64,000 nucleotides of DNA from Cyclobacteriaceae bacterium (GTDB lineage: Bacteria > Bacteroidota > Bacteroidia > Cytophagales > Cyclobacteriaceae). The translations under genes were made by a program, and so were the position numbers. The stretch spans positions 26,321-90,320 of the forward strand of contig JBJXEB010000112.1 in NCBI GenBank assembly GCA_046155095.1. The letters are read 5' to 3'. Below, one piece after another: positions 1 to 64,000 of the stretch. Under the pieces are notes generated by a model that saw nothing but the letters and a program-made list of their open reading frames with translations, was not told the DNA's origin and searched no databases. Position 1 is the stretch's first letter. Every line of letters starts with the position of its first letter.

Positions 1-1
1 A

Positions 2-640
2 AAGGTTATATATGATGCCGCTCATTGTTTTGGCTCGAAATATAAGAATAGAAGTGTCTTTGAATATGGTGATGTTAGTACAACAAGTTTTCACGCAACT
101 AAGCTATTCCACACGATTGAAGGTGGAGCGGTATTTACTAAGTCCCCTGAACTTTTAAAAAGGATGGCTTCCATGAGAAATTTTGGACACAATGGGCCAG
201 AAGATTTTGATGAAGTGGGAATCAATGGAAAGAATTCAGAATTTCATGCTGCAATGGGTCTTACTAATTTTCCTTATATCGATAAAATTTTGAAATCAAG
301 AAAGGAAAAAGGCCTTTGGTATGATGAGGCGCTTTTGGGTTTAAATGTCAAAAAAATAAAATATAACCCATTGTCAGAGGTTAATCATTCATATTATCCA
401 ATTATTTTTCAAGATGAACAATCTCTATTAAAGGCATTTAATTTATTAAGCGCTCATAACATTGGATCAAGGAGATACTTCTTCCCATCATTGAATAACG
501 TTCCTTATGTACCGTTTCAGAAGGTTCCGATTAGCGATGAAGTGAGCAGAAGAGTTTTATGCTTACCCTTATTTTATGATTTGGGGAAAGAAGAAGTAAA
601 ATTAGTCAGTAGATTACTATTAAGGGCTCAAAACAATTGA
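2..640 (+). CDS. DegT/DnrJ/EryC1/StrS aminotransferase, VioA-like dTDP-4-amino-4,6-dideoxyhexose transaminase (5' truncated by window edge)
   Basis: Frame is open from base 2: KVIYDAAHCFG...SFHATKLFHTIEGG (PLP Lys motif), continuing into the ORF-track protein 164..640. Confidence 0.9.
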   Translation, partial: KVIYDAAHCFGSKYKNRSVFEYGDVSTTSFHATKLFHTIEGGAVFTKSPELLKRMASMRNFGHNGPEDFDEVGINGKNSEFHAAMGLTNFPYIDKILKSRKEKGLWYDEALLGLNVKKIKYNPLSEVNHSYYPIIFQDEQSLLKAFNLLSAHNIGSRRYFFPSLNNVPYVPFQKVPISDEVSRRVLCLPLFYDLGKEEVKLVSRLLLRAQNN

Positions 641-644
641 TGTA

Positions 645-1346
645 ATGAAGATTGCAATTATGCAGCCTTATTTTTTACCATACATTGGATATTTTCAGTT
701 GATTAATGTTGTTGATAAATTTGTAATTTATGATAACGTTCAGTTTGTAAGAAAAGGCTGGATAAATAGGAATAGAATATTGGTTAATGGGAAAGATGAA
801 TTTGTTACAATCCCTTTAAAAAAAGACTCTGATTATTTGGATATTGATAAGCGGCAGTTGACCGATACGTTTAACGCGGATGGAGAAAAGATACTTCGAA
901 GAATAAAAGAGTCATATCGTAAGGCTCCTTACTTTGAGCAAGTATTTGCTTTCGTTGAAGATTTAATTAAATACAATCCTGATAATTTATTCTCCTTTGT
1001 ATTTAATGCAGTGATGAAGGTATGCGTGTATCTTGAAATAAATACTGAGCTTGTTGTTTCATCAAGTATTGATGCCGATCATTCTTTAAAATCAGAGCAA
1101 AGGGTTTTATCGATTGTGACAAAAATGAATGCGCAAACATATGTTAACGCAATAGGAGGACAGGAACTTTATTCCATAGAAAGCTTCAAGAATTCTAAAG
1201 TGGAATTAAAATTCATTCAATCTGACTTAATTCCCTACAAGCAGTTTAATAATGAATTTGTTCCTTGGCTTTCAATTCTTGATGTAATGATGTTTAACTC
1301 AAAGGATGAAATAAAAAAAATGCTTCAGGCTTTTACAATTAAGTAA
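645..1346 (+). CDS. WbqC family protein
   Basis: N-terminus MKIAIMQPYFLPYIGYFQLI, WINRNRI and C-terminal LSILDVMMFN are typical of WbqC-like proteins; adjacent to the vioA-like gene. Confidence 0.88.
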   Translation: MKIAIMQPYFLPYIGYFQLINVVDKFVIYDNVQFVRKGWINRNRILVNGKDEFVTIPLKKDSDYLDIDKRQLTDTFNADGEKILRRIKESYRKAPYFEQVFAFVEDLIKYNPDNLFSFVFNAVMKVCVYLEINTELVVSSSIDADHSLKSEQRVLSIVTKMNAQTYVNAIGGQELYSIESFKNSKVELKFIQSDLIPYKQFNNEFVPWLSILDVMMFNSKDEIKKMLQAFTIK

Positions 1347-1349
1347 TCT

Positions 1350-2066
1350 ATGAAAAATGCTTTAGATGAACATGTTAGTGCTTACGAAGGTCAAAGCCTT
1401 TATGATTTTGATAATGATATCTTGCTAAAATGGTATCCAAAAAGAATAGTGGCACTTAACCCTGAAGCAAAATCTTTGTTGGAGTTGGGCTTGGGTCACG
1501 GGTTTTCAACAAGCATTTTTTCCACCACTTTTCCAAGGCATGTTGTTCTGGATGGATCTTTGGCGGTAATCGAGAATTTTAAAAAACGCTATCCTGATTA
1601 CCGAGCTGAAATTATTGAGACTTTTTTTGAAAATTATAAAACAGATGAACGGTTTGATGTTATAGTTTTGGGTTTTATTTTAGAACACGTGGATGATCCG
1701 GTTTCGATTTTGAACCGATTTAAGCAATTTGTTAAACCAGGAGGAAGGATTTATGCTGCAGTACCGAATGCCGAGGTATTGAACCGGAGACTTGGGCATT
1801 TAGCAGGACTACTACCAGATATGCAAGAACTTTCTCGAAATGATATTTTATTAGGCCACAAGCGGTACTATACTGTTAAGACATTGGCAGCTGATGTGGA
1901 GTCGGCTGGATATGAAATCGAAAGGATGGAGGGTATCTACTTGAAGCCTTTAACCACCCGCCAACTTATTTCATTGAACCTTGATATAAGAATTATTCAT
2001 TCACTTTGTGAAGTTGGGATTGAATACCCTGAACTTTCTTGCGGTATTTTAGTTCAATTAAAATAG
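1350..2066 (+). CDS. Class I SAM-dependent methyltransferase
   Basis: LLELGLGHG motif I, FDVIVLGFILEHVDDP, and VPNA. Confidence 0.85.
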   Translation: MKNALDEHVSAYEGQSLYDFDNDILLKWYPKRIVALNPEAKSLLELGLGHGFSTSIFSTTFPRHVVLDGSLAVIENFKKRYPDYRAEIIETFFENYKTDERFDVIVLGFILEHVDDPVSILNRFKQFVKPGGRIYAAVPNAEVLNRRLGHLAGLLPDMQELSRNDILLGHKRYYTVKTLAADVESAGYEIERMEGIYLKPLTTRQLISLNLDIRIIHSLCEVGIEYPELSCGILVQLK

Positions 2067-2069
2067 CAA

Positions 2070-2915
2070 ATGAAAGTACTATTAGTTGGAGGAACATCTT
2101 CTTTTGGTAAAGTGTTAATTCCGGCTTTAAAGGAGGTTGCACAGATTATCACAACGGGTAGAAGTAACTGTGATATTTGTTTAGACTTAGGAAATCTTGC
2201 ACAATCTATTTCTCTTCCAAATGGATTGGATGTTATTGTTCATGCTGCTGCTCATTTTGGAGGTAAAACTCCAGAAGAAATGATTGAAGCAGAGATAGTC
2301 AATGTGGTAGGCACGTTACGCCTTTGCCAGGCAAGCATTAAGGCCAGTGTAAAGCATTTTATTTTTATCTCCAGTATTTACTCGCAGATGAATCCGCAAT
2401 CTAATTATTATTCGACTTATGCTTTGTCTAAGAAACATGGAGAAGAAGCGGCATTATATTGTTGTGACCAATTAGGTCTGCCATTAACAGTATTAAGGCC
2501 GACTCAATTATACGGCAATACAAATGACTTTGGAAAACATCAGCCATTTCTTTATGCCATGGTCAATAAAGCTGAGAAAGGTGAGGATATAGCCCTGAAT
2601 GGAAAAAACAATGCCCTTAGGAATTTCCTTCATGCTGAGGATCTTGCGCAAATTGTTTTACGAGTTATTCAAAAAACTGTCATTGGAGTTTATACTTGCC
2701 AGTTTCCCACTGATACATCTATTTTAGCAATTGCGAAAGCAGCGATTTCTGCTTTTAATAGTACTGGCACTGTGAGTTTCCTGGAAGATAAGGAGAATAT
2801 AGAAAGTAATGTCTTTCCTATTGATGTTACTTTATACAAGAGAATTAATTTTTTTCCGCAAGTGAGCATAGAAGAAGGTATGCGCAGGATTGCTAAAAAC
2901 AGAATTCAGTCATGA
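2070..2915 (+). CDS. NAD-dependent epimerase/dehydratase (extended SDR)
   Basis: GGTSSFG Rossmann motif, YALSK catalytic YxxxK, LRPTQLYG. Confidence 0.85.
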   Translation: MKVLLVGGTSSFGKVLIPALKEVAQIITTGRSNCDICLDLGNLAQSISLPNGLDVIVHAAAHFGGKTPEEMIEAEIVNVVGTLRLCQASIKASVKHFIFISSIYSQMNPQSNYYSTYALSKKHGEEAALYCCDQLGLPLTVLRPTQLYGNTNDFGKHQPFLYAMVNKAEKGEDIALNGKNNALRNFLHAEDLAQIVLRVIQKTVIGVYTCQFPTDTSILAIAKAAISAFNSTGTVSFLEDKENIESNVFPIDVTLYKRINFFPQVSIEEGMRRIAKNRIQS

Positions 2916-3874
2916 AGAATATTCTGGTTTCTGGTGCGAGTGGTATTGTGGGTTACGGTATTCTGCGTTCGTTACGAGCGTCAGGAATGAGATTGAATTT
3001 GATAGGAACAACTATTTATAATGATTCGGTTGCACAAGGATTTTGTGATTTATTTGAGTTGGCTCCTCTTACCACGGACAATGTGTACGTCCCTTGGCTT
3101 TTGAAGGTCATTGAAAAGCACCGAATTGATTTGCTTATTCCTGGAATAGAAGCTGACATGTATAAGTGGAACGAATCCAAAACTGAAATTGAGAAGACCG
3201 GGGCGAAGATAGTCATGAATAATGAAGACCTGATCAACCTATGTTCTGATAAATGGTTGTTTTACCAGACACTGGAGAAAATAGCATCACCTTACGCAAT
3301 AGAATCAGCGCTGTCGGCAAATTATACAGATTTAGTAAACCGTTTTGGATTGCCTTTTTTATTAAAACCTCGAAAAGGATTTGGGTCGAAAGGAATTGTT
3401 AAAGTGAATACTGAAATTGACTTTTTGGGTCACAGCAATTTGATTGGCCCTGTCTTAATGGTTCAACCTATCGTTGGAACAGATGAAGAAGAATTTACGA
3501 CCTCCGCTTTTTGTAATGGGAAGGGTGGTTTCTTTTGCTTTATGACCCTAAAGAGAAAACTCTCAAAAGATGGCTTTACAGAAAAGGCTGAGGTAGTGGA
3601 GCCAGAAGGAATTCAGGAAGCATTGAAAATACTTTGTGATTATTTTAAACCTCTTGGCCCAACTAATTTTCAATTCCGATTGCATCATGAAAAGCTTAAA
3701 CTTCTTGAAATTAACCCAAGAGTATCTTCAGCAACATCTATTCGCAGCTCATTTGGATACAATGAATCGCTCATGTCAGTGAATTATTTCATTAACGGCA
3801 CGGAACCCGATCAACCTGTCGTAAGGAAAGGAAGGGCAGTCAGGTATACTGAAGATTTTATTTTTTTTGCATGA
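2912..3874 (+). CDS. ATP-grasp domain protein (carbamoyl-phosphate-synthase-like)
   Basis: DKW, PFLLKPRKGFGSKG, VQP..G..EEFT, NFQFR and LLEINPR ATP-grasp motifs. Confidence 0.85.
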   Translation: MKNILVSGASGIVGYGILRSLRASGMRLNLIGTTIYNDSVAQGFCDLFELAPLTTDNVYVPWLLKVIEKHRIDLLIPGIEADMYKWNESKTEIEKTGAKIVMNNEDLINLCSDKWLFYQTLEKIASPYAIESALSANYTDLVNRFGLPFLLKPRKGFGSKGIVKVNTEIDFLGHSNLIGPVLMVQPIVGTDEEEFTTSAFCNGKGGFFCFMTLKRKLSKDGFTEKAEVVEPEGIQEALKILCDYFKPLGPTNFQFRLHHEKLKLLEINPRVSSATSIRSSFGYNESLMSVNYFINGTEPDQPVVRKGRAVRYTEDFIFFA

Positions 3875-4554
3875 GAATAGGTTTGGTCTCTGATATTCAC
3901 GGAAATTTTGAAGCACTCCAATCGGTATTAGGAGAGCTAGACAAAATGAAAGTTACCGAGATATATTGCCTTGGTGATGTTGTTGGCTATTATAGCCAAG
4001 TGAATGAATGTTGTGAAGAATTGATAAAGCGGAATATACCTTGCTTGATGGGAAACCATGATTGGTATATGGCTGGAGGAGGTTTTTGCCCTCGTTCTAA
4101 AAGCGTAAATGATTGTTTGGCCTACCAACGAAAGGTGATTAAGGAAAGTCATATAAACTGGCTGCAAAGTTTCCCTGTCCAACGGAAGATAGGTAATGTT
4201 CACATGGTTCATGGCGGATGGGCTGATCCGATTGATGAGTATCTTCGTGAGCCAAACGAGGAATATTTTTCACGGATAGAAGGAAAGTTTTTTATTTCTG
4301 GCCACACACACATCCAACTTCTGCTAAAATTTGCCAACGGTAAAGTTTACTGCAATCCGGGTTCGGTGGGTCAGCCGCGTGATGGTGATCCACGCGCTGC
4401 CTTTGCAATCTTTGAAGATAATAATATTATCTTACATCGTGTGCGATATGATATGCAAAAAGTATTTGATCTTATGAATGCTGTGGGATTTGATGACTAT
4501 TATTATGGTTCATTAAAAACAGGAGCATTTAACCTCACTAAACTCACTTCGTAA
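3871..4554 (+). CDS. Metallophosphoesterase (calcineurin-like, YfcE/MJ0936 type)
   Basis: SDIHGN, GDVVGY, GNHD, HGG, GHTH and NPGSVGQPRDG motifs. Confidence 0.9.
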   Translation: MRIGLVSDIHGNFEALQSVLGELDKMKVTEIYCLGDVVGYYSQVNECCEELIKRNIPCLMGNHDWYMAGGGFCPRSKSVNDCLAYQRKVIKESHINWLQSFPVQRKIGNVHMVHGGWADPIDEYLREPNEEYFSRIEGKFFISGHTHIQLLLKFANGKVYCNPGSVGQPRDGDPRAAFAIFEDNNIILHRVRYDMQKVFDLMNAVGFDDYYYGSLKTGAFNLTKLTS

Positions 4555-4581
4555 TCATTCACAATTAAAGTTTAGATACTT

Positions 4582-5541
4582 ATGTTTAGATGGAAAAAAT
4601 TGGGACAACTATTTAATCCAATAGAATTGGAGCACGATTCTTGGATGAAGGAGTATGCACAAGCTCCGTCTGCATTAATTTTTGATAATTATGTACGGGT
4701 TTATTTTTCATCACGACCACTGCCTGATAGTAATGCACAATATGTAAGCCGTTTGGGCTTTATAGATTTGGATAGAAAAAACCTTTTTAATATAATCAAT
4801 ATTTCCTCAGAGCCCATTCTTCCTCTTGGCTCAAGAGGAACATTTGATGAGTTTGGAACTTACCCAGCATCTGTTATACAAACTAAGGACGATATTCGGG
4901 TGTACTATGCCGGATGGACAAGGTGCGAATCTGTTCCGTTTAATGCCGCGATTGGTGTGGCTTTTAGCGATGACCAGGGCGAAAGTTTTCGAAAAATCGG
5001 GGAAGGTCCAATATTATCATTTACGCCAGATGAACCTTATGTTCTGGGAAGTCCTAAGGTAAGGAAGTTTAATAATACTTGGTATTTATGGTATTCGTCT
5101 GGCAGGAATTGGTTACATAACGATGGTTCCCCACAACCAATTTATAAGATACGCTTGGCACAGTCGGCCGATGGTATTGAATGGACTCGACTGGGGAAAA
5201 ATATTATTGAAGACCGACTTGAAGAGAACGAATGCCAGGCGAGTCCGGACGTCTTCTATTATGAAGGAATGTATCACATGTTTTTTTCGTATCGCTATAA
5301 TCTCAATTTTAAAGAGAAGGGTAGGGGTTATAAAATAGGTTACGCGTGGTCGAATGACCTTACTAATTGGAGCAGGGATGATACAAAAACGGGTATTGAT
5401 GTTTCGGAGACTGGGTGGGATTCCGATTCTGTTAGTTATGGATTTATTTTTGAATTAGACAATCAGATATATATGCTTTATCAAGGAAATGAAATTGGAC
5501 GTTATGGGTTTGGTCTTGCAGAATTGGAGCACTATAACTAA
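4582..5541 (+). CDS. Cytoplasmic five-bladed beta-propeller protein (GH32/43/130-like fold), copy 1
   Basis: Repeating blade units (FDEFG.YP.SV, W.LWYSSG, YKIGYAWS.D...W); no signal peptide. Confidence 0.6.
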   Translation: MFRWKKLGQLFNPIELEHDSWMKEYAQAPSALIFDNYVRVYFSSRPLPDSNAQYVSRLGFIDLDRKNLFNIINISSEPILPLGSRGTFDEFGTYPASVIQTKDDIRVYYAGWTRCESVPFNAAIGVAFSDDQGESFRKIGEGPILSFTPDEPYVLGSPKVRKFNNTWYLWYSSGRNWLHNDGSPQPIYKIRLAQSADGIEWTRLGKNIIEDRLEENECQASPDVFYYEGMYHMFFSYRYNLNFKEKGRGYKIGYAWSNDLTNWSRDDTKTGIDVSETGWDSDSVSYGFIFELDNQIYMLYQGNEIGRYGFGLAELEHYN

Positions 5542-5550
5542 CTGAGAGTT

Positions 5551-6504
5551 ATGAAGTGGAAGAAATTCGGAAAGATATTCGATCCTACTGAGCATGTTTT
5601 GCCTAATAATTGTTTTGGATTTGCTCAGTCCCCACAGACCCTTGTCTTTGATCAGTTTGTAAGAATTTATTTTTCAACCCGAGAGAAGGACTCTACTGGC
5701 AAATTTCTGAGCCATGTAGCGTTTGTTGATTTTGACAAGAGCTTTAAAAACATAATCAAGATCTCTGATGAAACTATCATTCCGCTCGGTGAGCTGGGTT
5801 GTTTTGATGAACATGGTATTTTTCCTTTCAATGTTTTACGTGATAATGGCAAGATCCTTGCCTATACTACAGGTTGGAATAGGAAAATATCTGTTTCGGC
5901 AGATGCATCCATAGGTTTTGCTGTAAGTGACGATAGTGGACTTACCTTTAAAAAGTTTGGTAAGGGACCTATTTTGACAGCATCACTAAAAGAACCTTTC
6001 CTGGTTTGCGATTCTTTTGTGACTAAATTTGACGATCACTTTGACATGTGGTACATTTTTGGAACAAAGTGGATTAATGTTGCAAATGAAAACGAACCTC
6101 AACGGGTATATAAAATTGCTCATGCAACTTCACAGGATGGAATCGTGTGGGCAAGAAATGCAAGTCAAATCATTTCTGATATATTAGATGAAAATGAATG
6201 CCAAGCTTTGCCTTCCGTAATTAAGATTGGAAACAGGTACCATATGTATTTCTGCTTTAGGCATGTTAGCGGCTTTAGAACTGATCCGACAAAAGCTTAT
6301 CGCCTTGGCTATGCATGGTCAAATGATCGTATTCATTGGATTCGTGATGACCAACATTCGGGTATAGGCGTTTCCGAAGGAGGATGGGACTCTGAGATGA
6401 TGTGTTATCCACATGTTTTTCATTTCAATGACAATATATGGATGTTGTATAATGGAAACGAGTTTGGCAAATTTGGATTTGGTCTTGCACAATTAGAGCA
6501 ATAA
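5551..6504 (+). CDS. Cytoplasmic five-bladed beta-propeller protein, copy 2 (paralog of 4582..5541)
   Basis: Colinear motifs with the upstream gene (MKWKKFGKIF, FDEHG, ENECQA, YRLGYAWSND, YNGNEFGKFGFGLAQLE). Confidence 0.6.
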   Translation: MKWKKFGKIFDPTEHVLPNNCFGFAQSPQTLVFDQFVRIYFSTREKDSTGKFLSHVAFVDFDKSFKNIIKISDETIIPLGELGCFDEHGIFPFNVLRDNGKILAYTTGWNRKISVSADASIGFAVSDDSGLTFKKFGKGPILTASLKEPFLVCDSFVTKFDDHFDMWYIFGTKWINVANENEPQRVYKIAHATSQDGIVWARNASQIISDILDENECQALPSVIKIGNRYHMYFCFRHVSGFRTDPTKAYRLGYAWSNDRIHWIRDDQHSGIGVSEGGWDSEMMCYPHVFHFNDNIWMLYNGNEFGKFGFGLAQLEQ

Positions 6505-6524
6505 CTATTTTATAAAATTGAAAT

Positions 6525-7265
6525 ATGGAATCAAGGGATTACAATAAGGAGGCAAAGAACACAAAAGATCATAAGTATGGGTACAGTTTTGATTATGATG
6601 TAATGCATCCCTTTATGCTAAAGTCTTTTGAACCTTTCTTTAGAGAAGGTAACTTTCTTGAGTTGGGAAGTTATCAGGGTGAATTTACTAAGCGTTTTTT
6701 GTCGCGATTTAATGACGTAACCTGTGTGGAAGCATCAGATGAAGCTATCGCGGTAGCCAAAAGAGAGTTTGGTTCTAAGGTGAAATTTATTAACTCGCTT
6801 TTTGAGACAGCTCAACTTCCTGTAAAGTATGATAATATAATCCTTACCCATGTCTTGGAACACATTGATGATCCCATTGCCGTATTAAAGAGGATTAATG
6901 ATGAATGGCTAAGCAAAACAGGGCGTTTCTTTTTAGTTTGCCCAAATGCTAATGCTCCTTCAAGACAAATTGCTGTTAAGATGGGATTGATTAGTCACAA
7001 CACTGCTGTCACTCCAGCAGAAAAGGCGCATGGTCACAGAATTACGTATACTTTGGATACTTTAGAAAGAGATGCAAAGGCAGCCGGGCTAAATGTGGTT
7101 TATAGATCGGGGATTTTTTTTAAAGCTCTGGCGAACTTTCAATGGGACCGCTTATTGAGCACAGATATTATTTCTCCAGCTTATTTAGAAGGATGCTTCC
7201 AGCTTGGACAGCAATATCCAGATATGTGTTCAAGCATTTTTCTTTTATGTGAAAAGGGCAAGTGA
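6525..7265 (+). CDS. Class I SAM-dependent methyltransferase (paralog of 1350..2066)
   Basis: FLELGSYQG, YDNIILTHVLEHIDDP, CPNA, and H...YT..TL shared with 1350..2066. Confidence 0.85.
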   Translation: MESRDYNKEAKNTKDHKYGYSFDYDVMHPFMLKSFEPFFREGNFLELGSYQGEFTKRFLSRFNDVTCVEASDEAIAVAKREFGSKVKFINSLFETAQLPVKYDNIILTHVLEHIDDPIAVLKRINDEWLSKTGRFFLVCPNANAPSRQIAVKMGLISHNTAVTPAEKAHGHRITYTLDTLERDAKAAGLNVVYRSGIFFKALANFQWDRLLSTDIISPAYLEGCFQLGQQYPDMCSSIFLLCEKGK

Positions 7266-7290
7266 CCTTTAACTATAGTTGACTTTATAT

Positions 7291-8229
7291 ATGAAGGATT
7301 TTTTGGTAACAGTTGTCGTTTGGACATACAATCATGGTGAATTTATCGAGGAGGCATTGAACGGAATTATTAATCAGCAGCGGGACTTTGAGCTTGAGGT
7401 CATAGTAGGTGATGACTTCTCAACCGATGGTGCGAGGGAAATCATTACTGGGTTTTCAGAAAAATATAGCTTTATCAAACCACTTCTGCCTGATAGAAAT
7501 TATGGGCCTAATGAAAATGTTAAACAGACCTTGCTTGCGAGTCGTGGAAAATATATAGCTTTTTTGGATGGAGATGATTACTGGTGTGATAATTTTAAGC
7601 TACAAAAGCAGGTCGATTTCATGGAAAGAAACAATGAGGTTAATCTTTGTTTTAATAATGTAAGAATAATCGGCAGAGGTGAAGCTGAAAGTATGGCGTA
7701 TTTACCATCAAGAAAAAAATATATTGATTGTTATGATTTAATTCAAGGAGACTTTACACACACCAATGCAACAATAGTAAGGAACAGTAAGGGATTATTT
7801 GATCCAGTAATCAATAATCAATTACCTGGCTCTGATACAGTGTTATTTCTCCTGCCATTAATAAAAGGAGGTGTAGGGTATTTTTTTTCTGAAATAATGT
7901 CGGTTTATAGAGTTCATAGAGGAGGGGTCTTTTCTATGAAATCTGTTCATCAGCGGTATAAGCAAGGCATTAAAGACATGTCTATTTTAAAAGAATATTT
8001 TAATGATAAAAAATTCAAATCAGCCTTTCTCAAAGCTCGCGCGGATATGTATCTTCAATATTCAATTGAGTTCGCAATGAATAGAAGTTTATTAAAGTTC
8101 ATTTTCTTTCATGTGAAATTTGTTTGGGTAAGTTTAAGAAGGCTAGATTTTGTTAAAGCGTTTTATCCTTATTATGTTTTCATCATGAGTTTTACAAGAA
8201 GGCAAGGCTTGCGACAAAATTTAAAATAG
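7291..8229 (+). CDS. Glycosyltransferase family 2
   Basis: TYNH, DDFSTDG, GKYIAFLDGDDYW, and KLQKQV; ATG at 7291 preferred over the TTG at 7279. Confidence 0.9.
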   Translation: MKDFLVTVVVWTYNHGEFIEEALNGIINQQRDFELEVIVGDDFSTDGAREIITGFSEKYSFIKPLLPDRNYGPNENVKQTLLASRGKYIAFLDGDDYWCDNFKLQKQVDFMERNNEVNLCFNNVRIIGRGEAESMAYLPSRKKYIDCYDLIQGDFTHTNATIVRNSKGLFDPVINNQLPGSDTVLFLLPLIKGGVGYFFSEIMSVYRVHRGGVFSMKSVHQRYKQGIKDMSILKEYFNDKKFKSAFLKARADMYLQYSIEFAMNRSLLKFIFFHVKFVWVSLRRLDFVKAFYPYYVFIMSFTRRQGLRQNLK

Positions 8230-8278
8230 GTTAGTAAGTTTCATTGTAAAATAAACAATTTTTTAACTACTATTAAGT

Positions 8279-10132
8279 GTGTGTGGTATTAGTATTTCAA
8301 TTAGTAGGCATAATGATCCTATAAGGAATGGATTCATTCGATCATTTAACGATAAAGTTGCGCACCGTGGCCCAGACGATGAAGGATTTTATTTTGGTAA
8401 TAATTTCGCATTTGGCCACAGGCGACTTTCTATCTTGGATTTGAGCAAAGCAGGCCATCAGCCTATGCAGCGCAATCATCTAATCATTACCTACAATGGT
8501 GAAATTTATAACTATATAGAACTTAGAGATGAACTTGCCTTACTTGGTCATACCTTTAAGTCAGCCACAGATACAGAAGTTATTCTGGCAGCCTACGAAC
8601 AATGGGGAATAGATTCGTTTGCTAAGCTCAATGGCATGTGGGCATTTGCCATTTACGATTCATCAAAAGATGAAATCATTTTTAGCCGGGATCATTTTGG
8701 AATAAAGCCACTATATTTTGCCAAAACCAAATCCTTCTTCATGGCTGGTTCTGAAATAAAACAGTTTACTACTATAGAAGAATTTAAGCCGATTTTAAAC
8801 AAAGAGGTAGCGATTAACTTTTTGATTCAAGGACTACAGAATTATTCTGATGATACTTTTTTCGAAGGTGTGAAGGAATTATTAGGCGGACATTACATGG
8901 TGTATAGCCTTTCTACTCATAATTTCGCTATTAAGAAATGGTACGATTTAAGTAAATCCGCTAAGAAAATTTATGATAAATATGAAAATGTGGTTGCTGA
9001 AGTCAGACGGCTTTTTGAGAATAGTGTACGGATAAGAATGCGATCTGATGTAACGGTTGGAAGTTGTCTTTCAGGTGGCATTGATAGCTCCTCTATCGTA
9101 ACAATTATACATAGCCAGAAAATGGCCAATAGGGATTTTGTCACAGTGACCTCTTGCTATGATGATAAGAAATATGATGAACAAGAATACAGTGATATCG
9201 TTACCAGTAAGACTGGATTCAAAAATTCAAAAACTTATCCCCAATTGAATCATTTATGGGACGAAAAACACCTTGATAAAATGATTTATCATCAGGATCA
9301 ACCCTTTAGTGGGGCTTCTTGCTATTCAGAGTTTAAAGTTTTTGAAAATGCTCGGAATAATAATGTGATTGTGATGCAAGACGGTCAGGGTGCAGACGAA
9401 TACCTGTGTGGCTATGATGAATTTTTTATGATACGTGTGAATGAAATGTTCGATTCATTTCATTGGTTTGGTGCGTATCGACTTTTAAAACTTCGCTCTA
9501 CTTTCAAAGACACATCATTCATTCATGAATTTCAATCGTTCTTGAATTTAAAGTATATTTATAAATTAAAAAGAATTGTTAAAAAGATAATAGGTATTAA
9601 TGGATACACTTGGTTACAACATGATTGGAGTAAAGAGGTGAGTAGTAAACTTGTTAACCTTGATGAAAATAGAGTTAGAGAGTTGAGCATTACTGAGTTA
9701 CTGCGTTCAAGCATTCCTTTTCAACTGCACTCAGAAGATAGAAATTCTATGATGTTTTCCGTTGAATCTAGACTTCCATTTTTAGATCCTAGACTAGTTG
9801 AGTATTGCGTTGGCCTACCATCCTCTTACAAAATTAAAAACGGTTATTCAAAAGCCGTTTTGCGAGATGCTGTTACTGAATTACCAGATGAGATTAGGCA
9901 ACGGAAAAAGAAAATGGGATTTGTAGCTCCTGATTCGCAATGGATATTGGATAACAAAGATCGAGTGAGGGAAGATTTGAAAGAAGCAATTGGCTCAACA
10001 GGTATTTTCTCAAATGAATTACTTGAACGATTTGATAGATTTGTTTCGGGTGAATTGAAGTATGAGAATATTTATTTTAGAGCTATGACATTAAAGCGAT
10101 TTTTAGATATTTTTAAAGTTAGAATCAGCTAA
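8279..10132 (+). CDS. asnB: Asparagine synthase-like (AsnB/WbpS-type) glutamine amidotransferase
   Basis: N-terminal MCG (Ntn Cys), HRGPD, GHRRLSILD, NGEIYNY, RDHFGIKPLY, LSGGIDSS, and ESRLPFLD. Confidence 0.9.
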   Translation: MCGISISISRHNDPIRNGFIRSFNDKVAHRGPDDEGFYFGNNFAFGHRRLSILDLSKAGHQPMQRNHLIITYNGEIYNYIELRDELALLGHTFKSATDTEVILAAYEQWGIDSFAKLNGMWAFAIYDSSKDEIIFSRDHFGIKPLYFAKTKSFFMAGSEIKQFTTIEEFKPILNKEVAINFLIQGLQNYSDDTFFEGVKELLGGHYMVYSLSTHNFAIKKWYDLSKSAKKIYDKYENVVAEVRRLFENSVRIRMRSDVTVGSCLSGGIDSSSIVTIIHSQKMANRDFVTVTSCYDDKKYDEQEYSDIVTSKTGFKNSKTYPQLNHLWDEKHLDKMIYHQDQPFSGASCYSEFKVFENARNNNVIVMQDGQGADEYLCGYDEFFMIRVNEMFDSFHWFGAYRLLKLRSTFKDTSFIHEFQSFLNLKYIYKLKRIVKKIIGINGYTWLQHDWSKEVSSKLVNLDENRVRELSITELLRSSIPFQLHSEDRNSMMFSVESRLPFLDPRLVEYCVGLPSSYKIKNGYSKAVLRDAVTELPDEIRQRKKKMGFVAPDSQWILDNKDRVREDLKEAIGSTGIFSNELLERFDRFVSGELKYENIYFRAMTLKRFLDIFKVRIS

Positions 10133-10776
10133 TGTTGACCATAATAGACTATGGCGTAGGTAATTTATCTTCAATTCGGAATATGCTTAAGAAGATAGGA
10201 GCACCTTGCCGTATTAGTACTTCTATATCTGATGTAGTTGGGGCTGAGAAGTTAATCTTGCCAGGTGTCGGAGCCTTTGATACTTGCGCAAGCAAACTCA
10301 GGCAATCTGGTTTGATTGATACCCTTACTCAAAAAGTACTGCACGAACATACCCCGTTGCTAGGTGTGTGTGTCGGTATGCAATTATTGATGGAAAAAAG
10401 CGAGGAGGGTACACTCCCTGGCTTAGGTTGGATCAAAGGGTCCAATGTTAGATTTAAGCTAGAAATGGGAAATCAAAATTTGAAAGTCCCTCATATGGGT
10501 TGGACGGATGTTGTATTAAGCAAAGAATCGAGACTTTTTGATGAAATCACTGAAGATCCGCGCTTTTATTTTGTTCATTCGTATCACCCTATGTTAACTA
10601 ATAAGGAAGACGAATTAGTAAGTGCTCATTATGGTTATACCTTTACCGCTGGTATTGAGCGTAATAATATTTTGGGTGTACAATTTCACCCCGAAAAAAG
10701 TCATAGATTTGGAATTCGCTTGTTGGATAATTTCGTAAACAAGTATTACCCTAATAAACTGGAAGGTACTCAATGA
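10132..10776 (+). CDS. hisH: HisH-like class I glutaminase subunit (WbuY/HisH2 type)
   Basis: LILPGVGAF, GVCVGMQ, VPHMGW, FYFVHSY, and GVQFHPEKS. Confidence 0.9.
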   Translation: MLTIIDYGVGNLSSIRNMLKKIGAPCRISTSISDVVGAEKLILPGVGAFDTCASKLRQSGLIDTLTQKVLHEHTPLLGVCVGMQLLMEKSEEGTLPGLGWIKGSNVRFKLEMGNQNLKVPHMGWTDVVLSKESRLFDEITEDPRFYFVHSYHPMLTNKEDELVSAHYGYTFTAGIERNNILGVQFHPEKSHRFGIRLLDNFVNKYYPNKLEGTQ

Positions 10777-11795
10777 ATATGTTTAAGAACAAAACTTTAT
10801 TAATTACTGGAGGAACAGGTTCTTTTGGAAATGCAGTATTAAAAAAATTCTTAAAATCTGATTTTAATGAAATTAGAATTTTTAGCAGAGATGAAAAGAA
10901 ACAGGATGACATGCGGTCTGAATACAGCAATGAGAATATCAAGTACTACATTGGCGATATACGTGACTATAATAGTATTAATAATGCTGTTATAGGAGTA
11001 GACTACATCTTTCATGCTGCTGCTTTAAAGCAAGTTCCTTCATGCGAGTTCTATCCTATGGAAGCTGTTCGTACTAATATTCTTGGCGCTGAAAATGTAC
11101 TTCAGGCTGCTTTGCAAAATAACGTTCAAAAGGTAATCGTTTTAAGCACTGATAAAGCGGCTTATCCAATTAACGCAATGGGGCTGACAAAGGCTTTGAT
11201 GGAGAAATTGATGGTGGCTAAATCCAGATTATTAAATGATACAGGCCGGGTATTTTGCGCAACAAGATATGGAAACGTGATGGCTTCTAGAGGGTCTGTG
11301 ATCCCTTTGTTTATTAAGCAGATTAAGGAAGGGAAGCCCCTTACTATAACGGAGCCAACAATGACGCGATTTATGATGTCACTTGATCAATCTGTGGAAT
11401 TAGTTGAATACGCCTTTTTAAATGCAAAACCCGGAGATATTTTTGTCCAAAAGGCATCCGCCAGCACATTATTGGATTTGGCTATTGCTTTAAAGGAAAT
11501 TTTTAGTGCAAAGAATGAAATTGTCACAATAGGCACACGCCATGGTGAAAAACTATTCGAGACTTTATGCACAAGAGAGGAGATAGCAAAAGCGGAAGAT
11601 TTGGGAGGATATTATAGGATTCCTTCAGATAACAGAGATTTGAACTATTCTAAATATTTTTCTGAAGGAGAAAAAAATATTGCTAATGTAGAAGACTATA
11701 ACTCTAATAACGCAAATTTACTGACACCAAGCGAAACAAAGGATTTATTGCTCTCCTTAGACTATGTACAAAATGAATTGAGAACTTCTAAATAG
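10773..11795 (+). CDS. fnlA: UDP-GlcNAc 4,6-dehydratase/epimerase, FnlA/WbjB/CapE type
   Basis: GGTGSFG, FSRDEKKQDDMR, HAAALKQVPSCEFYP, and TRYGNVMASRGSVIP. Confidence 0.9.
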   Translation: MNMFKNKTLLITGGTGSFGNAVLKKFLKSDFNEIRIFSRDEKKQDDMRSEYSNENIKYYIGDIRDYNSINNAVIGVDYIFHAAALKQVPSCEFYPMEAVRTNILGAENVLQAALQNNVQKVIVLSTDKAAYPINAMGLTKALMEKLMVAKSRLLNDTGRVFCATRYGNVMASRGSVIPLFIKQIKEGKPLTITEPTMTRFMMSLDQSVELVEYAFLNAKPGDIFVQKASASTLLDLAIALKEIFSAKNEIVTIGTRHGEKLFETLCTREEIAKAEDLGGYYRIPSDNRDLNYSKYFSEGEKNIANVEDYNSNNANLLTPSETKDLLLSLDYVQNELRTSK

Positions 11796-11797
11796 TA

Positions 11798-12907
11798 TTG
11801 ATGAAGATTTTAGTAACAGGAGTACAAGGATTTGTTGGGAAGAATTTGTTGGAACACCTTCGGCAAAATAAGGACGTGACTTTATATTCCATAAGTCGGG
11901 AAACAAATAAGCATACTGCATTAAAATACATTCGAGAATCAGATGTAGTGTTTCATCTTGCGGGAGTAAATCGCCCGGTCAACCAAGAGGATTTTATAAC
12001 GGATAATCTAACGCTTACTGAGTTTATCGTAACCGAATTGGAGCGAAAAGAAGCACCTTATCAATTTCATTACGCTTCGTCTACACAAGCTGCTTTAAAT
12101 AGTCCCTATGGCCTAAGCAAGAAGGCCGCTGAAGATTTTTTATTTAATTCTGTAAAGGAAGGTCAAGTATTTATTTATCGCTTTCCTGGGATTTTTGGTA
12201 AGTGGTGTAAGCCGTACTACAACTCTGTCGTAGCAACTTTTTGCCATAACACAGCGCATGATATCCCTTTGGAGATAAGTGATCCTTCAAAGATTCTTCA
12301 TTTAATGTACATTGATGATGTAGTGAAAAAGATGCTTGATTTTTCAAAGGCTCCTTTTCAAAAAGGTAAGGTGTTGTTTGCGGATATTAGGCCCGTTTAC
12401 GAGGTATCGTTAGATAGCTTAGCTAAAGCTTTAAATTCATTTAAACTGTCACGAGAGACACTGATGATCCCTTCGGTGGATGATGATTTTGTTAAAAAGC
12501 TCTATTCTACTTATCTTTCATATCTACCGATAAATAAATTTAGCTATAACTTAAATTTGAGAACTGACGAAAGGGGCTCCTTATTTGAATTACTAAAGAC
12601 AACTGGATCCGGACAGATTTTTGTATCAACAACTCATCCTGGCATTACACGCGGTAATCATTATCACCATCTTAAAACTGAAAAGTTTTGTGTAATTGCC
12701 GGAGATGGAGTGATTAGATTTCGGAAGATTGGGACTAGTGAGATAATTGAATATAAAGTTTCAGGCATCGATCCACAGGTTCTGGATATTCCACCAGGAT
12801 ATACCCACAATATAACCAATATAGGTACTTCAGAAATGATAACCCTTTTTTGGGCAAATGAGATTTTTAATCCGGAACAGCCTGATACCTTTTTTGAAAA
12901 AGTCTAG
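11798..12907 (+). CDS. fnlB: FnlB/WbjC/CapF SDR reductase with C-terminal cupin
   Basis: HLAGVNRP, FGKWCKPYYNSVVATFCHN, TRGNHYHHLKTEKF, and IPPGYTHNI. Confidence 0.9.
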   Translation: MMKILVTGVQGFVGKNLLEHLRQNKDVTLYSISRETNKHTALKYIRESDVVFHLAGVNRPVNQEDFITDNLTLTEFIVTELERKEAPYQFHYASSTQAALNSPYGLSKKAAEDFLFNSVKEGQVFIYRFPGIFGKWCKPYYNSVVATFCHNTAHDIPLEISDPSKILHLMYIDDVVKKMLDFSKAPFQKGKVLFADIRPVYEVSLDSLAKALNSFKLSRETLMIPSVDDDFVKKLYSTYLSYLPINKFSYNLNLRTDERGSLFELLKTTGSGQIFVSTTHPGITRGNHYHHLKTEKFCVIAGDGVIRFRKIGTSEIIEYKVSGIDPQVLDIPPGYTHNITNIGTSEMITLFWANEIFNPEQPDTFFEKV

Positions 12908-14041
12908 ATGAAAAAAATAAAAGTAATTACCATAGTTGGTACCAGGCCAGAGTTAATAAGGCTCTCAAGAGTTATTGCAAAATTGAAGAAAGCAATAGCA
13001 ATTGAACATGTTTTGGTTCATACGGGGCAGAACTATGATTATGAGCTAAATCAAATTTTTTTTGATGATTTAAATTTACCAAAGCCTGATTATTTCCTTG
13101 ATGCTGCAGATCAAACCGCAACAAAAACTATTGGTAAAATACTTATAGCTGTTGACGATTTGTTGTTGAAAGAAAATCCGGATGCCCTATTGGTTCTTGG
13201 AGATACGAATAGCTGTCTGAGTGCGATACCTGCAAAAAAGAGGCATATACCGATCTTTCATATGGAAGCTGGAAACAGATGTTTTGATCAGCGAGTTCCA
13301 GAAGAAACAAATAGAAAGATAGTTGATCACATATCGGATATTAATTTAACTTATTCGGATATAGCTCGTGAATATCTTTTGCGAGAGGGCTTACCAGCAG
13401 ACCGAATTATAAAAACAGGTAGCCCGATGTACGAAGTTCTTGACTTCTATAAGGCAAAAATTGAAAAGTCCTCCATATTAAGCCAACTTAATTTGTTGAA
13501 AGAAAATTATTTTCTTGTAAGTTGTCATCGAGAGGAAAATGTGAATAATGATTCAAGCTTTAAAAACTTGATACAAACACTCAATATTCTTGAATCCAAG
13601 TATCAATTGCCAATTATAGTGTCAACCCATCCAAGGACGCAAAAAATCCTTGAGAAGAATAACTTATCGGGATCGTCATTGATTAGATTCTTGAAGCCTT
13701 TTGGTTTTACTGACTATAACGCATTGCAGATGAGTGCAAAAGCGGTTTTATCCGACAGTGGTACGATCTCAGAAGAATCTTCCATCCTGGGTTTCCCTGC
13801 TTTGAACATAAGGCAGGCACATGAACGACCAGAGGCTATGGAAGAGGCTTCAGTTATGATGACAGGTTTAAATGCAGATCGAATACTTCAGGGAATTGAA
13901 ACTTTAAGTTACGAGATGCAAAGCGGCATAGAATTTAAGCGCGTACAAGACTATTCTATGCCTAATGTTTCTGATAAAGTAATTAGAATTATTGTCTCAT
14001 ACGTTGACTATATAAAAAGAGTTGTATGGCAAAATGAATAA
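12908..14041 (+). CDS. fnlC: FnlC/WbjD/CapG UDP-2-acetamido-2,6-dideoxy-L-talose 2-epimerase
   Basis: GTRPELIRLS, HTGQNYDYEL, HMEAGNRCFD.RVPEETNR, and SDSGTISEES; third gene of the fnlABC order. Confidence 0.88.
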   Translation: MKKIKVITIVGTRPELIRLSRVIAKLKKAIAIEHVLVHTGQNYDYELNQIFFDDLNLPKPDYFLDAADQTATKTIGKILIAVDDLLLKENPDALLVLGDTNSCLSAIPAKKRHIPIFHMEAGNRCFDQRVPEETNRKIVDHISDINLTYSDIAREYLLREGLPADRIIKTGSPMYEVLDFYKAKIEKSSILSQLNLLKENYFLVSCHREENVNNDSSFKNLIQTLNILESKYQLPIIVSTHPRTQKILEKNNLSGSSLIRFLKPFGFTDYNALQMSAKAVLSDSGTISEESSILGFPALNIRQAHERPEAMEEASVMMTGLNADRILQGIETLSYEMQSGIEFKRVQDYSMPNVSDKVIRIIVSYVDYIKRVVWQNE

Positions 14042-14777
14042 GATGAAAAAGAGAATAAGAGATTTTGTATTAAGAAATTTTTCAATAAAAGGATTTGTAT
14101 TTTTAATTATCCTTAAAAATGTTCTTAGGGGTAAAAAACCAAATCGGTTCATGGATGTCAATGGGATTTTTCATATCCTATCGAGAAACAAGGATCTGTT
14201 TTTTATTCAAATCGGATCGAACGATGGTGTTACTAACGATCCTATTAGACCTTTCATACTAAAATATCGGTGGAGTGGAATTTTAGTTGAACCTATCCCT
14301 AACATTTTTCAAAAACTCGTAGAAAATTATAAGGATTCGCCTAACCTTAAATTTGAAAATGTAGGTATTGGTGATAAAAACGAAATGCTCCCTTTTTATG
14401 CCCTGCCTGCAGAGATAAACGAACCAGATTGGTTACAGCAAATAGGTTCTTTTAGTAAAGAAGCCTTTGTTAAAAATGCTTCTGTTATTCCGGGGTTAAC
14501 GGAAAAAATGATCATTCAGAATTTTCACGTCATAAAGTGGAGTGAACTTCTGAAGAGAAATGATGTTAAAGCTATTGATCTTTTAAACATTGATGCTGAA
14601 GGATTTGAATATATAATTTTGAAACAATTAAAGGAAGGACATATTTTGCCAAAAATGATTCTGTTTGAATGGGGCAGTATGGATGATCATGATTTCAGCA
14701 AGACAAACGATTTGCTAAGAAGCATGAATTATAAGTTATATAATAGCGGTGGAGACGTGCTTTGTGTTCAGGCTTAA
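14034..14777 (+). CDS. FkbM family methyltransferase
   Basis: FIQIGSNDG, GILVEP, and IDLLNIDAEGFE; start could be 14022, 14034 or 14043. Confidence 0.85.
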   Translation: MNKMKKRIRDFVLRNFSIKGFVFLIILKNVLRGKKPNRFMDVNGIFHILSRNKDLFFIQIGSNDGVTNDPIRPFILKYRWSGILVEPIPNIFQKLVENYKDSPNLKFENVGIGDKNEMLPFYALPAEINEPDWLQQIGSFSKEAFVKNASVIPGLTEKMIIQNFHVIKWSELLKRNDVKAIDLLNIDAEGFEYIILKQLKEGHILPKMILFEWGSMDDHDFSKTNDLLRSMNYKLYNSGGDVLCVQA

Positions 14778-14790
14778 TTCATGTTAATTT

Positions 14791-16149
14791 ATGATTCAAC
14801 TAAAACCATTTGTTGACATCAAAATAAATTGCCCTTCTTGCAAAAATTTAATTGAAGTTGATGATTGGAAAATGACAGGTATGCATGCAATCTGTTCGGG
14901 ATCATGTAAAAACTGTAAAAGAAATTTTATTCAAGAGCTTCCTGTAAATGCAGGTTTGTTCTATCCAGGAATTGTTGACGAAGAATCAGGTAATAGGTGT
15001 GATGATCTGCCATTTGACAATTGGTATCTAAATGGTTTTGTAAAGGCCTTTAATAGCCGAAGTAAAGAAAAAGTTAATATTAAAATTATTGAAAATAAAC
15101 CGCTGGGGACTGGGCCATTGCTTTTGCTCAATACCATCGATGCCACTTATGGCCATGCTTTATATGAATTGTTTAATTGCTCCTATTACCTTACCCGAAG
15201 AGAGTTTGAACTTGTTTTAATTGTTCAGAAAGACCTTCTTTGGCTTGTTCCTGAAAATATTCCTCATATATGGGTTGTCGATATTTCGTTTGGGCAAGCG
15301 ATAAATTGGTACGAGGACCTTGCGGATAAAGTAAAGAAATTAGTTGAAAACAATAGTCACGTATACTTGTGTCGCTCATTTGTTCAAGCAGATTCATCGG
15401 ATTTTGATATTTATGATTATTCAAAGATAAAACCCTTCCCTTTAGAGAAGTGGGACGAATTGTTAACAAAGCCAACGGTTACTTTTATTTGGCGAACAGA
15501 TCGTTTCTGGAAACGGGTACTACCAAAGTGGATAGACAATCGAATAAGCCGAAGGCTTTTTCCTTCGCTACTTAATAGGGTTAGAAACTGGCTTCAGTTT
15601 CAATGGGTTATTCGCTTTTCAGGAGCTTTAAAGTCATCAATCCCCAGCGTTGATTTTGCTATTGCAGGAATGGACAGCCGTGATTTTGCCTTGCCCAAAT
15701 GGATAAAGGATTATCGATATGAAAAACATTCGGACGAAACAGCGCGAGAACAATGCCAGCGGTACGCTAACAGTCACTTAGTAGTAGGATGCAATGGGTC
15801 CTCTTTGTTACTTCCAGGATGTCACGCTGGCGCAGTAGTAAATATAGTTCCAGGAGATCATTGGGCTGTTTCCGCTGGGACTTTTGCTTACCGGATTACG
15901 AGTGTTGGCGATACCCACTTTCGCTATCAGATGGTTCCAGAGGAAGTCCCGATTCAAAGAATAGTAAAAATCATGACTTCAATTTTAAGAGATCGATCTT
16001 ACATTCTTCTCCAGACTTCTTCTCCATGGCGTGATCATAACTCTGACCAAGACTCGTTTGCATGGAGTAATTTCAGATTAAAAGCGTTTAAATTGCTTAA
16101 GTATTTTAAGCCAGATTCGGGATTGATAACTAGGCCAAAGAGTAAGTGA
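14791..16149 (+). CDS. Hypothetical protein: N-terminal CxxC/CxxC zinc ribbon plus possible divergent GT61-like domain
   Basis: CPSC..(x19)..CKNC at the N-terminus; YGHALYE and HLVVGCNGSSLLL...GAVVNIVP resemble GT61/DUF563 motifs. Confidence 0.45.
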   Translation: MIQLKPFVDIKINCPSCKNLIEVDDWKMTGMHAICSGSCKNCKRNFIQELPVNAGLFYPGIVDEESGNRCDDLPFDNWYLNGFVKAFNSRSKEKVNIKIIENKPLGTGPLLLLNTIDATYGHALYELFNCSYYLTRREFELVLIVQKDLLWLVPENIPHIWVVDISFGQAINWYEDLADKVKKLVENNSHVYLCRSFVQADSSDFDIYDYSKIKPFPLEKWDELLTKPTVTFIWRTDRFWKRVLPKWIDNRISRRLFPSLLNRVRNWLQFQWVIRFSGALKSSIPSVDFAIAGMDSRDFALPKWIKDYRYEKHSDETAREQCQRYANSHLVVGCNGSSLLLPGCHAGAVVNIVPGDHWAVSAGTFAYRITSVGDTHFRYQMVPEEVPIQRIVKIMTSILRDRSYILLQTSSPWRDHNSDQDSFAWSNFRLKAFKLLKYFKPDSGLITRPKSK

Positions 16150-16925
16150 GTATGAAACGAATCCGAGTAATCCCCGCCCTATTAATCCAAGATGGTGGCT
16201 TAGTAAAATCCATAAGATTTAAAGATCACAAATATGTAGGCGACCCTATCAACGCAGTAAAAATATTCAACGAGAAGGAAGTTGATGAAATTGTAATACT
16301 CGATATCTCCGCTACGGCAGAAAAGAAAGCCCCCAATATTTCAAGTATTAAGGAAATAGCAAGTGAGGCTTTTATGCCCCTGGGTTATGGTGGGGGAATT
16401 ACAAAGCTGGAAGAAATCAAGGAACTCATAACTGCAGGGGTTGAAAAGGTAATCTTGAACACCAGTGCTTTTGAAAATCCTAAGTTGGTAAGCGAGGGAG
16501 CTAAATATGTAGGCAGCCAAAGCGTGGTTGTTTCCATCGATGTAAAAAAAAATATTTGGGGTAAGTATAAGGTATTCGTTCGAAACGGGACTAAGAATAC
16601 GGATATTGACCCGGCACAGTATGCCCGGCAGATGGAACAAGCAGGAGCAGGAGAGTTATTACTAAATGCAATCGATAAGGATGGTACTTTTAGCGGGTAT
16701 GATGTCGATTTATTAAAGTCGATCAGTTCGATTGTAAACATTCCCGTTGTGGCCATTGGTGGTGCTGCTACGGTTGACGATTTTGCAAAAGCAGTCCAAT
16801 CAGGGGCATCAGCGGTGTCGGCAGGCAGTATGTTTGTATTCCAGCGTCCGCATCGCGCAGTTTTAATCAGCTATCCATCGCAGAAAGAACTAAAAGAAAA
16901 GCTATTTTTGCAAGTTAACAAGTAG
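16146..16925 (+). CDS. hisF: HisF-like cyclase-fold subunit (WbuZ/HisF2/AglZ type)
   Basis: RVIPALLI...LVKS..F, YVGDPINAVKIFNEKEVDE, GYGGGI, and DKDGTFSGYD. Confidence 0.9.
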   Translation: MSMKRIRVIPALLIQDGGLVKSIRFKDHKYVGDPINAVKIFNEKEVDEIVILDISATAEKKAPNISSIKEIASEAFMPLGYGGGITKLEEIKELITAGVEKVILNTSAFENPKLVSEGAKYVGSQSVVVSIDVKKNIWGKYKVFVRNGTKNTDIDPAQYARQMEQAGAGELLLNAIDKDGTFSGYDVDLLKSISSIVNIPVVAIGGAATVDDFAKAVQSGASAVSAGSMFVFQRPHRAVLISYPSQKELKEKLFLQVNK

Positions 16926-16935
16926 TTTGGGATTT

Positions 16936-18078
16936 ATGGTTTTGCATAAAAGTGATCCAAAATATCAGCAGTGCACACTTACAGTAATGGACAACATTGC
17001 CGATCGGGATATTACGTTCGATAAAAAGGGTATTTGCAATTATTATTACGACTACGAAGAGGCAGAGAAAAGCTTAGTTACAGGAACGGCTGGGGAGGAA
17101 AAACTTAAACAATTAGCAAATTCCATAAAAGCAAAAGGTATTGGAAAAAAGTATGATTGCCTGATTGGCTTGAGTGGGGGTGTGGATAGCACGTATGTTG
17201 CGTACTTAGTAAAGAAACTAGGGCTTCGTCCGCTGGCCGTCCATTTAGACAACGGATGGAATTCAGAACTTGCTGTTAAGAACATTGAGAACATTATCAG
17301 CAAATTGAACATTGACCTCTATACATTGGTGGTCAATTGGCAGGAGTTTAAAGATATTCAGCTTTCCTATTTAAAAGCTTCCGTTGTTGACATTGAAGTG
17401 GTCTCTGATCACGCCATTTTTGCAACCATGTATAAGTTGGCCAAGCAGCACAACATTAGCTACATCATCAGCGGAACAAACATCGTTACAGAGCATATCA
17501 TGCCCCCGAGTTGGCTCTATAGGAAAATGGATTTTGATAACCTTAACGATATCCATAATCAATATGGAAAAGTTAAAATCAAAACTTATCCTTATTTTGA
17601 TTTTAAAAAATACGTGTACTATTCTGCTGTTTTGCGGTTAACACCCATTTCTATTCTCAACTATGTTCCGTACAACAAACAGGAAATAAAGCAATTCATA
17701 ACCAAAGAACTCGACTGGCGAGATTACGGTGGTAAGCATTATGAATCTACGTTTACCAAATTTTATCAAGCCTACATTTTACCAGAAAAATTTAAGATCG
17801 ATAAACGCAAAGCCCACCTGTCTACATTAATTTGCTCTGGACAAATAACGAAAGAAGAGGCATTGAAAGAATTGGAACTTCCGTTGTATAAACCAGAAGA
17901 ATTAAAACAAGACATAGAATACGTGCTAAAGAAATTTGGGTGGACGGCAAGTGAATTTGGTGCCATCATGAAGGCAGCGCCACGTAAGCACGAAGAATTT
18001 AAAACGGATTCAACACGAAAACAAAGTTATATGCGCCTTTTGCAGAAGACGCAGAAGCTGCGCAAGGTTTTTAAATGA
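16936..18078 (+). CDS. N-acetyl-sugar amidotransferase (WbuX/WbpG/PseA-like)
   Basis: YDCLIGLSGGVDS PP-loop, HLDNGWNSE, WRDYGGKHYES, and IDKRKAHLS; the ORF track starts at TTG 16927. Confidence 0.88.
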   Translation: MVLHKSDPKYQQCTLTVMDNIADRDITFDKKGICNYYYDYEEAEKSLVTGTAGEEKLKQLANSIKAKGIGKKYDCLIGLSGGVDSTYVAYLVKKLGLRPLAVHLDNGWNSELAVKNIENIISKLNIDLYTLVVNWQEFKDIQLSYLKASVVDIEVVSDHAIFATMYKLAKQHNISYIISGTNIVTEHIMPPSWLYRKMDFDNLNDIHNQYGKVKIKTYPYFDFKKYVYYSAVLRLTPISILNYVPYNKQEIKQFITKELDWRDYGGKHYESTFTKFYQAYILPEKFKIDKRKAHLSTLICSGQITKEEALKELELPLYKPEELKQDIEYVLKKFGWTASEFGAIMKAAPRKHEEFKTDSTRKQSYMRLLQKTQKLRKVFK

Positions 18079-18091
18079 TCATAAGACAAGA

Positions 18092-19105
18092 ATGGCATCG
18101 AAAGTAAAATTTGGTATTGTAGGCTGCGGTCGGATAGCCCAACGCCATGCAGAGCACATCAACAATAAAGGTGAACTGGTTGCCGTGTGTGATGACATAG
18201 AAGAAAAGGCCGATCAAATGGCAGTTCAATACAAAGCAAAAGCTTATTATAACATTGATGATTTGCTTGCTAATGAAAAGGGAATTGACGTTGTGGCAAT
18301 CTGTTCACCTAATGGTTTGCATGCTGACCACTCCATCAAAGCACTACATGCTGGTTTCCATGCCTTATGTGAAAAGCCAATGGCAATTTCGGTTTATGAT
18401 TGTGGCCGGATGATACAAGCAGCTGAGAAGTCTAATAAACGCTTATTTGCCATCAAGCAAAACCGATACAATCCACCTGTTGCTGCTGTAAAAAAGATTA
18501 TTGATGAAGGAAGGTTGGGTAAGATCATGAGCGTGCAGCTTTCATGCTTTTGGAACAGAAACCCGGATTACTACAAAAATTCATGGAAGGGAACTTTGAA
18601 TTTAGATGGAGGAACCTTGTACACACAGTTTAGCCATTTTGTGGATTTATTGTATTGGCTGGTAGGTGATGTGAAAAACGTACAAGCTTACGTAGGAAAT
18701 TTTGATCACAAAGGGATCATCGAGTTTGAGGATACGGGCGTAGTGATTATGGAATTTCAAAACGGAGCTATTGGTACGATTAACTATACTGTGAACAGCT
18801 ACCAAAAAAATATGGAAGGCTCTCTTACATTGTTTGGTGAAAAAGGCACCGTTAAAATTGGTGGACAATACCTGAATGAATTAGAGTATCAAAATATTGA
18901 GGGCTACAAAATTGAGAACCTAACAGAAGGAAATAAACCTAATAACTACGGCAATTACTTAGGCTCCATGAGCAACCACGACAAGGTGTATGATAACCTT
19001 ATCGAAGTTTTGCAAAACAACGCATCCATCACCACCAATTCATTTGAAGGATTAAAGACAGTGGAGATTATCGAAAAAATTTATAAAGCCGCTGTACAGG
19101 TATGA
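18092..19105 (+). CDS. Gfo/Idh/MocA oxidoreductase, WbpB/WlbA-like sugar 3-dehydrogenase
   Basis: GIVGCGRIA, CEKPMA, KQNRYNPPV, DGGTLYTQFSHFVD, and YQKNMEGS. Confidence 0.85.
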   Translation: MASKVKFGIVGCGRIAQRHAEHINNKGELVAVCDDIEEKADQMAVQYKAKAYYNIDDLLANEKGIDVVAICSPNGLHADHSIKALHAGFHALCEKPMAISVYDCGRMIQAAEKSNKRLFAIKQNRYNPPVAAVKKIIDEGRLGKIMSVQLSCFWNRNPDYYKNSWKGTLNLDGGTLYTQFSHFVDLLYWLVGDVKNVQAYVGNFDHKGIIEFEDTGVVIMEFQNGAIGTINYTVNSYQKNMEGSLTLFGEKGTVKIGGQYLNELEYQNIEGYKIENLTEGNKPNNYGNYLGSMSNHDKVYDNLIEVLQNNASITTNSFEGLKTVEIIEKIYKAAVQV

Positions 19106-19575
19106 GCGAACCAATCCGGCTAAAAGCTCAGATAATAGATGTGAAATTTGGAGAGCAGGTGAAAATGGTAGACCCTGTTAATCTCTATGGATGTTCTATT
19201 GATTCGAATTGCTTTATCGGACCGTTTGTCGAAATACAAAATAACGTGCTGATTGGTAAAAGAACCAAAGTGCAATCACATACTTTTATTTGTAGTCTGG
19301 TGACTATTGGAGATGATTGTTTTATCAGCCATGGTGTAATGTTTATCAATGATTTGTTTAGCAATGGCAGTCCCGCTATGGGCGACCAGTCCAAATGGAA
19401 AACTACGCGTATTGGTAACCACGTATCCATTGGTTCAAACGCCACACTACTGCCAGTTACCATTTGCGATGACGTAGTAATTGGTGCAGGGGCGGTGGTT
19501 ACTAAAGATATTACCAAACCCGGAGTTTATGCAGGTAACCCGGCTAAAATAATTCGAACGTTGAAATCTAAGTAA
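19102..19575 (+). CDS. Hexapeptide-repeat N-acetyltransferase, WbpD/WlbB-like
   Basis: NLYGCSID..CFIGPFVEIQ, VMFIND, SIGSNAT, and GNPAK. Confidence 0.85.
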   Translation: MSEPIRLKAQIIDVKFGEQVKMVDPVNLYGCSIDSNCFIGPFVEIQNNVLIGKRTKVQSHTFICSLVTIGDDCFISHGVMFINDLFSNGSPAMGDQSKWKTTRIGNHVSIGSNATLLPVTICDDVVIGAGAVVTKDITKPGVYAGNPAKIIRTLKSK

Positions 19576-19591
19576 ACTATATTCTCGGCTC

Positions 19592-20698
19592 ATGAGTGTT
19601 CCATTTGTTGATTTATCCAGCCAGTACCAAAGCATCAGAGAAGATATTGATAAAGCAATTGCTAATGTAATTTCAGATACAGCTTTTGTAGGTGGAAAGT
19701 ATGTGAAAACATTTGAACAACAGTTTGCTGCCCTTTATGGAGTAAAGCATGTAATCGGTTGTGCCAATGGTACAGATTCGTTATACATCATTATGAAGAT
19801 GTTGGGCATAGGTGATGGTGATGAAGTAATTACCGCTGCCAACAGTTGGATATCCAGCTCGGAAACAATTTCCCAAACAGGTGCGACACCCGTTTTTGTT
19901 GATGTTAATCCAACATACTATAGCATGGATGAATCTAAACTTCAAGCGAAGATAACATCCAAAACAAAAGCTATCATACTTGTTCACCTACAAGGGCAAA
20001 TGTGCGATATAGAAGCAATAAAAAATATCTGTGATAAGAATAATCTTTACATGATAGAAGATTGTGCGCAATCACATTTCTCTGAATACAAAGGCAAGCG
20101 GGCAGGCCTGTTTGGCATAGCGGCTTCCTTTAGTTTTTATCCTGGAAAAAATCTTGGAGCTTATGGCGATGCTGGTTGTATGATCACCAATGACAATGCT
20201 TTGGCGGAGAAATGCAGAATGTATGCCAATCACGGAGCTTTAAAAAAACATCAACATCAAATAGAAGGAATCAATAGCAGGCTTGATGGCTTGCAGGCTT
20301 CAATTCTTTCTGCAAAACTGCCGCATATCCTAAGATGGACGGAGCAACGGATTAAGAATGCATCGTTATACAATAAGTATTTAAATGGCATAGCTGAAAT
20401 CAACTTGCCAGCAGTTAGGCCAGATACAGAACATACCTATCACCTTTATGTTATTCGTACGAAACAACGTAAGGCTTTAGCCGAACATTTGAGTAAGAAG
20501 GGAATTGAAACAGCTATCCACTATCCAACCACGCTTCCCAACCTAGCAGCATATCGATACCTTAATCACACACTGGCAGATTTTCCTGTGGCATCACAAC
20601 TTCAAGACGAGATACTATCACTACCCATGTACCCTGAATTAACTGAAGACATGATCAGGTATGTGGCAGACTCGATAAATACATTTTACAACAAGTAG
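19592..20698 (+). CDS. DegT family aminotransferase, WbpE/WlbC-like
   Basis: EDCAQSH, SFYPGKNLGAYGDAG, and NSRLDGLQA; follows the dehydrogenase and acetyltransferase genes. Confidence 0.88.
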   Translation: MSVPFVDLSSQYQSIREDIDKAIANVISDTAFVGGKYVKTFEQQFAALYGVKHVIGCANGTDSLYIIMKMLGIGDGDEVITAANSWISSSETISQTGATPVFVDVNPTYYSMDESKLQAKITSKTKAIILVHLQGQMCDIEAIKNICDKNNLYMIEDCAQSHFSEYKGKRAGLFGIAASFSFYPGKNLGAYGDAGCMITNDNALAEKCRMYANHGALKKHQHQIEGINSRLDGLQASILSAKLPHILRWTEQRIKNASLYNKYLNGIAEINLPAVRPDTEHTYHLYVIRTKQRKALAEHLSKKGIETAIHYPTTLPNLAAYRYLNHTLADFPVASQLQDEILSLPMYPELTEDMIRYVADSINTFYNK

Positions 20699-20708
20699 GA
20701 TTGGAACC

Positions 20709-21857
20709 GTGCCTGATTTAAAAAACAAGACAATATTGATTTTATCGCCACAGGCTTGGGGGAAGATGTTTGTTTCCAAGCATCATTATGCCATAGAGTT
20801 GGCGAAGCGAGGTAATAAAGTTTATTTTTTAAACCCACCAGACCAAGTTAAAGTTGATAGGGCTGAACCCGTTGAAATAAAGGCCAGCAATGCTCATCCG
20901 AACTTATATTTGATTGAACATAAATTATTCTTTCCCTACAGATTGAAGTTTAGAGCACTGCCTGTTTTTCATTGGCTGATGAGATTTCATATCAAAAAAC
21001 TTTTGAAGAAGATCGGACACCCAGTCAATATTGTTTGGTCATTTGATCTGGGTAATCTTTATCCTTTTCATCTATTTGGCGATCGTCCATATAAAATTTT
21101 CCACCCGGTAGATGAACCCTTAAACCCTCCGGCAATTCAGGCGGCTAAAGGCGCCAACATTATCTTCTCTGTAACCAACGAAATTTTAGCAAAGTATAAT
21201 CAATTCGATATTCCCAACCATTTTATCAACCACGGTGTTACGGAAGATTTTTTAGCGGAAACAATTACGGAAGAAATCAATGACCCAATCCGGGTTGGGT
21301 TCTCGGGCAACCTGCTTCGAATTGACACCGACAGGGAGACACTTCTTCAAATCGTTCAAGAAAACAAACAATGTATTTTTGAGTTTTGGGGAAGTTATAC
21401 AACAGCGCAAGCTAACATAGGTGGACATGAGGACGCAAGTGCAAAAAAATTTATAGAGTCATTGCGTCATCATAAACATGTGATTTTGCACGGGGCTGTT
21501 GCAGCACAAGAATTGGCGAAATCCATTAAACGAATGGATGTTTTCTTGATTTGTTATGATGTTAAACGCGATCAAAGTAAAGGCACAAATTACCATAAAG
21601 TAATGGAGTATATGGCCACAGGTAAGGTGATTGTGTCTAACAATATTACCACCTATCGTGATGAGCCAGATTTAGTTCGAATGATTAGTGAGAGAATAAG
21701 CAATGATAGTTTGCCACTATTGTTTAGTAAGGTCCTGGGTGATTTGACCAATCAAAACTCGGTTTCTATCCAAGCAAAAAGAATTGCTTTCGCTAAAATG
21801 AATGCTTACAAGGAGCAGCTTTTAAAGATTGAATCAATGATTACTAGTCAGAGATAA
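20709..21857 (+). CDS. GT-B (GT4-like) glycosyltransferase
   Basis: SKHHYAIELA, HGVTEDF, and KVMEYMATGKVIV. Confidence 0.7.
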   Translation: MPDLKNKTILILSPQAWGKMFVSKHHYAIELAKRGNKVYFLNPPDQVKVDRAEPVEIKASNAHPNLYLIEHKLFFPYRLKFRALPVFHWLMRFHIKKLLKKIGHPVNIVWSFDLGNLYPFHLFGDRPYKIFHPVDEPLNPPAIQAAKGANIIFSVTNEILAKYNQFDIPNHFINHGVTEDFLAETITEEINDPIRVGFSGNLLRIDTDRETLLQIVQENKQCIFEFWGSYTTAQANIGGHEDASAKKFIESLRHHKHVILHGAVAAQELAKSIKRMDVFLICYDVKRDQSKGTNYHKVMEYMATGKVIVSNNITTYRDEPDLVRMISERISNDSLPLLFSKVLGDLTNQNSVSIQAKRIAFAKMNAYKEQLLKIESMITSQR

Positions 21858-21912
21858 CTTACTATTGAATAGTTTTGATCTTCCATTCAATGCCGTGGTA
21901 TAAAAGCTTAAT

Positions 21913-21940
21913 TGAATTACCTTGCAGGACGTGTAATTCA
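21913..21940. other. Intergenic 8-bp inverted repeat (hairpin)
   Basis: TGAATTAC (21913-21920) and GTAATTCA (21933-21940) with a 12-nt loop. Confidence 0.4.
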
Positions 21941-21950
21941 GAGATACCAT

Positions 21951-21984
21951 TTTGATTGATTAAACTTGAAGCGGTGTAAATTTG
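21951..21984 (+). promoter_or_regulatory. Putative internal Bacteroidota sigma-A promoter
   Basis: TAAATTTG (-7 consensus TAnnTTTG) at 21977-21984 with TTTG at 21951-21954, 22 nt before the ATG at 22007. Confidence 0.5.
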
Positions 21985-22006
21985 TTTGTTAATCGTTGAA
22001 GAAAAA

Positions 22007-23041
22007 ATGAAAATTTCTATTTGCATTCCCCAATACAATCGAATCAATTATCTTCTTAAAAGCCTTAAGATAATTGAGAAACAGACATATCCAAACATTG
22101 AAATATCAATTAGTGATGACTGTTCTACCGATGAAACTGTCGAGGAAATATCCAGACTGAAGACCATTTATAAATATCCTATTGTTTTCGATAAAAATCC
22201 TCAAAATTTAGGATACGATAGAAACTATAGAAAGTGCATTGAAATGGCTTGTGGAGATTACGCATTAGTCATAGGAAATGACGATTCTATTTACGGGGAA
22301 AATAGCATTCAATTTTTGGTGGATTTTTTAAAAAGCAACAATTTTCCTGATGTGGGCTTTTGCAACATGGTAGAAGACCGAACGGGCGGCACTTTTATTA
22401 AAAGGGCTTTAGCGACAAAAGTACTAGGTCATGGAAGTGATATAGCTATAAAGAATTACTCATGCTTTAGCTTTGTTGGTGGTTTAGTTTACAAACGCGA
22501 AATTTTTCTGCAACATAATACTGCTAAATATGATGGCAGTATCTTCTCACAGATGTATCTTGGTGTGCTACTGATTTCAAAAGGAGCAACATTGTTTAGT
22601 ATCCATGAGCCAATTGTATTGAAAGATATTTTAATCGATGGCGTCTTTAGAAAGTCGTACCGTGACCGAATCGCAAAAAGTTGGAAGGACTTTCGAGTTG
22701 TAGATGGTGGTATTCCATCGGTGATTAATGTTTTGATTTCTGCCTTGAAAGACTCCGATAACCTTACTCAAAAAAGGATTGTCTATATTTTTAAAAGGAT
22801 CTATACAATAACCTATCCACATTGGATTTTAGATTACAAGGAGAATGGAGCATTACCTGAAGCAATTGGCCTTATCATTGGTATAAACCCTTTAAGAAAT
22901 GCTAATTTTAAATTGTTGAAGTTTTACAATAGGATTATAATATTTGTTTTATACTTAATGAGCAGTATCATTGGTCTTTTAATGCCAGTTTGGATATTTA
23001 TCAAATTAAAGCAGTCTCTCTACTCCTTTTTTAAGAATTAG
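22007..23041 (+). CDS. Glycosyltransferase family 2
   Basis: ISICIPQYNR, DDCSTD, NLGYDRN, and GNDD; ATG at 22007 preferred. Confidence 0.88.
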   Translation: MKISICIPQYNRINYLLKSLKIIEKQTYPNIEISISDDCSTDETVEEISRLKTIYKYPIVFDKNPQNLGYDRNYRKCIEMACGDYALVIGNDDSIYGENSIQFLVDFLKSNNFPDVGFCNMVEDRTGGTFIKRALATKVLGHGSDIAIKNYSCFSFVGGLVYKREIFLQHNTAKYDGSIFSQMYLGVLLISKGATLFSIHEPIVLKDILIDGVFRKSYRDRIAKSWKDFRVVDGGIPSVINVLISALKDSDNLTQKRIVYIFKRIYTITYPHWILDYKENGALPEAIGLIIGINPLRNANFKLLKFYNRIIIFVLYLMSSIIGLLMPVWIFIKLKQSLYSFFKN

Positions 23042-23044
23042 CAG

Positions 23045-24070
23045 ATGAATATACTCATAGTGGGAGCAAATAGTAAATATGCGATTGAGTTACCTTATGT
23101 CAAGTACTTGTCAGATGTATCTGGCGTATCAAAAGTTGACTTTTTCCCAGCTCAGAATATTTTTCTGGAATTTTACAAAAAAAACTTATTAAATAAGTTG
23201 ACTTATAGGGCGGGACTAAGCACCGTATTAAATGAAATAAACGGTGCGCTTATTGAATTTATCGATAAGTGTAAACCGGATTTTATTTTTGTGTTTAAAG
23301 GGATGGAAATTTTCCCTTCCACACTTAAACGAGCGCGAGATATGGGGGTTAAGCTAGTTAACTACAATCCTGACAATCCATTTGTTTTTACGGGAAGAGG
23401 AAGCGGGAATAGTAATGTGCGAAAATCAATTGGGGTATATGATTTGCATTTAACCTATGATGCTGAGGTCAAAAGTCGAATTGAGAATGAATTCAAAATT
23501 AAAAGCAAAATATTGCCTTTTGGTTATGAACTCGATCAAGGACTTTTTGAAATTTGTAAACAGGAAATCGAAATAAATAGGGCTTGTTTTTTGGGCAATC
23601 CAGATAGTCAACGAGCAAGATTCGTCAATAACCTAGCCAGCTATAAATTGCCCATTGATGTTTATGGTCACGGTTGGTCACGGTTTGTTAAAAGTAAATA
23701 TATTGCAGTTTATGATGCTGTGTATAGTGATTCTTTTTGGAAGACCTTGCGAAAGTACCGTATTCAAATTAATTTAATGCGTGTTCATAATCCGAACTCG
23801 CACAACATGAGAACCTTCGAAGTGCCTGCTGTAGGAGGTATTCAACTTGCTCCAGATACATCTGACCATCGTTTTTTTTTCTCGAATGGAAAAGAGATTT
23901 TTTTGTATAGAAATTCTGATGATTGCTCAAATCAAGCTATTGAATTGCTTTCTTGGCCATCAAGTAGTGCCCTTGAAGTACGCGAAAATGCTCGAAGTCG
24001 GTCACTAAGATCTTCCTATAGCTATAAGGACAGAGCCCTTCAGGTATTTAACGAGCTAATAGCATTATGA
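23045..24070 (+). CDS. CgeB/Glyco_trans_1_2-like glycosyltransferase
   Basis: NYNPDNP, DVYGHGW, and HNMRTFEVPAVGGIQL. Confidence 0.8.
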   Translation: MNILIVGANSKYAIELPYVKYLSDVSGVSKVDFFPAQNIFLEFYKKNLLNKLTYRAGLSTVLNEINGALIEFIDKCKPDFIFVFKGMEIFPSTLKRARDMGVKLVNYNPDNPFVFTGRGSGNSNVRKSIGVYDLHLTYDAEVKSRIENEFKIKSKILPFGYELDQGLFEICKQEIEINRACFLGNPDSQRARFVNNLASYKLPIDVYGHGWSRFVKSKYIAVYDAVYSDSFWKTLRKYRIQINLMRVHNPNSHNMRTFEVPAVGGIQLAPDTSDHRFFFSNGKEIFLYRNSDDCSNQAIELLSWPSSSALEVRENARSRSLRSSYSYKDRALQVFNELIAL

Positions 24071-25188
24071 GCACAGAGAAAATTGTAGTCGTACATTTTT
24101 CGCCAATCGAACTATATCCGCCTCTGCAAAACTTATTGCGGGAGTTATCAAAGACTGGGATCGAGGTGTCTGTAATTACGACTTTTAATTCTCGTTACAT
24201 TCTTAATGCGTACAAGATAAGCACCCCAAAAATAAAAATAATACGTTTTGGTAAAGTAGAAAGAAAAACGTCTAATGTTAAGAGGTTATTGAATTATCTT
24301 TGGTTTTATGGTGCGTGTTTAATGACTATTATTAAGCTTAAACCAAACAAAATTTTGTACTTTGAAACCCTATCATCCTTACCCGCCTGCATCTACAAGA
24401 AAACGGTAAACAAGAAAGTCGATTTGCTTGTGCATTATCATGAATATACAAGCAAGGATCAATACAGGGTTACACAGCTGGAAGATTGGCTGCATAAGAT
24501 TGAAAAGAAATTGTATCCCTATTGTAAATGGATTTCGCATACAAATGAGCAAAGAATGAGAATGTTTGAGCGTGACATTCTACCAAAAGAAATATCTTTT
24601 AATTCAAGAAAGATTCTTCCAAATTACCCTCCACGAAGTTGGAAATCTGCGCCTAAAGCTAGGAGTTCATCACCAGCTAGATTAGTGTATGTAGGTGCTT
24701 TGTCATTAAATTATATGTACGCAAAAGAATTTATTGATTGGATAATTTTGCAACAGGGAAGGGTAACATTGGATATCTTTTCATACAATTATTCAGAAGA
24801 TGTAAAATCCTTTGTACGAGATTTAAATTCAAAATGGATAAAAATGCATAATGGTGTTACCTATGACCAACTGCCAAATATTTTGAAAGAGTATGACGTA
24901 GGGGTCATTTTATATAAAGGGGTTATAGAAAATCATATATTTAGTGTTTCAAATAAATTATTTGAATATCTGATGTGCGGCCTTGATGTTTGGTTTCCAA
25001 GTGTAATCATTAGTAGCTTAGGTATGGTGAAGGAAACGGGCTATCCAAAAGTTATTTCGGTGGACTTTACAGATTTGTCAAAATTGAATTTGGAGGAGAT
25101 GCTAACGAGAAGTGGTGAAACTAATGAGTTCGCTTTTTTTTGTGAAGAAGCACTAGCGCCATTGATAACTAATCTTACCCAAAAATGA
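24067..25188 (+). CDS. GT-B glycosyltransferase-like protein
   Basis: LVYVGAL, YDVGVILYK, and SNKLFEYLMCGL. Confidence 0.65.
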   Translation: MSTEKIVVVHFSPIELYPPLQNLLRELSKTGIEVSVITTFNSRYILNAYKISTPKIKIIRFGKVERKTSNVKRLLNYLWFYGACLMTIIKLKPNKILYFETLSSLPACIYKKTVNKKVDLLVHYHEYTSKDQYRVTQLEDWLHKIEKKLYPYCKWISHTNEQRMRMFERDILPKEISFNSRKILPNYPPRSWKSAPKARSSSPARLVYVGALSLNYMYAKEFIDWIILQQGRVTLDIFSYNYSEDVKSFVRDLNSKWIKMHNGVTYDQLPNILKEYDVGVILYKGVIENHIFSVSNKLFEYLMCGLDVWFPSVIISSLGMVKETGYPKVISVDFTDLSKLNLEEMLTRSGETNEFAFFCEEALAPLITNLTQK

Positions 25189-26009
25189 TTGAGCAATTAT
25201 TAAGATTTTTGCCGCCATTTAGAGGAAAACATAGATTAGCGAGACTTCTATTAAAAGGTAGAATTAAGGCAAATCAAGAAGCAATTGTATGGGGTAGATT
25301 TAGGTGTCGATACAAAATACCCAATATATACGAAAACGTGGGCTTTGAAATTTATATTAACGGGATATATGAACCCAATACTGTTAGTTTTATTATTAAA
25401 CGAATAAAAAGGAATGGTTCGTTTTTAGATATTGGCGCAAACATTGGTGCAATTTCAATACCTGTTGTCACTCTTAGGCCAGACATTAGTGGTATTGGCG
25501 TTGAAGCATCCCCTAGAGTATTTGATTATTTAAGTTGGAATATACGTATTAATCAGCTTTCGAATATTAGTATTGTAAATAATGCTATGTCAAATAGAGA
25601 TGATCAAACCGTGGATTTTTTCAGCCCTTTGGATAAATTTGGTAAGGGATCATTAGCACCCATTTTTACTAATGATTCGGTAGAAGTGAAAACAATTACT
25701 TTGGATGAATTTTCGACAAAACAGGAGGTTCCAATAGATTTTATAAAGGTCGATGTTGAAGGTTTTGAGTCACTGATATTTGAAGGAGGTAGTGAATTGC
25801 TGAAAGGTATGCAGGCGCCTGAGATATTATTTGAGTTTGTTGATTGGGCTGAAGAATCGGCAGGTCAACTTCCTGGTAGTGCGCAAACCCGATTGCTTGA
25901 CTTTGGATATAACCTTTATGACTTTAAAAATGGTAAAATTGGAAAGAAACTTGATAGACCAATACAAAAAGGAGCCTCAATGATCTTTGCAACAAAGTGT
26001 CTATTCTAA
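25185..26009 (+). CDS. FkbM family methyltransferase
   Basis: YEP, FLDIGANIG, VEASP, and IDFIKVDVEGFE. Confidence 0.9.
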   Translation: MIEQLLRFLPPFRGKHRLARLLLKGRIKANQEAIVWGRFRCRYKIPNIYENVGFEIYINGIYEPNTVSFIIKRIKRNGSFLDIGANIGAISIPVVTLRPDISGIGVEASPRVFDYLSWNIRINQLSNISIVNNAMSNRDDQTVDFFSPLDKFGKGSLAPIFTNDSVEVKTITLDEFSTKQEVPIDFIKVDVEGFESLIFEGGSELLKGMQAPEILFEFVDWAEESAGQLPGSAQTRLLDFGYNLYDFKNGKIGKKLDRPIQKGASMIFATKCLF

Positions 26010-26019
26010 GAACGTGTCT

Positions 26020-27009
26020 ATGAAAGTTGTTTTTTTCCTGCGGAAAAGGTATCGCGGGGTTTATAGCATTGAACTACTATTTGAGCAACTAATAAGTGCA
26101 ATGCCTCAGAATATTGAAGCTGTTGAGAAACAAATGAGATTTCCCAGCAACGGTTTTTTTAAGCGCTTATATGTTTCTTTAGAGTCAATGTTTTTCCAAG
26201 GTGATATCAATCACATAACAGGAGACATTCACTTTATTGCTCTTTTTCTAAAAAAAAAATCAACGGTATTGACTATTCATGATATTGGTTTTATAAATCA
26301 TCAACAATTGTTGGCTCGCTTTATGTTAAAATGGTTTTGGCTCATTTTGCCAATAAAGAAATGTGCTGCCATTACCGTAGTCTCAGAAGCAACCAAATTA
26401 GAAGTACTTAAATTTTTTAATTATAAGATATCATCTAAAATTCATGTCATACATAATCCAATACGCCCAATTTTCTTTCCTAAATATAAAGTATTCAATG
26501 CAGAAGAACCCGTAATATTGCAAATTGGAACAAAGGACAATAAAAATATACCAAGGCTAGTAGAGGCACTTTCTCAGATAAAATGCAAACTTGATATCGT
26601 TGGTCATCTTTCGCAAGAAACTCTGGAAAAGTTAAAGTTTTATAAGATAGATTATACGGTATCCGCCAATTTATCCGACATGGAAATCGTTAAGAAATAC
26701 GAACAGGCAGATATAATATCTTTCGTTTCTACCTATGAAGGGTTTGGCCTTCCAATTATTGAAGCAAATGCCATTGGTAGAGTGGTAGTTACTAGTAATA
26801 CATCTAGTATGCCTGAAATCGCAGGTAATTCCGCCCATCTAGTTAATCCATTTGATAGTGCTTCGATAAGGAGTGGGTTCATGAAAGTTATAAATGACAC
26901 TTTGTATCGTGAAAAATTAATATTAAACGGTTTCGGCAATGTGAAAAGATTTGAACCAACTGAAATTGTAGCACAATATGTGAATCTATATAATTCGTTG
27001 ATAAAGTGA
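26020..27009 (+). CDS. Glycosyltransferase family 4
   Basis: TIHD, KNIPRL, and STYEGFGLPIIEANAIGRVVVTSN; ATG at 26020 preferred. Confidence 0.9.
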   Translation: MKVVFFLRKRYRGVYSIELLFEQLISAMPQNIEAVEKQMRFPSNGFFKRLYVSLESMFFQGDINHITGDIHFIALFLKKKSTVLTIHDIGFINHQQLLARFMLKWFWLILPIKKCAAITVVSEATKLEVLKFFNYKISSKIHVIHNPIRPIFFPKYKVFNAEEPVILQIGTKDNKNIPRLVEALSQIKCKLDIVGHLSQETLEKLKFYKIDYTVSANLSDMEIVKKYEQADIISFVSTYEGFGLPIIEANAIGRVVVTSNTSSMPEIAGNSAHLVNPFDSASIRSGFMKVINDTLYREKLILNGFGNVKRFEPTEIVAQYVNLYNSLIK

Positions 27010-27025
27010 AACCATTGCTCTTACC

Positions 27026-28309
27026 TTGAACCTATTTACCATATTTTTATTTTTTATATTTTCCTATTTTCTGTTTATCTGGAAAATGGGGAAGATATAT
27101 CCGATATTATATCTTTTCTTATTCACCTATTTTTTACAGTATGTATTTTCAGTGTACTTGATATATAATGAATATGAGGTGTTGCGTAGACAAATGCCTA
27201 TTGGAGAGCAAGAACTTTTCGATTATGTTATTCCTGCTTTACTATTCTTATTTGCAGGCGTTTTTATTTTCAATAGAGATATCCCAATACTAGAGTGCTT
27301 AAAAAGGATTGACAGGAAAGACGCAGCTAACTTAGGGCACTTACTAGTGTCCGTTTCCCTGATTTTTGACGGTCTTGATTTCCTCAATATTCCTGGCGTT
27401 CATTCCATTCACTCTTTTACCTATTATCTTAAATTTAGTGGAGCAATGTGTTATTTCTTTGCACCATCAACACCAAATTATGCAGTACTCTTTTTTGTGT
27501 TTCTCAGTCTTGTACAACATGCCTTGTATGGTGGAGTGTTTATCGATTTTTTCATGTGGTCTACCTACCTATTTATTATCGTATCGTTAAGGTATGAATT
27601 GTCATTTAAAATTCGGTTGTCTTTTATTCTTTTAGCAGCTCCGGTTCTAATAATAGTACAATCTGTCAAGAGCGAGTATAGAGAAGCCACTTGGAATGGC
27701 AAGCGAGAAACAGGTATTGGGCTGGTTAAGGATCTTGCACAAAAGAAACAAGAGAAAGAGAATGATCCTTTCGAAAGATCGGACGGTGTAGTAAGAACGG
27801 TTGGTCGATTGAACCAAGGTTGGCATTTAGGGAAGGTACTTAGATGGGTGCCAAAACATGAACCGTTTTCAGGTGGCGATGATATTTTAGGTGATATTGA
27901 GGGGACGGTTCTTCCGCGAATCTTTTTCCCTGACAAAAAGATAATTGGATCGCAAGAGAAGTTCTATAGATACACTGGTCATAAACTTACTTTGGGTACT
28001 TCAATGACTATTGGTGTTTTGGGGGATTTCTATGTAAATTTTGGAAGGTGGGGCTCTTTTTTTATGCTGTTTGTATTTGGGGCATTTGCTGCTCGCGCGT
28101 TACATTTCTTTGTGCGCAAATATGTCTTAACTGACCCGATCAATGTTATATGGATACCTTATCTATTTAGTTATTTGGTTAGAGCAAATAACGATTTTTA
28201 CATTGTATTCAACAATCTGGTGAAAGGGTTTCTTATTTTCCTTTTTATCAATTATGTGCGCAGACAAATTTGGCCAAGTAAAGTACCCGTAAATCGATTG
28301 TTAAAATAG
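27026..28309 (+). CDS. Wzy-like polysaccharide polymerase (multi-TM)
   Basis: About 10-11 hydrophobic segments, a large loop with RLNQG, PRIFFPDK, and GDFYVNFG. Confidence 0.6.
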   Translation: MNLFTIFLFFIFSYFLFIWKMGKIYPILYLFLFTYFLQYVFSVYLIYNEYEVLRRQMPIGEQELFDYVIPALLFLFAGVFIFNRDIPILECLKRIDRKDAANLGHLLVSVSLIFDGLDFLNIPGVHSIHSFTYYLKFSGAMCYFFAPSTPNYAVLFFVFLSLVQHALYGGVFIDFFMWSTYLFIIVSLRYELSFKIRLSFILLAAPVLIIVQSVKSEYREATWNGKRETGIGLVKDLAQKKQEKENDPFERSDGVVRTVGRLNQGWHLGKVLRWVPKHEPFSGGDDILGDIEGTVLPRIFFPDKKIIGSQEKFYRYTGHKLTLGTSMTIGVLGDFYVNFGRWGSFFMLFVFGAFAARALHFFVRKYVLTDPINVIWIPYLFSYLVRANNDFYIVFNNLVKGFLIFLFINYVRRQIWPSKVPVNRLLK

Positions 28310-28312
28310 CAC

Positions 28313-28359
28313 TCCAAAGGAAGTAAAGCGTTTTTTTTACAAAAGTAATTTCCTTTGGA
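28313..28359. other. Intergenic 10-12 bp inverted repeat, possible terminator or processing hairpin
   Basis: TCCAAAGGAA (28313-28322) and TTCCTTTGGA (28350-28359) directly after the wzy-like stop; no U-tract follows. Confidence 0.4.
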
Positions 28360-28388
28360 ACATTGATGTCAAATACCTGCTGGTAATT

Positions 28389-29540
28389 ATGAAAGGTAAA
28401 AAAAACATAGTCGTGATTACAGATTGGTTTGCGCCTGGTTATAAAGCAGGTGGCCCCATTCAATCATGTGTTAATTTCTGCATGGCCATGAGGGGTGAAT
28501 ATGAAATTTGTGTGATAACCTCCGATACTGACTTGAACGAAAGTGAACCATACCCAACTATTGAAAGCAACAAATGGAATAAGACATTAATTCCTTCTGT
28601 CAATATTTATTACTTTTCAAAATCTCAATTGAGGTATAGGAAGCTAATGACTGTTATCAATGAAGCAAAGCCTGATTTTATTTACCTAAATCACATGTTT
28701 TCATTTTGGTTTGTAATTGTGCCTTTATGGATGTGGTGGAAAGGTCGCATAAAATCAAAAATGATACTATGCCCAAGAGGGGCCTTGTTTGACAGCGCGA
28801 TGCATCATAAGAAATCATTCGTAAAGAAATTTTTTTTTCTAAAGATTTTTCGTTGGCTTCGTGTTTTTAAAGAGATTAGATTTCACGCAACGAATGAAAA
28901 TGAGAGAACGGCTATAAAACGATATTTCCCAACGGACAAGATTATCGTAGCTAACAATTTTCCGAACCGAATTCAAACTGAATTTACAGGAATCAAAAAG
29001 AGATATGGGCATATAAATGTAATATTTATCGCTCGCATTTTACCAATCAAAAACTTACTATTGGCTATTCAGATTTTAAGCAAAGTAAGAGTATTGGTAA
29101 CTTTTACAATTGTTGGCCCCATTGAAGATGAGCTTTATTGGCAAGAATGCCAAGCTAGCATCAGGCATTTGCCAGAGAATATTGACATTAAATACCTTGG
29201 TGCAAAGAACAACCATGAATTGAATCCTATTTTGAAGCAAAATCACCTCTACCTACTTCCAACTAGAGGAGAGAATTTTGGTCATTCGATTTTTGAGGCG
29301 TTCTTAGCAGGCCGGCCGGTTCTAATTAGTGACCAAACGCCTTGGAGGAATTTAACTGAGCAAAAAATTGGTTGGGACATATCTCTTGATAAAATTGATG
29401 ACTTCGTTAACACTATAGAAATAGCTGGTAATTGGGAGCAAGAAGAATTTGATGAATATGCCTACCTTGCATGGAATTTTGCAAAAGAATTCAATGGCCA
29501 ATCAAATGAAATACGTAGTTACAAAGAGCTTTTTTCGTGA
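28389..29540 (+). CDS. Glycosyltransferase family 4
   Basis: YKAGGPIQS, PRG, RILPIKN, and ENFGHSIFEAFLAGRPVLISDQTPW. Confidence 0.88.
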   Translation: MKGKKNIVVITDWFAPGYKAGGPIQSCVNFCMAMRGEYEICVITSDTDLNESEPYPTIESNKWNKTLIPSVNIYYFSKSQLRYRKLMTVINEAKPDFIYLNHMFSFWFVIVPLWMWWKGRIKSKMILCPRGALFDSAMHHKKSFVKKFFFLKIFRWLRVFKEIRFHATNENERTAIKRYFPTDKIIVANNFPNRIQTEFTGIKKRYGHINVIFIARILPIKNLLLAIQILSKVRVLVTFTIVGPIEDELYWQECQASIRHLPENIDIKYLGAKNNHELNPILKQNHLYLLPTRGENFGHSIFEAFLAGRPVLISDQTPWRNLTEQKIGWDISLDKIDDFVNTIEIAGNWEQEEFDEYAYLAWNFAKEFNGQSNEIRSYKELFS

Positions 29541-30091
29541 GTAAGGTAAAAGTAAATAATGCTTCTTATGTTGCCACTTTAGATATTGGAGCAACAAAGT
29601 TAAAGCAAGTAGTATGGTTGATGCTAAACGGTTTGTTTTTTATAAATCCGTTGAATCCACTCTCTTTTGTTAAAGTAAGCTTACTGCGTTTATTTGGCGC
29701 AAAAGTAGGGAAAGGAGTTTTTATCAAGCCCTCTGTCAGCGTGAAATATCCTTGGAAGCTATGCATAGGGAGTAATGTTTGGATAGGAGAAAACGTTTGG
29801 ATAGATAATCTATGCCAAGTAATGATTGGAGATAATGTTTGCATTTCTCAAGGTGCATTGCTATTGACCGGAAGCCACGATCATACTAAGCCTACATTTG
29901 ATTTCATTGCTAACGAAATCGTTTTAGAAGAAGGGGTATGGATTGGTGCCAAGGCAGTAGTAGGTGGTGGCGTTACCTGCAAGTCTCATAGTATTTTAGG
30001 AATTAATTCCGTTGCCGAAACAGACTTAAATGCTTATACGATATACAAAGGAAACCCCGCGGTACCAGTCATTGAGAGAAAAATATTTTAA
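29537..30091 (+). CDS. WcaF-like hexapeptide acetyltransferase
   Basis: LLRLFGAKVG, IKPSVSVKYPWKL, ISQGA.L.TGSHD, and GNPA. Confidence 0.88.
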   Translation: MSKVKVNNASYVATLDIGATKLKQVVWLMLNGLFFINPLNPLSFVKVSLLRLFGAKVGKGVFIKPSVSVKYPWKLCIGSNVWIGENVWIDNLCQVMIGDNVCISQGALLLTGSHDHTKPTFDFIANEIVLEEGVWIGAKAVVGGGVTCKSHSILGINSVAETDLNAYTIYKGNPAVPVIERKIF

Positions 30092-30099
30092 TTTTTGAT

Positions 30100-30789
30100 A
30101 TGAAATCAGTTTTTAAAAAGGTCGTTTACTTCTTTTCTTATTTTTTATCAAAAATACCTACATCAAAACCTTCACTCTTTTTTATTAAGCTAGGATATGC
30201 AATTAGGAGCGAATCGTTGTTTTATAAAACCAACGTTAGAGAATTTAAAGATAGACTGGAAATGCACAGCTACCTTTCCACTGACTTTACTGAAAATCAA
30301 AAAATTCAATTTCTTGAATTTGGTGTTTACAAGGGTCAAACTTTCGCCCTTTGGATGGGCAACAATAGAAATCCTCACTCTCGTTTTTTTGGATTTGATA
30401 CTTTTACCGGCTTGCCCGAAAGTTGGGGAAGATGGAAAAAAGGCAGCTTTTCCGCCAATGGAAAATTGCCAGATTTGGCTGATGAAAGAGGTGTCTTTTT
30501 GGTAGGGTTAATTCAAGATACGTTACCACTTAACATTGGTAAGATTAACCCGGATGAGAATAAGGTAATTCATATTGATGTCGATATATATAGTGCCACG
30601 CTAGTTACTTTAATTAACTTACTACCGATTCTAAAGAAAGGAGATATTATCATTTTTGATGATTTTTTTACCGTCATGGTTGCTGATCATGCGTTTAAGG
30701 CTTTTTTTGACTTTTTGGCTACTTATACATTTTCCTATAGGCCGTTATTCAAATGCAGAAGAGGTCACTTTGTGATAGAAGTTGCCTAA
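30100..30789 (+). CDS. TylF/MycF/NovP-related O-methyltransferase
   Basis: LEFGVYKG, GFDTFTGLPE, IHIDVDIYSAT, and IIIFDD. Confidence 0.85.
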   Translation: MKSVFKKVVYFFSYFLSKIPTSKPSLFFIKLGYAIRSESLFYKTNVREFKDRLEMHSYLSTDFTENQKIQFLEFGVYKGQTFALWMGNNRNPHSRFFGFDTFTGLPESWGRWKKGSFSANGKLPDLADERGVFLVGLIQDTLPLNIGKINPDENKVIHIDVDIYSATLVTLINLLPILKKGDIIIFDDFFTVMVADHAFKAFFDFLATYTFSYRPLFKCRRGHFVIEVA

Positions 30790-30804
30790 AGATTACGAAT
30801 GTAG

Positions 30805-32751
30805 ATGAACAAAATAATTATCAGTCATAAACAGATTAGGAGCGCTCTTCTAATAAGAAAAGTAGAAGAGAAATTCTTGGAGCTTTTTTCCCATGGAAAA
30901 CTAAACGGAACAGTGCATACCTGTGTAGGTCAAGAGTTTTCTGCTATAGCCTTTGCAGGTCAACTAAAGAAGAGCGATTTCATATTCTCTAATCACCGCT
31001 GCCACGGCCATTATATTTCTTTCACCAATGATTTAAGGGGATTGCTGGCAGAGTTAATGGGCAAGAAGACAGGAACGAGTGGAGGAGTAGGCAGTAGCCA
31101 GCATCTATGCAATGGCAATTTTTTTTCAAATGGCATACAAGGAGGCATTGTACCAGTGGCGGCAGGCTATGCCTTGGCAAATAAATTAAAAGAGAATGGA
31201 GCTATTGGCGTAGTTTATATTGGTGATGGGACTCTTGGCGAAGGTACATTGTATGAAACAATGAACATCATTTCCAAATGGCAAATTCCGCTATTAATTG
31301 TTTGTGAAAATAATTTCTACGCACAATCCACACCACAAAATGTAAATCTAGCAGGCGATATTTTAAAAAGATCAGAGGCATTTGATATTAAGACATTTAA
31401 AGGCGATACATGGAATCCTGACATACTTATCGATGAAGCAAAGAATGCTATTGATTTTGTGAGGCAAAGTGGTCAGCCTGGCTTTTTCTTAGTTGAGACC
31501 TATAGACTAAATGCACACTCGAAAGGTGATGATGATAGAAAGCCTGAAGAAGTGCAATCTTACGCGGATAGAGATTTTCTTAACATCTTTCAGAAAGAAT
31601 CCCCTAATTATTACGATAACTATTTGGAGAGTATCACCGCAGAGATTGATTCTTACATAAAGGACATCCTTAGCGAAGATGACCTGTCTTTAGATGAATA
31701 CTATTTAAAGGACAAACTGATTGCTAATCGTAAATGGACGCCCATTGAACCTATCAACAAAAGGCAAGTAGAACTAATCAATGATTTCTTCCATGAGCAA
31801 ATGAACCTAAACGATAAAATTATATTTATCGGTGAAGATATTTTGTCTCCTTATGGAGGCGCATTTAAAGTGGCAAAGGGTCTTTCAGCTAAAAAACCAG
31901 ATCGTGTTTTTTCCACGCCCATATCTGAATCGGCCATCATGGGAATCTCAAATGGACTTGCTTTAAATGGATTTAGACCATTTGCAGAGATCATGTTTGG
32001 CGATTTTATAACGCTGGCTTTTGACCAAATCGTTAACCATGCTTCTAAGTTTTACCATATCTTCAATCATCAAGTAAAGTGTCCCGTTGTACTGCGAACG
32101 CCAATGGGCGGTAGAAGAGGATATGGCCCCACGCATTCACAAACACTCGATAAGTTTTTGATTGGTATTGATAACGTGATTACGGTTGCTGTCAACACAT
32201 TGATTGATCCTGGACTGGTTTTTAATTCGGTCTTAAAACAGGAACACCCTGTTATTATCATCGAGAATAAAGTTGACTATGGAAAAAAAATACTTGCTCA
32301 AAAGAGTAGCAACTTTATCTATGAACGGAATGAAGACGAATTTCCGATCGTAAGAATTCGACCTACATACTCTACTCCAGATATAACTATAGTAGCGTAC
32401 GGTGGCATGGCTGATATTGTTGCCTCAGCGCTGAAAGATATTTTTGTTGAGACTGATCTCAAGCCTGAACTTATTGTATTTACACAAATCTCACCTTTTA
32501 ATCCTGAGTTGATTATTGAATCGGTAATAGTAACAGGCCGCTTAGTGATCGTTGAAGAAGGAAGTGCGGCTGGCGGTATTGGAAGTGAAGTCATAGCTTC
32601 TGTAATGGAGCAAATGAATCAACCTGTACAAGTAAAACGAATTGCAGCATTGCCAGTACCGATTCCATCTGTAAAATCGTTAGAACACATAGTTTTGCCT
32701 GAAAGAAACAGAATTATAGAGGAGATCAACCAACACTTTGTGATAAGATAA
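30805..32751 (+). CDS. Fused alpha/beta TPP-dependent 2-oxoacid-dehydrogenase E1-like protein
   Basis: GTVHTCVGQE, SNHRCHGH, TPP motif GDGTLGEG...ENNFYA, YRLNAHSKGDD; beta part GEDI, TPISE, EIMFGDF, and YGPTHSQ. Confidence 0.9.
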   Translation: MNKIIISHKQIRSALLIRKVEEKFLELFSHGKLNGTVHTCVGQEFSAIAFAGQLKKSDFIFSNHRCHGHYISFTNDLRGLLAELMGKKTGTSGGVGSSQHLCNGNFFSNGIQGGIVPVAAGYALANKLKENGAIGVVYIGDGTLGEGTLYETMNIISKWQIPLLIVCENNFYAQSTPQNVNLAGDILKRSEAFDIKTFKGDTWNPDILIDEAKNAIDFVRQSGQPGFFLVETYRLNAHSKGDDDRKPEEVQSYADRDFLNIFQKESPNYYDNYLESITAEIDSYIKDILSEDDLSLDEYYLKDKLIANRKWTPIEPINKRQVELINDFFHEQMNLNDKIIFIGEDILSPYGGAFKVAKGLSAKKPDRVFSTPISESAIMGISNGLALNGFRPFAEIMFGDFITLAFDQIVNHASKFYHIFNHQVKCPVVLRTPMGGRRGYGPTHSQTLDKFLIGIDNVITVAVNTLIDPGLVFNSVLKQEHPVIIIENKVDYGKKILAQKSSNFIYERNEDEFPIVRIRPTYSTPDITIVAYGGMADIVASALKDIFVETDLKPELIVFTQISPFNPELIIESVIVTGRLVIVEEGSAAGGIGSEVIASVMEQMNQPVQVKRIAALPVPIPSVKSLEHIVLPERNRIIEEINQHFVIR

Positions 32752-32752
32752 T

Positions 32753-34072
32753 ATGAAAGTGCTGCAAGAAATAACTGTTCCCCAAGAATCTGTCAACGAT
32801 CAAAGTTTGATTGTTCTTGAATTATATTTTAAGAACGGTGATAAGGTAGCAAAGGGAGCATTGATTGCTGAATTAGAAACTTCTAAAACCACCGTAACCG
32901 TAGAGGCTGAACAAGACGGCTATGTCCAATACTTCTGTAATGTGGGGGATGACTTAGAAGTAAATTCAATTATTGCCAGAATTTCTGACGAGATTCCTGT
33001 AATTGTGTTAGAAGAGAACAAGATTAACTTACAAAAGCAAAACGTGGTAGCACCCCACTATTCATCTCAGCATTCAATAAAAGAAACGATATTTTCAAAA
33101 AAAGCATTGCTCTTGATGGTTAAGTCGAATATTCAAAAGACTGCCTTTGTTGGGATGGATTTTGTAAGTGAAAAAGATGTCGAAAATATCTTGGGCGGGA
33201 GTACAAAGACAAAAAAAGTAGCCCCCATTAGCGCAAAAGACAGACGAGAAAGCGAAAATGTTGTTGATGATATTTCGAAAGTACAATTAGAAAAAGTAAA
33301 ATCATTCAAGCATAAAGAAATTGGGTACTTAAGCAGCGTACAGTCTGCAGGACTCGTAAGCGTTATTAATGCTATGGTAGAAGTAGAAGGTGTAATAGAT
33401 TACATCAACCAATATACACAATACTTCAAAAATTCTCTATTACCAATTGTTGTATATGAATGCGGTCGGTTATTGCAAAAGTATCCAGCCTTCAATGCCT
33501 ATTTTAACAACGAAAACATTGCCTACTATAAACAGGTTCATGTTGGCTTTGCTGTTGATATGGGCAAGGGACTGAAAGTTTTGAAAATCGCAAATACAGA
33601 AAACAAATCGATAAGAGAAATTGAACAAGAAATCTTTCAACTTTCCAATGACTATCTGGATGAAAAAATTAAAACGGATGTGTTAACCGATATCACGTTT
33701 ACGATCACAGACTTATCAGGCGAAGATGTTTTCTCGTTTACACCCCTTATCAACATGAAGAATTCTGCTATCCTAGGAATTTCTTCGATTGATCAAAAAC
33801 TAAAACGATGTGTGTTGAGCCTTGCCTTTGACCACAGGGTAACCGAAGGTAAGAATGCATCTGTTTTTCTATCAGAACTGAAACAACGTATAGAGTCATA
33901 TCGCTCAAAATTGTTTGATGCAGGCCTTCAATCGAAGTACTTATCAGGCATAAAATGTTATAAGTGTATGAAAAGATTAACGGAAGACCTTTCAGATGCG
34001 GGGTTCGCAAAGTGCATTACTCCGCTAGGTGAAGAGGCTTACATTTGCCAAGCTTGTTTTAAAGGGTTTTAA
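32753..34072 (+). CDS. E2-like lipoyl-domain acyltransferase with C-terminal Cys4 extension
   Basis: Lipoyl motif ELETSK (Lys45), catalytic-domain TITDLSG and FDHRVTEG, and tail CYKC...CQAC. Confidence 0.85.
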   Translation: MKVLQEITVPQESVNDQSLIVLELYFKNGDKVAKGALIAELETSKTTVTVEAEQDGYVQYFCNVGDDLEVNSIIARISDEIPVIVLEENKINLQKQNVVAPHYSSQHSIKETIFSKKALLLMVKSNIQKTAFVGMDFVSEKDVENILGGSTKTKKVAPISAKDRRESENVVDDISKVQLEKVKSFKHKEIGYLSSVQSAGLVSVINAMVEVEGVIDYINQYTQYFKNSLLPIVVYECGRLLQKYPAFNAYFNNENIAYYKQVHVGFAVDMGKGLKVLKIANTENKSIREIEQEIFQLSNDYLDEKIKTDVLTDITFTITDLSGEDVFSFTPLINMKNSAILGISSIDQKLKRCVLSLAFDHRVTEGKNASVFLSELKQRIESYRSKLFDAGLQSKYLSGIKCYKCMKRLTEDLSDAGFAKCITPLGEEAYICQACFKGF

Positions 34073-34075
34073 AAA

Positions 34076-34831
34076 ATGGAATCACTCATAAAACCGATTA
34101 TTGCCGAGTTCTTAAAAGTAGATCAGTCTACGATAGTGGGAAGCACCATTATTGATAGATCAGCAGTGAAAGGTTCTATTTTAGTGCATAGGATGTACGG
34201 TGCCATGGCCAACGCAGGTGTTGTTGTAACTGACTACACCGCAATAAAAACATATGGTCAGTTACTACAAAGATTGAATCCAACTAATAATGAAAATAGC
34301 CCTTTCGTAAATGACATTGAGACAACTGTCGCTTTAAATAGTGAAGGTGTTTCCTCCATCGGTATTGATATAGAACACATAAAGAATATGCCTGCTTGTA
34401 ATGATTATCGGCAAGACGAATTTTATAAGAAAAATTTTTCTCCTCTTGAGATTTCATATTGCGTTCTTCAACCCAATCCGATCATTTCATTTATAGGATT
34501 GTTTGCCGCAAAAGAAGCAATTGCGAAGGCCGACAACACGTATAAGAAAATCCCTTTTGATCAAATAGAGATTGATCATGACCAACTAGGCAAACCGTTT
34601 TTTAAGGAGTTCGATATTTCCATTTCACATGTGGAAGATTTTGCTGTAGCTGTTGCGGTATGGCTGCCGAAAAACACTATCTCTCAATCAGAACTGCCCA
34701 AATCGATGGCCATTGGCTTAAAAGAAATTGATTTGCTTAAAAGGAAGTTAAAATCCTATTCTATAGTCTCGATCATTTCTTTATTAATTGCTTTGGCCGC
34801 CATTTCTATTAGTTTTTTCTTCTTTCGATAG
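34076..34831 (+). CDS. ACP-like domain fused to AcpS-type 4'-phosphopantetheinyl transferase and C-terminal TM helix
   Basis: GIDIE, FAAKEAIAKA, GKP and ISISH AcpS motifs. The N-terminal ~70 aa helical domain has GS34IL at the ACP-Ser position, and the protein ends in a hydrophobic tail. Confidence 0.75.
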   Translation: MESLIKPIIAEFLKVDQSTIVGSTIIDRSAVKGSILVHRMYGAMANAGVVVTDYTAIKTYGQLLQRLNPTNNENSPFVNDIETTVALNSEGVSSIGIDIEHIKNMPACNDYRQDEFYKKNFSPLEISYCVLQPNPIISFIGLFAAKEAIAKADNTYKKIPFDQIEIDHDQLGKPFFKEFDISISHVEDFAVAVAVWLPKNTISQSELPKSMAIGLKEIDLLKRKLKSYSIVSIISLLIALAAISISFFFFR

Positions 34832-34854
34832 AGCGCTATTTGCCTAATAACGAG

Positions 34855-35604
34855 ATGAAAATTTCCCTCCTCACCGTTTCCTTTAATTCAGCCTCAACCA
34901 TCCAAGACACCATCGAATCAATTCGTTCCCAAGATTATAAAAACATTGAATACATCGCGGTGGATGGCAATTCAAAAGATGGAACGGTAGAGATCATTAA
35001 ATCGTACGATTCATTTATCAGTAAATGGATAAGCGAACCCGACAAAGGTATTTATGATGCCATGAACAAAGCTATTCAACTAGCAACGGGCGATGTGGTG
35101 GGGATTTTGAACTCCGATGATTTCTATTCGACTAACACTATCATATCACAAGTGGCCGAAGCTTTTACGGATGAAAAAGTAGATGTCGTTTTTGGAGACC
35201 TCGTTTTTGTTGACCCAAACAATCTTAATAAAATAGTTCGCAAGTATTCGTCCGCCAAATGGCATCCAACTAAATTTGCCCGCGGGTTTATGCCCGCACA
35301 CCCAACAGTTTTTATCAGAAGAAAGTATTATGAGCAATTTGGATTGTTTAAGACTGATTATAAAATTGCAGCAGACTATGAGCTGTTAATTCGTTTTCTG
35401 TATGTTCATAAATTGAAATACAAATACCTTCCCATCACTATGGTGAAGATGAGAAGGGGAGGGGTGAGCTCCAGAAGTTGGAGGAGCAATTTTATCTTGA
35501 ACGATGAGATAATTCGTGCCTGTAGGGAGAACGGCATTAAGACCAACGTGTTCAAGGTGTATCCAAAATATTTTACCAAGCTTTTTGAACTTTTCACATC
35601 CTGA
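34855..35604 (+). CDS. Glycosyltransferase family 2 (WcaE-like)
   Basis: DGNSKDGT, SEPDKGIYDAMNK, LNSDD, PAHPT, and AADYE. Confidence 0.9.
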   Translation: MKISLLTVSFNSASTIQDTIESIRSQDYKNIEYIAVDGNSKDGTVEIIKSYDSFISKWISEPDKGIYDAMNKAIQLATGDVVGILNSDDFYSTNTIISQVAEAFTDEKVDVVFGDLVFVDPNNLNKIVRKYSSAKWHPTKFARGFMPAHPTVFIRRKYYEQFGLFKTDYKIAADYELLIRFLYVHKLKYKYLPITMVKMRRGGVSSRSWRSNFILNDEIIRACRENGIKTNVFKVYPKYFTKLFELFTS

Positions 35605-36542
35605 TGGAAAGAATTTTTATTACAGGTGTGACTGGATTTATTGGACATAACTTAGTTCAGTATTTCAATACTCAACAAAACTTTCAGCTATTTGGCCATA
35701 GCCGCGATAGTGCAAAGGCACGTGTTCAACTAAAGGGTTTGCCTGTAGAGTTAATCGAAACGTATTCAGCAAAAGTGTTTGATGAACGAAGTATTGATAC
35801 AGTCATCCACTTGGCAGGCATTGCCCATGACTTAAGCAATCAATACAAGCCCGATGATTATTACCGAGTTAATTTTGAAAACACAAAAGTCGTTTTTGAT
35901 GAATTTGTAAAATCCAGCGCGAAGAAATTTATTTTTCTAAGTTCTATTAAAGCTGCTGTTGATATTTCTTCAAGAGAGGTGGATGAAAGCGTTGAGCCAA
36001 TTCCGGTAACTGACTATGGAAAGTCGAAAAGAAAAGCTGAAGAGTACATTCAATCAATTCAACTAAGTAACAACAGACACGCTTATATTTTTAGGCCCTG
36101 CATGATTCATGGCAGTGGCAACAAGGGCAATTTGAATTTGCTTTACCGATTTGCCAAAACAGGGTTGCCTTACCCTTTCGGGGCGTTCAATAATCAACGG
36201 TCTTTTTTGACTATGGATAATCTCAGTTTCGTCTTTGAATCTTTTTTAGCTAAAGATATTCCCTCGGGTATTTTTCATTTGGCCGATGAAGGATTTCTTT
36301 CAACAACTGAACTTTATAAACTGATTTCCTTTGAGATTGGCAAGAAGCCAAGAGTGTGGCCTATTCCATCGGGACTGATCCAATTTTTCTTTTCTTTGAT
36401 TGGCAAGCGGGCAACACTCAATAAACTTACCGAAGACATGATGGTTTCAAATAAAAAATTGCTTCGGTATATTGGCCAGCCTTTGCCGATAGAGATGCGC
36501 GAAGGCTTGAAGAAAACAATACGGTCATTTCATGGAGCTTAA
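35604..36542 (+). CDS. NAD-dependent epimerase/reductase (WbpV/WbpK/Gnu-like)
   Basis: GVTGFIG, HLAGIAH, YGKSK, RPCMIHG, NKGNLNLLY, and NQRSFL. Confidence 0.85.
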   Translation: MERIFITGVTGFIGHNLVQYFNTQQNFQLFGHSRDSAKARVQLKGLPVELIETYSAKVFDERSIDTVIHLAGIAHDLSNQYKPDDYYRVNFENTKVVFDEFVKSSAKKFIFLSSIKAAVDISSREVDESVEPIPVTDYGKSKRKAEEYIQSIQLSNNRHAYIFRPCMIHGSGNKGNLNLLYRFAKTGLPYPFGAFNNQRSFLTMDNLSFVFESFLAKDIPSGIFHLADEGFLSTTELYKLISFEIGKKPRVWPIPSGLIQFFFSLIGKRATLNKLTEDMMVSNKKLLRYIGQPLPIEMREGLKKTIRSFHGA

Positions 36543-37506
36543 TCAGACTCTCTATTTCTCCCTTATTGGTCTTTTGCTATTTGCGATCGAGTTGATCTAC
36601 TTTCGCGTTGCTATTAGGTTTGGTATTGTTGATAAGCCCAATAGTCGTAGCTCTCATGTAAAGCCAGCTATTCGGGGTGGAGGGATCATTTTTGTTTTTG
36701 CTGTCTTGGTATGGTCTGGGAGTCATGATTTTTCGTTGCCTTGCTTTGTATTTGGGGCATGTGCTATTGCTGTAATCAGTTTTTTGGATGATGTGATGTC
36801 ACTCAATCCATTGGTGCGCTTTCTTATTCAGCTATTGGCAGTAGTACTCCTATTCTACCAAATAGGGCCAAGCAGTTGGCCTGCCTATTTGTTGGTGTTG
36901 GCCGTGATTGTGTGCATAGGCACTCTGAATGCCTTTAATTTTATGGATGGCATCAATGGCATCACTGGCGTCTATGCTTTAGTGGCACTAATTTCATTTT
37001 CATATATTCACGTACAGATGATTGCTTTTACAGAGCTATCGCTCATCATTGTTGTCTCCATTTCCGTACTAGTCTTTTTGTTTTTTAATTTCAGAAAGCG
37101 TGCGCAGTGCTTTGCGGGCGATGTGGGTAGCGTTACCATTGCATTTGTTTTGATATTCCTTTTGCTTCAGTTGATCTTGGTAACAAATAATTTTTTATGG
37201 CCGCTGCTTTTTCTAGTTTATGGTACAGACTCCATCGTTACCATTATTTTCAGGATTAAAAGAAGAGAAAATATTTTTAAGCCGCACCGAACTCACCTAT
37301 TTCAGCACTTGTCAAATGAGCTAGGATGGCCTCATCTGACTGTTTCATTAACGTACGGTGCCATCCAGTTACTTTTTAACACCATTCTTTTCATTACCCT
37401 TAGTCGTCATCAATATGTTGTCCCAATTGTATCGGCAGTAATCTTCATCGTTGTGTATTTAATTATCAGGATTAAAATTGTGCGGCATATCTCAAAAAGT
37501 GAATAG
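36532..37506 (+). CDS. MraY/WecA-like polyprenol-P HexNAc-1-P transferase (WbpL-like)
   Basis: DKPNSRSSH, RGGG, DD, NAFNFMDGINGI, FAGDVGS, and PHRTHLFQ. Confidence 0.9.
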   Translation: MELNQTLYFSLIGLLLFAIELIYFRVAIRFGIVDKPNSRSSHVKPAIRGGGIIFVFAVLVWSGSHDFSLPCFVFGACAIAVISFLDDVMSLNPLVRFLIQLLAVVLLFYQIGPSSWPAYLLVLAVIVCIGTLNAFNFMDGINGITGVYALVALISFSYIHVQMIAFTELSLIIVVSISVLVFLFFNFRKRAQCFAGDVGSVTIAFVLIFLLLQLILVTNNFLWPLLFLVYGTDSIVTIIFRIKRRENIFKPHRTHLFQHLSNELGWPHLTVSLTYGAIQLLFNTILFITLSRHQYVVPIVSAVIFIVVYLIIRIKIVRHISKSE

Positions 37507-37515
37507 ATTTGGGGG

Positions 37516-38091
37516 ATGTACATTTCTTATTTTAAAAGAGCTATTGATATTTTTCTTTCCTTGATAGTCATCGTTCTATTTGGATGGCTCTTCCTATTGA
37601 TCATCGTTTTGTACTGCATCACTTTTCAATTCCCACTTTTCTTTTTTCAAGAGAGGATAGGTAAAGATCAAAAGCCCTTTCTCTTGATAAAATTCAGATC
37701 ACTGATCAACTCAGATCAATCACTACAAATGAGACGGTTTTGGCTAGGTGATCTACTGCGTTTCTTTTCATTGGATGAACTTCCTCAGATTTGGAATGTA
37801 TTGAAGGGTGAAATGTCCTTCATTGGTCCACGACCGCTGCCGACAGAATACTTGCCCTTGATGAACGTAGATCAACGAGTACGTTATAAAGTTCTACCTG
37901 GCATCACCGGTTGGGCACAAGTGCGCGGCCGTCATTCACTTTCGTGGGATCAGAAGTTTGAATTAGATAGCTATTATGTGAATCATTTATCACTTGGTTT
38001 AGATTTGCGCATTCTATTCAAAACGATTGTATTACTTTTATCCTTTCGAAAGGATCAATCATTACTGGAAGAAAAATTCAAAGGCAATTGA
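37516..38091 (+). CDS. PglC-like monotopic phosphoglycosyl transferase (Bac_transf)
   Basis: KRAIDI, QERIG, KFRS, SLDELPQIWNVLKGEMSFIGPRP, and PGITGWAQV. Confidence 0.9.
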   Translation: MYISYFKRAIDIFLSLIVIVLFGWLFLLIIVLYCITFQFPLFFFQERIGKDQKPFLLIKFRSLINSDQSLQMRRFWLGDLLRFFSLDELPQIWNVLKGEMSFIGPRPLPTEYLPLMNVDQRVRYKVLPGITGWAQVRGRHSLSWDQKFELDSYYVNHLSLGLDLRILFKTIVLLLSFRKDQSLLEEKFKGN

Positions 38092-38729
38092 TACAAGATA
38101 TCGCAATTTACGGGGCAGGAGGATTGGGCAGAGAAATGGCCTTGATGATTCAGCAAATCAATAAAGTTAGCAATCAGTGGCACATCATTGGGTTTTTTGA
38201 TGATGGGCTAAATCGAAACAATAAAGTTGACAATTGGATAGTATTGGGTGGGCTTACGGAGGCAAATGTATGGGACAGAAAATTAGCCTTGGTTTTGGCC
38301 ATAGCAGATTCTCATGTTCGTTTTAAATTGGCAGAGCAATTGATCAATCCGCAGTTGAGTTTCCCCACATTGATACACCCATCGTGCAATACGGGTAGCG
38401 AACAAAACCAATTTGGCAAAGGCGTACTTCTTGCGGCTAACGTGGTGTTGACTACGAATATTAAACTTGAAGATTTTGTGATCGTCAATTTAGCAACAAC
38501 GATTGGGCATGATGTTACGATTGGTAAATGTTCTTCTATTATGCCAGGTTGTAGCATTTCAGGGAATGTAAAAATAGGGGAGAAGAATCAAATTGGCACA
38601 GGTGCGCGATTCTTGCAAAATATTTCAATCGGTGACGACTCTGTTGTAGGTGCTGGTGCAGTGGTAACAAAAAGTTTTCCTGCTAATAGTAGGCTGATAG
38701 GTGTGCCAGCTACTAATTTTGAGAAATGA
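38088..38729 (+). CDS. PglD/NeuD-like sugar N-acetyltransferase
   Basis: IYGAGGLGRE, GFFDD, TLIHP, IGHD, hexapeptide repeats, and GVPA. Confidence 0.88.
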   Translation: MIQDIAIYGAGGLGREMALMIQQINKVSNQWHIIGFFDDGLNRNNKVDNWIVLGGLTEANVWDRKLALVLAIADSHVRFKLAEQLINPQLSFPTLIHPSCNTGSEQNQFGKGVLLAANVVLTTNIKLEDFVIVNLATTIGHDVTIGKCSSIMPGCSISGNVKIGEKNQIGTGARFLQNISIGDDSVVGAGAVVTKSFPANSRLIGVPATNFEK

Positions 38730-39271
38730 ATTGGAGAGAAAACTTACCAGCTCTAAAATTTCTTGGAATATTCCTTGGTGTCTATCTGGCGGGCAATTTA
38801 CTGTATGGCTTTTACATAGAATTGAATTACCCATTGGCAGATCATGCTACGATTTGGGTATCCCATCAATCGTCCGTACTCATGAATTTGTTATTTGGCA
38901 CGCAAACGACATCGGTGATGAGTCCCGTTAGCCCCGTTTCTTTGATTTTGGAAAACGGAAAAGTAATCCTTCGAATTTATGAGGGCTGTAATGGCCTCAA
39001 CGTAATGATTGTGTTTGTCGCCTTTATCCTTGCCTTTAGTGGCCCTTCAAAACGAGGTGGCATTTTTATCTTAATCGGACTGGTTGCAATCCATTTGGCA
39101 AATCTTTTTAGGATCACCCTATTGTTTTGGGTGGCGAAGCATTACGAAAGCTACTTTTATTACGTCCACAAATATGTTTTTACGGCCGCGCTCTATGTAA
39201 TTGTGTTAGGGCTATGGTGGATTTGGGTATACAGAATCATGAAGGCAAAAGCCACCCAGTATGAAGGATAG
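38726..39271 (+). CDS. xrtF: Exosortase family protein XrtF
   Basis: IYEGCNGLNV (catalytic Cys), NLFRI (Arg), and HKYVF (His) in a multi-TM protein. Confidence 0.85.
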   Translation: MNWRENLPALKFLGIFLGVYLAGNLLYGFYIELNYPLADHATIWVSHQSSVLMNLLFGTQTTSVMSPVSPVSLILENGKVILRIYEGCNGLNVMIVFVAFILAFSGPSKRGGIFILIGLVAIHLANLFRITLLFWVAKHYESYFYYVHKYVFTAALYVIVLGLWWIWVYRIMKAKATQYEG

Positions 39272-39695
39272 AACTCGAATCGTTCTAATTCTTATTTGCG
39301 GGCTTGCTGCTCTTGCCCTTTTATATGTTTTTCAACGTACTAGCTACGGATTGATTTTGTTCCAGGCACTTGGGTTGACCCCCAATGAAAATTTGATTTT
39401 TATAATCAACAAAACATTACGATTACTGGCTAATGATTTTGTTTGTGTAGTTATGATTTTTTCTATTTTCAAAGAAAAGAATTATCGGCAGGTGACATTG
39501 GCTGTATTTCTTATCGAGTTTGTAGTGATTTTGCCATTTTACTTTTTGCTTAAATTAAATTTAGAAGGAAGCAGCGAACTATCGTCTCCCTTGCTTTCAT
39601 TTATTCACAGGTTGATTGTAAACCCCACCTTAATGATCTTGACGGGAATGGCACTGGCGTACCAAAAATTTGTTTTTCCTACTTTGCGAAAATAA
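39261..39695 (+). CDS. Exosortase F system-associated membrane protein
   Basis: NKTLRLLAND and SFIHRLIVNP motifs, four TM segments, directly downstream of xrtF. Confidence 0.75.
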   Translation: MKDRTRIVLILICGLAALALLYVFQRTSYGLILFQALGLTPNENLIFIINKTLRLLANDFVCVVMIFSIFKEKNYRQVTLAVFLIEFVVILPFYFLLKLNLEGSSELSSPLLSFIHRLIVNPTLMILTGMALAYQKFVFPTLRK

Positions 39696-40792
39696 TGAAG
39701 ATTCAAATCCCACTTTCGCATTCGCCCATAGTCGTAGAGGACTTAGCAAAAGTCCTCAAGGAATTTGAAGGTCAACCGCATGAAGAGATCATCAAGGCTT
39801 TTGAAAGCAAGCTGTGCGAGATAACGGCTAGCCCATTTGCTGTAGCATTAAATTCAGGTACCTCAGCGCTTCATTTGGCTTTAAGTGTGTTGGGAGTATC
39901 AACAGGTGACTTAGTTCCTGTATCTACTTTCACTTACGTAGGATCAGTCAGCCCGATTCGATACCTAGGTGCTCACCCTGTTTTTATTGATAGCGAAGAG
40001 GAAACGTGGAACATGGATCCAGATTTATTGGAAGCTTGTTTACAGGAGTTATCAAGCAAAGGCCAATTGCCCAAAGCCATATTAGTTGTCCACTCTTACG
40101 GCATGCCAGCAAAAATGGATGAACTTACATCTATTTCTAAAAAATTTGAAGTGCCTATCGTTGAAGATGCTGCGGAGGCACTCGGTGCTACGTATAAAGG
40201 CAGGCCAGCGGGCAGCCTAGGCGATATTGGGGTGTTGTCATTCAATAGCAACAAAACCATAACCTCATTTGGGGGGGGGGCATTGCTACTCAAATCCAAA
40301 GAGCAATATGACCGAGTGAAATTTTTAGCTGGCCACTCACGCGAAAACCTTCCATATTATGAACATCATGAGATTGGTTATAACTACCGAATGAGCCCGT
40401 TGAATGCAGCCTATGGCTTGTCTCAACTAGGAAGCATTGACGAAAAGATCAATCAAAGAAGGGCAACGTTTGAGTATTATAAAACCCACTTACAGCCATT
40501 AGGTTTTTCTTTCTTAGATGAGCCAAATGGTTTATTTTCAAGTAGATGGCTTTCCGCTATTCTGCTTAAATCGGGTATGGATCCCTTAAAGATTCAAGCA
40601 AAATTAGCCATGGTGGGAATTGAAACCCGCCCTTTATGGAATCCAATGCATTGCCAGCCTGCGTTTATTGGGGAAAAGACTTATTTGAACGGATTGGCTG
40701 AGGGGCTATTTAAGGCGGGCTTATGCTTGCCATCAGGAGGCAATTTTTCAAAACGGATACTAAATAAGCTCATATCTGAAATCAAGATTTAG
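39695..40792 (+). CDS. PglE-like DegT aminotransferase
   Basis: ALNSGTSALHLAL, EDAAEALG, SFNSNKTITSFGGG, GYNYRMS, and LCLPSG. Confidence 0.88.
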   Translation: MKIQIPLSHSPIVVEDLAKVLKEFEGQPHEEIIKAFESKLCEITASPFAVALNSGTSALHLALSVLGVSTGDLVPVSTFTYVGSVSPIRYLGAHPVFIDSEEETWNMDPDLLEACLQELSSKGQLPKAILVVHSYGMPAKMDELTSISKKFEVPIVEDAAEALGATYKGRPAGSLGDIGVLSFNSNKTITSFGGGALLLKSKEQYDRVKFLAGHSRENLPYYEHHEIGYNYRMSPLNAAYGLSQLGSIDEKINQRRATFEYYKTHLQPLGFSFLDEPNGLFSSRWLSAILLKSGMDPLKIQAKLAMVGIETRPLWNPMHCQPAFIGEKTYLNGLAEGLFKAGLCLPSGGNFSKRILNKLISEIKI

Positions 40793-40834
40793 AATATGTC
40801 TACCCTTTGATTGCCTTAACCAATTAAAAGTGGT

Positions 40835-40853
40835 TACTTTTGAGTTATATTTG
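40835..40853 (+). promoter_or_regulatory. Putative promoter of the T9SS-cargo gene (two tandem TAnnTTTG motifs)
   Basis: TACTTTTG at 40835-40842 and TATATTTG at 40846-40853, 26 nt before the ATG at 40880. Confidence 0.55.
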
Positions 40854-40879
40854 CAATAAAAGTTGATTTAAAGTCTACT

Positions 40880-43800
40880 ATGAGATCATTCAAAGGCGTT
40901 CTAATTGGAAGTTTATTAATCTTGGTTAGCCACCTCAGCATTGCTCAGAGATTTGCAGTTGCTTCAACTGGATGGAGTTCGACTAGCACTTGGTCGGCTT
41001 CAAGAGGAGGGGCATCGGGTGCTTCTGTTCCAACTAGCTCAGATGATGTTTATTTGGATGGGTTCAGTGTAATTTTAGCTGGTGGTACCAATGGTGCGTG
41101 CAATAACTTATATGTTCGTGACGTAACTAACAGCATTAGAGGTGGAGCAGGCACAAACACCATTACAATTTCTGGAGAGCTTGCAGTTCTAGACAACTCC
41201 GATGCGTATGTTATTCCAGTAAATTCAGTCATTCAAAGTTCATCTTCTTTAACTTTCATTTTTATAGCAAATGCTCAGGATGCTGTAAATGTTGATGGTT
41301 GGAGCACATCTGCTTCAATAAGAAAAGTTACATTTAATCCAGGTATTGGTAATACCATTACTCTACCCAATTTTGCAGTTGCTGCCTCGGGTGTATTGAC
41401 AGTTTCATCCGGTACATTGAATTTGACTGGTAACCTACAAGGTGCATCAAGTGCATCAATTTTAGTTAATTCAGGGAGTACATTGCTTGTTTCAAGTGGT
41501 AGTATTAGCGGAAATGGAACTAATTCAACAAAGTTCCCCTCTCTAACGGTCAATGGTACTTTGACTAGTCAGAATAATACAACATCTTTTGTAAACGCTG
41601 ATGTTATTGCGCTTAACTCAGGTAGTGTTTTTAATGTAGGTTATAATGGTTCCAATCAAACTGAAGCTTGGTGGTATCAAAGCATTTCCCCAAGTTCACA
41701 GACAATTGATCCTGCATCAACTTTTAATTTCAACTCTTCTACATCGCAGAATGTTTTTGCTCAATCTTACGGTAATCTTATATTAAGTGGTTCGTCAACG
41801 ACTAAGACTGTTTCTGGAGCAGGTTCTATAAATATCAAAGGAAATCTTTCATTCAGCAATACAAACATTACCTTCACAGTATCTTCTTCCAATCAAGTTA
41901 TCTTTGATGGGACTGGCTCTCAAGGCATCAATGGCGGTGGAACAGCCAATTTCAATGGAGGCCTTCAAGTAAACAAACCTACGGGCATTCTTCTGCTTGC
42001 CCAGAATGTTACCGTTCAGAATGGACTAACCATCGCATCGGGGGGTACTATAGATTTGGGATCGAGTACGTTCACACTATCTGGCAATTTGTCGAATGAT
42101 GGTACCTTTGCTCCTACCAATAGTACAACCATTAATGCTGGAACAACAGCTATTTCAGGTAGCTCTACTACTTCATTTAATAATCTAACCATTAGTCCAT
42201 CTGGGTCGCTATCTGCTCCCAATGGAAATGTCAACATCGCAGGCGATTTTGCAAATAATGGAACCTTCACAGCCAATGCAGGTACATTGGTATTCAATGG
42301 AAGTGCTGCACAGTCTATTACGGGAACTATCTCTGCTAACAACATTACTGTGTCAAATCCTGCTGGTGTCAACAACAACGGAACGCTCACTTTGAACGGC
42401 ATTTTGAATTTGACGGGCACTGGTGCATTCAATGCTAACGGAGCGGGTGCTGGCACATTAACCTTGGCCTCTAACGGGCTTTCTTCTAGTGGCATGATCG
42501 GGGCGCTTAGTATCCCCACTAATTTTAGTGGCACTGTAACGGTCCAGCGCTTTATCAATGGGCCAGGCGATTGGCGTTATTTTTCCATGCCCATCACCAA
42601 TGGAACTGTTGGAACTTGGAAGGCAGCGTTTCCCACTACGGGTAGTTTTTCGGATCCTAGCCCAAATGGGGTCAACGGGGTGATAGATCAAACAGCGGCA
42701 TCCATTTACTATTATGATGCTCCTACCCAAGCCTACGTGGCTGTGGGCAGCGGTATCTCAACTGGTTCTACTACACTTTTCAATACGGTTGGTTATTCGG
42801 CATATACTTATCTGACAGGTAATTTTACAATCAATGCCACGGGCTCCATCGCAAAAGGCACGGTCAATATTCCATTGAATACAACGTCCCCCGGCTGGAA
42901 TCTTGTGCCCAATCCATATCCATCTGCAATAGACTGGAACCTGATGAATCGCACAGGCCTCAGCAATACAATGAACTTAAGGATAACCAACGGAACATTT
43001 GCTACGTATGTGGCTGGTGCTGGCACTTGCACGGGTTGTGGGTTCAACACCAATTGGAGGGGAGAAGTACCAATTGGCCAATCTTTTTGGATAAATTCTA
43101 CCAGTGCCACCAATTTAGGGTTGACAGAGGCAGTAAAAACAACCACGCAACCCACTTTTGTAAGAGAGGCAACAGCAGAAAATTTTGTTCGCATTACATT
43201 GAACTCACCCACTCAAATAGACGATGCTGTAGTAATGTTTAAGCCAGGTGCCTCTGCTAGTTTTGACCCTGCCTATGATGGACCAAAAAGAAAGAACGGA
43301 AATTATATTTCCTCGCTAGGAAGGAACAGTTACATGAATATATCTAGCTACACGAGCGATCCTTTAGCAGACATGGCTATTAATGTATTACCCACACTGG
43401 CTTGCCAAGGTGCAGTAAAGCTTAAAGTGTCGGATGTGCCAGCGGGCAACTATTCCCTAAAATTTACTGAGCTAGAATCGATGAGCTTGGGTTACGCGAT
43501 TCTTTTGAAGGATAATTTTTTAGGGACTCAGCGTACGGTAAGCAACAGCATGGTTTATTCTTTTGATGTGACGGCTGATCCCACTTCATTTGGAGATACT
43601 CGCTTTGAGTTACAGTTTTCTGCTCCCTCCATTTCAACATTAAGTTCACAGTCGTTTACGGCCAATAGCACGTGCTCATCGAGTAATATTGGTTTCCAAC
43701 TTAGCAATTCGCAGCGTGGTATTAACTATCAATTTTTTATGGGCACTAATTCAGTAACCCCAGAAGTATTGGGGAACGATGGAGTTATTTCCTTTTTTGT

Positions 43801-44647
43801 CGACAAAAGCGCGTTGAGCATTGGTGCTAACTCGATTACTGTAAAAGCAACTACCCCAGGCGGGTGTTCCACCATGAATTTTCCTAATATCATCACCTAT
43901 AAATATGATAAGGTATCCGAGGTTTCCAATGTAGTGAATGCTACAAGTTGTGGCCCTGGATCGGTCTCTCTAAAAGTATCCGGAGCTCCATCCGATGGTA
44001 GTTATAGGTGGTATGGTTCCCCAAATAGTACAACTCCTATTGTTGGTGCCACTCAAGATACATTTACAGCTAAGTTAGATTCCACCAAGTGGTTTTATGT
44101 GGCTGCTGTAAATGCGTTGGGTTGCGAAAGTGTTGTAAGAGCTAAAGTAATTGCAGAAGTGGTTAATCTAGTAGTACCCTTGGTAACAATGACTGGAAAC
44201 ATGTTGAGCGTACAAAAAGGCTTGCCAAATCAACAATGGTACAAAGACGGTAATGCAATCAGTGGTGGAACCACTCCAACATTGGATGTTACCAGCTCAG
44301 GTAGCTATAGCGTAACAACAACTGACAAAGGATGCAGTAAGTCATCGGATAACATTGTAATGACAATCACCGCTATTGATGATGGCGTTGAATACGAAAT
44401 AAAGGCTTACCCTAATCCAGTATCTAGCCTTCTGTTTATAAAGATACCATCAACGCAAATTACATCTCTAAAATCAATAGTTATGTTTGATGGCAAGGGG
44501 AGTGTAGTTACATCTAGTGATTCTAATTCTAGTCTTTTAGATGTAGGAGTGAAAACTATCGATATGAGCGAGCAACCAATGGGGTTATACTTAATCAAAT
44601 TTTTAATTGGAAGCGAAGTAAAATCAATTAAGATACTTAAGAGATGA
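40880..44647 (+). CDS. Large T9SS type-A CTD-containing surface protein (beta-helix-like repeats, Ig-like domains)
   Basis: Signal peptide ending LSIA|Q; G/N/T/S-rich repeats; Ig-like YRWY..P; C-terminal AYPNPV...GLYLIK...KILKR CTD. Confidence 0.88.
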   Translation: MRSFKGVLIGSLLILVSHLSIAQRFAVASTGWSSTSTWSASRGGASGASVPTSSDDVYLDGFSVILAGGTNGACNNLYVRDVTNSIRGGAGTNTITISGELAVLDNSDAYVIPVNSVIQSSSSLTFIFIANAQDAVNVDGWSTSASIRKVTFNPGIGNTITLPNFAVAASGVLTVSSGTLNLTGNLQGASSASILVNSGSTLLVSSGSISGNGTNSTKFPSLTVNGTLTSQNNTTSFVNADVIALNSGSVFNVGYNGSNQTEAWWYQSISPSSQTIDPASTFNFNSSTSQNVFAQSYGNLILSGSSTTKTVSGAGSINIKGNLSFSNTNITFTVSSSNQVIFDGTGSQGINGGGTANFNGGLQVNKPTGILLLAQNVTVQNGLTIASGGTIDLGSSTFTLSGNLSNDGTFAPTNSTTINAGTTAISGSSTTSFNNLTISPSGSLSAPNGNVNIAGDFANNGTFTANAGTLVFNGSAAQSITGTISANNITVSNPAGVNNNGTLTLNGILNLTGTGAFNANGAGAGTLTLASNGLSSSGMIGALSIPTNFSGTVTVQRFINGPGDWRYFSMPITNGTVGTWKAAFPTTGSFSDPSPNGVNGVIDQTAASIYYYDAPTQAYVAVGSGISTGSTTLFNTVGYSAYTYLTGNFTINATGSIAKGTVNIPLNTTSPGWNLVPNPYPSAIDWNLMNRTGLSNTMNLRITNGTFATYVAGAGTCTGCGFNTNWRGEVPIGQSFWINSTSATNLGLTEAVKTTTQPTFVREATAENFVRITLNSPTQIDDAVVMFKPGASASFDPAYDGPKRKNGNYISSLGRNSYMNISSYTSDPLADMAINVLPTLACQGAVKLKVSDVPAGNYSLKFTELESMSLGYAILLKDNFLGTQRTVSNSMVYSFDVTADPTSFGDTRFELQFSAPSISTLSSQSFTANSTCSSSNIGFQLSNSQRGINYQFFMGTNSVTPEVLGNDGVISFFVDKSALSIGANSITVKATTPGGCSTMNFPNIITYKYDKVSEVSNVVNATSCGPGSVSLKVSGAPSDGSYRWYGSPNSTTPIVGATQDTFTAKLDSTKWFYVAAVNALGCESVVRAKVIAEVVNLVVPLVTMTGNMLSVQKGLPNQQWYKDGNAISGGTTPTLDVTSSGSYSVTTTDKGCSKSSDNIVMTITAIDDGVEYEIKAYPNPVSSLLFIKIPSTQITSLKSIVMFDGKGSVVTSSDSNSSLLDVGVKTIDMSEQPMGLYLIKFLIGSEVKSIKILKR

Positions 44648-44838
44648 AACAAATGAAGTTGGCTTTTTTCCTTTTGATAATCACTCTATTCCCCTTTGTT
44701 TTAAAGGCGCAACCTGGAGACCCTGGAGGGGGTGGAGTCCCAGGTGTGCCTATTACTGGAATAGAAATCCTTATAGGTGCAGGTGGAGCGTTAGGGCTTA
44801 AGAAAGCATGGGATAACAGAAAGAAAAAAAATAAATAA
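44644..44838 (+). CDS. PID-CTERM-like microprotein (signal peptide, short Pro/Gly spacer, VPITG, TM helix, basic tail)
   Basis: MKQMKLAFFLLIITLFPFVLKA|QPGDPGGGGVPG-VPITG-IEILIGAGGALGL-KKAWDNRKKKNK; ATGA overlap with the upstream gene. Confidence 0.75.
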   Translation: MKQMKLAFFLLIITLFPFVLKAQPGDPGGGGVPGVPITGIEILIGAGGALGLKKAWDNRKKKNK

Positions 44839-44840
44839 TC

Positions 44841-46739
44841 TTGCTTGTCCGTTCAATTCGAAATATAAAAATCCTTCCCCGCTGGGTTATCATATTCATT
44901 GATCTAGCGATTATCTCTTTCTCTTGTTTTTTAGGTTACATCCTTCGCTTTAATTTTTCCCTAACTGACCTTGAGCACAGCAATTTTGTTCAAGGCACAC
45001 TTTTTTACACCTTATTTGGCGCAATTGCTATTTTAAGCACAAGCAGCTACAAAGGAATCATTCGCTACACTGGTCTTCAAGATGGGGTACGAATTATTAT
45101 AATGGTTTTTTTGAATGCGGTACTTTGTTCAATAGCCAATCTTATTTTGCATTACAATTCTATAGGCAACGTGGTGCCTTATTCTGTTATCATTATTAGT
45201 TTTTTATCATCTTCTCTTTTGCTTTTCAACTATAGACTTCTAGTTAAATACTTCTTTGCCTATTATAAGAATGTCATTTTTAAAAAATCAAGAGTACTCA
45301 TATATGGAGCTGGGCAAACGGGAATTATTACAAGGCATGTGATAGACTCCTCTCCAAGAACTCAGACAGTTGGGTTCATAGAAAATGATAGAAACAAAGT
45401 AGGCAAGGTGTTGGATGGTGTGAAGATTTATAAAGCAGATCAAGAGGATATAGAGCAGCTTTTTAAGGATATAGGAGTGGATGAATTGGTCATCACCATA
45501 AAGGATATTTCACTAGAGGAGAAAAATGAATTAGTAGATATATGCATCAAAAACCTGGTTAAAATCCGCACGATACCACCCGTAGAGAAATGGGTGCGCG
45601 GAGAATTGAGTTTCAATCAGATCAAAGAAATCAACATTGAAGATTTGCTTGGACGTGAGTCTATCAAGTTAGATAAGCAAAGCGTTAAATCTGATCTGCG
45701 CGGCAGAAAGGTTCTTATTACGGGTGCAGCAGGATCTATCGGTAGCGAGTTGGTTCGTCAAGTGATGCAGTATGACCCAGGAAGTCTGATACTGATTGAT
45801 CAGGCTGAGTCTGATCTTTATGCCATTGAGAGGGAAATAAAGACTCATGATTCAAGAGCCACTGTAACACTTTACTTGGCAGACATAACCAATCGTGATC
45901 GACTAAAATCAATTTTTGAGTACCACAGGCCAGATTTGGTTTATCATGCTGCTGCGTATAAGCACGTTCCCATGATGGAGAGCAACCCATCAGAGGCTGT
46001 GCTGTGCAACATCCTGGGCACTAAACTTCTAGCAGATCTCTCTGTGGAGTATAAGGTTTCTAAATTTGTAATGATCTCAACAGATAAGGCGGTGAACCCA
46101 ACCAATGTAATGGGCTGCTCTAAGAGAATTGCTGAGATTTATGTTCAATCCTTTAATAATTTTTTAGTTCAAAAAGGAGGCGGTACATCTTTTGTGACCA
46201 CACGCTTTGGAAATGTATTGGGGTCTAATGGATCTGTCATCCCCATGTTCAAGAAGCAAATTCAAAGTGGGGGACCAATCACGGTCACACATCCAGAAGT
46301 GACAAGGTATTTTATGACCATACCAGAGGCATGTCAGTTGGTATTGGAGGCAGGAACAATGGGTAAAGGTGGTGAGATTTTTATTTTTGATATGGGGCAA
46401 GCCATTAAGATTGCTGAATTGGCTAAGAAGATGTTGTACCTTTCTGGACTTGAACCAGGGCGAGATATAGATATTGTATTCACTGGCCTACGCGAAGGTG
46501 AAAAATTGTATGAAGAGTTGTTAAACAAACACGAGAATACTATCAATACTCACCACTCTAAAATCATGATTGCTAAGGTGAAGGAATACGAATATGAGGA
46601 AATCAATAAACTTATAGACTTATTTCATGATCTCGTCTATGATAATAATGAGTTAAAGATGGTTGCTTTGATGAAAGAACTAGTTCCTGAGTATAGAAGT
46701 AATTATTCACGCTACGAAGTTCTTGATAAGGCTGAATAA
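44841..46739 (+). CDS. CapD/PglF/WbpM membrane-bound UDP-GlcNAc 4,6-dehydratase
   Basis: Four N-terminal TMs, IEDLLGRE, GAAGSIGSE, HAAAYKHVP, STDKAVNP, and RFGNVLGSNGSVIP. Confidence 0.92.
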   Translation: MLVRSIRNIKILPRWVIIFIDLAIISFSCFLGYILRFNFSLTDLEHSNFVQGTLFYTLFGAIAILSTSSYKGIIRYTGLQDGVRIIIMVFLNAVLCSIANLILHYNSIGNVVPYSVIIISFLSSSLLLFNYRLLVKYFFAYYKNVIFKKSRVLIYGAGQTGIITRHVIDSSPRTQTVGFIENDRNKVGKVLDGVKIYKADQEDIEQLFKDIGVDELVITIKDISLEEKNELVDICIKNLVKIRTIPPVEKWVRGELSFNQIKEINIEDLLGRESIKLDKQSVKSDLRGRKVLITGAAGSIGSELVRQVMQYDPGSLILIDQAESDLYAIEREIKTHDSRATVTLYLADITNRDRLKSIFEYHRPDLVYHAAAYKHVPMMESNPSEAVLCNILGTKLLADLSVEYKVSKFVMISTDKAVNPTNVMGCSKRIAEIYVQSFNNFLVQKGGGTSFVTTRFGNVLGSNGSVIPMFKKQIQSGGPITVTHPEVTRYFMTIPEACQLVLEAGTMGKGGEIFIFDMGQAIKIAELAKKMLYLSGLEPGRDIDIVFTGLREGEKLYEELLNKHENTINTHHSKIMIAKVKEYEYEEINKLIDLFHDLVYDNNELKMVALMKELVPEYRSNYSRYEVLDKAE

Positions 46740-46757
46740 TCTTTGAAGTGATCTATC

Positions 46758-47657
46758 CTACTTCCTTCTGACTCCACCTTTTTTGTTATAGCGATAATTA
46801 GACTTACGCTTATTTGAATAAGATTTGCGATTGCTACCTCCACCAAAATCCCAAGGCAAGTAATATTCAATCTTAGCGTTTAAAAGTATATAGCCATCAT
46901 TGTTAGTTGGGTCTCCTCGCTTATCTCCTGCTTTAGGAATAACAGATGGATCAATCTCGGCTCTTCTATCCGCTAAAGCTATGGCAGTTGCAGCATCTGG
47001 GCCAGTAAATGCGCTTACGTCTTGGTAGACTGTACTCACATCATCTAAATAGTCAGTAAAAGTTTTTCTAAATCCTGCTTCAAGAGAGATATTGAATTGA
47101 GGTGTGACTTTAAGTCTAAAGCCAAGACCAAATGGAATAGTAGGTGTAACCAAACTATAAGCTACCCCTTCAGTTTGTAAAGACTGGAGGGCATAAGAAG
47201 TTCCTTTATAAGTTGCCTTTGGATTGAAGTACATCAATCCTATTCCTGCAAAGCCGTATACATTATAATTTGGGCGTCTATAGTATCTATCACCATGTGC
47301 AAAAAGATTGACCATACCAACAGCACTCAACTCAAAACAGCTAGATTGAAACGATAAATTTCTTACATTTCTCCCCCCTCCAGTTGCCTCCTTATCATCG
47401 CCAGCTAGCGTAAACCAGTTTACTTCAGCTCGGGCACTTATTCGATTAGTAAAATAATATTGAAGCCCGATATTAATGTTAGGATCAACATTGGGGATAA
47501 CTGTTCTGTTTGCCAAGTCTCCTAAGTAAGTTGACGTACCCAATCCTCCGGTAAGGATTAAAGACCGCTCCCTTTTTGTAGCGTAGAAACTCTGAGCTTC
47601 TGCTAAAAAAGATAATAGTAGCAAGCTTATAACAATGCAGTAAATTTTATTATTCAT
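46758..47657 (-). CDS. Outer-membrane beta-barrel protein (DUF6089/PorG-like)
   Basis: Signal peptide, YLGDL, RNLSF, LQTEG, PFGLG, FRKTFTDYLDDVS, and RGDP..NDGY. Confidence 0.75.
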   Translation of the reverse strand: MNNKIYCIVISLLLLSFLAEAQSFYATKRERSLILTGGLGTSTYLGDLANRTVIPNVDPNINIGLQYYFTNRISARAEVNWFTLAGDDKEATGGGRNVRNLSFQSSCFELSAVGMVNLFAHGDRYYRRPNYNVYGFAGIGLMYFNPKATYKGTSYALQSLQTEGVAYSLVTPTIPFGLGFRLKVTPQFNISLEAGFRKTFTDYLDDVSTVYQDVSAFTGPDAATAIALADRRAEIDPSVIPKAGDKRGDPTNNDGYILLNAKIEYYLPWDFGGGSNRKSYSNKRKSNYRYNKKGGVRRK

Positions 47658-47714
47658 GATTAGCCAATTTTGCCGCTAATTTATGCAAAATGTATCAATA
47701 AGGAAACCAATTAC

Positions 47715-48926
47715 TTACGCCAATACCTCTTTGATTTTTTGAGCAGCCTCTTTCAATAATATGGCAGAGAACACCTTTAGGCCAGATTCTTTGATGATTT
47801 TGGCTCCTTCCTCAGCATTTGTGCCTTGCAAGCGCACAATTATGGGCACAGGTATGTTGCCCACTTTTTTATATGCCTCCACCACTCCGGCAGCTACTCT
47901 GTCACATCTCACAATACCACCGAAGATGTTGATTAGTATGGCTTTAACATTTGGATCTTTAAGGATAATCCTAAATCCAGCCTCTACCGTTTCCGCATTA
48001 GCGCCACCACCCACATCCAAGAAATTGGCGGGCTCACCGCCAGATATTTTAATGATGTCCATAGTGGCCATTGCTAGCCCAGCACCGTTCACCATACAGC
48101 CAACATTGCCATCAAGTTTCACATAATTTAATCCTGATTTGCCGGCTTCCACTTCCAAGGGATCTTCTTCTGTGATGTCTCTCAATTCTTCTAAATCCTT
48201 ATGACGGAACAACGCATTGTCATCCAAGTTAACTTTGCCATCTACCGCGATGATTTTGCTATCCGATGTTTTTAAAACAGGATTGATCTCGAACATGGAG
48301 GCATCAAGCCCAACATAAGCTGTGTAGAGTGCGTTGACAAACTTCACCATCTCTTTAAACGCGTTGCCTTCTAATCCTAAGGAAAAAGCAATCTTTCTAG
48401 CTTGAAATGGTTGCAGTCCAATTGAAGGATCGATCCATTCTTTCACAATTTTTTCGGGATGAGTAGCGGCTACTTCTTCTATGTTCATACCACCCTCTGT
48501 AGAGGCCATGATCACAGGTTTGCTGGTTGATCTATCCAACAAAATACTCATGTAGTACTCTTTGGGCTCTGATGCACCAGGATAGTACACATCTTCGGCA
48601 ATCAATACTTTATTTACCTTCTTTCCAGCCGGCCCAGTTTGAATGGTAACAAGAGTGCCCCCTAATATTGCCTTCGACTTTTCAAAAACCTCATCAATAC
48701 TTTTGGCCAAAACTACACCCCTTGATCCTGTCTCTTTCACGGTTCCTTTGCCACGCCCGCCTGCATGTATTTGAGACTTAACGACAAACCATTTGGAACC
48801 TGTTTCGGTCTGGATTTCCTTTGCGGCCGCAACTGCTTTGTCAGGGGTATCTGCTACAATGCCGCGTTGCACTGCCACTCCAAACTTCTTTAAGATATCC
48901 TTGGCTTGGTACTCATGAATGTTCAT
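47715..48926 (-). CDS. sucC: Succinyl-CoA synthetase beta subunit
   Basis: [36 protein letters not shown], and [10 protein letters not shown]. Confidence 0.97.
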
Positions 48927-49059
48927 AAAAATAGATTTTGGAAGCAATCTACTTTTTTTAATTGGGACAAATCCGATTTTTATGGATATTTTTCGGGGGA
49001 GAGAGGTTTCTGGTTACCAGTTGCATGTTACTGGAAACCAGAAATCGGAAACTATTATT

Positions 49060-49707
49060 ATGCTAAAAGGAATTGCACTACAAAAATCTTATGGGGCACT
49101 TAAGGTGTTGAAGGGAGTTGATATCGAAATCAACAAAGGTGAAGTAGTTTCAATTGTGGGGGCATCGGGTGCAGGGAAGAGTACACTGCTACATATCATG
49201 GGAACACTGGATGTGCCCGATGCGGGCAAGTTAGAGATAAACGGAAAGGATGTGTTTAGTCAATCGGCCAACTCATTGGCGGCTTTTAGAAATGCGCACA
49301 TTGGTTTTGTATTTCAGTTCCACAACCTATTGCCCGAGTTTTCTGCTATTGAAAATGTGATGATACCTGGGTTGATAGCAAAAACGCAAGAGGGAAAAGT
49401 GAAGGCCAGGGCTACTGAGTTGCTAGAATTGTTGGGACTTAAAGATCGTGGCCATCACAAGCCATCGGAGCTATCTGGTGGTGAACAACAGCGTGTGGCT
49501 GTGGCCCGCTCACTTATCAACTCACCTATTTTGGTTTTGGCCGATGAGCCTAGTGGAAACTTAGATTCAAAAAATGCGAACGAACTTCATCAACTATTTT
49601 TTCGATTGCGCGATCAGTTTGGTCAAACTTTCGTGATTGTTACACACAACCAAGAGTTTGCTTCTACTACTGATAGGAAGTTGGTGATTACGGATGGGAT
49701 GATGTAA
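49060..49707 (+). CDS. ABC transporter ATP-binding protein (LolD-like)
   Basis: [41 protein letters not shown], and VTHN; ATG at 49060. Confidence 0.9.
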
Positions 49708-49754
49708 ATCATCCAGTATTGAAGAGGTGGAATAGCACGAACTGCAATAAGTTA

Positions 49755-49964
49755 ACAAGTTGGGAGCGGCAGGGAGTAGCGAAAAGCCTCCCGAGACTCC
49801 GCTCGGGATAAACTCCGCGAGGAACGAGCGAGAACTTGTGGTGGATAGCCTGATGGTTGACCTAGGCGAACGCCTTCGCATGGTAGCCGCCAAAGAAATT
49901 CTTTAACCATTAACTTACGGGTATCTCTAAACGACTTCGACATGCTCAGTCTGACATTAGAGAT
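49755..49964. repeat. GC-rich multi-hairpin / REP-like intergenic element between convergent genes
   Basis: Stems ACAAGTT/AACTTGT (49755-61/49833-39), GGGAG/CTCCC, TCCCGAG/CTCGGGA, GCGAA/TTCGC, and ATCTCTAA/TTAGAGAT around CTTCGACATGCTCAGTCTGACA. Confidence 0.6.
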
Positions 49965-49978
49965 GTCCTTACTATTAA

Positions 49979-50131
49979 CTAAATTCTGTGCTTAGCAGAG
50001 TAGCTTCTTTGTGATTTATGGCCGCGCTTGGTGTGGCGGTTGGTTTCGCCATAAGAATGGCATTGGTAGGTTTCTAATCCACATGAGGTAAGAACCACAG
50101 CAACTACTAGGAACAGGATGAACTTTTTCAT
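49979..50131 (-). CDS. Small basic lipoprotein (50 aa)
   Basis: MKKFILFLVVAVVLTS|C lipobox; TACTTTTG promoter motif 30 nt upstream. Confidence 0.7.
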   Translation of the reverse strand: MKKFILFLVVAVVLTSCGLETYQCHSYGETNRHTKRGHKSQRSYSAKHRI

Positions 50132-50160
50132 TTCTACTAATCTTTTTTTTTTATGTGATG

Positions 50161-50168
50161 CAAAAGTA
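50161..50168 (-). promoter_or_regulatory. Putative -7 promoter element for the small lipoprotein
   Basis: Minus-strand TACTTTTG matches TAnnTTTG. Confidence 0.5.
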
Positions 50169-50335
50169 TAGTGCGTCACTCGACCCCATAATTCGATGTC
50201 TTATCGGATTATATGGGAGTAAGCCAACTAAGCGGTATTGTCAAAAAGTAAAAAGAATCGCTTGAATTTGTAGCGTAAGACTGGAAACTTACACCGACCT
50301 GTACATGGAATGATCGACTAAAGGAATACTTTAAG

Positions 50336-51658
50336 CTATGAATGGACAAAGACCTCGGTATGCACCTCTTCAACATCTACCGCCCCAGTAGAATTGATGC
50401 CAGTGAGTATTACTTTTTTGAGTTCTCTCATCAATAGCGGGTCGTATTGTGCGCTTACGCGAATGTAGTTTTCGGTAAAGCCATGCATCCTTCCTTCTTC
50501 TATGTCATTTTCAAACAGAGCGGTGTATTCTTTGGTAAGATTCTCCTCATAGAAGGCCCTTCTTTTCTTGTCGGATAGGATGTGGAGCATTTTGGAACGT
50601 TCACTACGGTCTTTCATCGGAACAGGGCTGCCCATTTCTGACGCTAGCGTGTTATCACGTTCGGAGTAAGTGAAAACGTGTAGGTAAGAGATATTCAGTT
50701 CGTTGAGGAATTGATAGGTCTCTAAAAAATCTTCTTTTGTTTCCCCAGGGAAGCCCACAATCACATCTACACCGATACAGCAATGGGGCATCAACGATTT
50801 AACCTTTTCTAATCGAGTGACATACAACTCTCGTTGATAGCGCCTACGCATCAGTTTTAAGATATTGTTAGAGCCTGATTGCAAGGGAATATGAAAGTGT
50901 GGAGCGAATCGTTTTGATTGAGCAACAAATTCGATGATCTCATCGGTAAGCAAGTTTGGTTCTATTGAAGAAATGCGAAAGCGATTAATTCCTTCGACTC
51001 CATCCAATGCCTTGACCAAATCAATAAACTTCTCTTTTCTTTCTCCATTCTGAATTCCAAAATCGCCCGTGTTCACGCCTGTGAGTACAATTTCTTTTAC
51101 TTCGGTCTTAGCAATTTCTCTGGCAGTGTTTACAATGTTAATAATGCTATCGCTGCGGCTGCCACCTCGTGCCAATGGGATAGTACAGAAGGAGCAGGAG
51201 TAATCACAACCGTCTTGAACTTTTAAAAAAGTGCGGGTGCGATCGTGAATAGAGTAGGAAGTATTGAATGTGGTAGCGGTATCAACGGTAGAAGAATATA
51301 CGGTAGGCTTTGTTGGCCGAACAAACCCATCGAGCAATTCCACCAATTGAAATTTTTCGGCAGCACCGAGCACGGCATCCACTCCTGGTATTTCAGAAAT
51401 CTCTTTTGGTTTTAACTGAGCATAGCAACCAATGATGGCCACAAACGCATTGGGCGAAATGGCTCTTGCCTCACGAACTACTTTGTGACATTTCTTATCG
51501 GCATTCTCCGTGACGGAGCAAGTATTGATGATGAAAATATCTGGTTGATCGGTGAAATCAACCTTTTTATAACCCTTGTCCTCAAATTTTCTGGCAATGG
51601 TAGAAGTCTCAGAGTAATTGAGTTTGCAGCCAAGGGTATAAAATGCGACTTTTTTCAT
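50336..51658 (-). CDS. mtaB: tRNA t6A37 methylthiotransferase MtaB
   Basis: TLGCKLNYSE, INTCSVT, CxxxCxxC (CDYSCSFC), RISSIEP, and DVIVGFPGET. Confidence 0.95.
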   Translation of the reverse strand: MKKVAFYTLGCKLNYSETSTIARKFEDKGYKKVDFTDQPDIFIINTCSVTENADKKCHKVVREARAISPNAFVAIIGCYAQLKPKEISEIPGVDAVLGAAEKFQLVELLDGFVRPTKPTVYSSTVDTATTFNTSYSIHDRTRTFLKVQDGCDYSCSFCTIPLARGGSRSDSIINIVNTAREIAKTEVKEIVLTGVNTGDFGIQNGERKEKFIDLVKALDGVEGINRFRISSIEPNLLTDEIIEFVAQSKRFAPHFHIPLQSGSNNILKLMRRRYQRELYVTRLEKVKSLMPHCCIGVDVIVGFPGETKEDFLETYQFLNELNISYLHVFTYSERDNTLASEMGSPVPMKDRSERSKMLHILSDKKRRAFYEENLTKEYTALFENDIEEGRMHGFTENYIRVSAQYDPLLMRELKKVILTGINSTGAVDVEEVHTEVFVHS

Positions 51659-52068
51659 TAATCAGAATTTGTTGTTGATTTCTTATTTCCTTTCGCTTTT
51701 GAGAAGTGGGGTTTTTCTTTATAAGCCACGCTAACATTTTTCTGGTCTTTAACATTATCCTGACCATTCAAAACTTTGACCAATTCTATCCCTAGGCCTT
51801 TTTCAAGTTTATGGATTGTTTCAAACGTCATATTTTCTTGACCTTTCAAAATTTTGCTTACCTGCTGACGAGTAACAGATAGCTTGTTTGCTAAATCCTG
51901 TTGACTCATTTTTCTCTCCTCAAGGATATCTAGTATCCTCAACGCAACATCCATCGATTTCCTCAACTTAATTCTGTTTTCTTTCTTATAGTCTTCTCTC
52001 TCCTTCCATTGGTAGGAGGGAGTGGCATTCGCTAATGCACTTGGCTTTTTAGTCTTTTTGTTATTCAT
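51658..52068 (-). CDS. XRE-family HTH protein (HigA-like antitoxin/regulator)
   Basis: MSQQDLANKLSVTRQQVSKILKGQENMTFETIHKLE; TAATG overlap with mtaB. Confidence 0.85.
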   Translation of the reverse strand: MNNKKTKKPSALANATPSYQWKEREDYKKENRIKLRKSMDVALRILDILEERKMSQQDLANKLSVTRQQVSKILKGQENMTFETIHKLEKGLGIELVKVLNGQDNVKDQKNVSVAYKEKPHFSKAKGNKKSTTNSD

Positions 52069-52074
52069 ATAGCG

Positions 52075-52614
52075 TTATTGAACATCTAAGTAAACAAATG
52101 AACCTTCGGAGCTACCTTCTTGTAAATGTTTTTTGACAAGTTCTAGCTTCTGAAGCTCCCCTTTTAGATGAGGTCGCTCATCCATTTGATCCTTCAATTT
52201 TATAGCACTTCCAGTGATCACATACCAATCACTATACTTTACAGCGTATAGCCTTAACATGCTTTTTCGTTTTTCTCCTTTTGCCTTCAACTTCTGAAAC
52301 TCATAGGGAGGGTGAGATTGTTCTCTATTATCTAATGGTCTGAATAGTTCGTCAAGTCTATCTTTTTCAGAAAACTCAATCAAACGATCATAAATTTCTT
52401 CCGCTTCCATCATAGTTTGACTGATTGCACTCTTAACCTTCATGGTGGACTCGAACTTGCTCAAATCTTGTCTATAATAAATAAAGAATTCTCTCAGCAG
52501 CTCTATATCTCTCCAGAAGTCCAGTGTTTTATCCAACTCATCCTTTCCATCTGCTTCAAAACAGGCCGCAAAAAGCCTATCCTTCACTTTCTCAAAGATA
52601 GCTATTTTACTCAT
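52075..52614 (-). CDS. Hypothetical protein, possible RelE/HigB-like toxin partner of the downstream HTH gene
   Basis: C-terminal LRLYAVK..WYVITGSAIK pattern; toxin-first gene order. Confidence 0.45.
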   Translation of the reverse strand: MSKIAIFEKVKDRLFAACFEADGKDELDKTLDFWRDIELLREFFIYYRQDLSKFESTMKVKSAISQTMMEAEEIYDRLIEFSEKDRLDELFRPLDNREQSHPPYEFQKLKAKGEKRKSMLRLYAVKYSDWYVITGSAIKLKDQMDERPHLKGELQKLELVKKHLQEGSSEGSFVYLDVQ

Positions 52615-52666
52615 TAGTCAACCTATGGGTTTACAAAAAAGTTCAACTAGTTATGGTTTATTGAAT

Positions 52667-54388
52667 CTACTTTATCAAATCTTTTTCTATAGCTTTTATC
52701 TTTTCATCCAATTGTTTTGAAACAGATTCAAACTCATTTTTAGAATGAAGCTTGGTGTTGACGCTCACATAAAATTTTATCTTTGGTTCGGTGCCAGAAG
52801 GCCTTACCGAAATCTTGCTGCCATTCTCCGTATAAAATTGGAGTACATCTGAAGAGGGGAGAGCGATTGGTCTTTTCTGATTGGTAATAAGATCAGTTTC
52901 TTCACGCAACTTGTAATCTAATTTGCGCACCACTTTCTCGCCAGCTAATTTTTCTGGAGGATTTTCGCGGAACATCTTCATCATGTCTTTGATCTGCTGT
53001 TCGCCTTCTGCGCCTTTGCGCACGAGGTTGATCAAGCCTTCTTTGTAAAATCCATATTCCACATACATTTGCAAGAGCCATCCATAAAGTGTTTGTCCTT
53101 CATCTTTTGCAGAGGCAGCCATTGCAGCAAAAAAGGCACAGGCTGATACGGCATCTTTATCGCGCACAAAATCGCCTACCATGTAGCCATAACTTTCCTC
53201 GCCCGCTGCAATAAATTTTTTCTTGCCATCCATTTCCCCCATCAACTCCGCAATGTATTTAAAGCCTGTTAAGGTGTTATAGCAATCAACGCCCATTTGT
53301 TTTGCCATTACATCAATCAATTCTGTAGTCACAATGGTTTTGGCAATGTACCCTGATTTGTCTTTCAGGTTTTTCAAGATAAACCACATCATCAAGCTGA
53401 AAGCTTGGTTTCCATTCAATAAGAAAAATTCACCTTTATCGTCTTTGATACCGATACCCACTCGATCGGTGTCTGGATCGGTTGCCATCACTAATTCTGC
53501 GTTGATTGCTTTTGCTTTTTTCAGTGCCAGCTCCATCGCAGATTTTTCTTCTGGATTAGGCGACTGCACCGTAGGGAAATTGCCGTTTGGTTCTTTTTGT
53601 TCTTCTACTACTTGTAAATTTTCAAAGCCAAGTCTCTTTAGGCATTCGGGCACCATAGTGATGCCTGCACCGTGAATGCTGGAGTACACCAATTGAATAT
53701 TTTTTTGGTTAAGGATGCTTTCCTTTTTAGGGATCAATTTTTTTACTTCTTCATAGTAAGCCTCTTCTACTTCTTTGCCCACGGCTTTTATTCTGGATGC
53801 ATCGGCCGTAAAGTTGATTTGATTGAAGTCGGTGATCTTGTTCACTTCTTCAATTACATTTTTATCGTGTGGCGGAACGAGTTGTGCGCCATCTACCCAA
53901 TAGGCTTTGTAACCGTTGTATTCTTTGGGATTGTGTGAGGCAGTCATCACCACTCCCGAATCGCATTTTAAATAACGGATAGCAAAGGATAGGAGTGGAG
54001 TGGGCCGTAATTCTGGAAAGAGATAGACAGTGATGCCATTGGCAGAGAAAACATCTGCGGTAATCTGTGCCAACGACTTGCTGTTGTTACGACTGTCATA
54101 CGAAATGGCCACCTTTATTTCTTTGGCAGGGAAACTTTTCTTCAAATAGTTCGACAGGCCTTGAGTGGCTGCGCCAATTGTATATTTATTGATGCAGTTG
54201 GCGCCTACTCCCATGATGCCTCGCAGTCCGCCTGTGCCAAATTCAAGTTCACGGTAGAAACTATCGATAAGATTTTTTGAATCGCTATCTGATAGAAGTC
54301 TTTTTATTTCTTCTTTGGTAGATTGATCAACAACTGCACTTGCTAACCATTTTTCTGCTTTTACTTTCGATTGACTTAATAAATCCAT
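52667..54388 (-). CDS. pgm: Phosphoglucomutase/phosphomannomutase
   Basis: FGTGGLRG, TASHNP, DPDTDR, GEESYG, and RPSGTEPKIKFY. Confidence 0.93.
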   Translation of the reverse strand: MDLLSQSKVKAEKWLASAVVDQSTKEEIKRLLSDSDSKNLIDSFYRELEFGTGGLRGIMGVGANCINKYTIGAATQGLSNYLKKSFPAKEIKVAISYDSRNNSKSLAQITADVFSANGITVYLFPELRPTPLLSFAIRYLKCDSGVVMTASHNPKEYNGYKAYWVDGAQLVPPHDKNVIEEVNKITDFNQINFTADASRIKAVGKEVEEAYYEEVKKLIPKKESILNQKNIQLVYSSIHGAGITMVPECLKRLGFENLQVVEEQKEPNGNFPTVQSPNPEEKSAMELALKKAKAINAELVMATDPDTDRVGIGIKDDKGEFFLLNGNQAFSLMMWFILKNLKDKSGYIAKTIVTTELIDVMAKQMGVDCYNTLTGFKYIAELMGEMDGKKKFIAAGEESYGYMVGDFVRDKDAVSACAFFAAMAASAKDEGQTLYGWLLQMYVEYGFYKEGLINLVRKGAEGEQQIKDMMKMFRENPPEKLAGEKVVRKLDYKLREETDLITNQKRPIALPSSDVLQFYTENGSKISVRPSGTEPKIKFYVSVNTKLHSKNEFESVSKQLDEKIKAIEKDLIK

Positions 54389-54427
54389 TCGTGTTTGTAT
54401 TAAATTTTTGTGCCTTTGACTTTGTAG

Positions 54428-54441
54428 CTACTAACTACTAA
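54428..54441. repeat. Heptamer tandem (CTACTAA)x2
   Basis: Direct 7-bp repeat in the cupin-pgm intergenic gap. Confidence 0.4.
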
Positions 54442-54459
54442 GCCACGAAGGTGCTAAGT

Positions 54460-54780
54460 TTATAATTTGTAATCTTCCCTCACTGGATAAAACACATCCA
54501 GTATTTTGCAATCGGTAATCGCACGGCCTGCATGTTTAGCGTGAGAGGGAATTGGCAGCACCATTCCAGCAGTAAGAGGATTCGATTCGCCTTCTAGTAT
54601 TATTTCAAATTCCCCTTCTAACATATTTACGACTTGCTCATGGAGGTGCGAATGTTCTGGTAAGGCACTTCCCTTTTTTATTTCCCAATAGGCAAAGGTC
54701 ATGTTATCGGTGTGGATGAAGCGGCCAACGAAGCCACGGAAGACTTCGCGAGGTGGTAGCTTTTTTAGATCGTTGATCAT
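54460..54780 (-). CDS. Cupin_2 domain protein
   Basis: PEHSHLHEQ...GE and IPSHAKH cupin motifs. Confidence 0.85.
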   Translation of the reverse strand: MINDLKKLPPREVFRGFVGRFIHTDNMTFAYWEIKKGSALPEHSHLHEQVVNMLEGEFEIILEGESNPLTAGMVLPIPSHAKHAGRAITDCKILDVFYPVREDYKL

Positions 54781-54791
54781 CGATGTTTATT

Positions 54792-55886
54792 TTACAAATT
54801 TCCCCTCAACTCCTGTTCGTGTTCAATGGCCTCAAACAATGCCTTAAAGTTTCCTTTGCCAAATGACTTCGCTCCGTTGCGCTCAATGATTTCAAAAAAC
54901 AAGGTGGGCCGATCTTGCAAAGGTTTAGAAAATATCTGTAACAAATATCCTTCTTCATCACGGTCGATGAGGATGTTGAGTTTCTTTAATTCTTTATAAT
55001 CTTCATTGATGGCACCTACACGCTCCACTACCTCTTCATAATAAGAATCAGGTACATGAAGGAATTCAACCCCGCGCTTGCGCAATTCGCCCACTGTGTG
55101 GATAATATCGTCTGTCGCAATCGCAATGTGCTGCACACCTGCTCCATGGTAAAAATCCAAATACTCTTCGATCTGCGATTTTCTTTTTCCTTTCGCTGGT
55201 TCGTTGATGGGGAATTTGATATAACCGTTTCCATTGGAAACCACCTTGCTCATCAGCGCACTGTACTCGGTGGAAATATCTTTGTCATCAAACGTCATCA
55301 AAAGTTTGAAGCCCATCACATCTTCATAGAACTTCACCCACTTGTTCATCTGGCCCAACTCCACATTGCCTACACAATGATCCACATGCTTAAGTCCGAT
55401 GGGGGTGGCAGTGATGTTGCCTTTCACCGCCTTATATCCTGGAAGGAAAGCGCCTTTGTAATTTTTTCTTTCCACGAAAGTGTGGATCGTTTCCCCGTAG
55501 GTTTTGATAGACGCTATTACTACTTCACCAAATTCATCCTTCATGGTCTTTGGCTCTTGTGCTATCTCAGCTCCACGCAGTATTGTTTCTTGGAATGATT
55601 TAGTAGCATCGTCCACCCACAATGCAAGCACCTTCACACCATCGCCATGTTTTTTCAAATGATTGGAAATTTCTGAATCGGGTAGGAGCGAGGTAGTGAT
55701 TACAAACCTGATTTTGTGTTGCTGCAATACATACGAAGCCCTATCCTTCACACCGGTTTCGGGGCCAGCGTAAGCAACTAACTCAAAGCCAAAACAATGC
55801 TGATAAAATAAAGACGCCTGTTTTGCGTTGCCCACGTAAAACTCGATATGATCGGTGCCATTGATGGGGAGAAAGTCCTGTTCCAT
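54792..55886 (-). CDS. hppD: 4-hydroxyphenylpyruvate dioxygenase
   Basis: DHIEFYVGNAKQA, DHCVGNV, GVQHIA, LLQIFSKP.QDRPTLFFEII.R, and FGKGNFKALFE. Confidence 0.97.
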   Translation of the reverse strand: MEQDFLPINGTDHIEFYVGNAKQASLFYQHCFGFELVAYAGPETGVKDRASYVLQQHKIRFVITTSLLPDSEISNHLKKHGDGVKVLALWVDDATKSFQETILRGAEIAQEPKTMKDEFGEVVIASIKTYGETIHTFVERKNYKGAFLPGYKAVKGNITATPIGLKHVDHCVGNVELGQMNKWVKFYEDVMGFKLLMTFDDKDISTEYSALMSKVVSNGNGYIKFPINEPAKGKRKSQIEEYLDFYHGAGVQHIAIATDDIIHTVGELRKRGVEFLHVPDSYYEEVVERVGAINEDYKELKKLNILIDRDEEGYLLQIFSKPLQDRPTLFFEIIERNGAKSFGKGNFKALFEAIEHEQELRGNL

Positions 55887-55970
55887 GATATTGGTTGATT
55901 TAGTAGCGTAAATTTAAACAATCCCTTGTTTTTATTTTTACTTTCGGCAATCTTCACGAAAATTTGATTT

Positions 55971-56378
55971 ATGGACACAAAGGAGTTAGACAAAGCGATT
56001 CAAGAAATAGCCATTAGGCGTAACGAACTAAAGAAATTGGATTACAGCGACCTTAAATATGATGACTTGGAAGAACAACTCCATGAATTGGAGGATTCTT
56101 TAATAGACGAGCATGGCGGTTACTTGGAAGAAGTATTGCAGGAAATCCACGATAAATATTGCCCCGATACGGATATATTGTTGCCCATCGCCTATTTGGC
56201 CAAGACGTATTCCATTTCAGCGAGCAATGAATTTTCTGTTACCTCTGTAGAAGGTGTTTATGTGGAAGTAGATTCTATGCCTGGTAAAGAGACCAAGTTG
56301 GTGATGATCCCTAATCCGCTGCGAGTGATTTTGAATGTGGGGAATGAGAAGAAGCTTATTGTGTGGAGCGCGAAATGA
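55971..56378 (+). CDS. Acidic hypothetical protein
   Basis: Clean 135-aa ORF filling the gap, N-terminal coiled coil, no recognised motif. Confidence 0.7.
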   Translation: MDTKELDKAIQEIAIRRNELKKLDYSDLKYDDLEEQLHELEDSLIDEHGGYLEEVLQEIHDKYCPDTDILLPIAYLAKTYSISASNEFSVTSVEGVYVEVDSMPGKETKLVMIPNPLRVILNVGNEKKLIVWSAK

Positions 56379-56381
56379 TTT

Positions 56382-57554
56382 CTAGCGGCTCAAAATAGAT
56401 CGAGCAATCGAAATAGATTTTGATCGAAGATAGAAGAATGCACTTGCCATTGAGCCAACAGAAAGTGGTATCCTAACGAAATATTTGATGTTCTTTCTGA
56501 TCAATTGAGTATAAAATAAGACATTGATTTGTCTCTGTACTTTCTCATGCTCTGTATTGCTTTCAATCTTGAATTTTTCCGTCAGCTTTAGTGCTTTTAC
56601 CCATAGATGAATAACATGATTCAAGTTGAATGGCTGGGCTGCTTCAAAAGCTTCTTTGCTCATCCCTTTTCTCAGTTTTGCATCTTGCAATAATAGAAGA
56701 GCTTCCACCCATTCTTCACGAGTTTTGCAGATGATAACTCCTTTACCAAGAGCAGCAATATCTAAGTAAGAGGGAAGAGGTGAGCAGACAACAGGCAATG
56801 ACAATGCCATTGATTGCACTAAACGATTGGCCGATTTAACAGAATTTTCCTCATTCAAGTTGAAAATAGGCAACGCAACAATATCAGCTTCTTCGTCCAT
56901 TACTTTCAAAAAATCTGTACCCCACTGAACGGTTGCATCAGGGTGGTTTGAGACGGTCACCAATTCCCAATTTGTCAGTCGTGGATCATTGATTATTTCA
57001 TTCAGCGTAAGTACCTCATTCCATCTTTTATCAGAACTGTCTCCAAACCAAAAGCATTTCAATTTACTATTTTCCTCCTTTCGTATTTTGTGAGAATACA
57101 GTTCGGGGGAATCTTCTATGAATGTCGCCTTCACTCCAAGCTTTAAATAGTAAGTGGTTAATGCTTTTGACATGCATACCAGTGCATTCGCAACTTGGCC
57201 AACCTCAACAGCCACGGGCAAATCACAATCAATTAAAATAACTGTTAGTCCAATTCTTTTGAAATAGTCAATGGTATTTAAGTTTGAAAGGTTTTTGATC
57301 TTTTGGAGTATGACAATATCTCCAAGCTTTATCAATGTAGATAGAGAATCACGATTTGAATCAGTAAGAGGGATAGACTCCTCTGCGTATGTGGGTACAT
57401 AGGCCAGAAAAGAGTTGTATCCAAGCTCCACCAATTTGTTATGAACTGCCAAGCCATGTATTCTGGAACTTGCAGTAAATGCTGGATTGCCCAGCAAAAA
57501 CCAAATGATCTTATTTTGATCTGACTTGCTCATTGAATTTGAGCTGGTCTTCAC
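56382..57554 (-). CDS. Glycosyltransferase-like (GT-B) hypothetical protein
   Basis: ASSRIHG, DCD, WFG, KSANRLVQSMALSLPVVCSP..SY; GTGA overlap with the trpS stop (alternative ATG at 57533). Confidence 0.6.
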   Translation of the reverse strand: MKTSSNSMSKSDQNKIIWFLLGNPAFTASSRIHGLAVHNKLVELGYNSFLAYVPTYAEESIPLTDSNRDSLSTLIKLGDIVILQKIKNLSNLNTIDYFKRIGLTVILIDCDLPVAVEVGQVANALVCMSKALTTYYLKLGVKATFIEDSPELYSHKIRKEENSKLKCFWFGDSSDKRWNEVLTLNEIINDPRLTNWELVTVSNHPDATVQWGTDFLKVMDEEADIVALPIFNLNEENSVKSANRLVQSMALSLPVVCSPLPSYLDIAALGKGVIICKTREEWVEALLLLQDAKLRKGMSKEAFEAAQPFNLNHVIHLWVKALKLTEKFKIESNTEHEKVQRQINVLFYTQLIRKNIKYFVRIPLSVGSMASAFFYLRSKSISIARSILSR

Positions 57555-58522
57555 GCAAAGCCGAGCTTCTTCCTCACTTTTCCAATAACCTCTCTCGCAA
57601 TCACAGTTGCCTTCGCTTCACTTTGTTGCAATTTTTTTTCCAACTCAGGCAGATTGCTCATATAAAAAGTAAAAGCCTCGCGCTCTTTCGCGTACTTAGA
57701 CACAATCAATTCAAACAAAGCTTGCTTGGCATGACCGTAGCCAAAGTTTCCCGCTAAATATTTTTGTCGAAGGGCTTCTGTCTCTTCAGAAGTAGCAACT
57801 AATTTATAAATCGCAAACACATTATCTGTATCAGGATTTTTAGGTGCTTCTAGTGGCGTACTGTCGGTGATGATCAAACCAATTTGTTTTTTTAACTCTT
57901 TATCTGGAAGAAAAATATCAATGGTATTTCCATACGACTTGCTCATCTTTTGCCCGTCAGTGCCAGGAACGGTCATTACGTTCTCTTCGATCTTGGCCTC
58001 GGGTACCACAAAGGTTTCCCCATAAAGGGTATTAAAGCTAGACGCGATATCACGTGCCATTTCCAAATGTTGCTTCTGGTCTTTACCAACAGGTACAAAG
58101 TGTGCATCATACAAAATAATATCGGCTGTCATCAATACTGGGTAGGTGAAGAGACCAGCGTTTACATCTGCTAACCGATCGGATTTATCTTTAAATGAAT
58201 GCGCATTCGCCAACATGGGGAAAGGCGTGTGGCAACTCAAGTACCAAGCCAGCTCGCACACATCGGGTATGCAGCTTTGGCGATAGAGCAGATTTTTTTC
58301 TAAATCAAAACCAAATGCCAGCCAAGCTGCAGCTACGGCATTCACATTATCAATGCGCTGTTGGGCATCTTTGATAGTGGTGAGTGAGTGCAGATCGGCA
58401 ATAAAGAAAAAAGATTCGTTGCCCGGTAGCTTAGATAATTTGATGGCAGGGATGATGGCGCCCAAAAGATTCCCCAAGTGTGGGCGACCACTGCTTTGTA
58501 TTCCTGTTAAAATTCGTGACAT
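57551..58522 (-). CDS. trpS: Tryptophanyl-tRNA synthetase
   Basis: HLGN (HIGH), VPVGKDQKQHLE, and KMSKS. Confidence 0.97.
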   Translation of the reverse strand: MSRILTGIQSSGRPHLGNLLGAIIPAIKLSKLPGNESFFFIADLHSLTTIKDAQQRIDNVNAVAAAWLAFGFDLEKNLLYRQSCIPDVCELAWYLSCHTPFPMLANAHSFKDKSDRLADVNAGLFTYPVLMTADIILYDAHFVPVGKDQKQHLEMARDIASSFNTLYGETFVVPEAKIEENVMTVPGTDGQKMSKSYGNTIDIFLPDKELKKQIGLIITDSTPLEAPKNPDTDNVFAIYKLVATSEETEALRQKYLAGNFGYGHAKQALFELIVSKYAKEREAFTFYMSNLPELEKKLQQSEAKATVIAREVIGKVRKKLGFA

Positions 58523-58646
58523 GATTTGATTTAAGATTTGTGATTTAAGATGTTAGATTTTTGGGGCTTGCATATTGTATTAAGATACAAAATTACCAAT
58601 ATAAAATTTAAGATTTTAGAATTGTGATTTTAAGATTTAGATTTGT
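58523..58646. repeat. Two degenerate 7-bp-period tandem arrays (GATTTAA/GATTTGT/GATTTTA)
   Basis: GATTTAA GATTTGT GATTTAA GATGTTA GATTT (58528-58560) and AATTTAA GATTTTA GAATTGT GATTTTA AGATTTA GATTTGT (58605-58646). Confidence 0.7.
58575..58595 (-). promoter_or_regulatory. Palindrome TTGTAT-N4-ATACAA overlapping the putative trpS -7 element
   Basis: Perfect 6-bp inverted repeat at 58575-58590; minus-strand TAATTTTG at 58595-58588. Confidence 0.45.
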
Positions 58647-58663
58647 GGTATAAAGTCAAATAT

Positions 58664-58891
58664 ATGGAAGCATCATTGATGAAAAGTGAAATCCATCAGT
58701 ACATAGATAAGGCTGATGAACAATTTCTTTCTTTTATCTATGGCTTGATAGCAGCCAAACAAGAAGATAAAACGTACAAGATTGCTGATGAAGAATTGAC
58801 TTTGATGGAAGAGCGTTTACTGGATTATGAACGCAATCCCACAAGTGGCTCATCATGGGATGAGGTGAAAGCTAGATTGCTTTCAAAGTAA
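58664..58891 (+). CDS. Addiction-module antitoxin (TIGR02574-like)
   Basis: Small acidic protein ending EERL..Y...P..GSSWDEVKARL; TAATG overlap with the toxin gene. Confidence 0.8.
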   Translation: MEASLMKSEIHQYIDKADEQFLSFIYGLIAAKQEDKTYKIADEELTLMEERLLDYERNPTSGSSWDEVKARLLSK

Positions 58892-59190
58892 TGAGTTATA
58901 AGCTTATCATTAGACCGCTAGCTGAAGAAGACCTAAAGGAGGCAAAGGATTGGTATGATTTGCAAGTAGCGGGTTTGGGTGAGAAGTTTGTTCAATTTGT
59001 TGATAGAAAGGTTTTGGAGGTTCTGAAAAATCCAAAGCATTATCAAGTTAGGTATAAAAACGTCAGAACGACTTTAGTCGATAAGTTTCCATACAATATT
59101 CATTACACAATTGTTGAAGAGAGCGTTATAATTCATTCATTTTATCATACCAGCAGAAATCCAAGGAGAATTTTAAAAAGACTGAAATGA
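58891..59190 (+). CDS. RelE/ParE family toxin
   Basis: AEEDL.EAKDWY, GLGEKF, R...VDKFPYNIHY, and FYHTSRNP. Confidence 0.88.
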   Translation: MSYKLIIRPLAEEDLKEAKDWYDLQVAGLGEKFVQFVDRKVLEVLKNPKHYQVRYKNVRTTLVDKFPYNIHYTIVEESVIIHSFYHTSRNPRRILKRLK

Positions 59191-60266
59191 AGAGATTGAT
59201 TTTTATTTTGCTTGCTTGTTCTGCTGTGAATGTGTCTGCTCAACTAGCAGAGCCGCTCCAGTTTCAAGACAAGACCCACGACTTTGGTGAAATAGTAGAG
59301 AGCAACGGCCCGGCAGTTTATGAATTTAGTTTCTTGAACAAATCCACAAGGCCAGTGAAGATACTGGCCGTGCAGCCATCGTGTGGATGCACCACACCTG
59401 GCTGGTCAAAAGAGCCAGTGGCGCCAGGCAAAACGGGTTTTATAAAGGCTAGCTTCGATCCGCATGGCCGACCAGGTTATTTCAATAAATCATTAACGGT
59501 AACTACCGACCTAGATGGAAACTCAATTGTGTTGCAGATCAAAGGCACTGTTGTCGATAAAAAAGAAGAGAAAGGGCCGTATGATTTGGTGATTGAAAAC
59601 GGAAATCTTCGATTAAGAAACAGCTCTTTCAACGTGGGCAAAGTATTCGTGAACAAAGAAACCACGCCAGTAGAATTCCCGATTTACAATGCAGGGAAAG
59701 ATACACTCAAGTTCTTAGAAGTGATTTCGCCCAAGTATATTAAAGTGAATGTACCTAGGTTGATTGCGCCAGAAACGAAAAGCTCAATCAAGATTTCTTA
59801 TGATGCCAAATTGCGCAACCAATATGGCTTTACTTCCGATAATGTTTTGTTCAAGACCAACGACAAGACCCAACCCGATAAATATTTTTCAGTTTATGCC
59901 ACTACCGAAGAATTTTTCCCCATCCTTTCTCCCGAAGAACAAACAAAAGCCCCAGTTCTAAATTTTGAGACATATACGGTTGTTATGGGCAAACTGAGAA
60001 AAGGTATCGACTTTCAGCGTGCCGTTAAATTCAAAAACAAAGGCAAAAAGGAATTGATCATTCGATATGTACAAAGTAATTGCTCTTGCCTGATAAGCAA
60101 AGCAACTGCGATAAGCCTTAAGCCAATGGAAGAAGGATATCTTCAAGTGACTTTTAATACAGATGGCCGCGAAGGCTTGCAAAATAAAGCCATAACCATC
60201 TATTCAACAGACCCAATCAATCCAGTTCAGCGTATTACTCTTACGGGGGAAATTGAGAATGAATAA
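59187..60266 (+). CDS. Secreted DUF1573 repeat protein
   Basis: Signal peptide; HDFG..., PSCGCT, PGKTGFI, FNKSLTV, and a second SNCSCL domain. Confidence 0.88.
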   Translation: MKRLIFILLACSAVNVSAQLAEPLQFQDKTHDFGEIVESNGPAVYEFSFLNKSTRPVKILAVQPSCGCTTPGWSKEPVAPGKTGFIKASFDPHGRPGYFNKSLTVTTDLDGNSIVLQIKGTVVDKKEEKGPYDLVIENGNLRLRNSSFNVGKVFVNKETTPVEFPIYNAGKDTLKFLEVISPKYIKVNVPRLIAPETKSSIKISYDAKLRNQYGFTSDNVLFKTNDKTQPDKYFSVYATTEEFFPILSPEEQTKAPVLNFETYTVVMGKLRKGIDFQRAVKFKNKGKKELIIRYVQSNCSCLISKATAISLKPMEEGYLQVTFNTDGREGLQNKAITIYSTDPINPVQRITLTGEIENE

Positions 60267-60268
60267 CG

Positions 60269-61342
60269 TCAACTGTCAATTAGAGTTTGAGAAATCTTAC
60301 TAGATGCATCCCCATTCCCGTACAATTTTTCCGTAGAGGTGAAATCGCGATCTTTTAGTTCTTCAAAATCACTTAAGATGGTTGCCCTCTTCGCGCCAGC
60401 AATTCGATTGGCACCAGCATGAACAAGTTCCACCCATTCAGTTTGATCTCGTAGCGTAATACAAAACTTATTGAAGAAGTAGGCTTCCTTTTGTAGTCCA
60501 CCGCTATCGGTAAGTACAAGCCTACAATTTTCTGTGAGCGAGAGCATATCAAAATATCCAACAGGCTCGATGGTCTTGAAATCGAGAGATATATTTAGAG
60601 AGGCAATGTATTTTTTAGTGCGCGGATGGATAGGCATCACCACTGGCATCGTTTTATTTATTTCGTTGAGCGCGCTGCAAATGGATTTTAATCGAACAGG
60701 ATCATCGGTGTTTTCTGCCCGATGCAGTGTGGCCAAAACAAAGTTATTGGCGGATAGATTTTCTTTCTTTAAAACACTAGCTACTTCCCTTGCTTTCTTT
60801 TTATAGAAGAGTACGGCATCATACATCACATCGCCAGCCTGAATAATTTGATTATCGAAATTTTTAAAACCTTCTTTTTCTAAATTTTGAATTGCGGATA
60901 GGGTAGGGCAGAATAGAAGTTTGCTAATCCGATCTGTCAATATGCGATTGACTTCTTCTGGCATCTTCATCTCAAAGCTGCGAAGTCCCGCCTCGACATG
61001 CGCAATTGGAATGTGGAGCTTAGCTGCGGCCAACGCTCCGGCCAATGTCGAGTTGGTATCTCCATATACCAAGACGTAATCAGGCTTCTCTTTCAATAAT
61101 ACTTCTTCAATCTTTTCCAACATGCGTCCCGTCATTGCCCCATGTTGAAGTCCACTGATCTCTAAATTGTAATGAGGATGTGGAATCTCCATCTCATCAA
61201 AGAACACTTGGCTCATGTTGGCATCGAAGTGCTGCCCTGTATGCACAAGTATTTCTTGGATGCCTGATTTTTTTAGTTCACGAGAGACGGTGGCGGCTTT
61301 GATAAATTGAGGGCGGGCGCCTAGTATTGTGATGATCTTCAT
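60269..61342 (-). CDS. wecB: Non-hydrolysing UDP-HexNAc 2-epimerase, WbpI-like subtype
   Basis: GARPQFIKA, HTGQHFDANMS, YGDTNSTLAGA, HVEAGLRSF, PEEVNR, TDSGGLQKEAYF, and RDQTEWVE. Confidence 0.9.
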   Translation of the reverse strand: MKIITILGARPQFIKAATVSRELKKSGIQEILVHTGQHFDANMSQVFFDEMEIPHPHYNLEISGLQHGAMTGRMLEKIEEVLLKEKPDYVLVYGDTNSTLAGALAAAKLHIPIAHVEAGLRSFEMKMPEEVNRILTDRISKLLFCPTLSAIQNLEKEGFKNFDNQIIQAGDVMYDAVLFYKKKAREVASVLKKENLSANNFVLATLHRAENTDDPVRLKSICSALNEINKTMPVVMPIHPRTKKYIASLNISLDFKTIEPVGYFDMLSLTENCRLVLTDSGGLQKEAYFFNKFCITLRDQTEWVELVHAGANRIAGAKRATILSDFEELKDRDFTSTEKLYGNGDASSKISQTLIDS

Positions 61343-61349
61343 GAGTGAA

Positions 61350-62186
61350 TTAAAATATTAAGGAGTAACCCTTGCCTTTAGGAAGCCCCTTTCCCTTTCC
61401 CTTTGTCTTGATGTTTTTAGAGCCATCGTACGCAGTCATCCGCGATTTCAATTCTTTTAAGTGTTGATTGGCCATGAATGTGATGATGTCATCTTTATTT
61501 TCAGCCTTCCTTGATTCGTTCAAGGCTTTGATGTAAGCCGACTTGTCTGCTGCATTTACGAGAGTGAGTGGCAAGTTGTGATAGGCTTGAATATAATTCA
61601 TAAGCAAACGAGAAGTGCGACCGTTGCCATCAGTGAATGGATGAATGCTAACTAAATCGAAATGTGCTAAGAAGGATAACGTTAATATTTCTTCTGTACT
61701 TTTTACTTTTTTTATTTCTGGATCAATCACTTTGACTAGGGATTTCACCATTGTTGGTACTTTGCCAGCATCAACAAAATAATGACCACCTGCAGTTACA
61801 GTCACTTTACGGAAATCGCCCTTTTTCTCATCGGTTGTTCCTAACACAGAGGTAACTTCCTTACCTGTTCTGCGCATTACTTTTGTTGCAATCTCTTGAA
61901 TAAATGAAACCGTGATGGATATCTTCTTTTTTGCTTCCTCAAGCACAAAAACTAGGGCATCATAATGATCAAGCACCATGTTTTGGTGTTCAATAGGCTT
62001 CCCTCCAATAGATATTCCTTTTTCAAGAAGTGTGTTTGTTTCTTCTTGTGTTAATGTAGAGCCTTCAATTTTGGTGGAGTGGTGTGTAATGGAGTATAGA
62101 TTGAATTGTTCTGCGTTAATAGCAATGCCTGCAGTCTTTTGGTACCGCTCGGTAACAACATCAATATCATCCCAAATTGTTTTCAC
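61350..62186 (-). CDS. Fic-domain protein with N-terminal autoinhibitory motif
   Basis: HPFTDGNGRTSR canonical Fic motif; STKIEG matches (S/T)xxxE(G/N). Confidence 0.9.
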   Translation of the reverse strand: MKTIWDDIDVVTERYQKTAGIAINAEQFNLYSITHHSTKIEGSTLTQEETNTLLEKGISIGGKPIEHQNMVLDHYDALVFVLEEAKKKISITVSFIQEIATKVMRRTGKEVTSVLGTTDEKKGDFRKVTVTAGGHYFVDAGKVPTMVKSLVKVIDPEIKKVKSTEEILTLSFLAHFDLVSIHPFTDGNGRTSRLLMNYIQAYHNLPLTLVNAADKSAYIKALNESRKAENKDDIITFMANQHLKELKSRMTAYDGSKNIKTKGKGKGLPKGKGYSLIF

Positions 62187-62190
62187 CCTT

Positions 62191-62227
62191 ACTTCTTATA
62201 TTCTAAATTCTGACTTCTAAATTCATT
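62191..62227. repeat. Degenerate 7-bp-period tandem array upstream of fic
   Basis: ATTCTAA ATTCTGA CTTCTAA ATTCATT at 62200-62227. Confidence 0.6.
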
Positions 62228-62233
62228 TATGAT

Positions 62234-63457
62234 TTACACAAAAGCTGGAATCCCTGTGATCTCATTACCCAATATCAACAAATGGATATCGTGCGTACCT
62301 TCATACGTTACCACCGATTCCAAATTCATCATGTGGCGCATGATGGGGTACTCGCCTGTGATGCCCATGCCTCCGTGTATTTGTCGCGCCTCACGAGCGA
62401 TCTCCAAGGCGAGGGCAACACTGTTTCGCTTTGCCATAGAGATGAGTGGCGTGGTGGCTTTGCCTTCGTTCATTAACACGCCCAATCGCCAGTTGAGCAA
62501 TTGCGCCTTGGTGATTTCGGTGAGCATCTCGGCTAATTTTTTTTGCACTAGCTGAAAGGATGCTATTGGTTTTCCAAACTGAATTCGTTCTGCGGCATAT
62601 CTTCGGGCGGAGTCATAGCAATCCATCGCAGCACCTAATGCGCCCCACGCAATGCCGAAGCGGGCAGAGTCCAAGCACATCATGGGTGCGCCTAAGCCTG
62701 TTTTGCCTGTTAACAAATTTTCCTTTGGCACTTTCACATCGTGGAATACCAACTCGCCTGTGGTACTTGCTCTCAAACTCCACTTGCCATGCGTCTCTGG
62801 TGTAGTAAAGCCGGGCATGCCGCGCTCAACAATCAATCCGTGGATTCTTCCTGCTTCGTTCTTCGCCCAAACAACGGCCACATCTGCCTTGGGTGAATTG
62901 GAAATCCACATCTTCGCGCCATTCAATAAATAATGATCGCCCATGTCTTTGAAGTTGGTGACCATGCCACTCGGGTTCGAGCCGTGATCGGGTTCTGTCA
63001 AACCAAAACAACCGAGCCATTCCCCGCTCGCCAGCTTAGGCAAATATTTTTTGCGCTGTGCTTCGCTGCCAAATTTATAAATAGGGTACATCACTAACGA
63101 GCCTTGCACAGAGGCAGTGGAGCGCATACCTGAGTCCCCACGCTCAATCTCTTGCATGATGATGCCGTAGGAAATATAATCCAGTCCACCGCAGCCATAT
63201 TCAATGGGTAATGTCGGACCGAAAGCTCCTATGTCACCGAATTTCTTTACAATTTCGTAAGGGAAGTGAGCACGCTGCGCCCAGTCTTCTATGTAAGGAC
63301 TGATCTCGCGCTTTACAAAATCGCGAATGGAGCTGCGGATCAACTTATGCTCTTCGGTGAGCAAATCATCGATCATATAAAAATCGGGTTGCTCGTAGCG
63401 GTCTTGCTTCAATGACTTTTTCGCAGCTGGTTCGGCAGTGGTTGTATGATTTGACAT
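62234..63457 (-). CDS. gcdH: Acyl-CoA dehydrogenase, glutaryl-CoA dehydrogenase-like
   Basis: ERGDSGMRS..SVQGSLVM, GCFGLTEPDHGS, SLRASTTGE, and NLESVVTYEGTHDIH; ATG at 63457. Confidence 0.88.
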   Translation of the reverse strand: MSNHTTTAEPAAKKSLKQDRYEQPDFYMIDDLLTEEHKLIRSSIRDFVKREISPYIEDWAQRAHFPYEIVKKFGDIGAFGPTLPIEYGCGGLDYISYGIIMQEIERGDSGMRSTASVQGSLVMYPIYKFGSEAQRKKYLPKLASGEWLGCFGLTEPDHGSNPSGMVTNFKDMGDHYLLNGAKMWISNSPKADVAVVWAKNEAGRIHGLIVERGMPGFTTPETHGKWSLRASTTGELVFHDVKVPKENLLTGKTGLGAPMMCLDSARFGIAWGALGAAMDCYDSARRYAAERIQFGKPIASFQLVQKKLAEMLTEITKAQLLNWRLGVLMNEGKATTPLISMAKRNSVALALEIAREARQIHGGMGITGEYPIMRHMMNLESVVTYEGTHDIHLLILGNEITGIPAFV

Positions 63458-63486
63458 AGCTTTTTGGATATTCTTTTTGAAAGGCT

Positions 63487-63494
63487 CAAATTTA
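63487..63494 (-). promoter_or_regulatory. Putative -7 promoter element for gcdH
   Basis: Minus-strand TAAATTTG, 29 nt upstream of the ATG. Confidence 0.5.
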
Positions 63495-63575
63495 CGTACT
63501 AATTGATACAAAATTCAAAATTCAAGAGCATTGTTTAGTGCATATTCTCCTTTGAACTAGAAATACCAAAGTAAA

Positions 63576-64000
63576 ATGGAAAACCTTGACCCCAGCCTGA
63601 TTGAACAGCTAAAAAAGCTTCAGCAAAAATATACTGTCATGGGGCAAGATCTGTCATCTTACCTAGATGGATTGCTTCATGCAGATTACCTCACCTACTG
63701 GGATTACATTCATCTGGATACACTGCTGAGTTTGCAAAACCCCAAAACACATTTTCCTGATGAAAAGATATTTATTGTCTATCATCAAATCACGGAGCTT
63801 TACTTCAATTTGATTTTGTGGGAGATAGAGCAAATGGCCGAGAAGGAAAACATTGACGAGAAATTTTTTGTTGAACGACTGGATCGCATTGTTCGGTACT
63901 TTCAATTGTTGGAAAATTCTTTTGCTGTGATGGTGAATGGGATGGAGCGCGATCAATTTTTAAAATTCAGGATGTCGCTGCTGCCTGCATCGGGGTTTCA
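63576..64000 (+). CDS. kynA: Tryptophan 2,3-dioxygenase (3' truncated; missing from the ORF track)
   Basis: Manual translation: MENLDP...YWDYIHLDTLLSLQ.PKTHFPDEKIFIVYHQITELYF...FLKFRMSLLPASGF. Confidence 0.9.
   Translation, partial: MENLDPSLIEQLKKLQQKYTVMGQDLSSYLDGLLHADYLTYWDYIHLDTLLSLQNPKTHFPDEKIFIVYHQITELYFNLILWEIEQMAEKENIDEKFFVERLDRIVRYFQLLENSFAVMVNGMERDQFLKFRMSLLPASGF

Follow-up and report, generated by a model that had tools for sequence, protein, structure and literature searches.

A predicted acyl-carrier-protein-loading E1/E2 cassette in a bacterial polysaccharide locus

Sets of enzymes in which a ThDP-dependent E1 and a lipoyl-E2 load an acyl carrier protein (ACP) are known from several natural-product pathways, including QncN/QncL/QncM of quinocarcin, NapB/NapD of naphthyridinomycin, SclQ1-4 with SclP of scleric acid, and RenH/RenI of renieramycin. 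The glycolyl-ACP route has been characterized for QncN/L/M, and RenH/RenI and SclQ1-4 were assigned to the same route (PMC13249901; PMC6335953), the assignment of RenH/RenI being by homology only. The components are fused differently in these sets, with E1 beta joined to E2 in Qnc and all components separate in Scl.

Dedicated carriers with LbH/MBOAT-type unloading are also found in envelope-glycan loci, as in the Vibrio cholerae O1 tetronate system (RfbK-O), D-alanylation (DltA-D) and LpxA/LpxD; in these systems the carrier is loaded by an ATP-dependent ligase.

In this work, we analyzed a 64,000-nt stretch of DNA (hereafter, the window) carrying a three-gene cassette for an E1, an E2 and a carrier within a polysaccharide locus. 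Judging from sequence, namely its domains and catalytic residues, the clades in which its enzymes fall, its obligatory linkage to a carrier and its glycan context, the cassette is probably a ThDP/lipoate-dependent ACP loader of the QncN/QncL/QncM type.

Organization, distribution and history of the cassette

The three cassette genes are separated by 1 and 3 bases and lie between a TylF-like methyltransferase gene and a Glycos_transf_2 gene (Table 1). The initial annotation had described three tightly packed genes for a fused TPP E1, a lipoyl-E2 and an ACP-like/AcpS/TM fusion, flanked by a TylF methyltransferase and a GT2 and without an adjacent E3, and this description was confirmed throughout: Pfam matches identified both neighbors, and domains, motifs and a fold model the cassette products. 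No E3 gene is present in the window; the Lpd homologues of this genome are located on two other contigs (C128 and C8), and a LipA gene is also encoded elsewhere in the genome. The locus further includes glycosyltransferases, sugar-modifying enzymes, WecA-type and Bac_transf initiating transferases and XrtF, and no NRPS/PKS domains were detected among the 50 window ORFs scanned, every cassette-adjacent gene included.

Table 1. Coordinates of the cassette and its neighboring genes in the window
Feature	Position	Strand	Remarks
GT4 glycosyltransferase	28389..29540	+	Pfam Glycos_transf_1; co-varies with the cassette
WcaF-family LbH O-acyltransferase	29537..30091	+	NCBIfam NF007797, 207.5 bits (cut-off 192)
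TylF-like methyltransferase	30100..30789	+	Pfam TylF, Methyltransf_24; variable passenger between WcaF and E1
Fused ThDP-dependent E1	30805..32751	+	648 aa; alpha ~1-300, beta ~318-648; Pfam E1_dh, Transket_pyr, Transketolase_C
Lipoyl-E2	32753..34072	+	439 aa; Pfam Biotin_lipoyl, 2-oxoacid_dh; PSBD-like segment; C-terminal Cys4 ribbon
Carrier, PPTase and membrane anchor fusion	34076..34831	+	251 aa; Pfam ACPS, TIGR00556, AF2 model
Regions of the fusion	residues 1-250		ACP-fold 1-71 (Ser34); disordered linker 72-89; AcpS 90-197; then amphipathic helix, TM helix 228-250
GT2 glycosyltransferase	34840..35604	+	Pfam Glycos_transf_2; belongs to the resident scaffold and bounds the insert downstream

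The cassette was identified in 42 Bacteroidota loci, mostly from Chitinophagaceae, with the order GT4-WcaF-[E1-E2-ACP::AcpS]-GT2 kept throughout and a carrier encoded together with E1/E2 in all of them (42/42); its frequency was 1/201 among genomes of the window's family and 2/401 in the phylum. Confinement to EPS/LPS loci had been raised initially, and in every place where the cassette was found the surroundings are glycan loci. In most cassette-less loci examined from the window's family, the GT2 gene directly follows WcaF, which marks the cassette as an insert that a locus may have or lack. The module proposed by the initial annotation is real, but rather than a stand-alone island it constitutes an optional insert in a conserved GT4-WcaF-GT2 scaffold.

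Sequence comparisons of the flanking genes bear on the history of this insert. The window GT2 shares 60-64% identity with its closest cassette-less copies from the same family versus 41-57% with the cassette-linked copies of Chitinophagaceae, whereas the window GT4 shares 39-51% with the GT4s found upstream of the cassette in Chitinophagaceae and 28-36% with those of cassette-less loci in its own family. In the GT4 tree the window copy groups with cassette-linked copies (split at 99 SH-aLRT), and the same grouping was obtained for WcaF. The cassette, GT4 and WcaF thus appear to have moved as one unit. Between WcaF and E1 the content varies: a TylF-like gene occurs only in the window and in two other loci (L014 and L019), and an ORF of ~370 aa occupies this position in eight more, of which the only copy scanned (L013) matches Acyl_transf_3.

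The E1 and E2 enzymes and their relatives

The fused E1 retains the ThDP/Mg motif GDG...NN and both His residues for reductive acylation (AHSKGDD, THSQ). Its identity to RenH is 43.7% over 99% of the E1 length, and at most 33% to the five paralogs of its own genome. In the phylogenetic analysis, a clade with 100 SH-aLRT support united the window E1 with RenH, the fused representatives sampled and a Streptomyces NRPS-MbtH-ACP-E1a-E1b-E2 set. Outside it fell the PDH and fused BCKDH-like E1s of the genome itself and three E1s taken from canonical E1-E2 operons, lpdA being present in two cases, and PDH/acetoin-type E1s were the sister group. In the E2 tree, the window enzyme grouped with RenI and further ACP-linked E2s at 100/99 support, the housekeeping E2s being outside; in both trees the pathway members were RenH/RenI and the Streptomyces NRPS-linked set. 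Clustering with housekeeping PDH/BCKDH had been named in the initial annotation as evidence against its reading, and the opposite was found, with both enzymes in the Ren/NRPS-linked (Qnc-type) clades.

The nature of the acyl donor was considered in light of these relationships. The same machinery could use pyruvate, 2-oxobutyrate, hydroxypyruvate, a branched 2-oxoacid or acetoin, leaving acetyl, propionyl or another short acyl group on the carrier instead of a ketose-derived glycolyl, an option that we regard as rather unlikely but worth weighing. The enzyme keeps all the hallmarks of E1s acting on such donors, namely the ThDP motif and both His residues, its sister group consists of PDH/acetoin-type E1s, and its best NCBIfam matches are PDH E1 alpha and beta, although below the cut-offs (198.8 versus 393.85, and 179.9 versus 321, respectively). 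The clade is also broad (34-59% identity), and because of this diversity the donor may differ between branches, so that several donors may be used within it. Conversely, the window E1 and RenH share the pocket motifs GSQH, GxQG, YAQST, HSKGDD and RGYGPTHSQ, in which Gln takes the place of three hydrophobic pocket residues (M, V, M) of classical E1s, and the closest relatives whose role has been assigned form glycolyl. For acetyl in particular, a private acetyl-ACP route would have no obvious purpose, since acetyl-CoA is freely available.

In the E2, the lipoyl site is Lys45 within ETSKT, and His361 within DHRVTEG is the catalytic residue of the acyltransferase core. Derived features shared with RenI include the ETSK lipoyl motif, the TDLS core motif and a 14-aa deletion, and the best NCBIfam score was 126.2 versus a cut-off of 449. 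No canonical GxxGR motif is present in the PSBD-like segment, and recruitment of E3 by this E2 is for that reason uncertain. The Cys4 ribbon (C402/C405...C432/C435) was present in 37/37 E2 orthologues and also in the E2s of L098 and L086, every one with an ACP::AcpS partner, and was absent from all five E2s with a free-standing ACP, giving a co-occurrence with the AcpS fusion of 40/40 against 0/5.

Beyond the orthologous loci, every relative examined that contains an E2 had a carrier gene no more than a few genes away: directly 3' of E2 as a PP-binding protein in L082 and L084, as an ACP::AcpS-type protein in L098 and L086, and as an upstream ACP in L089. These observations bear on whether the cassette is an ordinary dehydrogenase paralog supplying acyl-CoA to acetyltransferases of the locus, with an unrelated PPTase as its third gene. 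The cassette has the domains of PDH/BCKDH, and the genome encodes an E3 elsewhere; however, this interpretation is highly improbable given the position of both E1 and E2 outside all housekeeping groups with 100% support, the carrier accompanying the E2s, the association of ribbon and AcpS fusion, and the altered PSBD motif.

A carboligase function for E1 was also considered. E1-like proteins without an E2 make branched sugars in the avilamycin and aldgamycin pathways, and the locus encodes 4,6-dehydratase-type SDRs, so the window E1 might add a two-carbon branch to a keto-sugar in the manner of AviB1/AviB2 or YerE, the E2 and carrier being accessory. Nevertheless, such enzymes act without lipoyl-E2 or carrier, whereas a lipoyl-E2 with intact Lys45 and His361 and a dedicated carrier, neither of which has a role in carboligation, are kept in 37/37 orthologous loci, and even the E2-less relative L081 retains a lipoyl domain, fused to an N-acyltransferase. 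We consider carboligation scarcely credible here.

A predicted carrier fused to an AcpS-type transferase and a membrane helix

The third protein begins with a domain that is not recognized by Pfam: residues 1-85 gave no match even at E<=1, PP-binding (PF00550) included. Despite this, an ACP fold is supported by sequence and model comparisons. Ser34 was kept without exception in the aligned homologues (25/25), and the surrounding S-[IV]-x-x-[HR]-R-[ML]-[YF] motif is found in 115/115. Like the missing Pfam match, the residues at the carrier serine, GSI where ACPs have DSL, count against the assignment. When the family profile was compared with PDB sequences, three of the six matches were ACPs (best E=0.16), and Ser34 aligned with the DSL serine of 2ehs. 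In the AF2 model of the domain (pLDDT 85), Ser34 opens the helix 34-46, and the top 50 Foldseek matches were all ACPs (TM 0.59-0.70).

The AcpS domain, spanned by the Pfam match at residues 94-193, scored above cut-off with both PF01648 (45.1 bits) and TIGR00556 (58.3 bits), and the former has only two matches in the genome, this protein being one. Its catalytic residues D98, E147 and K151, corresponding to the Mg/CoA-binding Asp, Glu and Lys, are invariant. The AF2 model of the whole protein (pLDDT 87.5) matched AcpS structures in Foldseek at E=4e-8, and the top match of the AcpS fold was the PPT domain of fungal type I FAS (2wat). The C-terminal membrane segment reaches a 19-residue hydropathy of 2.65 and is found in 114/115 homologues. 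All three parts attributed to this protein at the outset, namely an ACP-like domain, an AcpS and a membrane anchor, were upheld.

Proposed function and comparison with known systems

According to the proposed mechanism, the AcpS domain would transfer phosphopantetheine from CoA onto Ser34 of its own N-terminal domain in what is probably a trimer, and the C-terminal helix would hold the holo-carrier at the cytoplasmic face of the membrane. As donor the fused E1 would take a ketose phosphate, some other alpha-hydroxyketone or a 2-oxoacid, and through a (di)hydroxyethyl-ThDP intermediate it would reductively acylate the lipoyl-Lys45 of E2. The E2 core (His361) would then hand the lipoyl-bound acyl group over to the thiol of the carrier in place of CoA. 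The Cys4 ribbon is restricted to E2s with an AcpS-bearing partner, for which it is probably the docking site. The lipoyl arm would be re-oxidized by the cellular Lpd (E3). Glycolyl is our tentative assignment for the acyl group, another short acyl being possible, if somewhat doubtful. The most likely role of the product, as suggested by genomic context, is glycan acylation, in which an acyltransferase of the locus would transfer the acyl group to a sugar of the lipid-linked repeat unit.

The strongest candidate for this last step, although a weak one, is the WcaF-like LbH enzyme encoded next to the cassette. With regard to the acyltransferase expected to co-occur with the cassette, WcaF lies upstream of E1 in 32/32 related loci with both genes on the contig (gap <100 bp in 19), but homologues 53-64% identical are also present in ~30/201 genomes of the window's family, all of them cassette-less, and a single fixed residue plus a 4-aa indel is all that separates cassette-linked from cassette-less copies. 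This comparison singled out no dedicated acyl-ACP transferase, the co-variation of GT4 with the cassette is clearer than that of WcaF, and the membrane anchor of the carrier is nearly always kept. All three observations would suit an acyl-carrier serving as a membrane-tethered primer or intermediate instead of a sugar acyl donor, for instance with GT4 glycosylating a carrier-bound hydroxyacyl, or with the unit entering a lipid. We know of no precedent for such a primer and consider it very unlikely, as in other phyla the same E1/E2/ACP occurs in relatives together with LbH, GNAT-like or MBOAT acyltransferases (an MBOAT in L096), which argues for acyl transfer. Further, an E1 relative in a nonulosonic-acid cluster adjoins a lipoyl domain fused to an LbH sugar N-acyltransferase, thereby tying this E1 clade directly to sugar acylation.

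The overall reading as an acyl-carrier module for glycans withstood all computational refutation tests run. No publication describing this arrangement was found in a literature search, in agreement with the initial statement that no characterized polysaccharide pathway of this architecture was known, and the cassette suggests that bacterial glycans are decorated in a manner so far undescribed.

Among the known systems, Qnc, Nap, Scl and Ren share the full domain set with the cassette (ThDP-binding, pyrimidine-binding, transketolase-C, lipoyl, E2 acyltransferase and ACP), and the scl set also has a PPTase (PMC6335953). RenH is an alpha-beta fusion like the window E1, which is accompanied by a separate E2 in a layout unlike those of Qnc and Scl, and RenH/RenI fall in the same strongly supported clades. 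In contrast to these pathways, the cassette resides in a polysaccharide locus with no NRPS/PKS to consume its product, its ACP shares one chain with an AcpS domain and a membrane helix, and the Cys4 ribbon of its E2 is missing from RenI and the Streptomyces E2. With PDH, BCKDH, OGDH and AoDH the cassette enzymes have in common the folds, the cofactors (ThDP, lipoate) and the catalytic His and Lys, and the closest solved structures are classical dehydrogenases (1ik6, 1um9, 3exe and 1w85 for E1; 3rqc and 1eaa for E2); they differ in scoring below the NCBIfam cut-offs, in their low identity to the genome's own complexes and position outside those clades, in having no adjacent E3 and no GxxGR, and in the presumed acceptor, a carrier protein and not CoA. 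The AcpS fold and the conserved Asp, Glu and Lys are shared with AcpS-type PPTases, and in fungal FAS, too, the PPTase and the ACP on which it acts form one polypeptide, whereas the window protein is bacterial, of only 251 aa, and consists of ACP, AcpS and TM helix alone. Finally, the cassette resembles RfbK-O, DltA-D and LpxA/LpxD in having a carrier dedicated to an envelope-glycan locus, with an MBOAT in one relative, but its carrier would be loaded through a ThDP/lipoyl E1/E2 pair.

Organization of the cassette and its polysaccharide locus

The initial annotation described three tightly packed genes at 30805-34831, placed between a TylF methyltransferase gene and a GT2 gene and without an adjacent E3 gene. 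All these points were borne out, as the open reading frames of E1, E2 and the carrier protein are separated by gaps of 1 and 3 bases, the flanking genes are as claimed, and no E3 was found within the whole window. Lpd homologues are encoded on contigs C128 and C8 of the same genome, and LipA on contig C106. E3 recruitment by the cassette is uncertain, since the PSBD-like segment of E2 has no GxxGR motif.

The polysaccharide locus extends over ~40 kb with all genes on a single strand. Besides FnlA/B/C for L-FucNAc and the WbuX/HisF amidotransferase genes, it contains several genes each for GT2 and GT4 enzymes, as well as DegT aminotransferases, initiating transferases of the WecA and Bac_transf types, and an XrtF exosortase. 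The Fnl-like trio (Polysacc_synt_2, CapF-like and UDP-GlcNAc 2-epimerase) and the HisF-like/WbuX pair suggest, on gene content, that the repeat unit would contain an L-FucNAc/FucNAm-type acetamidino sugar. XrtF, which scores 115.6 bits with TIGR04128 (cut-off 90), lies where the polysaccharide operon ends. The ORF after it has a sub-threshold match to the XrtF-associated membrane-protein model (27.2 against 35 bits), and the protein encoded downstream of this pair carries a C-terminal sorting domain of the T9SS type.

Features of the cassette, its locus and related loci (positions refer to the window unless preceded by L, a homologous locus in another genome, or C, a contig of the window's genome)
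Feature	Position	Strand	Length	Domains or remarks
FnlA/FnlB/FnlC-like trio; HisF-like and WbuX amidotransferase pair	10773-14041 and 16146-18078
GT4	28389-29540
WcaF-like LbH enzyme	29537-30091
TylF-like methyltransferase	30100-30789
E1	30805-32751	+	648 aa	E1_dh, Transket_pyr, Transketolase_C
E2	32753-34072	+	439 aa	Biotin_lipoyl, 2-oxoacid_dh
Carrier protein	34076-34831	+	251 aa	ACPS domain, residues 94-193
GT2	34840-35604
XrtF exosortase region	38726-39695
Protein with T9SS sorting domain	40880-44647		1255 aa
PF01648 match outside the cassette	C126:8170-8379			in a 221-aa frame
Cassette in a MAG labelled 'delta proteobacterium'	L005:5776-9046
Membrane acyltransferase between WcaF and E1	L013:5627-6733			Acyl_transf_3 (OafA-type)
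Fused E1 of the nonulosonic-acid cluster	L081:4812-6794
Lipoyl-LbH fusion P0290	L081:6775-7869		364 aa	lipoyl (ESSKT), PSBD-like, PglD/NeuD LbH
RenH relative and its surroundings	L096:7762-13329

Relationships of E1, E2 and the carrier protein

The genome encodes a PDH of its own (contigs C87/C98/C47), three fused E1s (C108, C125 and C6) and two further E2s, all with 33% identity or less to the cassette proteins. The best annotated E1 relative in the plasmid collection was RenH, from the renieramycin system (43.7% identity, with 99% of the length aligned), which is an alpha-beta fusion like the window E1; the second-best came from a Streptomyces NRPS-MbtH-ACP-E1a-E1b-E2 set. Using RenH/RenI and this Streptomyces set as proxies for QncN/L, and fused representatives sampled from a search of 1.8 billion proteins, a maximum-likelihood tree placed the window E1, the representatives, RenH and the Streptomyces pair in one clade (100 SH-aLRT), leaving out every housekeeping E1 tested, and the E2 tree repeated this split (support 100/99). 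Clustering of E1/E2 with housekeeping PDH/BCKDH, which the initial annotation had considered, was thus seen in neither tree, and a housekeeping paralog was rejected on this basis. At E<1e-30, relatives of E1 amount to roughly 1,500 clusters.

Further, RenI and the window E2 share derived features, namely ETSK rather than ETDK at the lipoyl lysine, a core motif TDLS rather than SNLG, and a deletion of 14 aa. The E1 displays the motifs GSQH, GxQG, YAQST, HSKGDD and RGYGPTHSQ, with Gln in place of the classical E1 Met, Val and Met, at positions that, from PDH E1 structures, presumably line the ThDP pocket; among 131 clade representatives the motifs occurred at frequencies of 37-92%, against 0/5 paralogs of the window's genome. 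RenH/RenI and SclQ1-4 have been assigned to the QncN/L/M route, in which the C2 unit of a ketose phosphate is converted to glycolyl-S-ACP (PMC13249901, PMC6335953). A C-branching role for E1 was discarded, as a lipoyl-E2 and a carrier are present in 37/37 orthologous loci. The C-terminal Cys4 ribbon of E2 was present in 37/37 orthologues as well as in loci L098 and L086, all with AcpS-fused partners, and missing from five E2s paired with a free-standing ACP.

For the third protein, >380 homologues were collected. Ser34, D98, E147 and K151 are invariant among 25 aligned sequences, the motif S-[IV]-x-x-[HR]-R-[ML]-[YF] is kept in 115/115 full-length members, and 114 of these end in a hydrophobic 19-mer, in line with the transmembrane part of the fusion proposed initially. 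Residues 1-85 gave no Pfam PP-binding match at E<=1, and the ACP assignment of this domain therefore relies on profile and fold evidence: ACPs were 3/6 PDB matches of the family profile (best E=0.16), with Ser34 aligned to the phosphopantetheine serine, and the best 50 Foldseek matches of its AF2 model (pLDDT 85) were all ACPs (TM 0.59-0.70), which supports the predicted ACP-like fold. In the whole-protein AF2 model (pLDDT 87.5), a disordered linker (72-89) connects the ACP domain to an AcpS fold that matches AcpS and fungal FAS PPT structures (Foldseek, E=4e-8), and a long helix makes up the C-terminal part. Elsewhere in the genome PF01648 has a single match, and no stand-alone AcpS-size enzyme was detected; thus, the cassette AcpS domain would be its only AcpS-type PPTase.

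Distribution, probable acquisition and variants of the cassette

The ACP-domain model matched 1/201 genomes of the window's family, 2/401 across the phylum and 1/151 in a second family. The order GT4 - WcaF - (0-2.5 kb) - E1 - E2 - ACP::AcpS - GT2 was identified in 42 Bacteroidota loci, mostly from Chitinophagaceae, whose genomes, judged by PDH E1 beta identity, are at 'same class' distance to that of the window. Culturable carriers of the cassette include Niastella populi CCTCC AB 208238, Ferruginibacter sp. SUN002 and Pollutibacter soli JS81 (L004, L011 and L024). In 15/20 cassette-less genomes of the window's own family GT2 directly follows WcaF, so that TylF, E1, E2 and the carrier gene form a 4.7-kb insert between the two; the fuller order unk427-GT4-GT4-WcaF-GT2-SDR-WecA is visible in parts of several of these loci. 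In the trees, the window GT4 and WcaF cluster with their counterparts from cassette-bearing Chitinophagaceae loci (splits of 99 SH-aLRT), whereas GT2 is nearer to own-family copies than to those of cassette-bearing Chitinophagaceae. We read this pattern as recombination having brought a GT4-WcaF-E1-E2-carrier block into a scaffold that was already resident.

The position of the TylF-like methyltransferase is held by a ~370-aa ORF in eight Chitinophagaceae loci (L013, L022, L027, L032, L034, L035, L037 and L039); in L013, the one covered by the domain scan, it encodes a membrane acyltransferase. In L005, E1 was recovered in three tblastn pieces and the carrier gene lies ~950 bp away from E2, which may point to decay of this copy or to an error of assembly; mis-binning might also account for the taxonomic label.

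Among more distant relatives, L082 displays E1-E2-ACP (PP-binding) followed by proteins of no known family, one with a weak sub-threshold GNAT match, beside GT4 and a polysaccharide deacetylase, and L084, from a Terriglobia genome, has the same arrangement near EpsI. The O-antigen locus L086 encodes E1, a ribbon-bearing E2 fragment and a protein whose ACPS domain is preceded by an N-terminal extension of 82 aa, and L098 is arranged as E1-E2(ribbon)-ACP::AcpS-Hexapep. L096 contains a close RenH relative (E1 tree) in a non-NRPS context, with an 80-aa ORF and, on the opposite strand, E2-MBOAT-unknown and DctP transporters; it looks like a Dlt-like variant of a cassette-type loader.

The nonulosonic-acid cluster L081 (NeuB, CTP_transf_3, DegT, SDR) has neither E2 nor ACP, and its fused E1 belongs to the clade of the cassette. 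The adjacent protein P0290 joins a lipoyl domain and a PSBD-like segment to an LbH N-acyltransferase, and by its predicted domains would effectively be an E2 whose catalytic core is replaced by a sugar acyltransferase. Judged from gene content, this arrangement is the most direct link found between the E1 clade and putative sugar acylation. The fusion family comprises at least 220 proteins, all annotated only as NeuD-family acetyltransferases. In a search for a chemically known glycan for the E1 clade, no named Tannerella was found among the 120 family members listed, and the paper on the T. forsythia glycan makes no mention of E1 or transketolase genes (PMC5378307).

Proposed function and comparison with known systems

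We favour glycolyl over other acyl groups, because of the homology and of the polar E1 pocket; a group derived from a 2-oxoacid is a possible alternative. WcaF is a candidate unloading transferase, being adjacent, co-transferred and of a fold able to use acyl-ACP, as LpxA/LpxD do. Close WcaF homologues function in genomes without the cassette, and a comparison of cassette-linked with cassette-less copies for a fixed signature of a changed acyl donor yielded only K171/Q and a 4-aa indel, which is not convincing.

The acyl groups that decorate O-antigens, capsules and exopolysaccharides affect the properties of these polymers, their antigenicity and their recognition by phages and the immune system, and to our knowledge the routes of glycan acylation use acyl-CoA or ATP-dependent ligases. 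We tentatively propose, while regarding it as somewhat less probable than its contrary, that acyl-carrier loaders of a lipoate-dependent, widespread and unannotated class would, in place of acyl-CoA, provide envelope glycans with hydroxyacyl (glycolyl-type) groups; in the subfamily of the cassette, a membrane-tethered, self-priming and probably trimeric ACP::AcpS would dock on a Zn-ribbon E2, and in sister variants from nonulosonic-acid clusters the lipoyl arm would be joined directly to an LbH sugar N-acyltransferase. If confirmed, this would constitute a third route, with a ThDP/lipoyl E1/E2 pair moving a central-metabolism unit onto a private carrier, would bring to cell-envelope biology a chemistry known only from tetrahydroisoquinoline antibiotics, and would provide gene markers for unusual glycan substituents (e.g., glycolyl or methoxyacetyl). 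The lipoyl-LbH variants could explain N-glycolyl/N-glyceroyl sugars without known genetic basis, e.g., in Tannerella forsythia (PMC5378307). Cassette-less loci of the same GT4-WcaF-GT2 scaffold are natural controls, and the compact, self-priming, membrane-anchored carrier could serve engineering.

Full-text literature searches returned no paper on a glycan locus that contains an E1/E2/ACP set, in agreement with the earlier statement that no characterised polysaccharide pathway is known to have this architecture. Enzymatically, the cassette belongs to the same kind as the quinocarcin, naphthyridinomycin, scleric acid and renieramycin systems (Qnc/Nap/Scl/Ren), and differs from them in its glycan context, its ACP::AcpS::TM fusion and its ribbon-bearing E2.

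Follow-up and report, generated by a model that had tools for sequence, protein, structure and literature searches.

An exosortase F-lineage enzyme and its probable dedicated microprotein substrate encoded among PglC/D/E/F-like genes and a type IX secretion cargo gene in Cytophagales

In a Cyclobacteriaceae-like bacterium (Cytophagales), a large locus for surface polysaccharide closes at its 3' end with an eight-gene block, in which an XrtF-lineage exosortase, its membrane partner, a type IX secretion system (T9SS) cargo protein and a 64-aa microprotein are encoded among PglC/D/E/F-like genes. Its most likely meaning, in our estimate with the balance tilting modestly in favor, is that XrtF and a substrate form a dedicated pair, tied both to the synthesis of an amino-sugar glycan and to type IX surface attachment. 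Combined with published Flavobacterium mutants, the block names a likely substrate for XrtF, the targets of which were previously unknown and are stated as such in the literature (PMC10936215).

The window, i.e., the whole 64,000-nucleotide stretch of DNA that was analyzed, carries the block and the gene immediately upstream as follows.

36532..37506, + strand: WecA-like initiating transferase (Glycos_transf_4; PF00953, 78.8 bits), context only
37516..38091, + strand: PglC-like small monotopic phosphoglycosyl transferase (PF02397, Bac_transf, 177.6 bits)
38088..38729, + strand: PglD/NeuD/VioB-type amino-sugar N-acetyltransferase (TIGR03570, 188.6 bits, cut-off 160.8; also PglD_N)
38726..39271, + strand: XrtF-lineage exosortase (TIGR04128, 115.6 bits, cut-off 90)
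39261..39695, + strand: probable XrtF-associated small polytopic membrane protein (TIGR04127, 27.2 bits, cut-off 35)
39695..40792, + strand: PglE-like sugar C4 aminotransferase (PF01041, 273 bits)
40880..44647, + strand: large T9SS type A cargo protein (PF18962, 32.7 bits, cut-off 27; PF19081, Ig_7, 46.8 bits)
44644..44838, + strand: 64-aa microprotein, candidate dedicated XrtF substrate (sequence features, no family match)
44841..46739, + strand: PglF/CapD-like membrane-bound UDP-GlcNAc 4,6-dehydratase (PF02719, 397.6 bits), last gene of the locus

An ORF check agreed with the initial annotation on these eight genes, their order and their coordinates, and stop and start codons mostly overlap: by 4 nt at the PglC/PglD, PglD/XrtF and cargo/microprotein junctions, by 11 nt between XrtF and its partner, and by 1 nt between the partner and PglE. 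Gaps of 2 nt and 87 nt separate the microprotein from PglF and PglE from the cargo, respectively. The surrounding locus is glycosyltransferase-rich and also contains WbpB/D/E-like genes. The ORF at 8279-10132 matches TIGR03108 with a score below the cut-off, and the ORFs at 24067-25188, 27026-28309, 14791-16149 and 20709-21857 were scanned with no family match.

The PglC/D/E/F-like set described in the initial annotation is complete, with all four types present and each closest to the corresponding characterized enzyme among the PDB top matches. The PglC-like protein matches the diNAcBac-1-P transferase PglC over its full length (8e37, E 4e-41), and also TIGR03013 below the cut-off; the PglD-like protein matches 4m9c, 4m98 and 3bss; and the best matches of the PglE-like and PglF-like proteins are PglE (1o61, E 2e-82) and PglF (5bju, E 5e-94). 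Judging from these resemblances, PglF, PglE and PglD would make a UDP-2,4-diacetamido-2,4,6-trideoxyhexose of the diNAcBac type, and PglC would be the matching lipid-carrier priming transferase.

The TIGR04128 score of the window exosortase lies above the cut-off and below those of canonical XrtF members (195-243 bits). It reaches 103.1 bits on the XrtX model NF046081, below the cut-off of 170, and 56.5 bits on the exosortase/archaeosortase signature TIGR04178 (cut-off 23). In an alignment of 12 exosortases, G87-C88-N89, N126, R129 and H148-K149-Y150 are invariant, including C88, R129 and H148, the putative catalytic positions by analogy with studies of ArtA. A maximum-likelihood tree united the window clade (support 100/97) with the canonical XrtF clade (100/94) in a joint clade (100/96) apart from XrtX, and by sequence the window enzyme is assigned to a Cytophagales sister lineage of canonical XrtF. 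A genome-wide search showed it to be the sole exosortase of its genome. The partner protein and the canonical TIGR04127 partners find each other in reciprocal BLAST at about 1e-5.

In the microprotein, a signal peptide (..LKA|QPG) is followed by a Pro/Gly linker of 12 residues, the motif PITGIE, a membrane helix and finally a basic tail, and it is the only ORF of this type in a genome-wide search. Its family has 976 members. Conservation is confined to the motif and the membrane helix. A profile search gave no family match even at E 10, NF046080 included. The label "PID-CTERM-like", under which the microprotein had first been described, holds in the sense of homology, since the protein has the three-part signal and a joint alignment sets PITGIE on the PIDGG of the PID-CTERM mini-proteins, but the curated PID_CTERM model is not reached. 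Marivirga-type relatives score 22-24 bits on that model (NF046080/PF28310, cut-off 26), through the membrane helix and basic tail only, compared with 50.4 bits for a true PID mini-protein; a window-clade microprotein profile picks up PIDGG mini-proteins at 25-37 bits. The microprotein is homologous to, but has diverged from, the PID-CTERM mini-proteins curated for exosortase X. The predicted mature peptide comprises about 14 residues of Pro, Gly and Asp, with no sequon and with its sole Thr inside the cleavage motif, and because the linker sequence varies, it has no obvious function of its own. Its N-terminal Gln probably cyclizes, following the Bacteroidetes Q-rule (PMC5837995). Both features of the peptide count against our main reading.

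In a phylogenetic profile of 301 Bacteroidota genomes, 98 of them with an exosortase, an XrtF or XrtX exosortase was present in 83 of the 85 mini-protein genomes, and the 203 exosortase-free genomes gave only 2 weak mini-protein matches. Mini-proteins were found in 18/21 canonical XrtF genomes, and, as a point against a dedicated pair, the mini-protein search gave no match in 15 of the 98 exosortase genomes. One exosortase is paired with one microprotein in the window's genome, in 8 further genomes and in F. johnsoniae; in XrtX genomes, a single exosortase can be accompanied by as many as 20 mini-protein genes. The microprotein, previously proposed as the likely XrtF substrate, does behave as a dedicated target, being present once per genome and almost only in exosortase-bearing genomes. 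We consider it quite probable that XrtF and its partner have it as their dedicated substrate, cleaved at A|Q, cut at PITGIE and passed on as a peptide of about 14 residues.

In the proposed mechanism, signal peptidase would first cleave the microprotein at A|Q, XrtF would then cut at PITGIE on the outer face of the inner membrane, and the resulting peptide of about 14 residues (QPGDPGGGGVPGVPIT) would be released as an acyl-enzyme and handed to an acceptor. More tentatively, the acceptor may be, or may depend on, the amino-sugar glycan of the flanking genes, with the product needed for PorU/PorZ-dependent display of T9SS cargo; the chemistry at the acceptor is a step that we infer. In an elaboration that we regard as improbable, the microprotein would be a ribosomally made single-use linker or anchor, with XrtF transpeptidating the 14-residue Pro/Gly/Asp stub onto an amino sugar of the PglC-primed lipid-linked glycan, thereby giving all or part of an anchor for PorU/PorZ-attached T9SS type A cargo, e.g., the giant protein encoded directly upstream. 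If this were true, the exosortases of Bacteroidota would supply the half of T9SS surface anchoring that is missing at the inner membrane, and the first exosortase substrate, acceptor and product would be defined.

The cargo protein consists of a signal peptide, a Ser/Thr/Gly/Asn-rich low-complexity N-terminal region, an all-beta central domain, Ig_7 and a C-terminal Por_Secre_tail, the last detected by both PF18962 and TIGR04183 (23.4 bits, cut-off 23). Conservation of the central domain extends over 50 loci, and an AF2 model (pLDDT 85.9) had no significant PDB fold match. The window's genome holds at least 18 T9SS CTD matches.

The order PglC-PglD-XrtF-partner-PglE-T9SS cargo-microprotein-PglF is kept in about 90 species-level Cytophagales genomes although the proteins are only 30-60% identical, and its presence in dozens of species takes it far beyond chance. 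We sampled 12 genus loci and 80 species loci. The partner gene lies downstream of xrtF in 78/78 loci, PglD directly upstream in 69/78 and PglC upstream in 61 of the 66 eligible loci. The microprotein gene is at most 10 kb away in 38/45 loci, the remaining ones lying just past the flank or in a split locus still ordered cargo-microprotein-PglF. PglF follows the microprotein gene in 37 of the 45 loci with a sufficiently long flank, and also in 8 further genomes that were checked whole, the microprotein being missing from the extracted locus. The cargo-microprotein-pglF coupling was seen in about 40 loci, with gene junctions of -4 to +19 nt. Two sub-modules are kept, PglC-PglD-XrtF-partner-PglE and T9SS cargo-microprotein-PglF; in the Chryseolinea group the locus is split in two. 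In many relatives, a second PglC paralogue replaces the WecA-like upstream gene.

A lack of synteny between xrtF and pgl-like genes in relatives, named in the initial annotation as grounds for refutation, is borne out in part: the interleaving is conserved and co-inherited in Cytophagales but absent in Flavobacteriaceae, in which the neighbors of xrtF and its partner are a GAF-domain gene, purH, mreBC and groESL. There, the mini-protein gene is monocistronic, and it, xrtF and the pgl-like genes all lie apart from one another, and therefore physical linkage is not required; the interleaving is lineage-specific. As an independent recurrence that favors coupling, XrtX in another class directly follows a DegT aminotransferase gene within an operon of the WbpA/WbpB type (12 of 19 genomes).

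In F. johnsoniae, deletions of xrtF, Fjoh_1449, Fjoh_0651, Fjoh_0334, porU and porZ gave identical patterns in all seven assays, sprA and porV deletions differed from the xrtF-type pattern in one assay, and zorbs were lost in 8 of the 9 validated mutants (PMC10936215). Both porU and porZ are T9SS attachment genes. We located Fjoh_0651, which encodes an 80-aa mini-protein of the window microprotein's family, and identified Fjoh_0334 as the PglE orthologue: the gene bracketed by the Fjoh_0334 deletion primers is 45-47% identical to the window PglE-like protein. Because the F. johnsoniae phenotype class is broad, the shared mutant phenotype is weak evidence for a single pathway, and loss of the aminotransferase could harm the cell surface for unrelated reasons.

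Several alternatives were weighed against the coupled pair. The genes of the block might share a location with no biochemical link between them. A conserved diNAcBac cassette of the itrA/qhbA/qhbB/gdr type, situated at the 3' end, the stable part of a variable polysaccharide locus, would have received two insertions, the xrtF pair and the cargo-microprotein pair, which are kept for surface co-expression only; XrtF would still process the microprotein, and an ordinary membrane lipid would be the acceptor. The housekeeping surroundings of xrtF and its partner and the monocistronic mini-protein gene in Flavobacteriaceae are consistent with this, as are the separate locus halves of the Chryseolinea group and the lipid-linked ends of archaeosortase A and rhombosortase substrates. 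Glycerophosphoethanolamine is mentioned for rhombosortase (PMC7468200). However, the interleaving has been kept over about 90 divergent species, XrtX, a second lineage in another class, is likewise joined to a DegT aminotransferase, from a different amino-sugar pathway, and deletion of the PglE orthologue gives the phenotype pattern of an xrtF deletion. We therefore consider an absence of coupling unlikely, while giving it real weight. It is considerably less likely that the microprotein is a stable single-pass subunit, regulator or pseudo-substrate, serving either the complex of XrtF and its partner or the neighboring T9SS cargo in its export or attachment. Its gene is linked most tightly to the cargo gene and pglF rather than to xrtF, and both the restriction of conservation to motif and membrane helix and the 1:1 stoichiometry with xrtF would suit such a role, but the many-to-one ratio in XrtX genomes suits substrates better, and the sorting signal of the protein has the classic three parts of exosortase signals and is homologous to the PID-CTERM domain as curated.

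We assign the lowest probability to protein glycosylation in the Campylobacter/Neisseria Pgl style, with a diNAcBac-linked glycan moved onto XrtF-processed peptides or T9SS proteins, as the initial annotation had suggested. In its favor, a full PglF/E/D/C set is present in a glycosyltransferase-rich locus; a joining of the glycan to XrtF-processed or T9SS proteins would be conjectural. Against it, profile searches revealed no oligosaccharyltransferase (PglB, or the PglL/O-antigen-ligase family) among the eight module genes, nor among the other window genes scanned, which comprise those outside the ORFs at 1-8229, 10132-12907, 14022-14777 and beyond 52068. The mature peptide, with no sequon and a lone Thr within the cleavage motif, argues in the same direction, and ordinary loci for capsule and O-antigen, such as the Acinetobacter K loci, typically show the same order of transferase, acetyltransferase, aminotransferase and dehydratase. 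Nothing in the module points to a classical bacterial protein-glycosylation system.

Compared with known systems, the UDP-diNAcBac pathway (C. jejuni PglF/PglE/PglD/PglC, and the acetyltransferase domain of Neisseria PglB, 4m98) provides the best structure matches of all four window enzymes. The eight module genes differ from the C. jejuni and Neisseria Pgl systems in having no PglB- or PglL-type oligosaccharyltransferase, and the stereochemistry of the product is not readable from sequence. In PorU/A-LPS attachment, a transpeptidase joins the protein C-terminus to an amine on the amino sugar of a lipid-linked glycan; PorU, however, is an outer-membrane enzyme unrelated to exosortase, and no exosortase or mini-protein is known to act in that pathway. 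In P. gingivalis and T. forsythia, the PorU sortase attaches T9SS cargo to the Wbp/Vim linking sugar of A-LPS (PMC7468200). WbpB/D/E-like genes and a T9SS type A cargo gene are present in the window's locus too; any connection between the two would be conjectural.

Like the window, PEP-CTERM/XrtA (EpsH) systems place an exosortase in a polysaccharide locus, together with a priming transferase (Bac_transf) and an Asn-synthase-like amidotransferase; the below-cut-off matches of the window's PglC-like protein to TIGR03013 and of the ORF at 8279-10132 to TIGR03108 belong to this resemblance. The window exosortase belongs to a different subfamily and to Bacteroidota rather than Proteobacteria, and it has a single cargo-less substrate candidate, whereas XrtA has many, often large, PEP-CTERM substrates. 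The PID-CTERM/XrtX system (NF046080, NF046081 and NF046082; PF28310) is similar in its small exosortase, the small polytopic partner just downstream and cargo-less mini-proteins of 60-80 aa, which, like the window microprotein, run from a signal peptide through a Pro/Gly linker and a P-I-x-G motif to a membrane helix and a basic tail. In a profile search, a canonical XrtX example from the same taxonomic order gave 248.8 bits for XrtX, 148 bits for the partner and 50.4 bits for the mini-protein. The window differs in that its enzyme falls in the XrtF clade, PITGIE takes the place of PIDGG and the system is interleaved with PglC/D/E/F genes; moreover, its mini-protein gene is 5-8 kb from the exosortase gene, behind the T9SS cargo gene, whereas curated XrtX systems have it directly beside the exosortase gene. 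Canonical exosortase F (Fjoh_1448 of Flavobacterium johnsoniae, with its TIGR04127 partner Fjoh_1449) forms the sister clade, with a probably homologous partner directly downstream and, as in the window's genome, one divergent mini-protein per genome. Canonical XrtF loci lie among housekeeping genes, with the mini-protein and pgl-like genes elsewhere, whereas the window has all of them interleaved.

The window exosortase belongs to the XrtF lineage and lies within a conserved module that also holds its candidate substrate, a T9SS cargo gene and four PglC/D/E/F-like genes. Positions 1-46739 of the window form a single long polysaccharide locus, on the + strand throughout, of which the module is the last eight genes. 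All eight had been named in the initial annotation, and the ORFs read in the window were found in place:

37516-38091, + strand, PglC-like transferase
38088-38729, + strand, PglD-like acetyltransferase
38726-39271, + strand, exosortase XrtF
39261-39695, + strand, XrtF partner, a 144-aa membrane protein
39695-40792, + strand, PglE-like aminotransferase
40880-44647, + strand, T9SS cargo protein
44644-44838, + strand, microprotein
44841-46739, + strand, PglF-like dehydratase

The identities of the four Pgl-like proteins were assigned by Pfam and NCBIfam, and their closest solved structures are characterised diNAcBac enzymes (8e37; 4m9c, 4m98 and 3bss; 1o61; and 5bju, for PglC, PglD, PglE and PglF, respectively). 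The exosortase scored 115.6 bits with the XrtF model (cut-off 90) and 103 bits with the XrtX model (cut-off 170). The partner matched the XrtF-associated family weakly (27.2 bits, cut-off 35) and showed reciprocal BLAST similarity to canonical XrtF partners. Five of the gene junctions are overlaps, of 4, 4, 11, 1 and 4 nt; the other two are gaps, one of 2 nt and, ahead of the cargo gene, one of 87 nt. A promoter and terminator scan of window 34-49 kb gave counts at or below shuffle expectation, and the sequencing runs containing the window are DNA only, from biofilter metagenomes. In the maximum-likelihood tree, the window exosortase clade (100/97) was sister to canonical XrtF (100/94), and the joint clade (100/96) stood apart from XrtX and XrtY. 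The lineages neighbouring the window clade are true XrtX systems; one same-order genome carries an XrtX (248.8 bits) and its partner (148 bits with NF046082), with a PIDGG mini-protein (50.4 bits) directly upstream.

Elsewhere in the locus, 8279-10132 encodes an asparagine-synthase-like amidotransferase (TIGR01536, 416 bits), which scored 345 bits with the XrtA/PEP-CTERM system amidotransferase model TIGR03108, under its cut-off of 817; a passage of Veith et al. (PMC7468200) ties this amidotransferase class to exosortase loci. At 16146-20698, WbuZ/HisF2 and WbuX acetamidino genes precede genes for a WbpB-like oxidoreductase, a WbpD-like acetyltransferase and a WbpE-like aminotransferase, a second amino-sugar pathway, akin to the one from which P. 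gingivalis obtains its T9SS linking sugar. At 30805-34831, a short way 5' of the module and in the same operon, lie a phosphopantetheinyl-transferase gene and genes resembling those of E1/E2 2-oxoacid dehydrogenases.

The module order is conserved in Cytophagales. The PglC-PglD-XrtF-partner-PglE order was found in 11 of 12 genus and order loci, with PglE ahead of PglD in two loci, and was followed by (cargo)-microprotein-PglF-DUF6089-sucC where the flank reaches and the cargo gene is present. The twelfth locus is XrtX-like and has neither pgl genes nor partner. Across these loci SucC is ~93% identical, versus 30-60% for the module proteins. We further sampled 80 species-level loci, labelled Cyclobacteriaceae, Ohtaekwangia, Chryseolinea, Flammeovirgaceae and Roseivirgaceae, in which the partner lay 3' of xrtF in 78/78 loci, PglD 5' of it in 69/78, PglC upstream in 61/66 and an adjoining PglE in 51/58. 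Where the flank was long enough, the microprotein lay 4.7-8.4 kb downstream (38 of 45 loci). Eight genomes with a microprotein-less locus were checked whole, and all eight encode one or two mini-proteins, which lie just past the fetched flank in three; the other five are Chryseolinea with a split locus. The cargo-microprotein-PglF order was visible in six of the eight, the contigs of the other two starting too near the mini-protein to show the cargo gene whole or at all. Between the stop of a 1100-2100-aa ORF and the microprotein start the distance is usually -4 to +19 nt, and that from the microprotein to the pglF start is -4 to +81 nt. From this linkage and the split loci, the module resolves into two sub-modules, [PglC-PglD-XrtF-partner-PglE] and [cargo-microprotein-PglF], as a rule fused.

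Loss of xrtF in some same-genus MAGs was considered and rejected. In three of them (genomes G011, G012 and G008, loci L167, L169 and L170), xrtF was undetected, cargo-microprotein-PglF was retained, and the contigs end in or beside the cargo gene; because the assembly of MAGs is interrupted at this variable locus, calls of xrtF absence are unreliable. In Flavobacteriaceae, the neighbours of canonical xrtF and its partner gene are not pgl genes but purH, mreBC, groESL, a GAF-domain gene and an FtsX-like gene; the interleaving is hence a feature of the Cytophagales clade alone. Thus, the synteny of xrtF with pgl-like genes expected by the initial annotation holds across the Cytophagales loci but does not extend to Flavobacteriaceae.

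The window microprotein consists of MKQMKLAFFLLIITLFPFVLKA and, after the signal-peptidase site, QPGDPGGGGVPGVPITGIEILIGAGGALGLKKAWDNRKKKNK. It has a signal peptide, then a Pro/Gly linker of 12 residues and a PITGIE motif, followed by a membrane helix rich in Gly and, last, a basic tail; judged from these features, it is a predicted three-part sorting signal of the exosortase type without cargo. It is single-copy: when the 5.2-Mb genome, which has one exosortase, was searched in six frames with a regular expression, no second ORF with a tail of this kind appeared. With ten orthologues as its seed, a profile retrieved 976 proteins of 59-80 aa from Cyclobacteriaceae, Ohtaekwangia, Marivirga and Flammeovirgaceae, almost all of them annotated 'hypothetical'. 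The description 'PID-CTERM-like' was borne out in part. In a joint alignment PIT-GIE falls on the PIDGG of PID-type proteins and all sequences share the A-Q-P signal-peptidase site, but the curated PID_CTERM model gave no match to the window microprotein and covered only helix and tail, below cut-off, in some relatives; we thus describe it as a divergent PID-type mini-protein. A literature search for 'PID-CTERM' returned no paper containing the term, and the Formosa mini-proteins are already so named by NCBI. In the microprotein alignment, a CPxPPC cysteine pair occurs in the linker of half of the genus-level sequences (L018, L020, L021, L022 and L023); the window copy and most other Cytophagales microproteins have acidic GDPGGDPD-type linkers without it. 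One Roseivirgaceae MAG has a tandem pair of microprotein genes 3' of the cargo gene (L059, 15455-15895).

Mini-proteins co-occur with exosortases. An XrtF- or XrtX-like gene is present in 98 of 301 evenly sampled complete Bacteroidota genomes, and a mini-protein match in 85; 83 of these 85 are exosortase-positive, the two exceptions being weak (E 7e-4 and 1e-3), and 15 exosortase-positive genomes gave no mini-protein match. The co-distribution is patchy inside families, indicating that it is not just a clade effect. Where canonical XrtF is the only or main exosortase, 18 of 21 genomes have a mini-protein, unlinked to xrtF. The T9SS C-terminal domain, present in 238/301 genomes and missing from one family only, had no discriminating power for co-occurrence with exosortases.

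To our knowledge, XrtF has been the subject of a single experimental paper. In that F. johnsoniae study (PMC10936215, Table 2), deletions of xrtF, its partner gene Fjoh_1449, Fjoh_0651, Fjoh_0334, porU and porZ behaved alike in all seven assays, and those of sprA and porV deviated in one column; Fjoh_0651 was labelled 'hypothetical', Fjoh_0334 a DegT aminotransferase, and XrtF substrates were stated as unknown. We identified F. johnsoniae UW101 in our collection (G575) from exact matches of the published primers. Fjoh_0651 was placed with the DR primer; the junction primer had no match in 401 Flavobacterium genomes because it spans the deletion. The deletion removes exactly an 80-aa ORF, MKIVRIIFLVFFLVLNVPNVLADNEPPPPPPAAAKGAASTALAPPAPGLPINQDLPYLIAAGLLLGTAVIYRNKIKKASI, which is a mini-protein: it matched the family profile from end to end (32.5 bits, E 1.5e-8 in a proteome-sized search), as the only match in the genome, and was not recognised by the PID_CTERM model NF046080. 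The gene bracketed by the Fjoh_0334 primers is orthologous to that of the window PglE (45-47% identity) and lies within Epim-WecA-x-PglE-rmlCDA-gmd-fcl-PglF. Since the phenotype class is broad, a shared pathway is supported, not proven. Between the WecA-like gene and Fjoh_0334, where the window has PglC-PglD-XrtF-partner, lies an ORF of 141 aa without a Pfam match (L138, 10247-10672); it was rejected as an XrtF partner, because its product is soluble and unrelated to the partner.

The cargo protein (1255 aa) carries a signal peptide and an Ig_7 domain, and ends in a C-terminal domain of T9SS type A. Its N-terminal ~520 residues (window 40880-42440) are low-complexity and Ser/Thr/Gly/Asn-rich, and diverge much faster than the central domain, tblastn matches mostly beginning past residue 350-450. 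The central domain is predicted as all-beta sandwiches with a confident fold (pLDDT 85.9). No enzymatic role was assignable, since a sequence search of the PDB found no match and Foldseek with the central domain model gave none under E 0.008 (TM ~0.13).

Exosortases were predicted in 2006, and we know of no defined substrate-acceptor pair for any of them. The operon unites enzyme, partner, minimal candidate substrate, amino-sugar pathway and T9SS cargo gene in one putative transcription unit. XrtF probably cleaves and transfers the mini-protein. That the acceptor might come from the flanking amino-sugar pathway and feed into T9SS attachment is a rather doubtful extension, and classical protein glycosylation, as initially proposed, gained no specific support. 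In F. johnsoniae, which is genetically tractable, the same four classes of genes lie apart from one another, and two already published mutants cover the mini-protein and the PglE orthologue; the substrate question is thus directly testable in existing strains (peptide ~14 to 30 residues).

Exosortases also adjoin other sugar genes. In a family of another Bacteroidota class (f39), the order is WbpA-WbpB-formyltransferase-DegT-XrtX-partner-DUF4147/MOFRL-VWA, DUF4147/MOFRL being glycerate-kinase-like (L123 3930-12169; also L122, L147-L152, L154, L156, L161 and L162). Of 19 genomes, 12, from six genera, have the aminotransferase gene directly 5' of XrtX, and the genomes with this operon have 1-20 PIDGG mini-protein genes apiece. 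In a second family (f58), the gene directly 5' of XrtX encodes a Bac_transf protein. The f39 operon and the window module therefore represent two exosortase lineages joined to two different amino-sugar pathways. According to a section of Veith et al. (PMC7468200), PorU uses a Wbp/Vim linking sugar as the attachment point for T9SS cargo, and the window locus resembles that system in also having WbpB/D/E-like genes.
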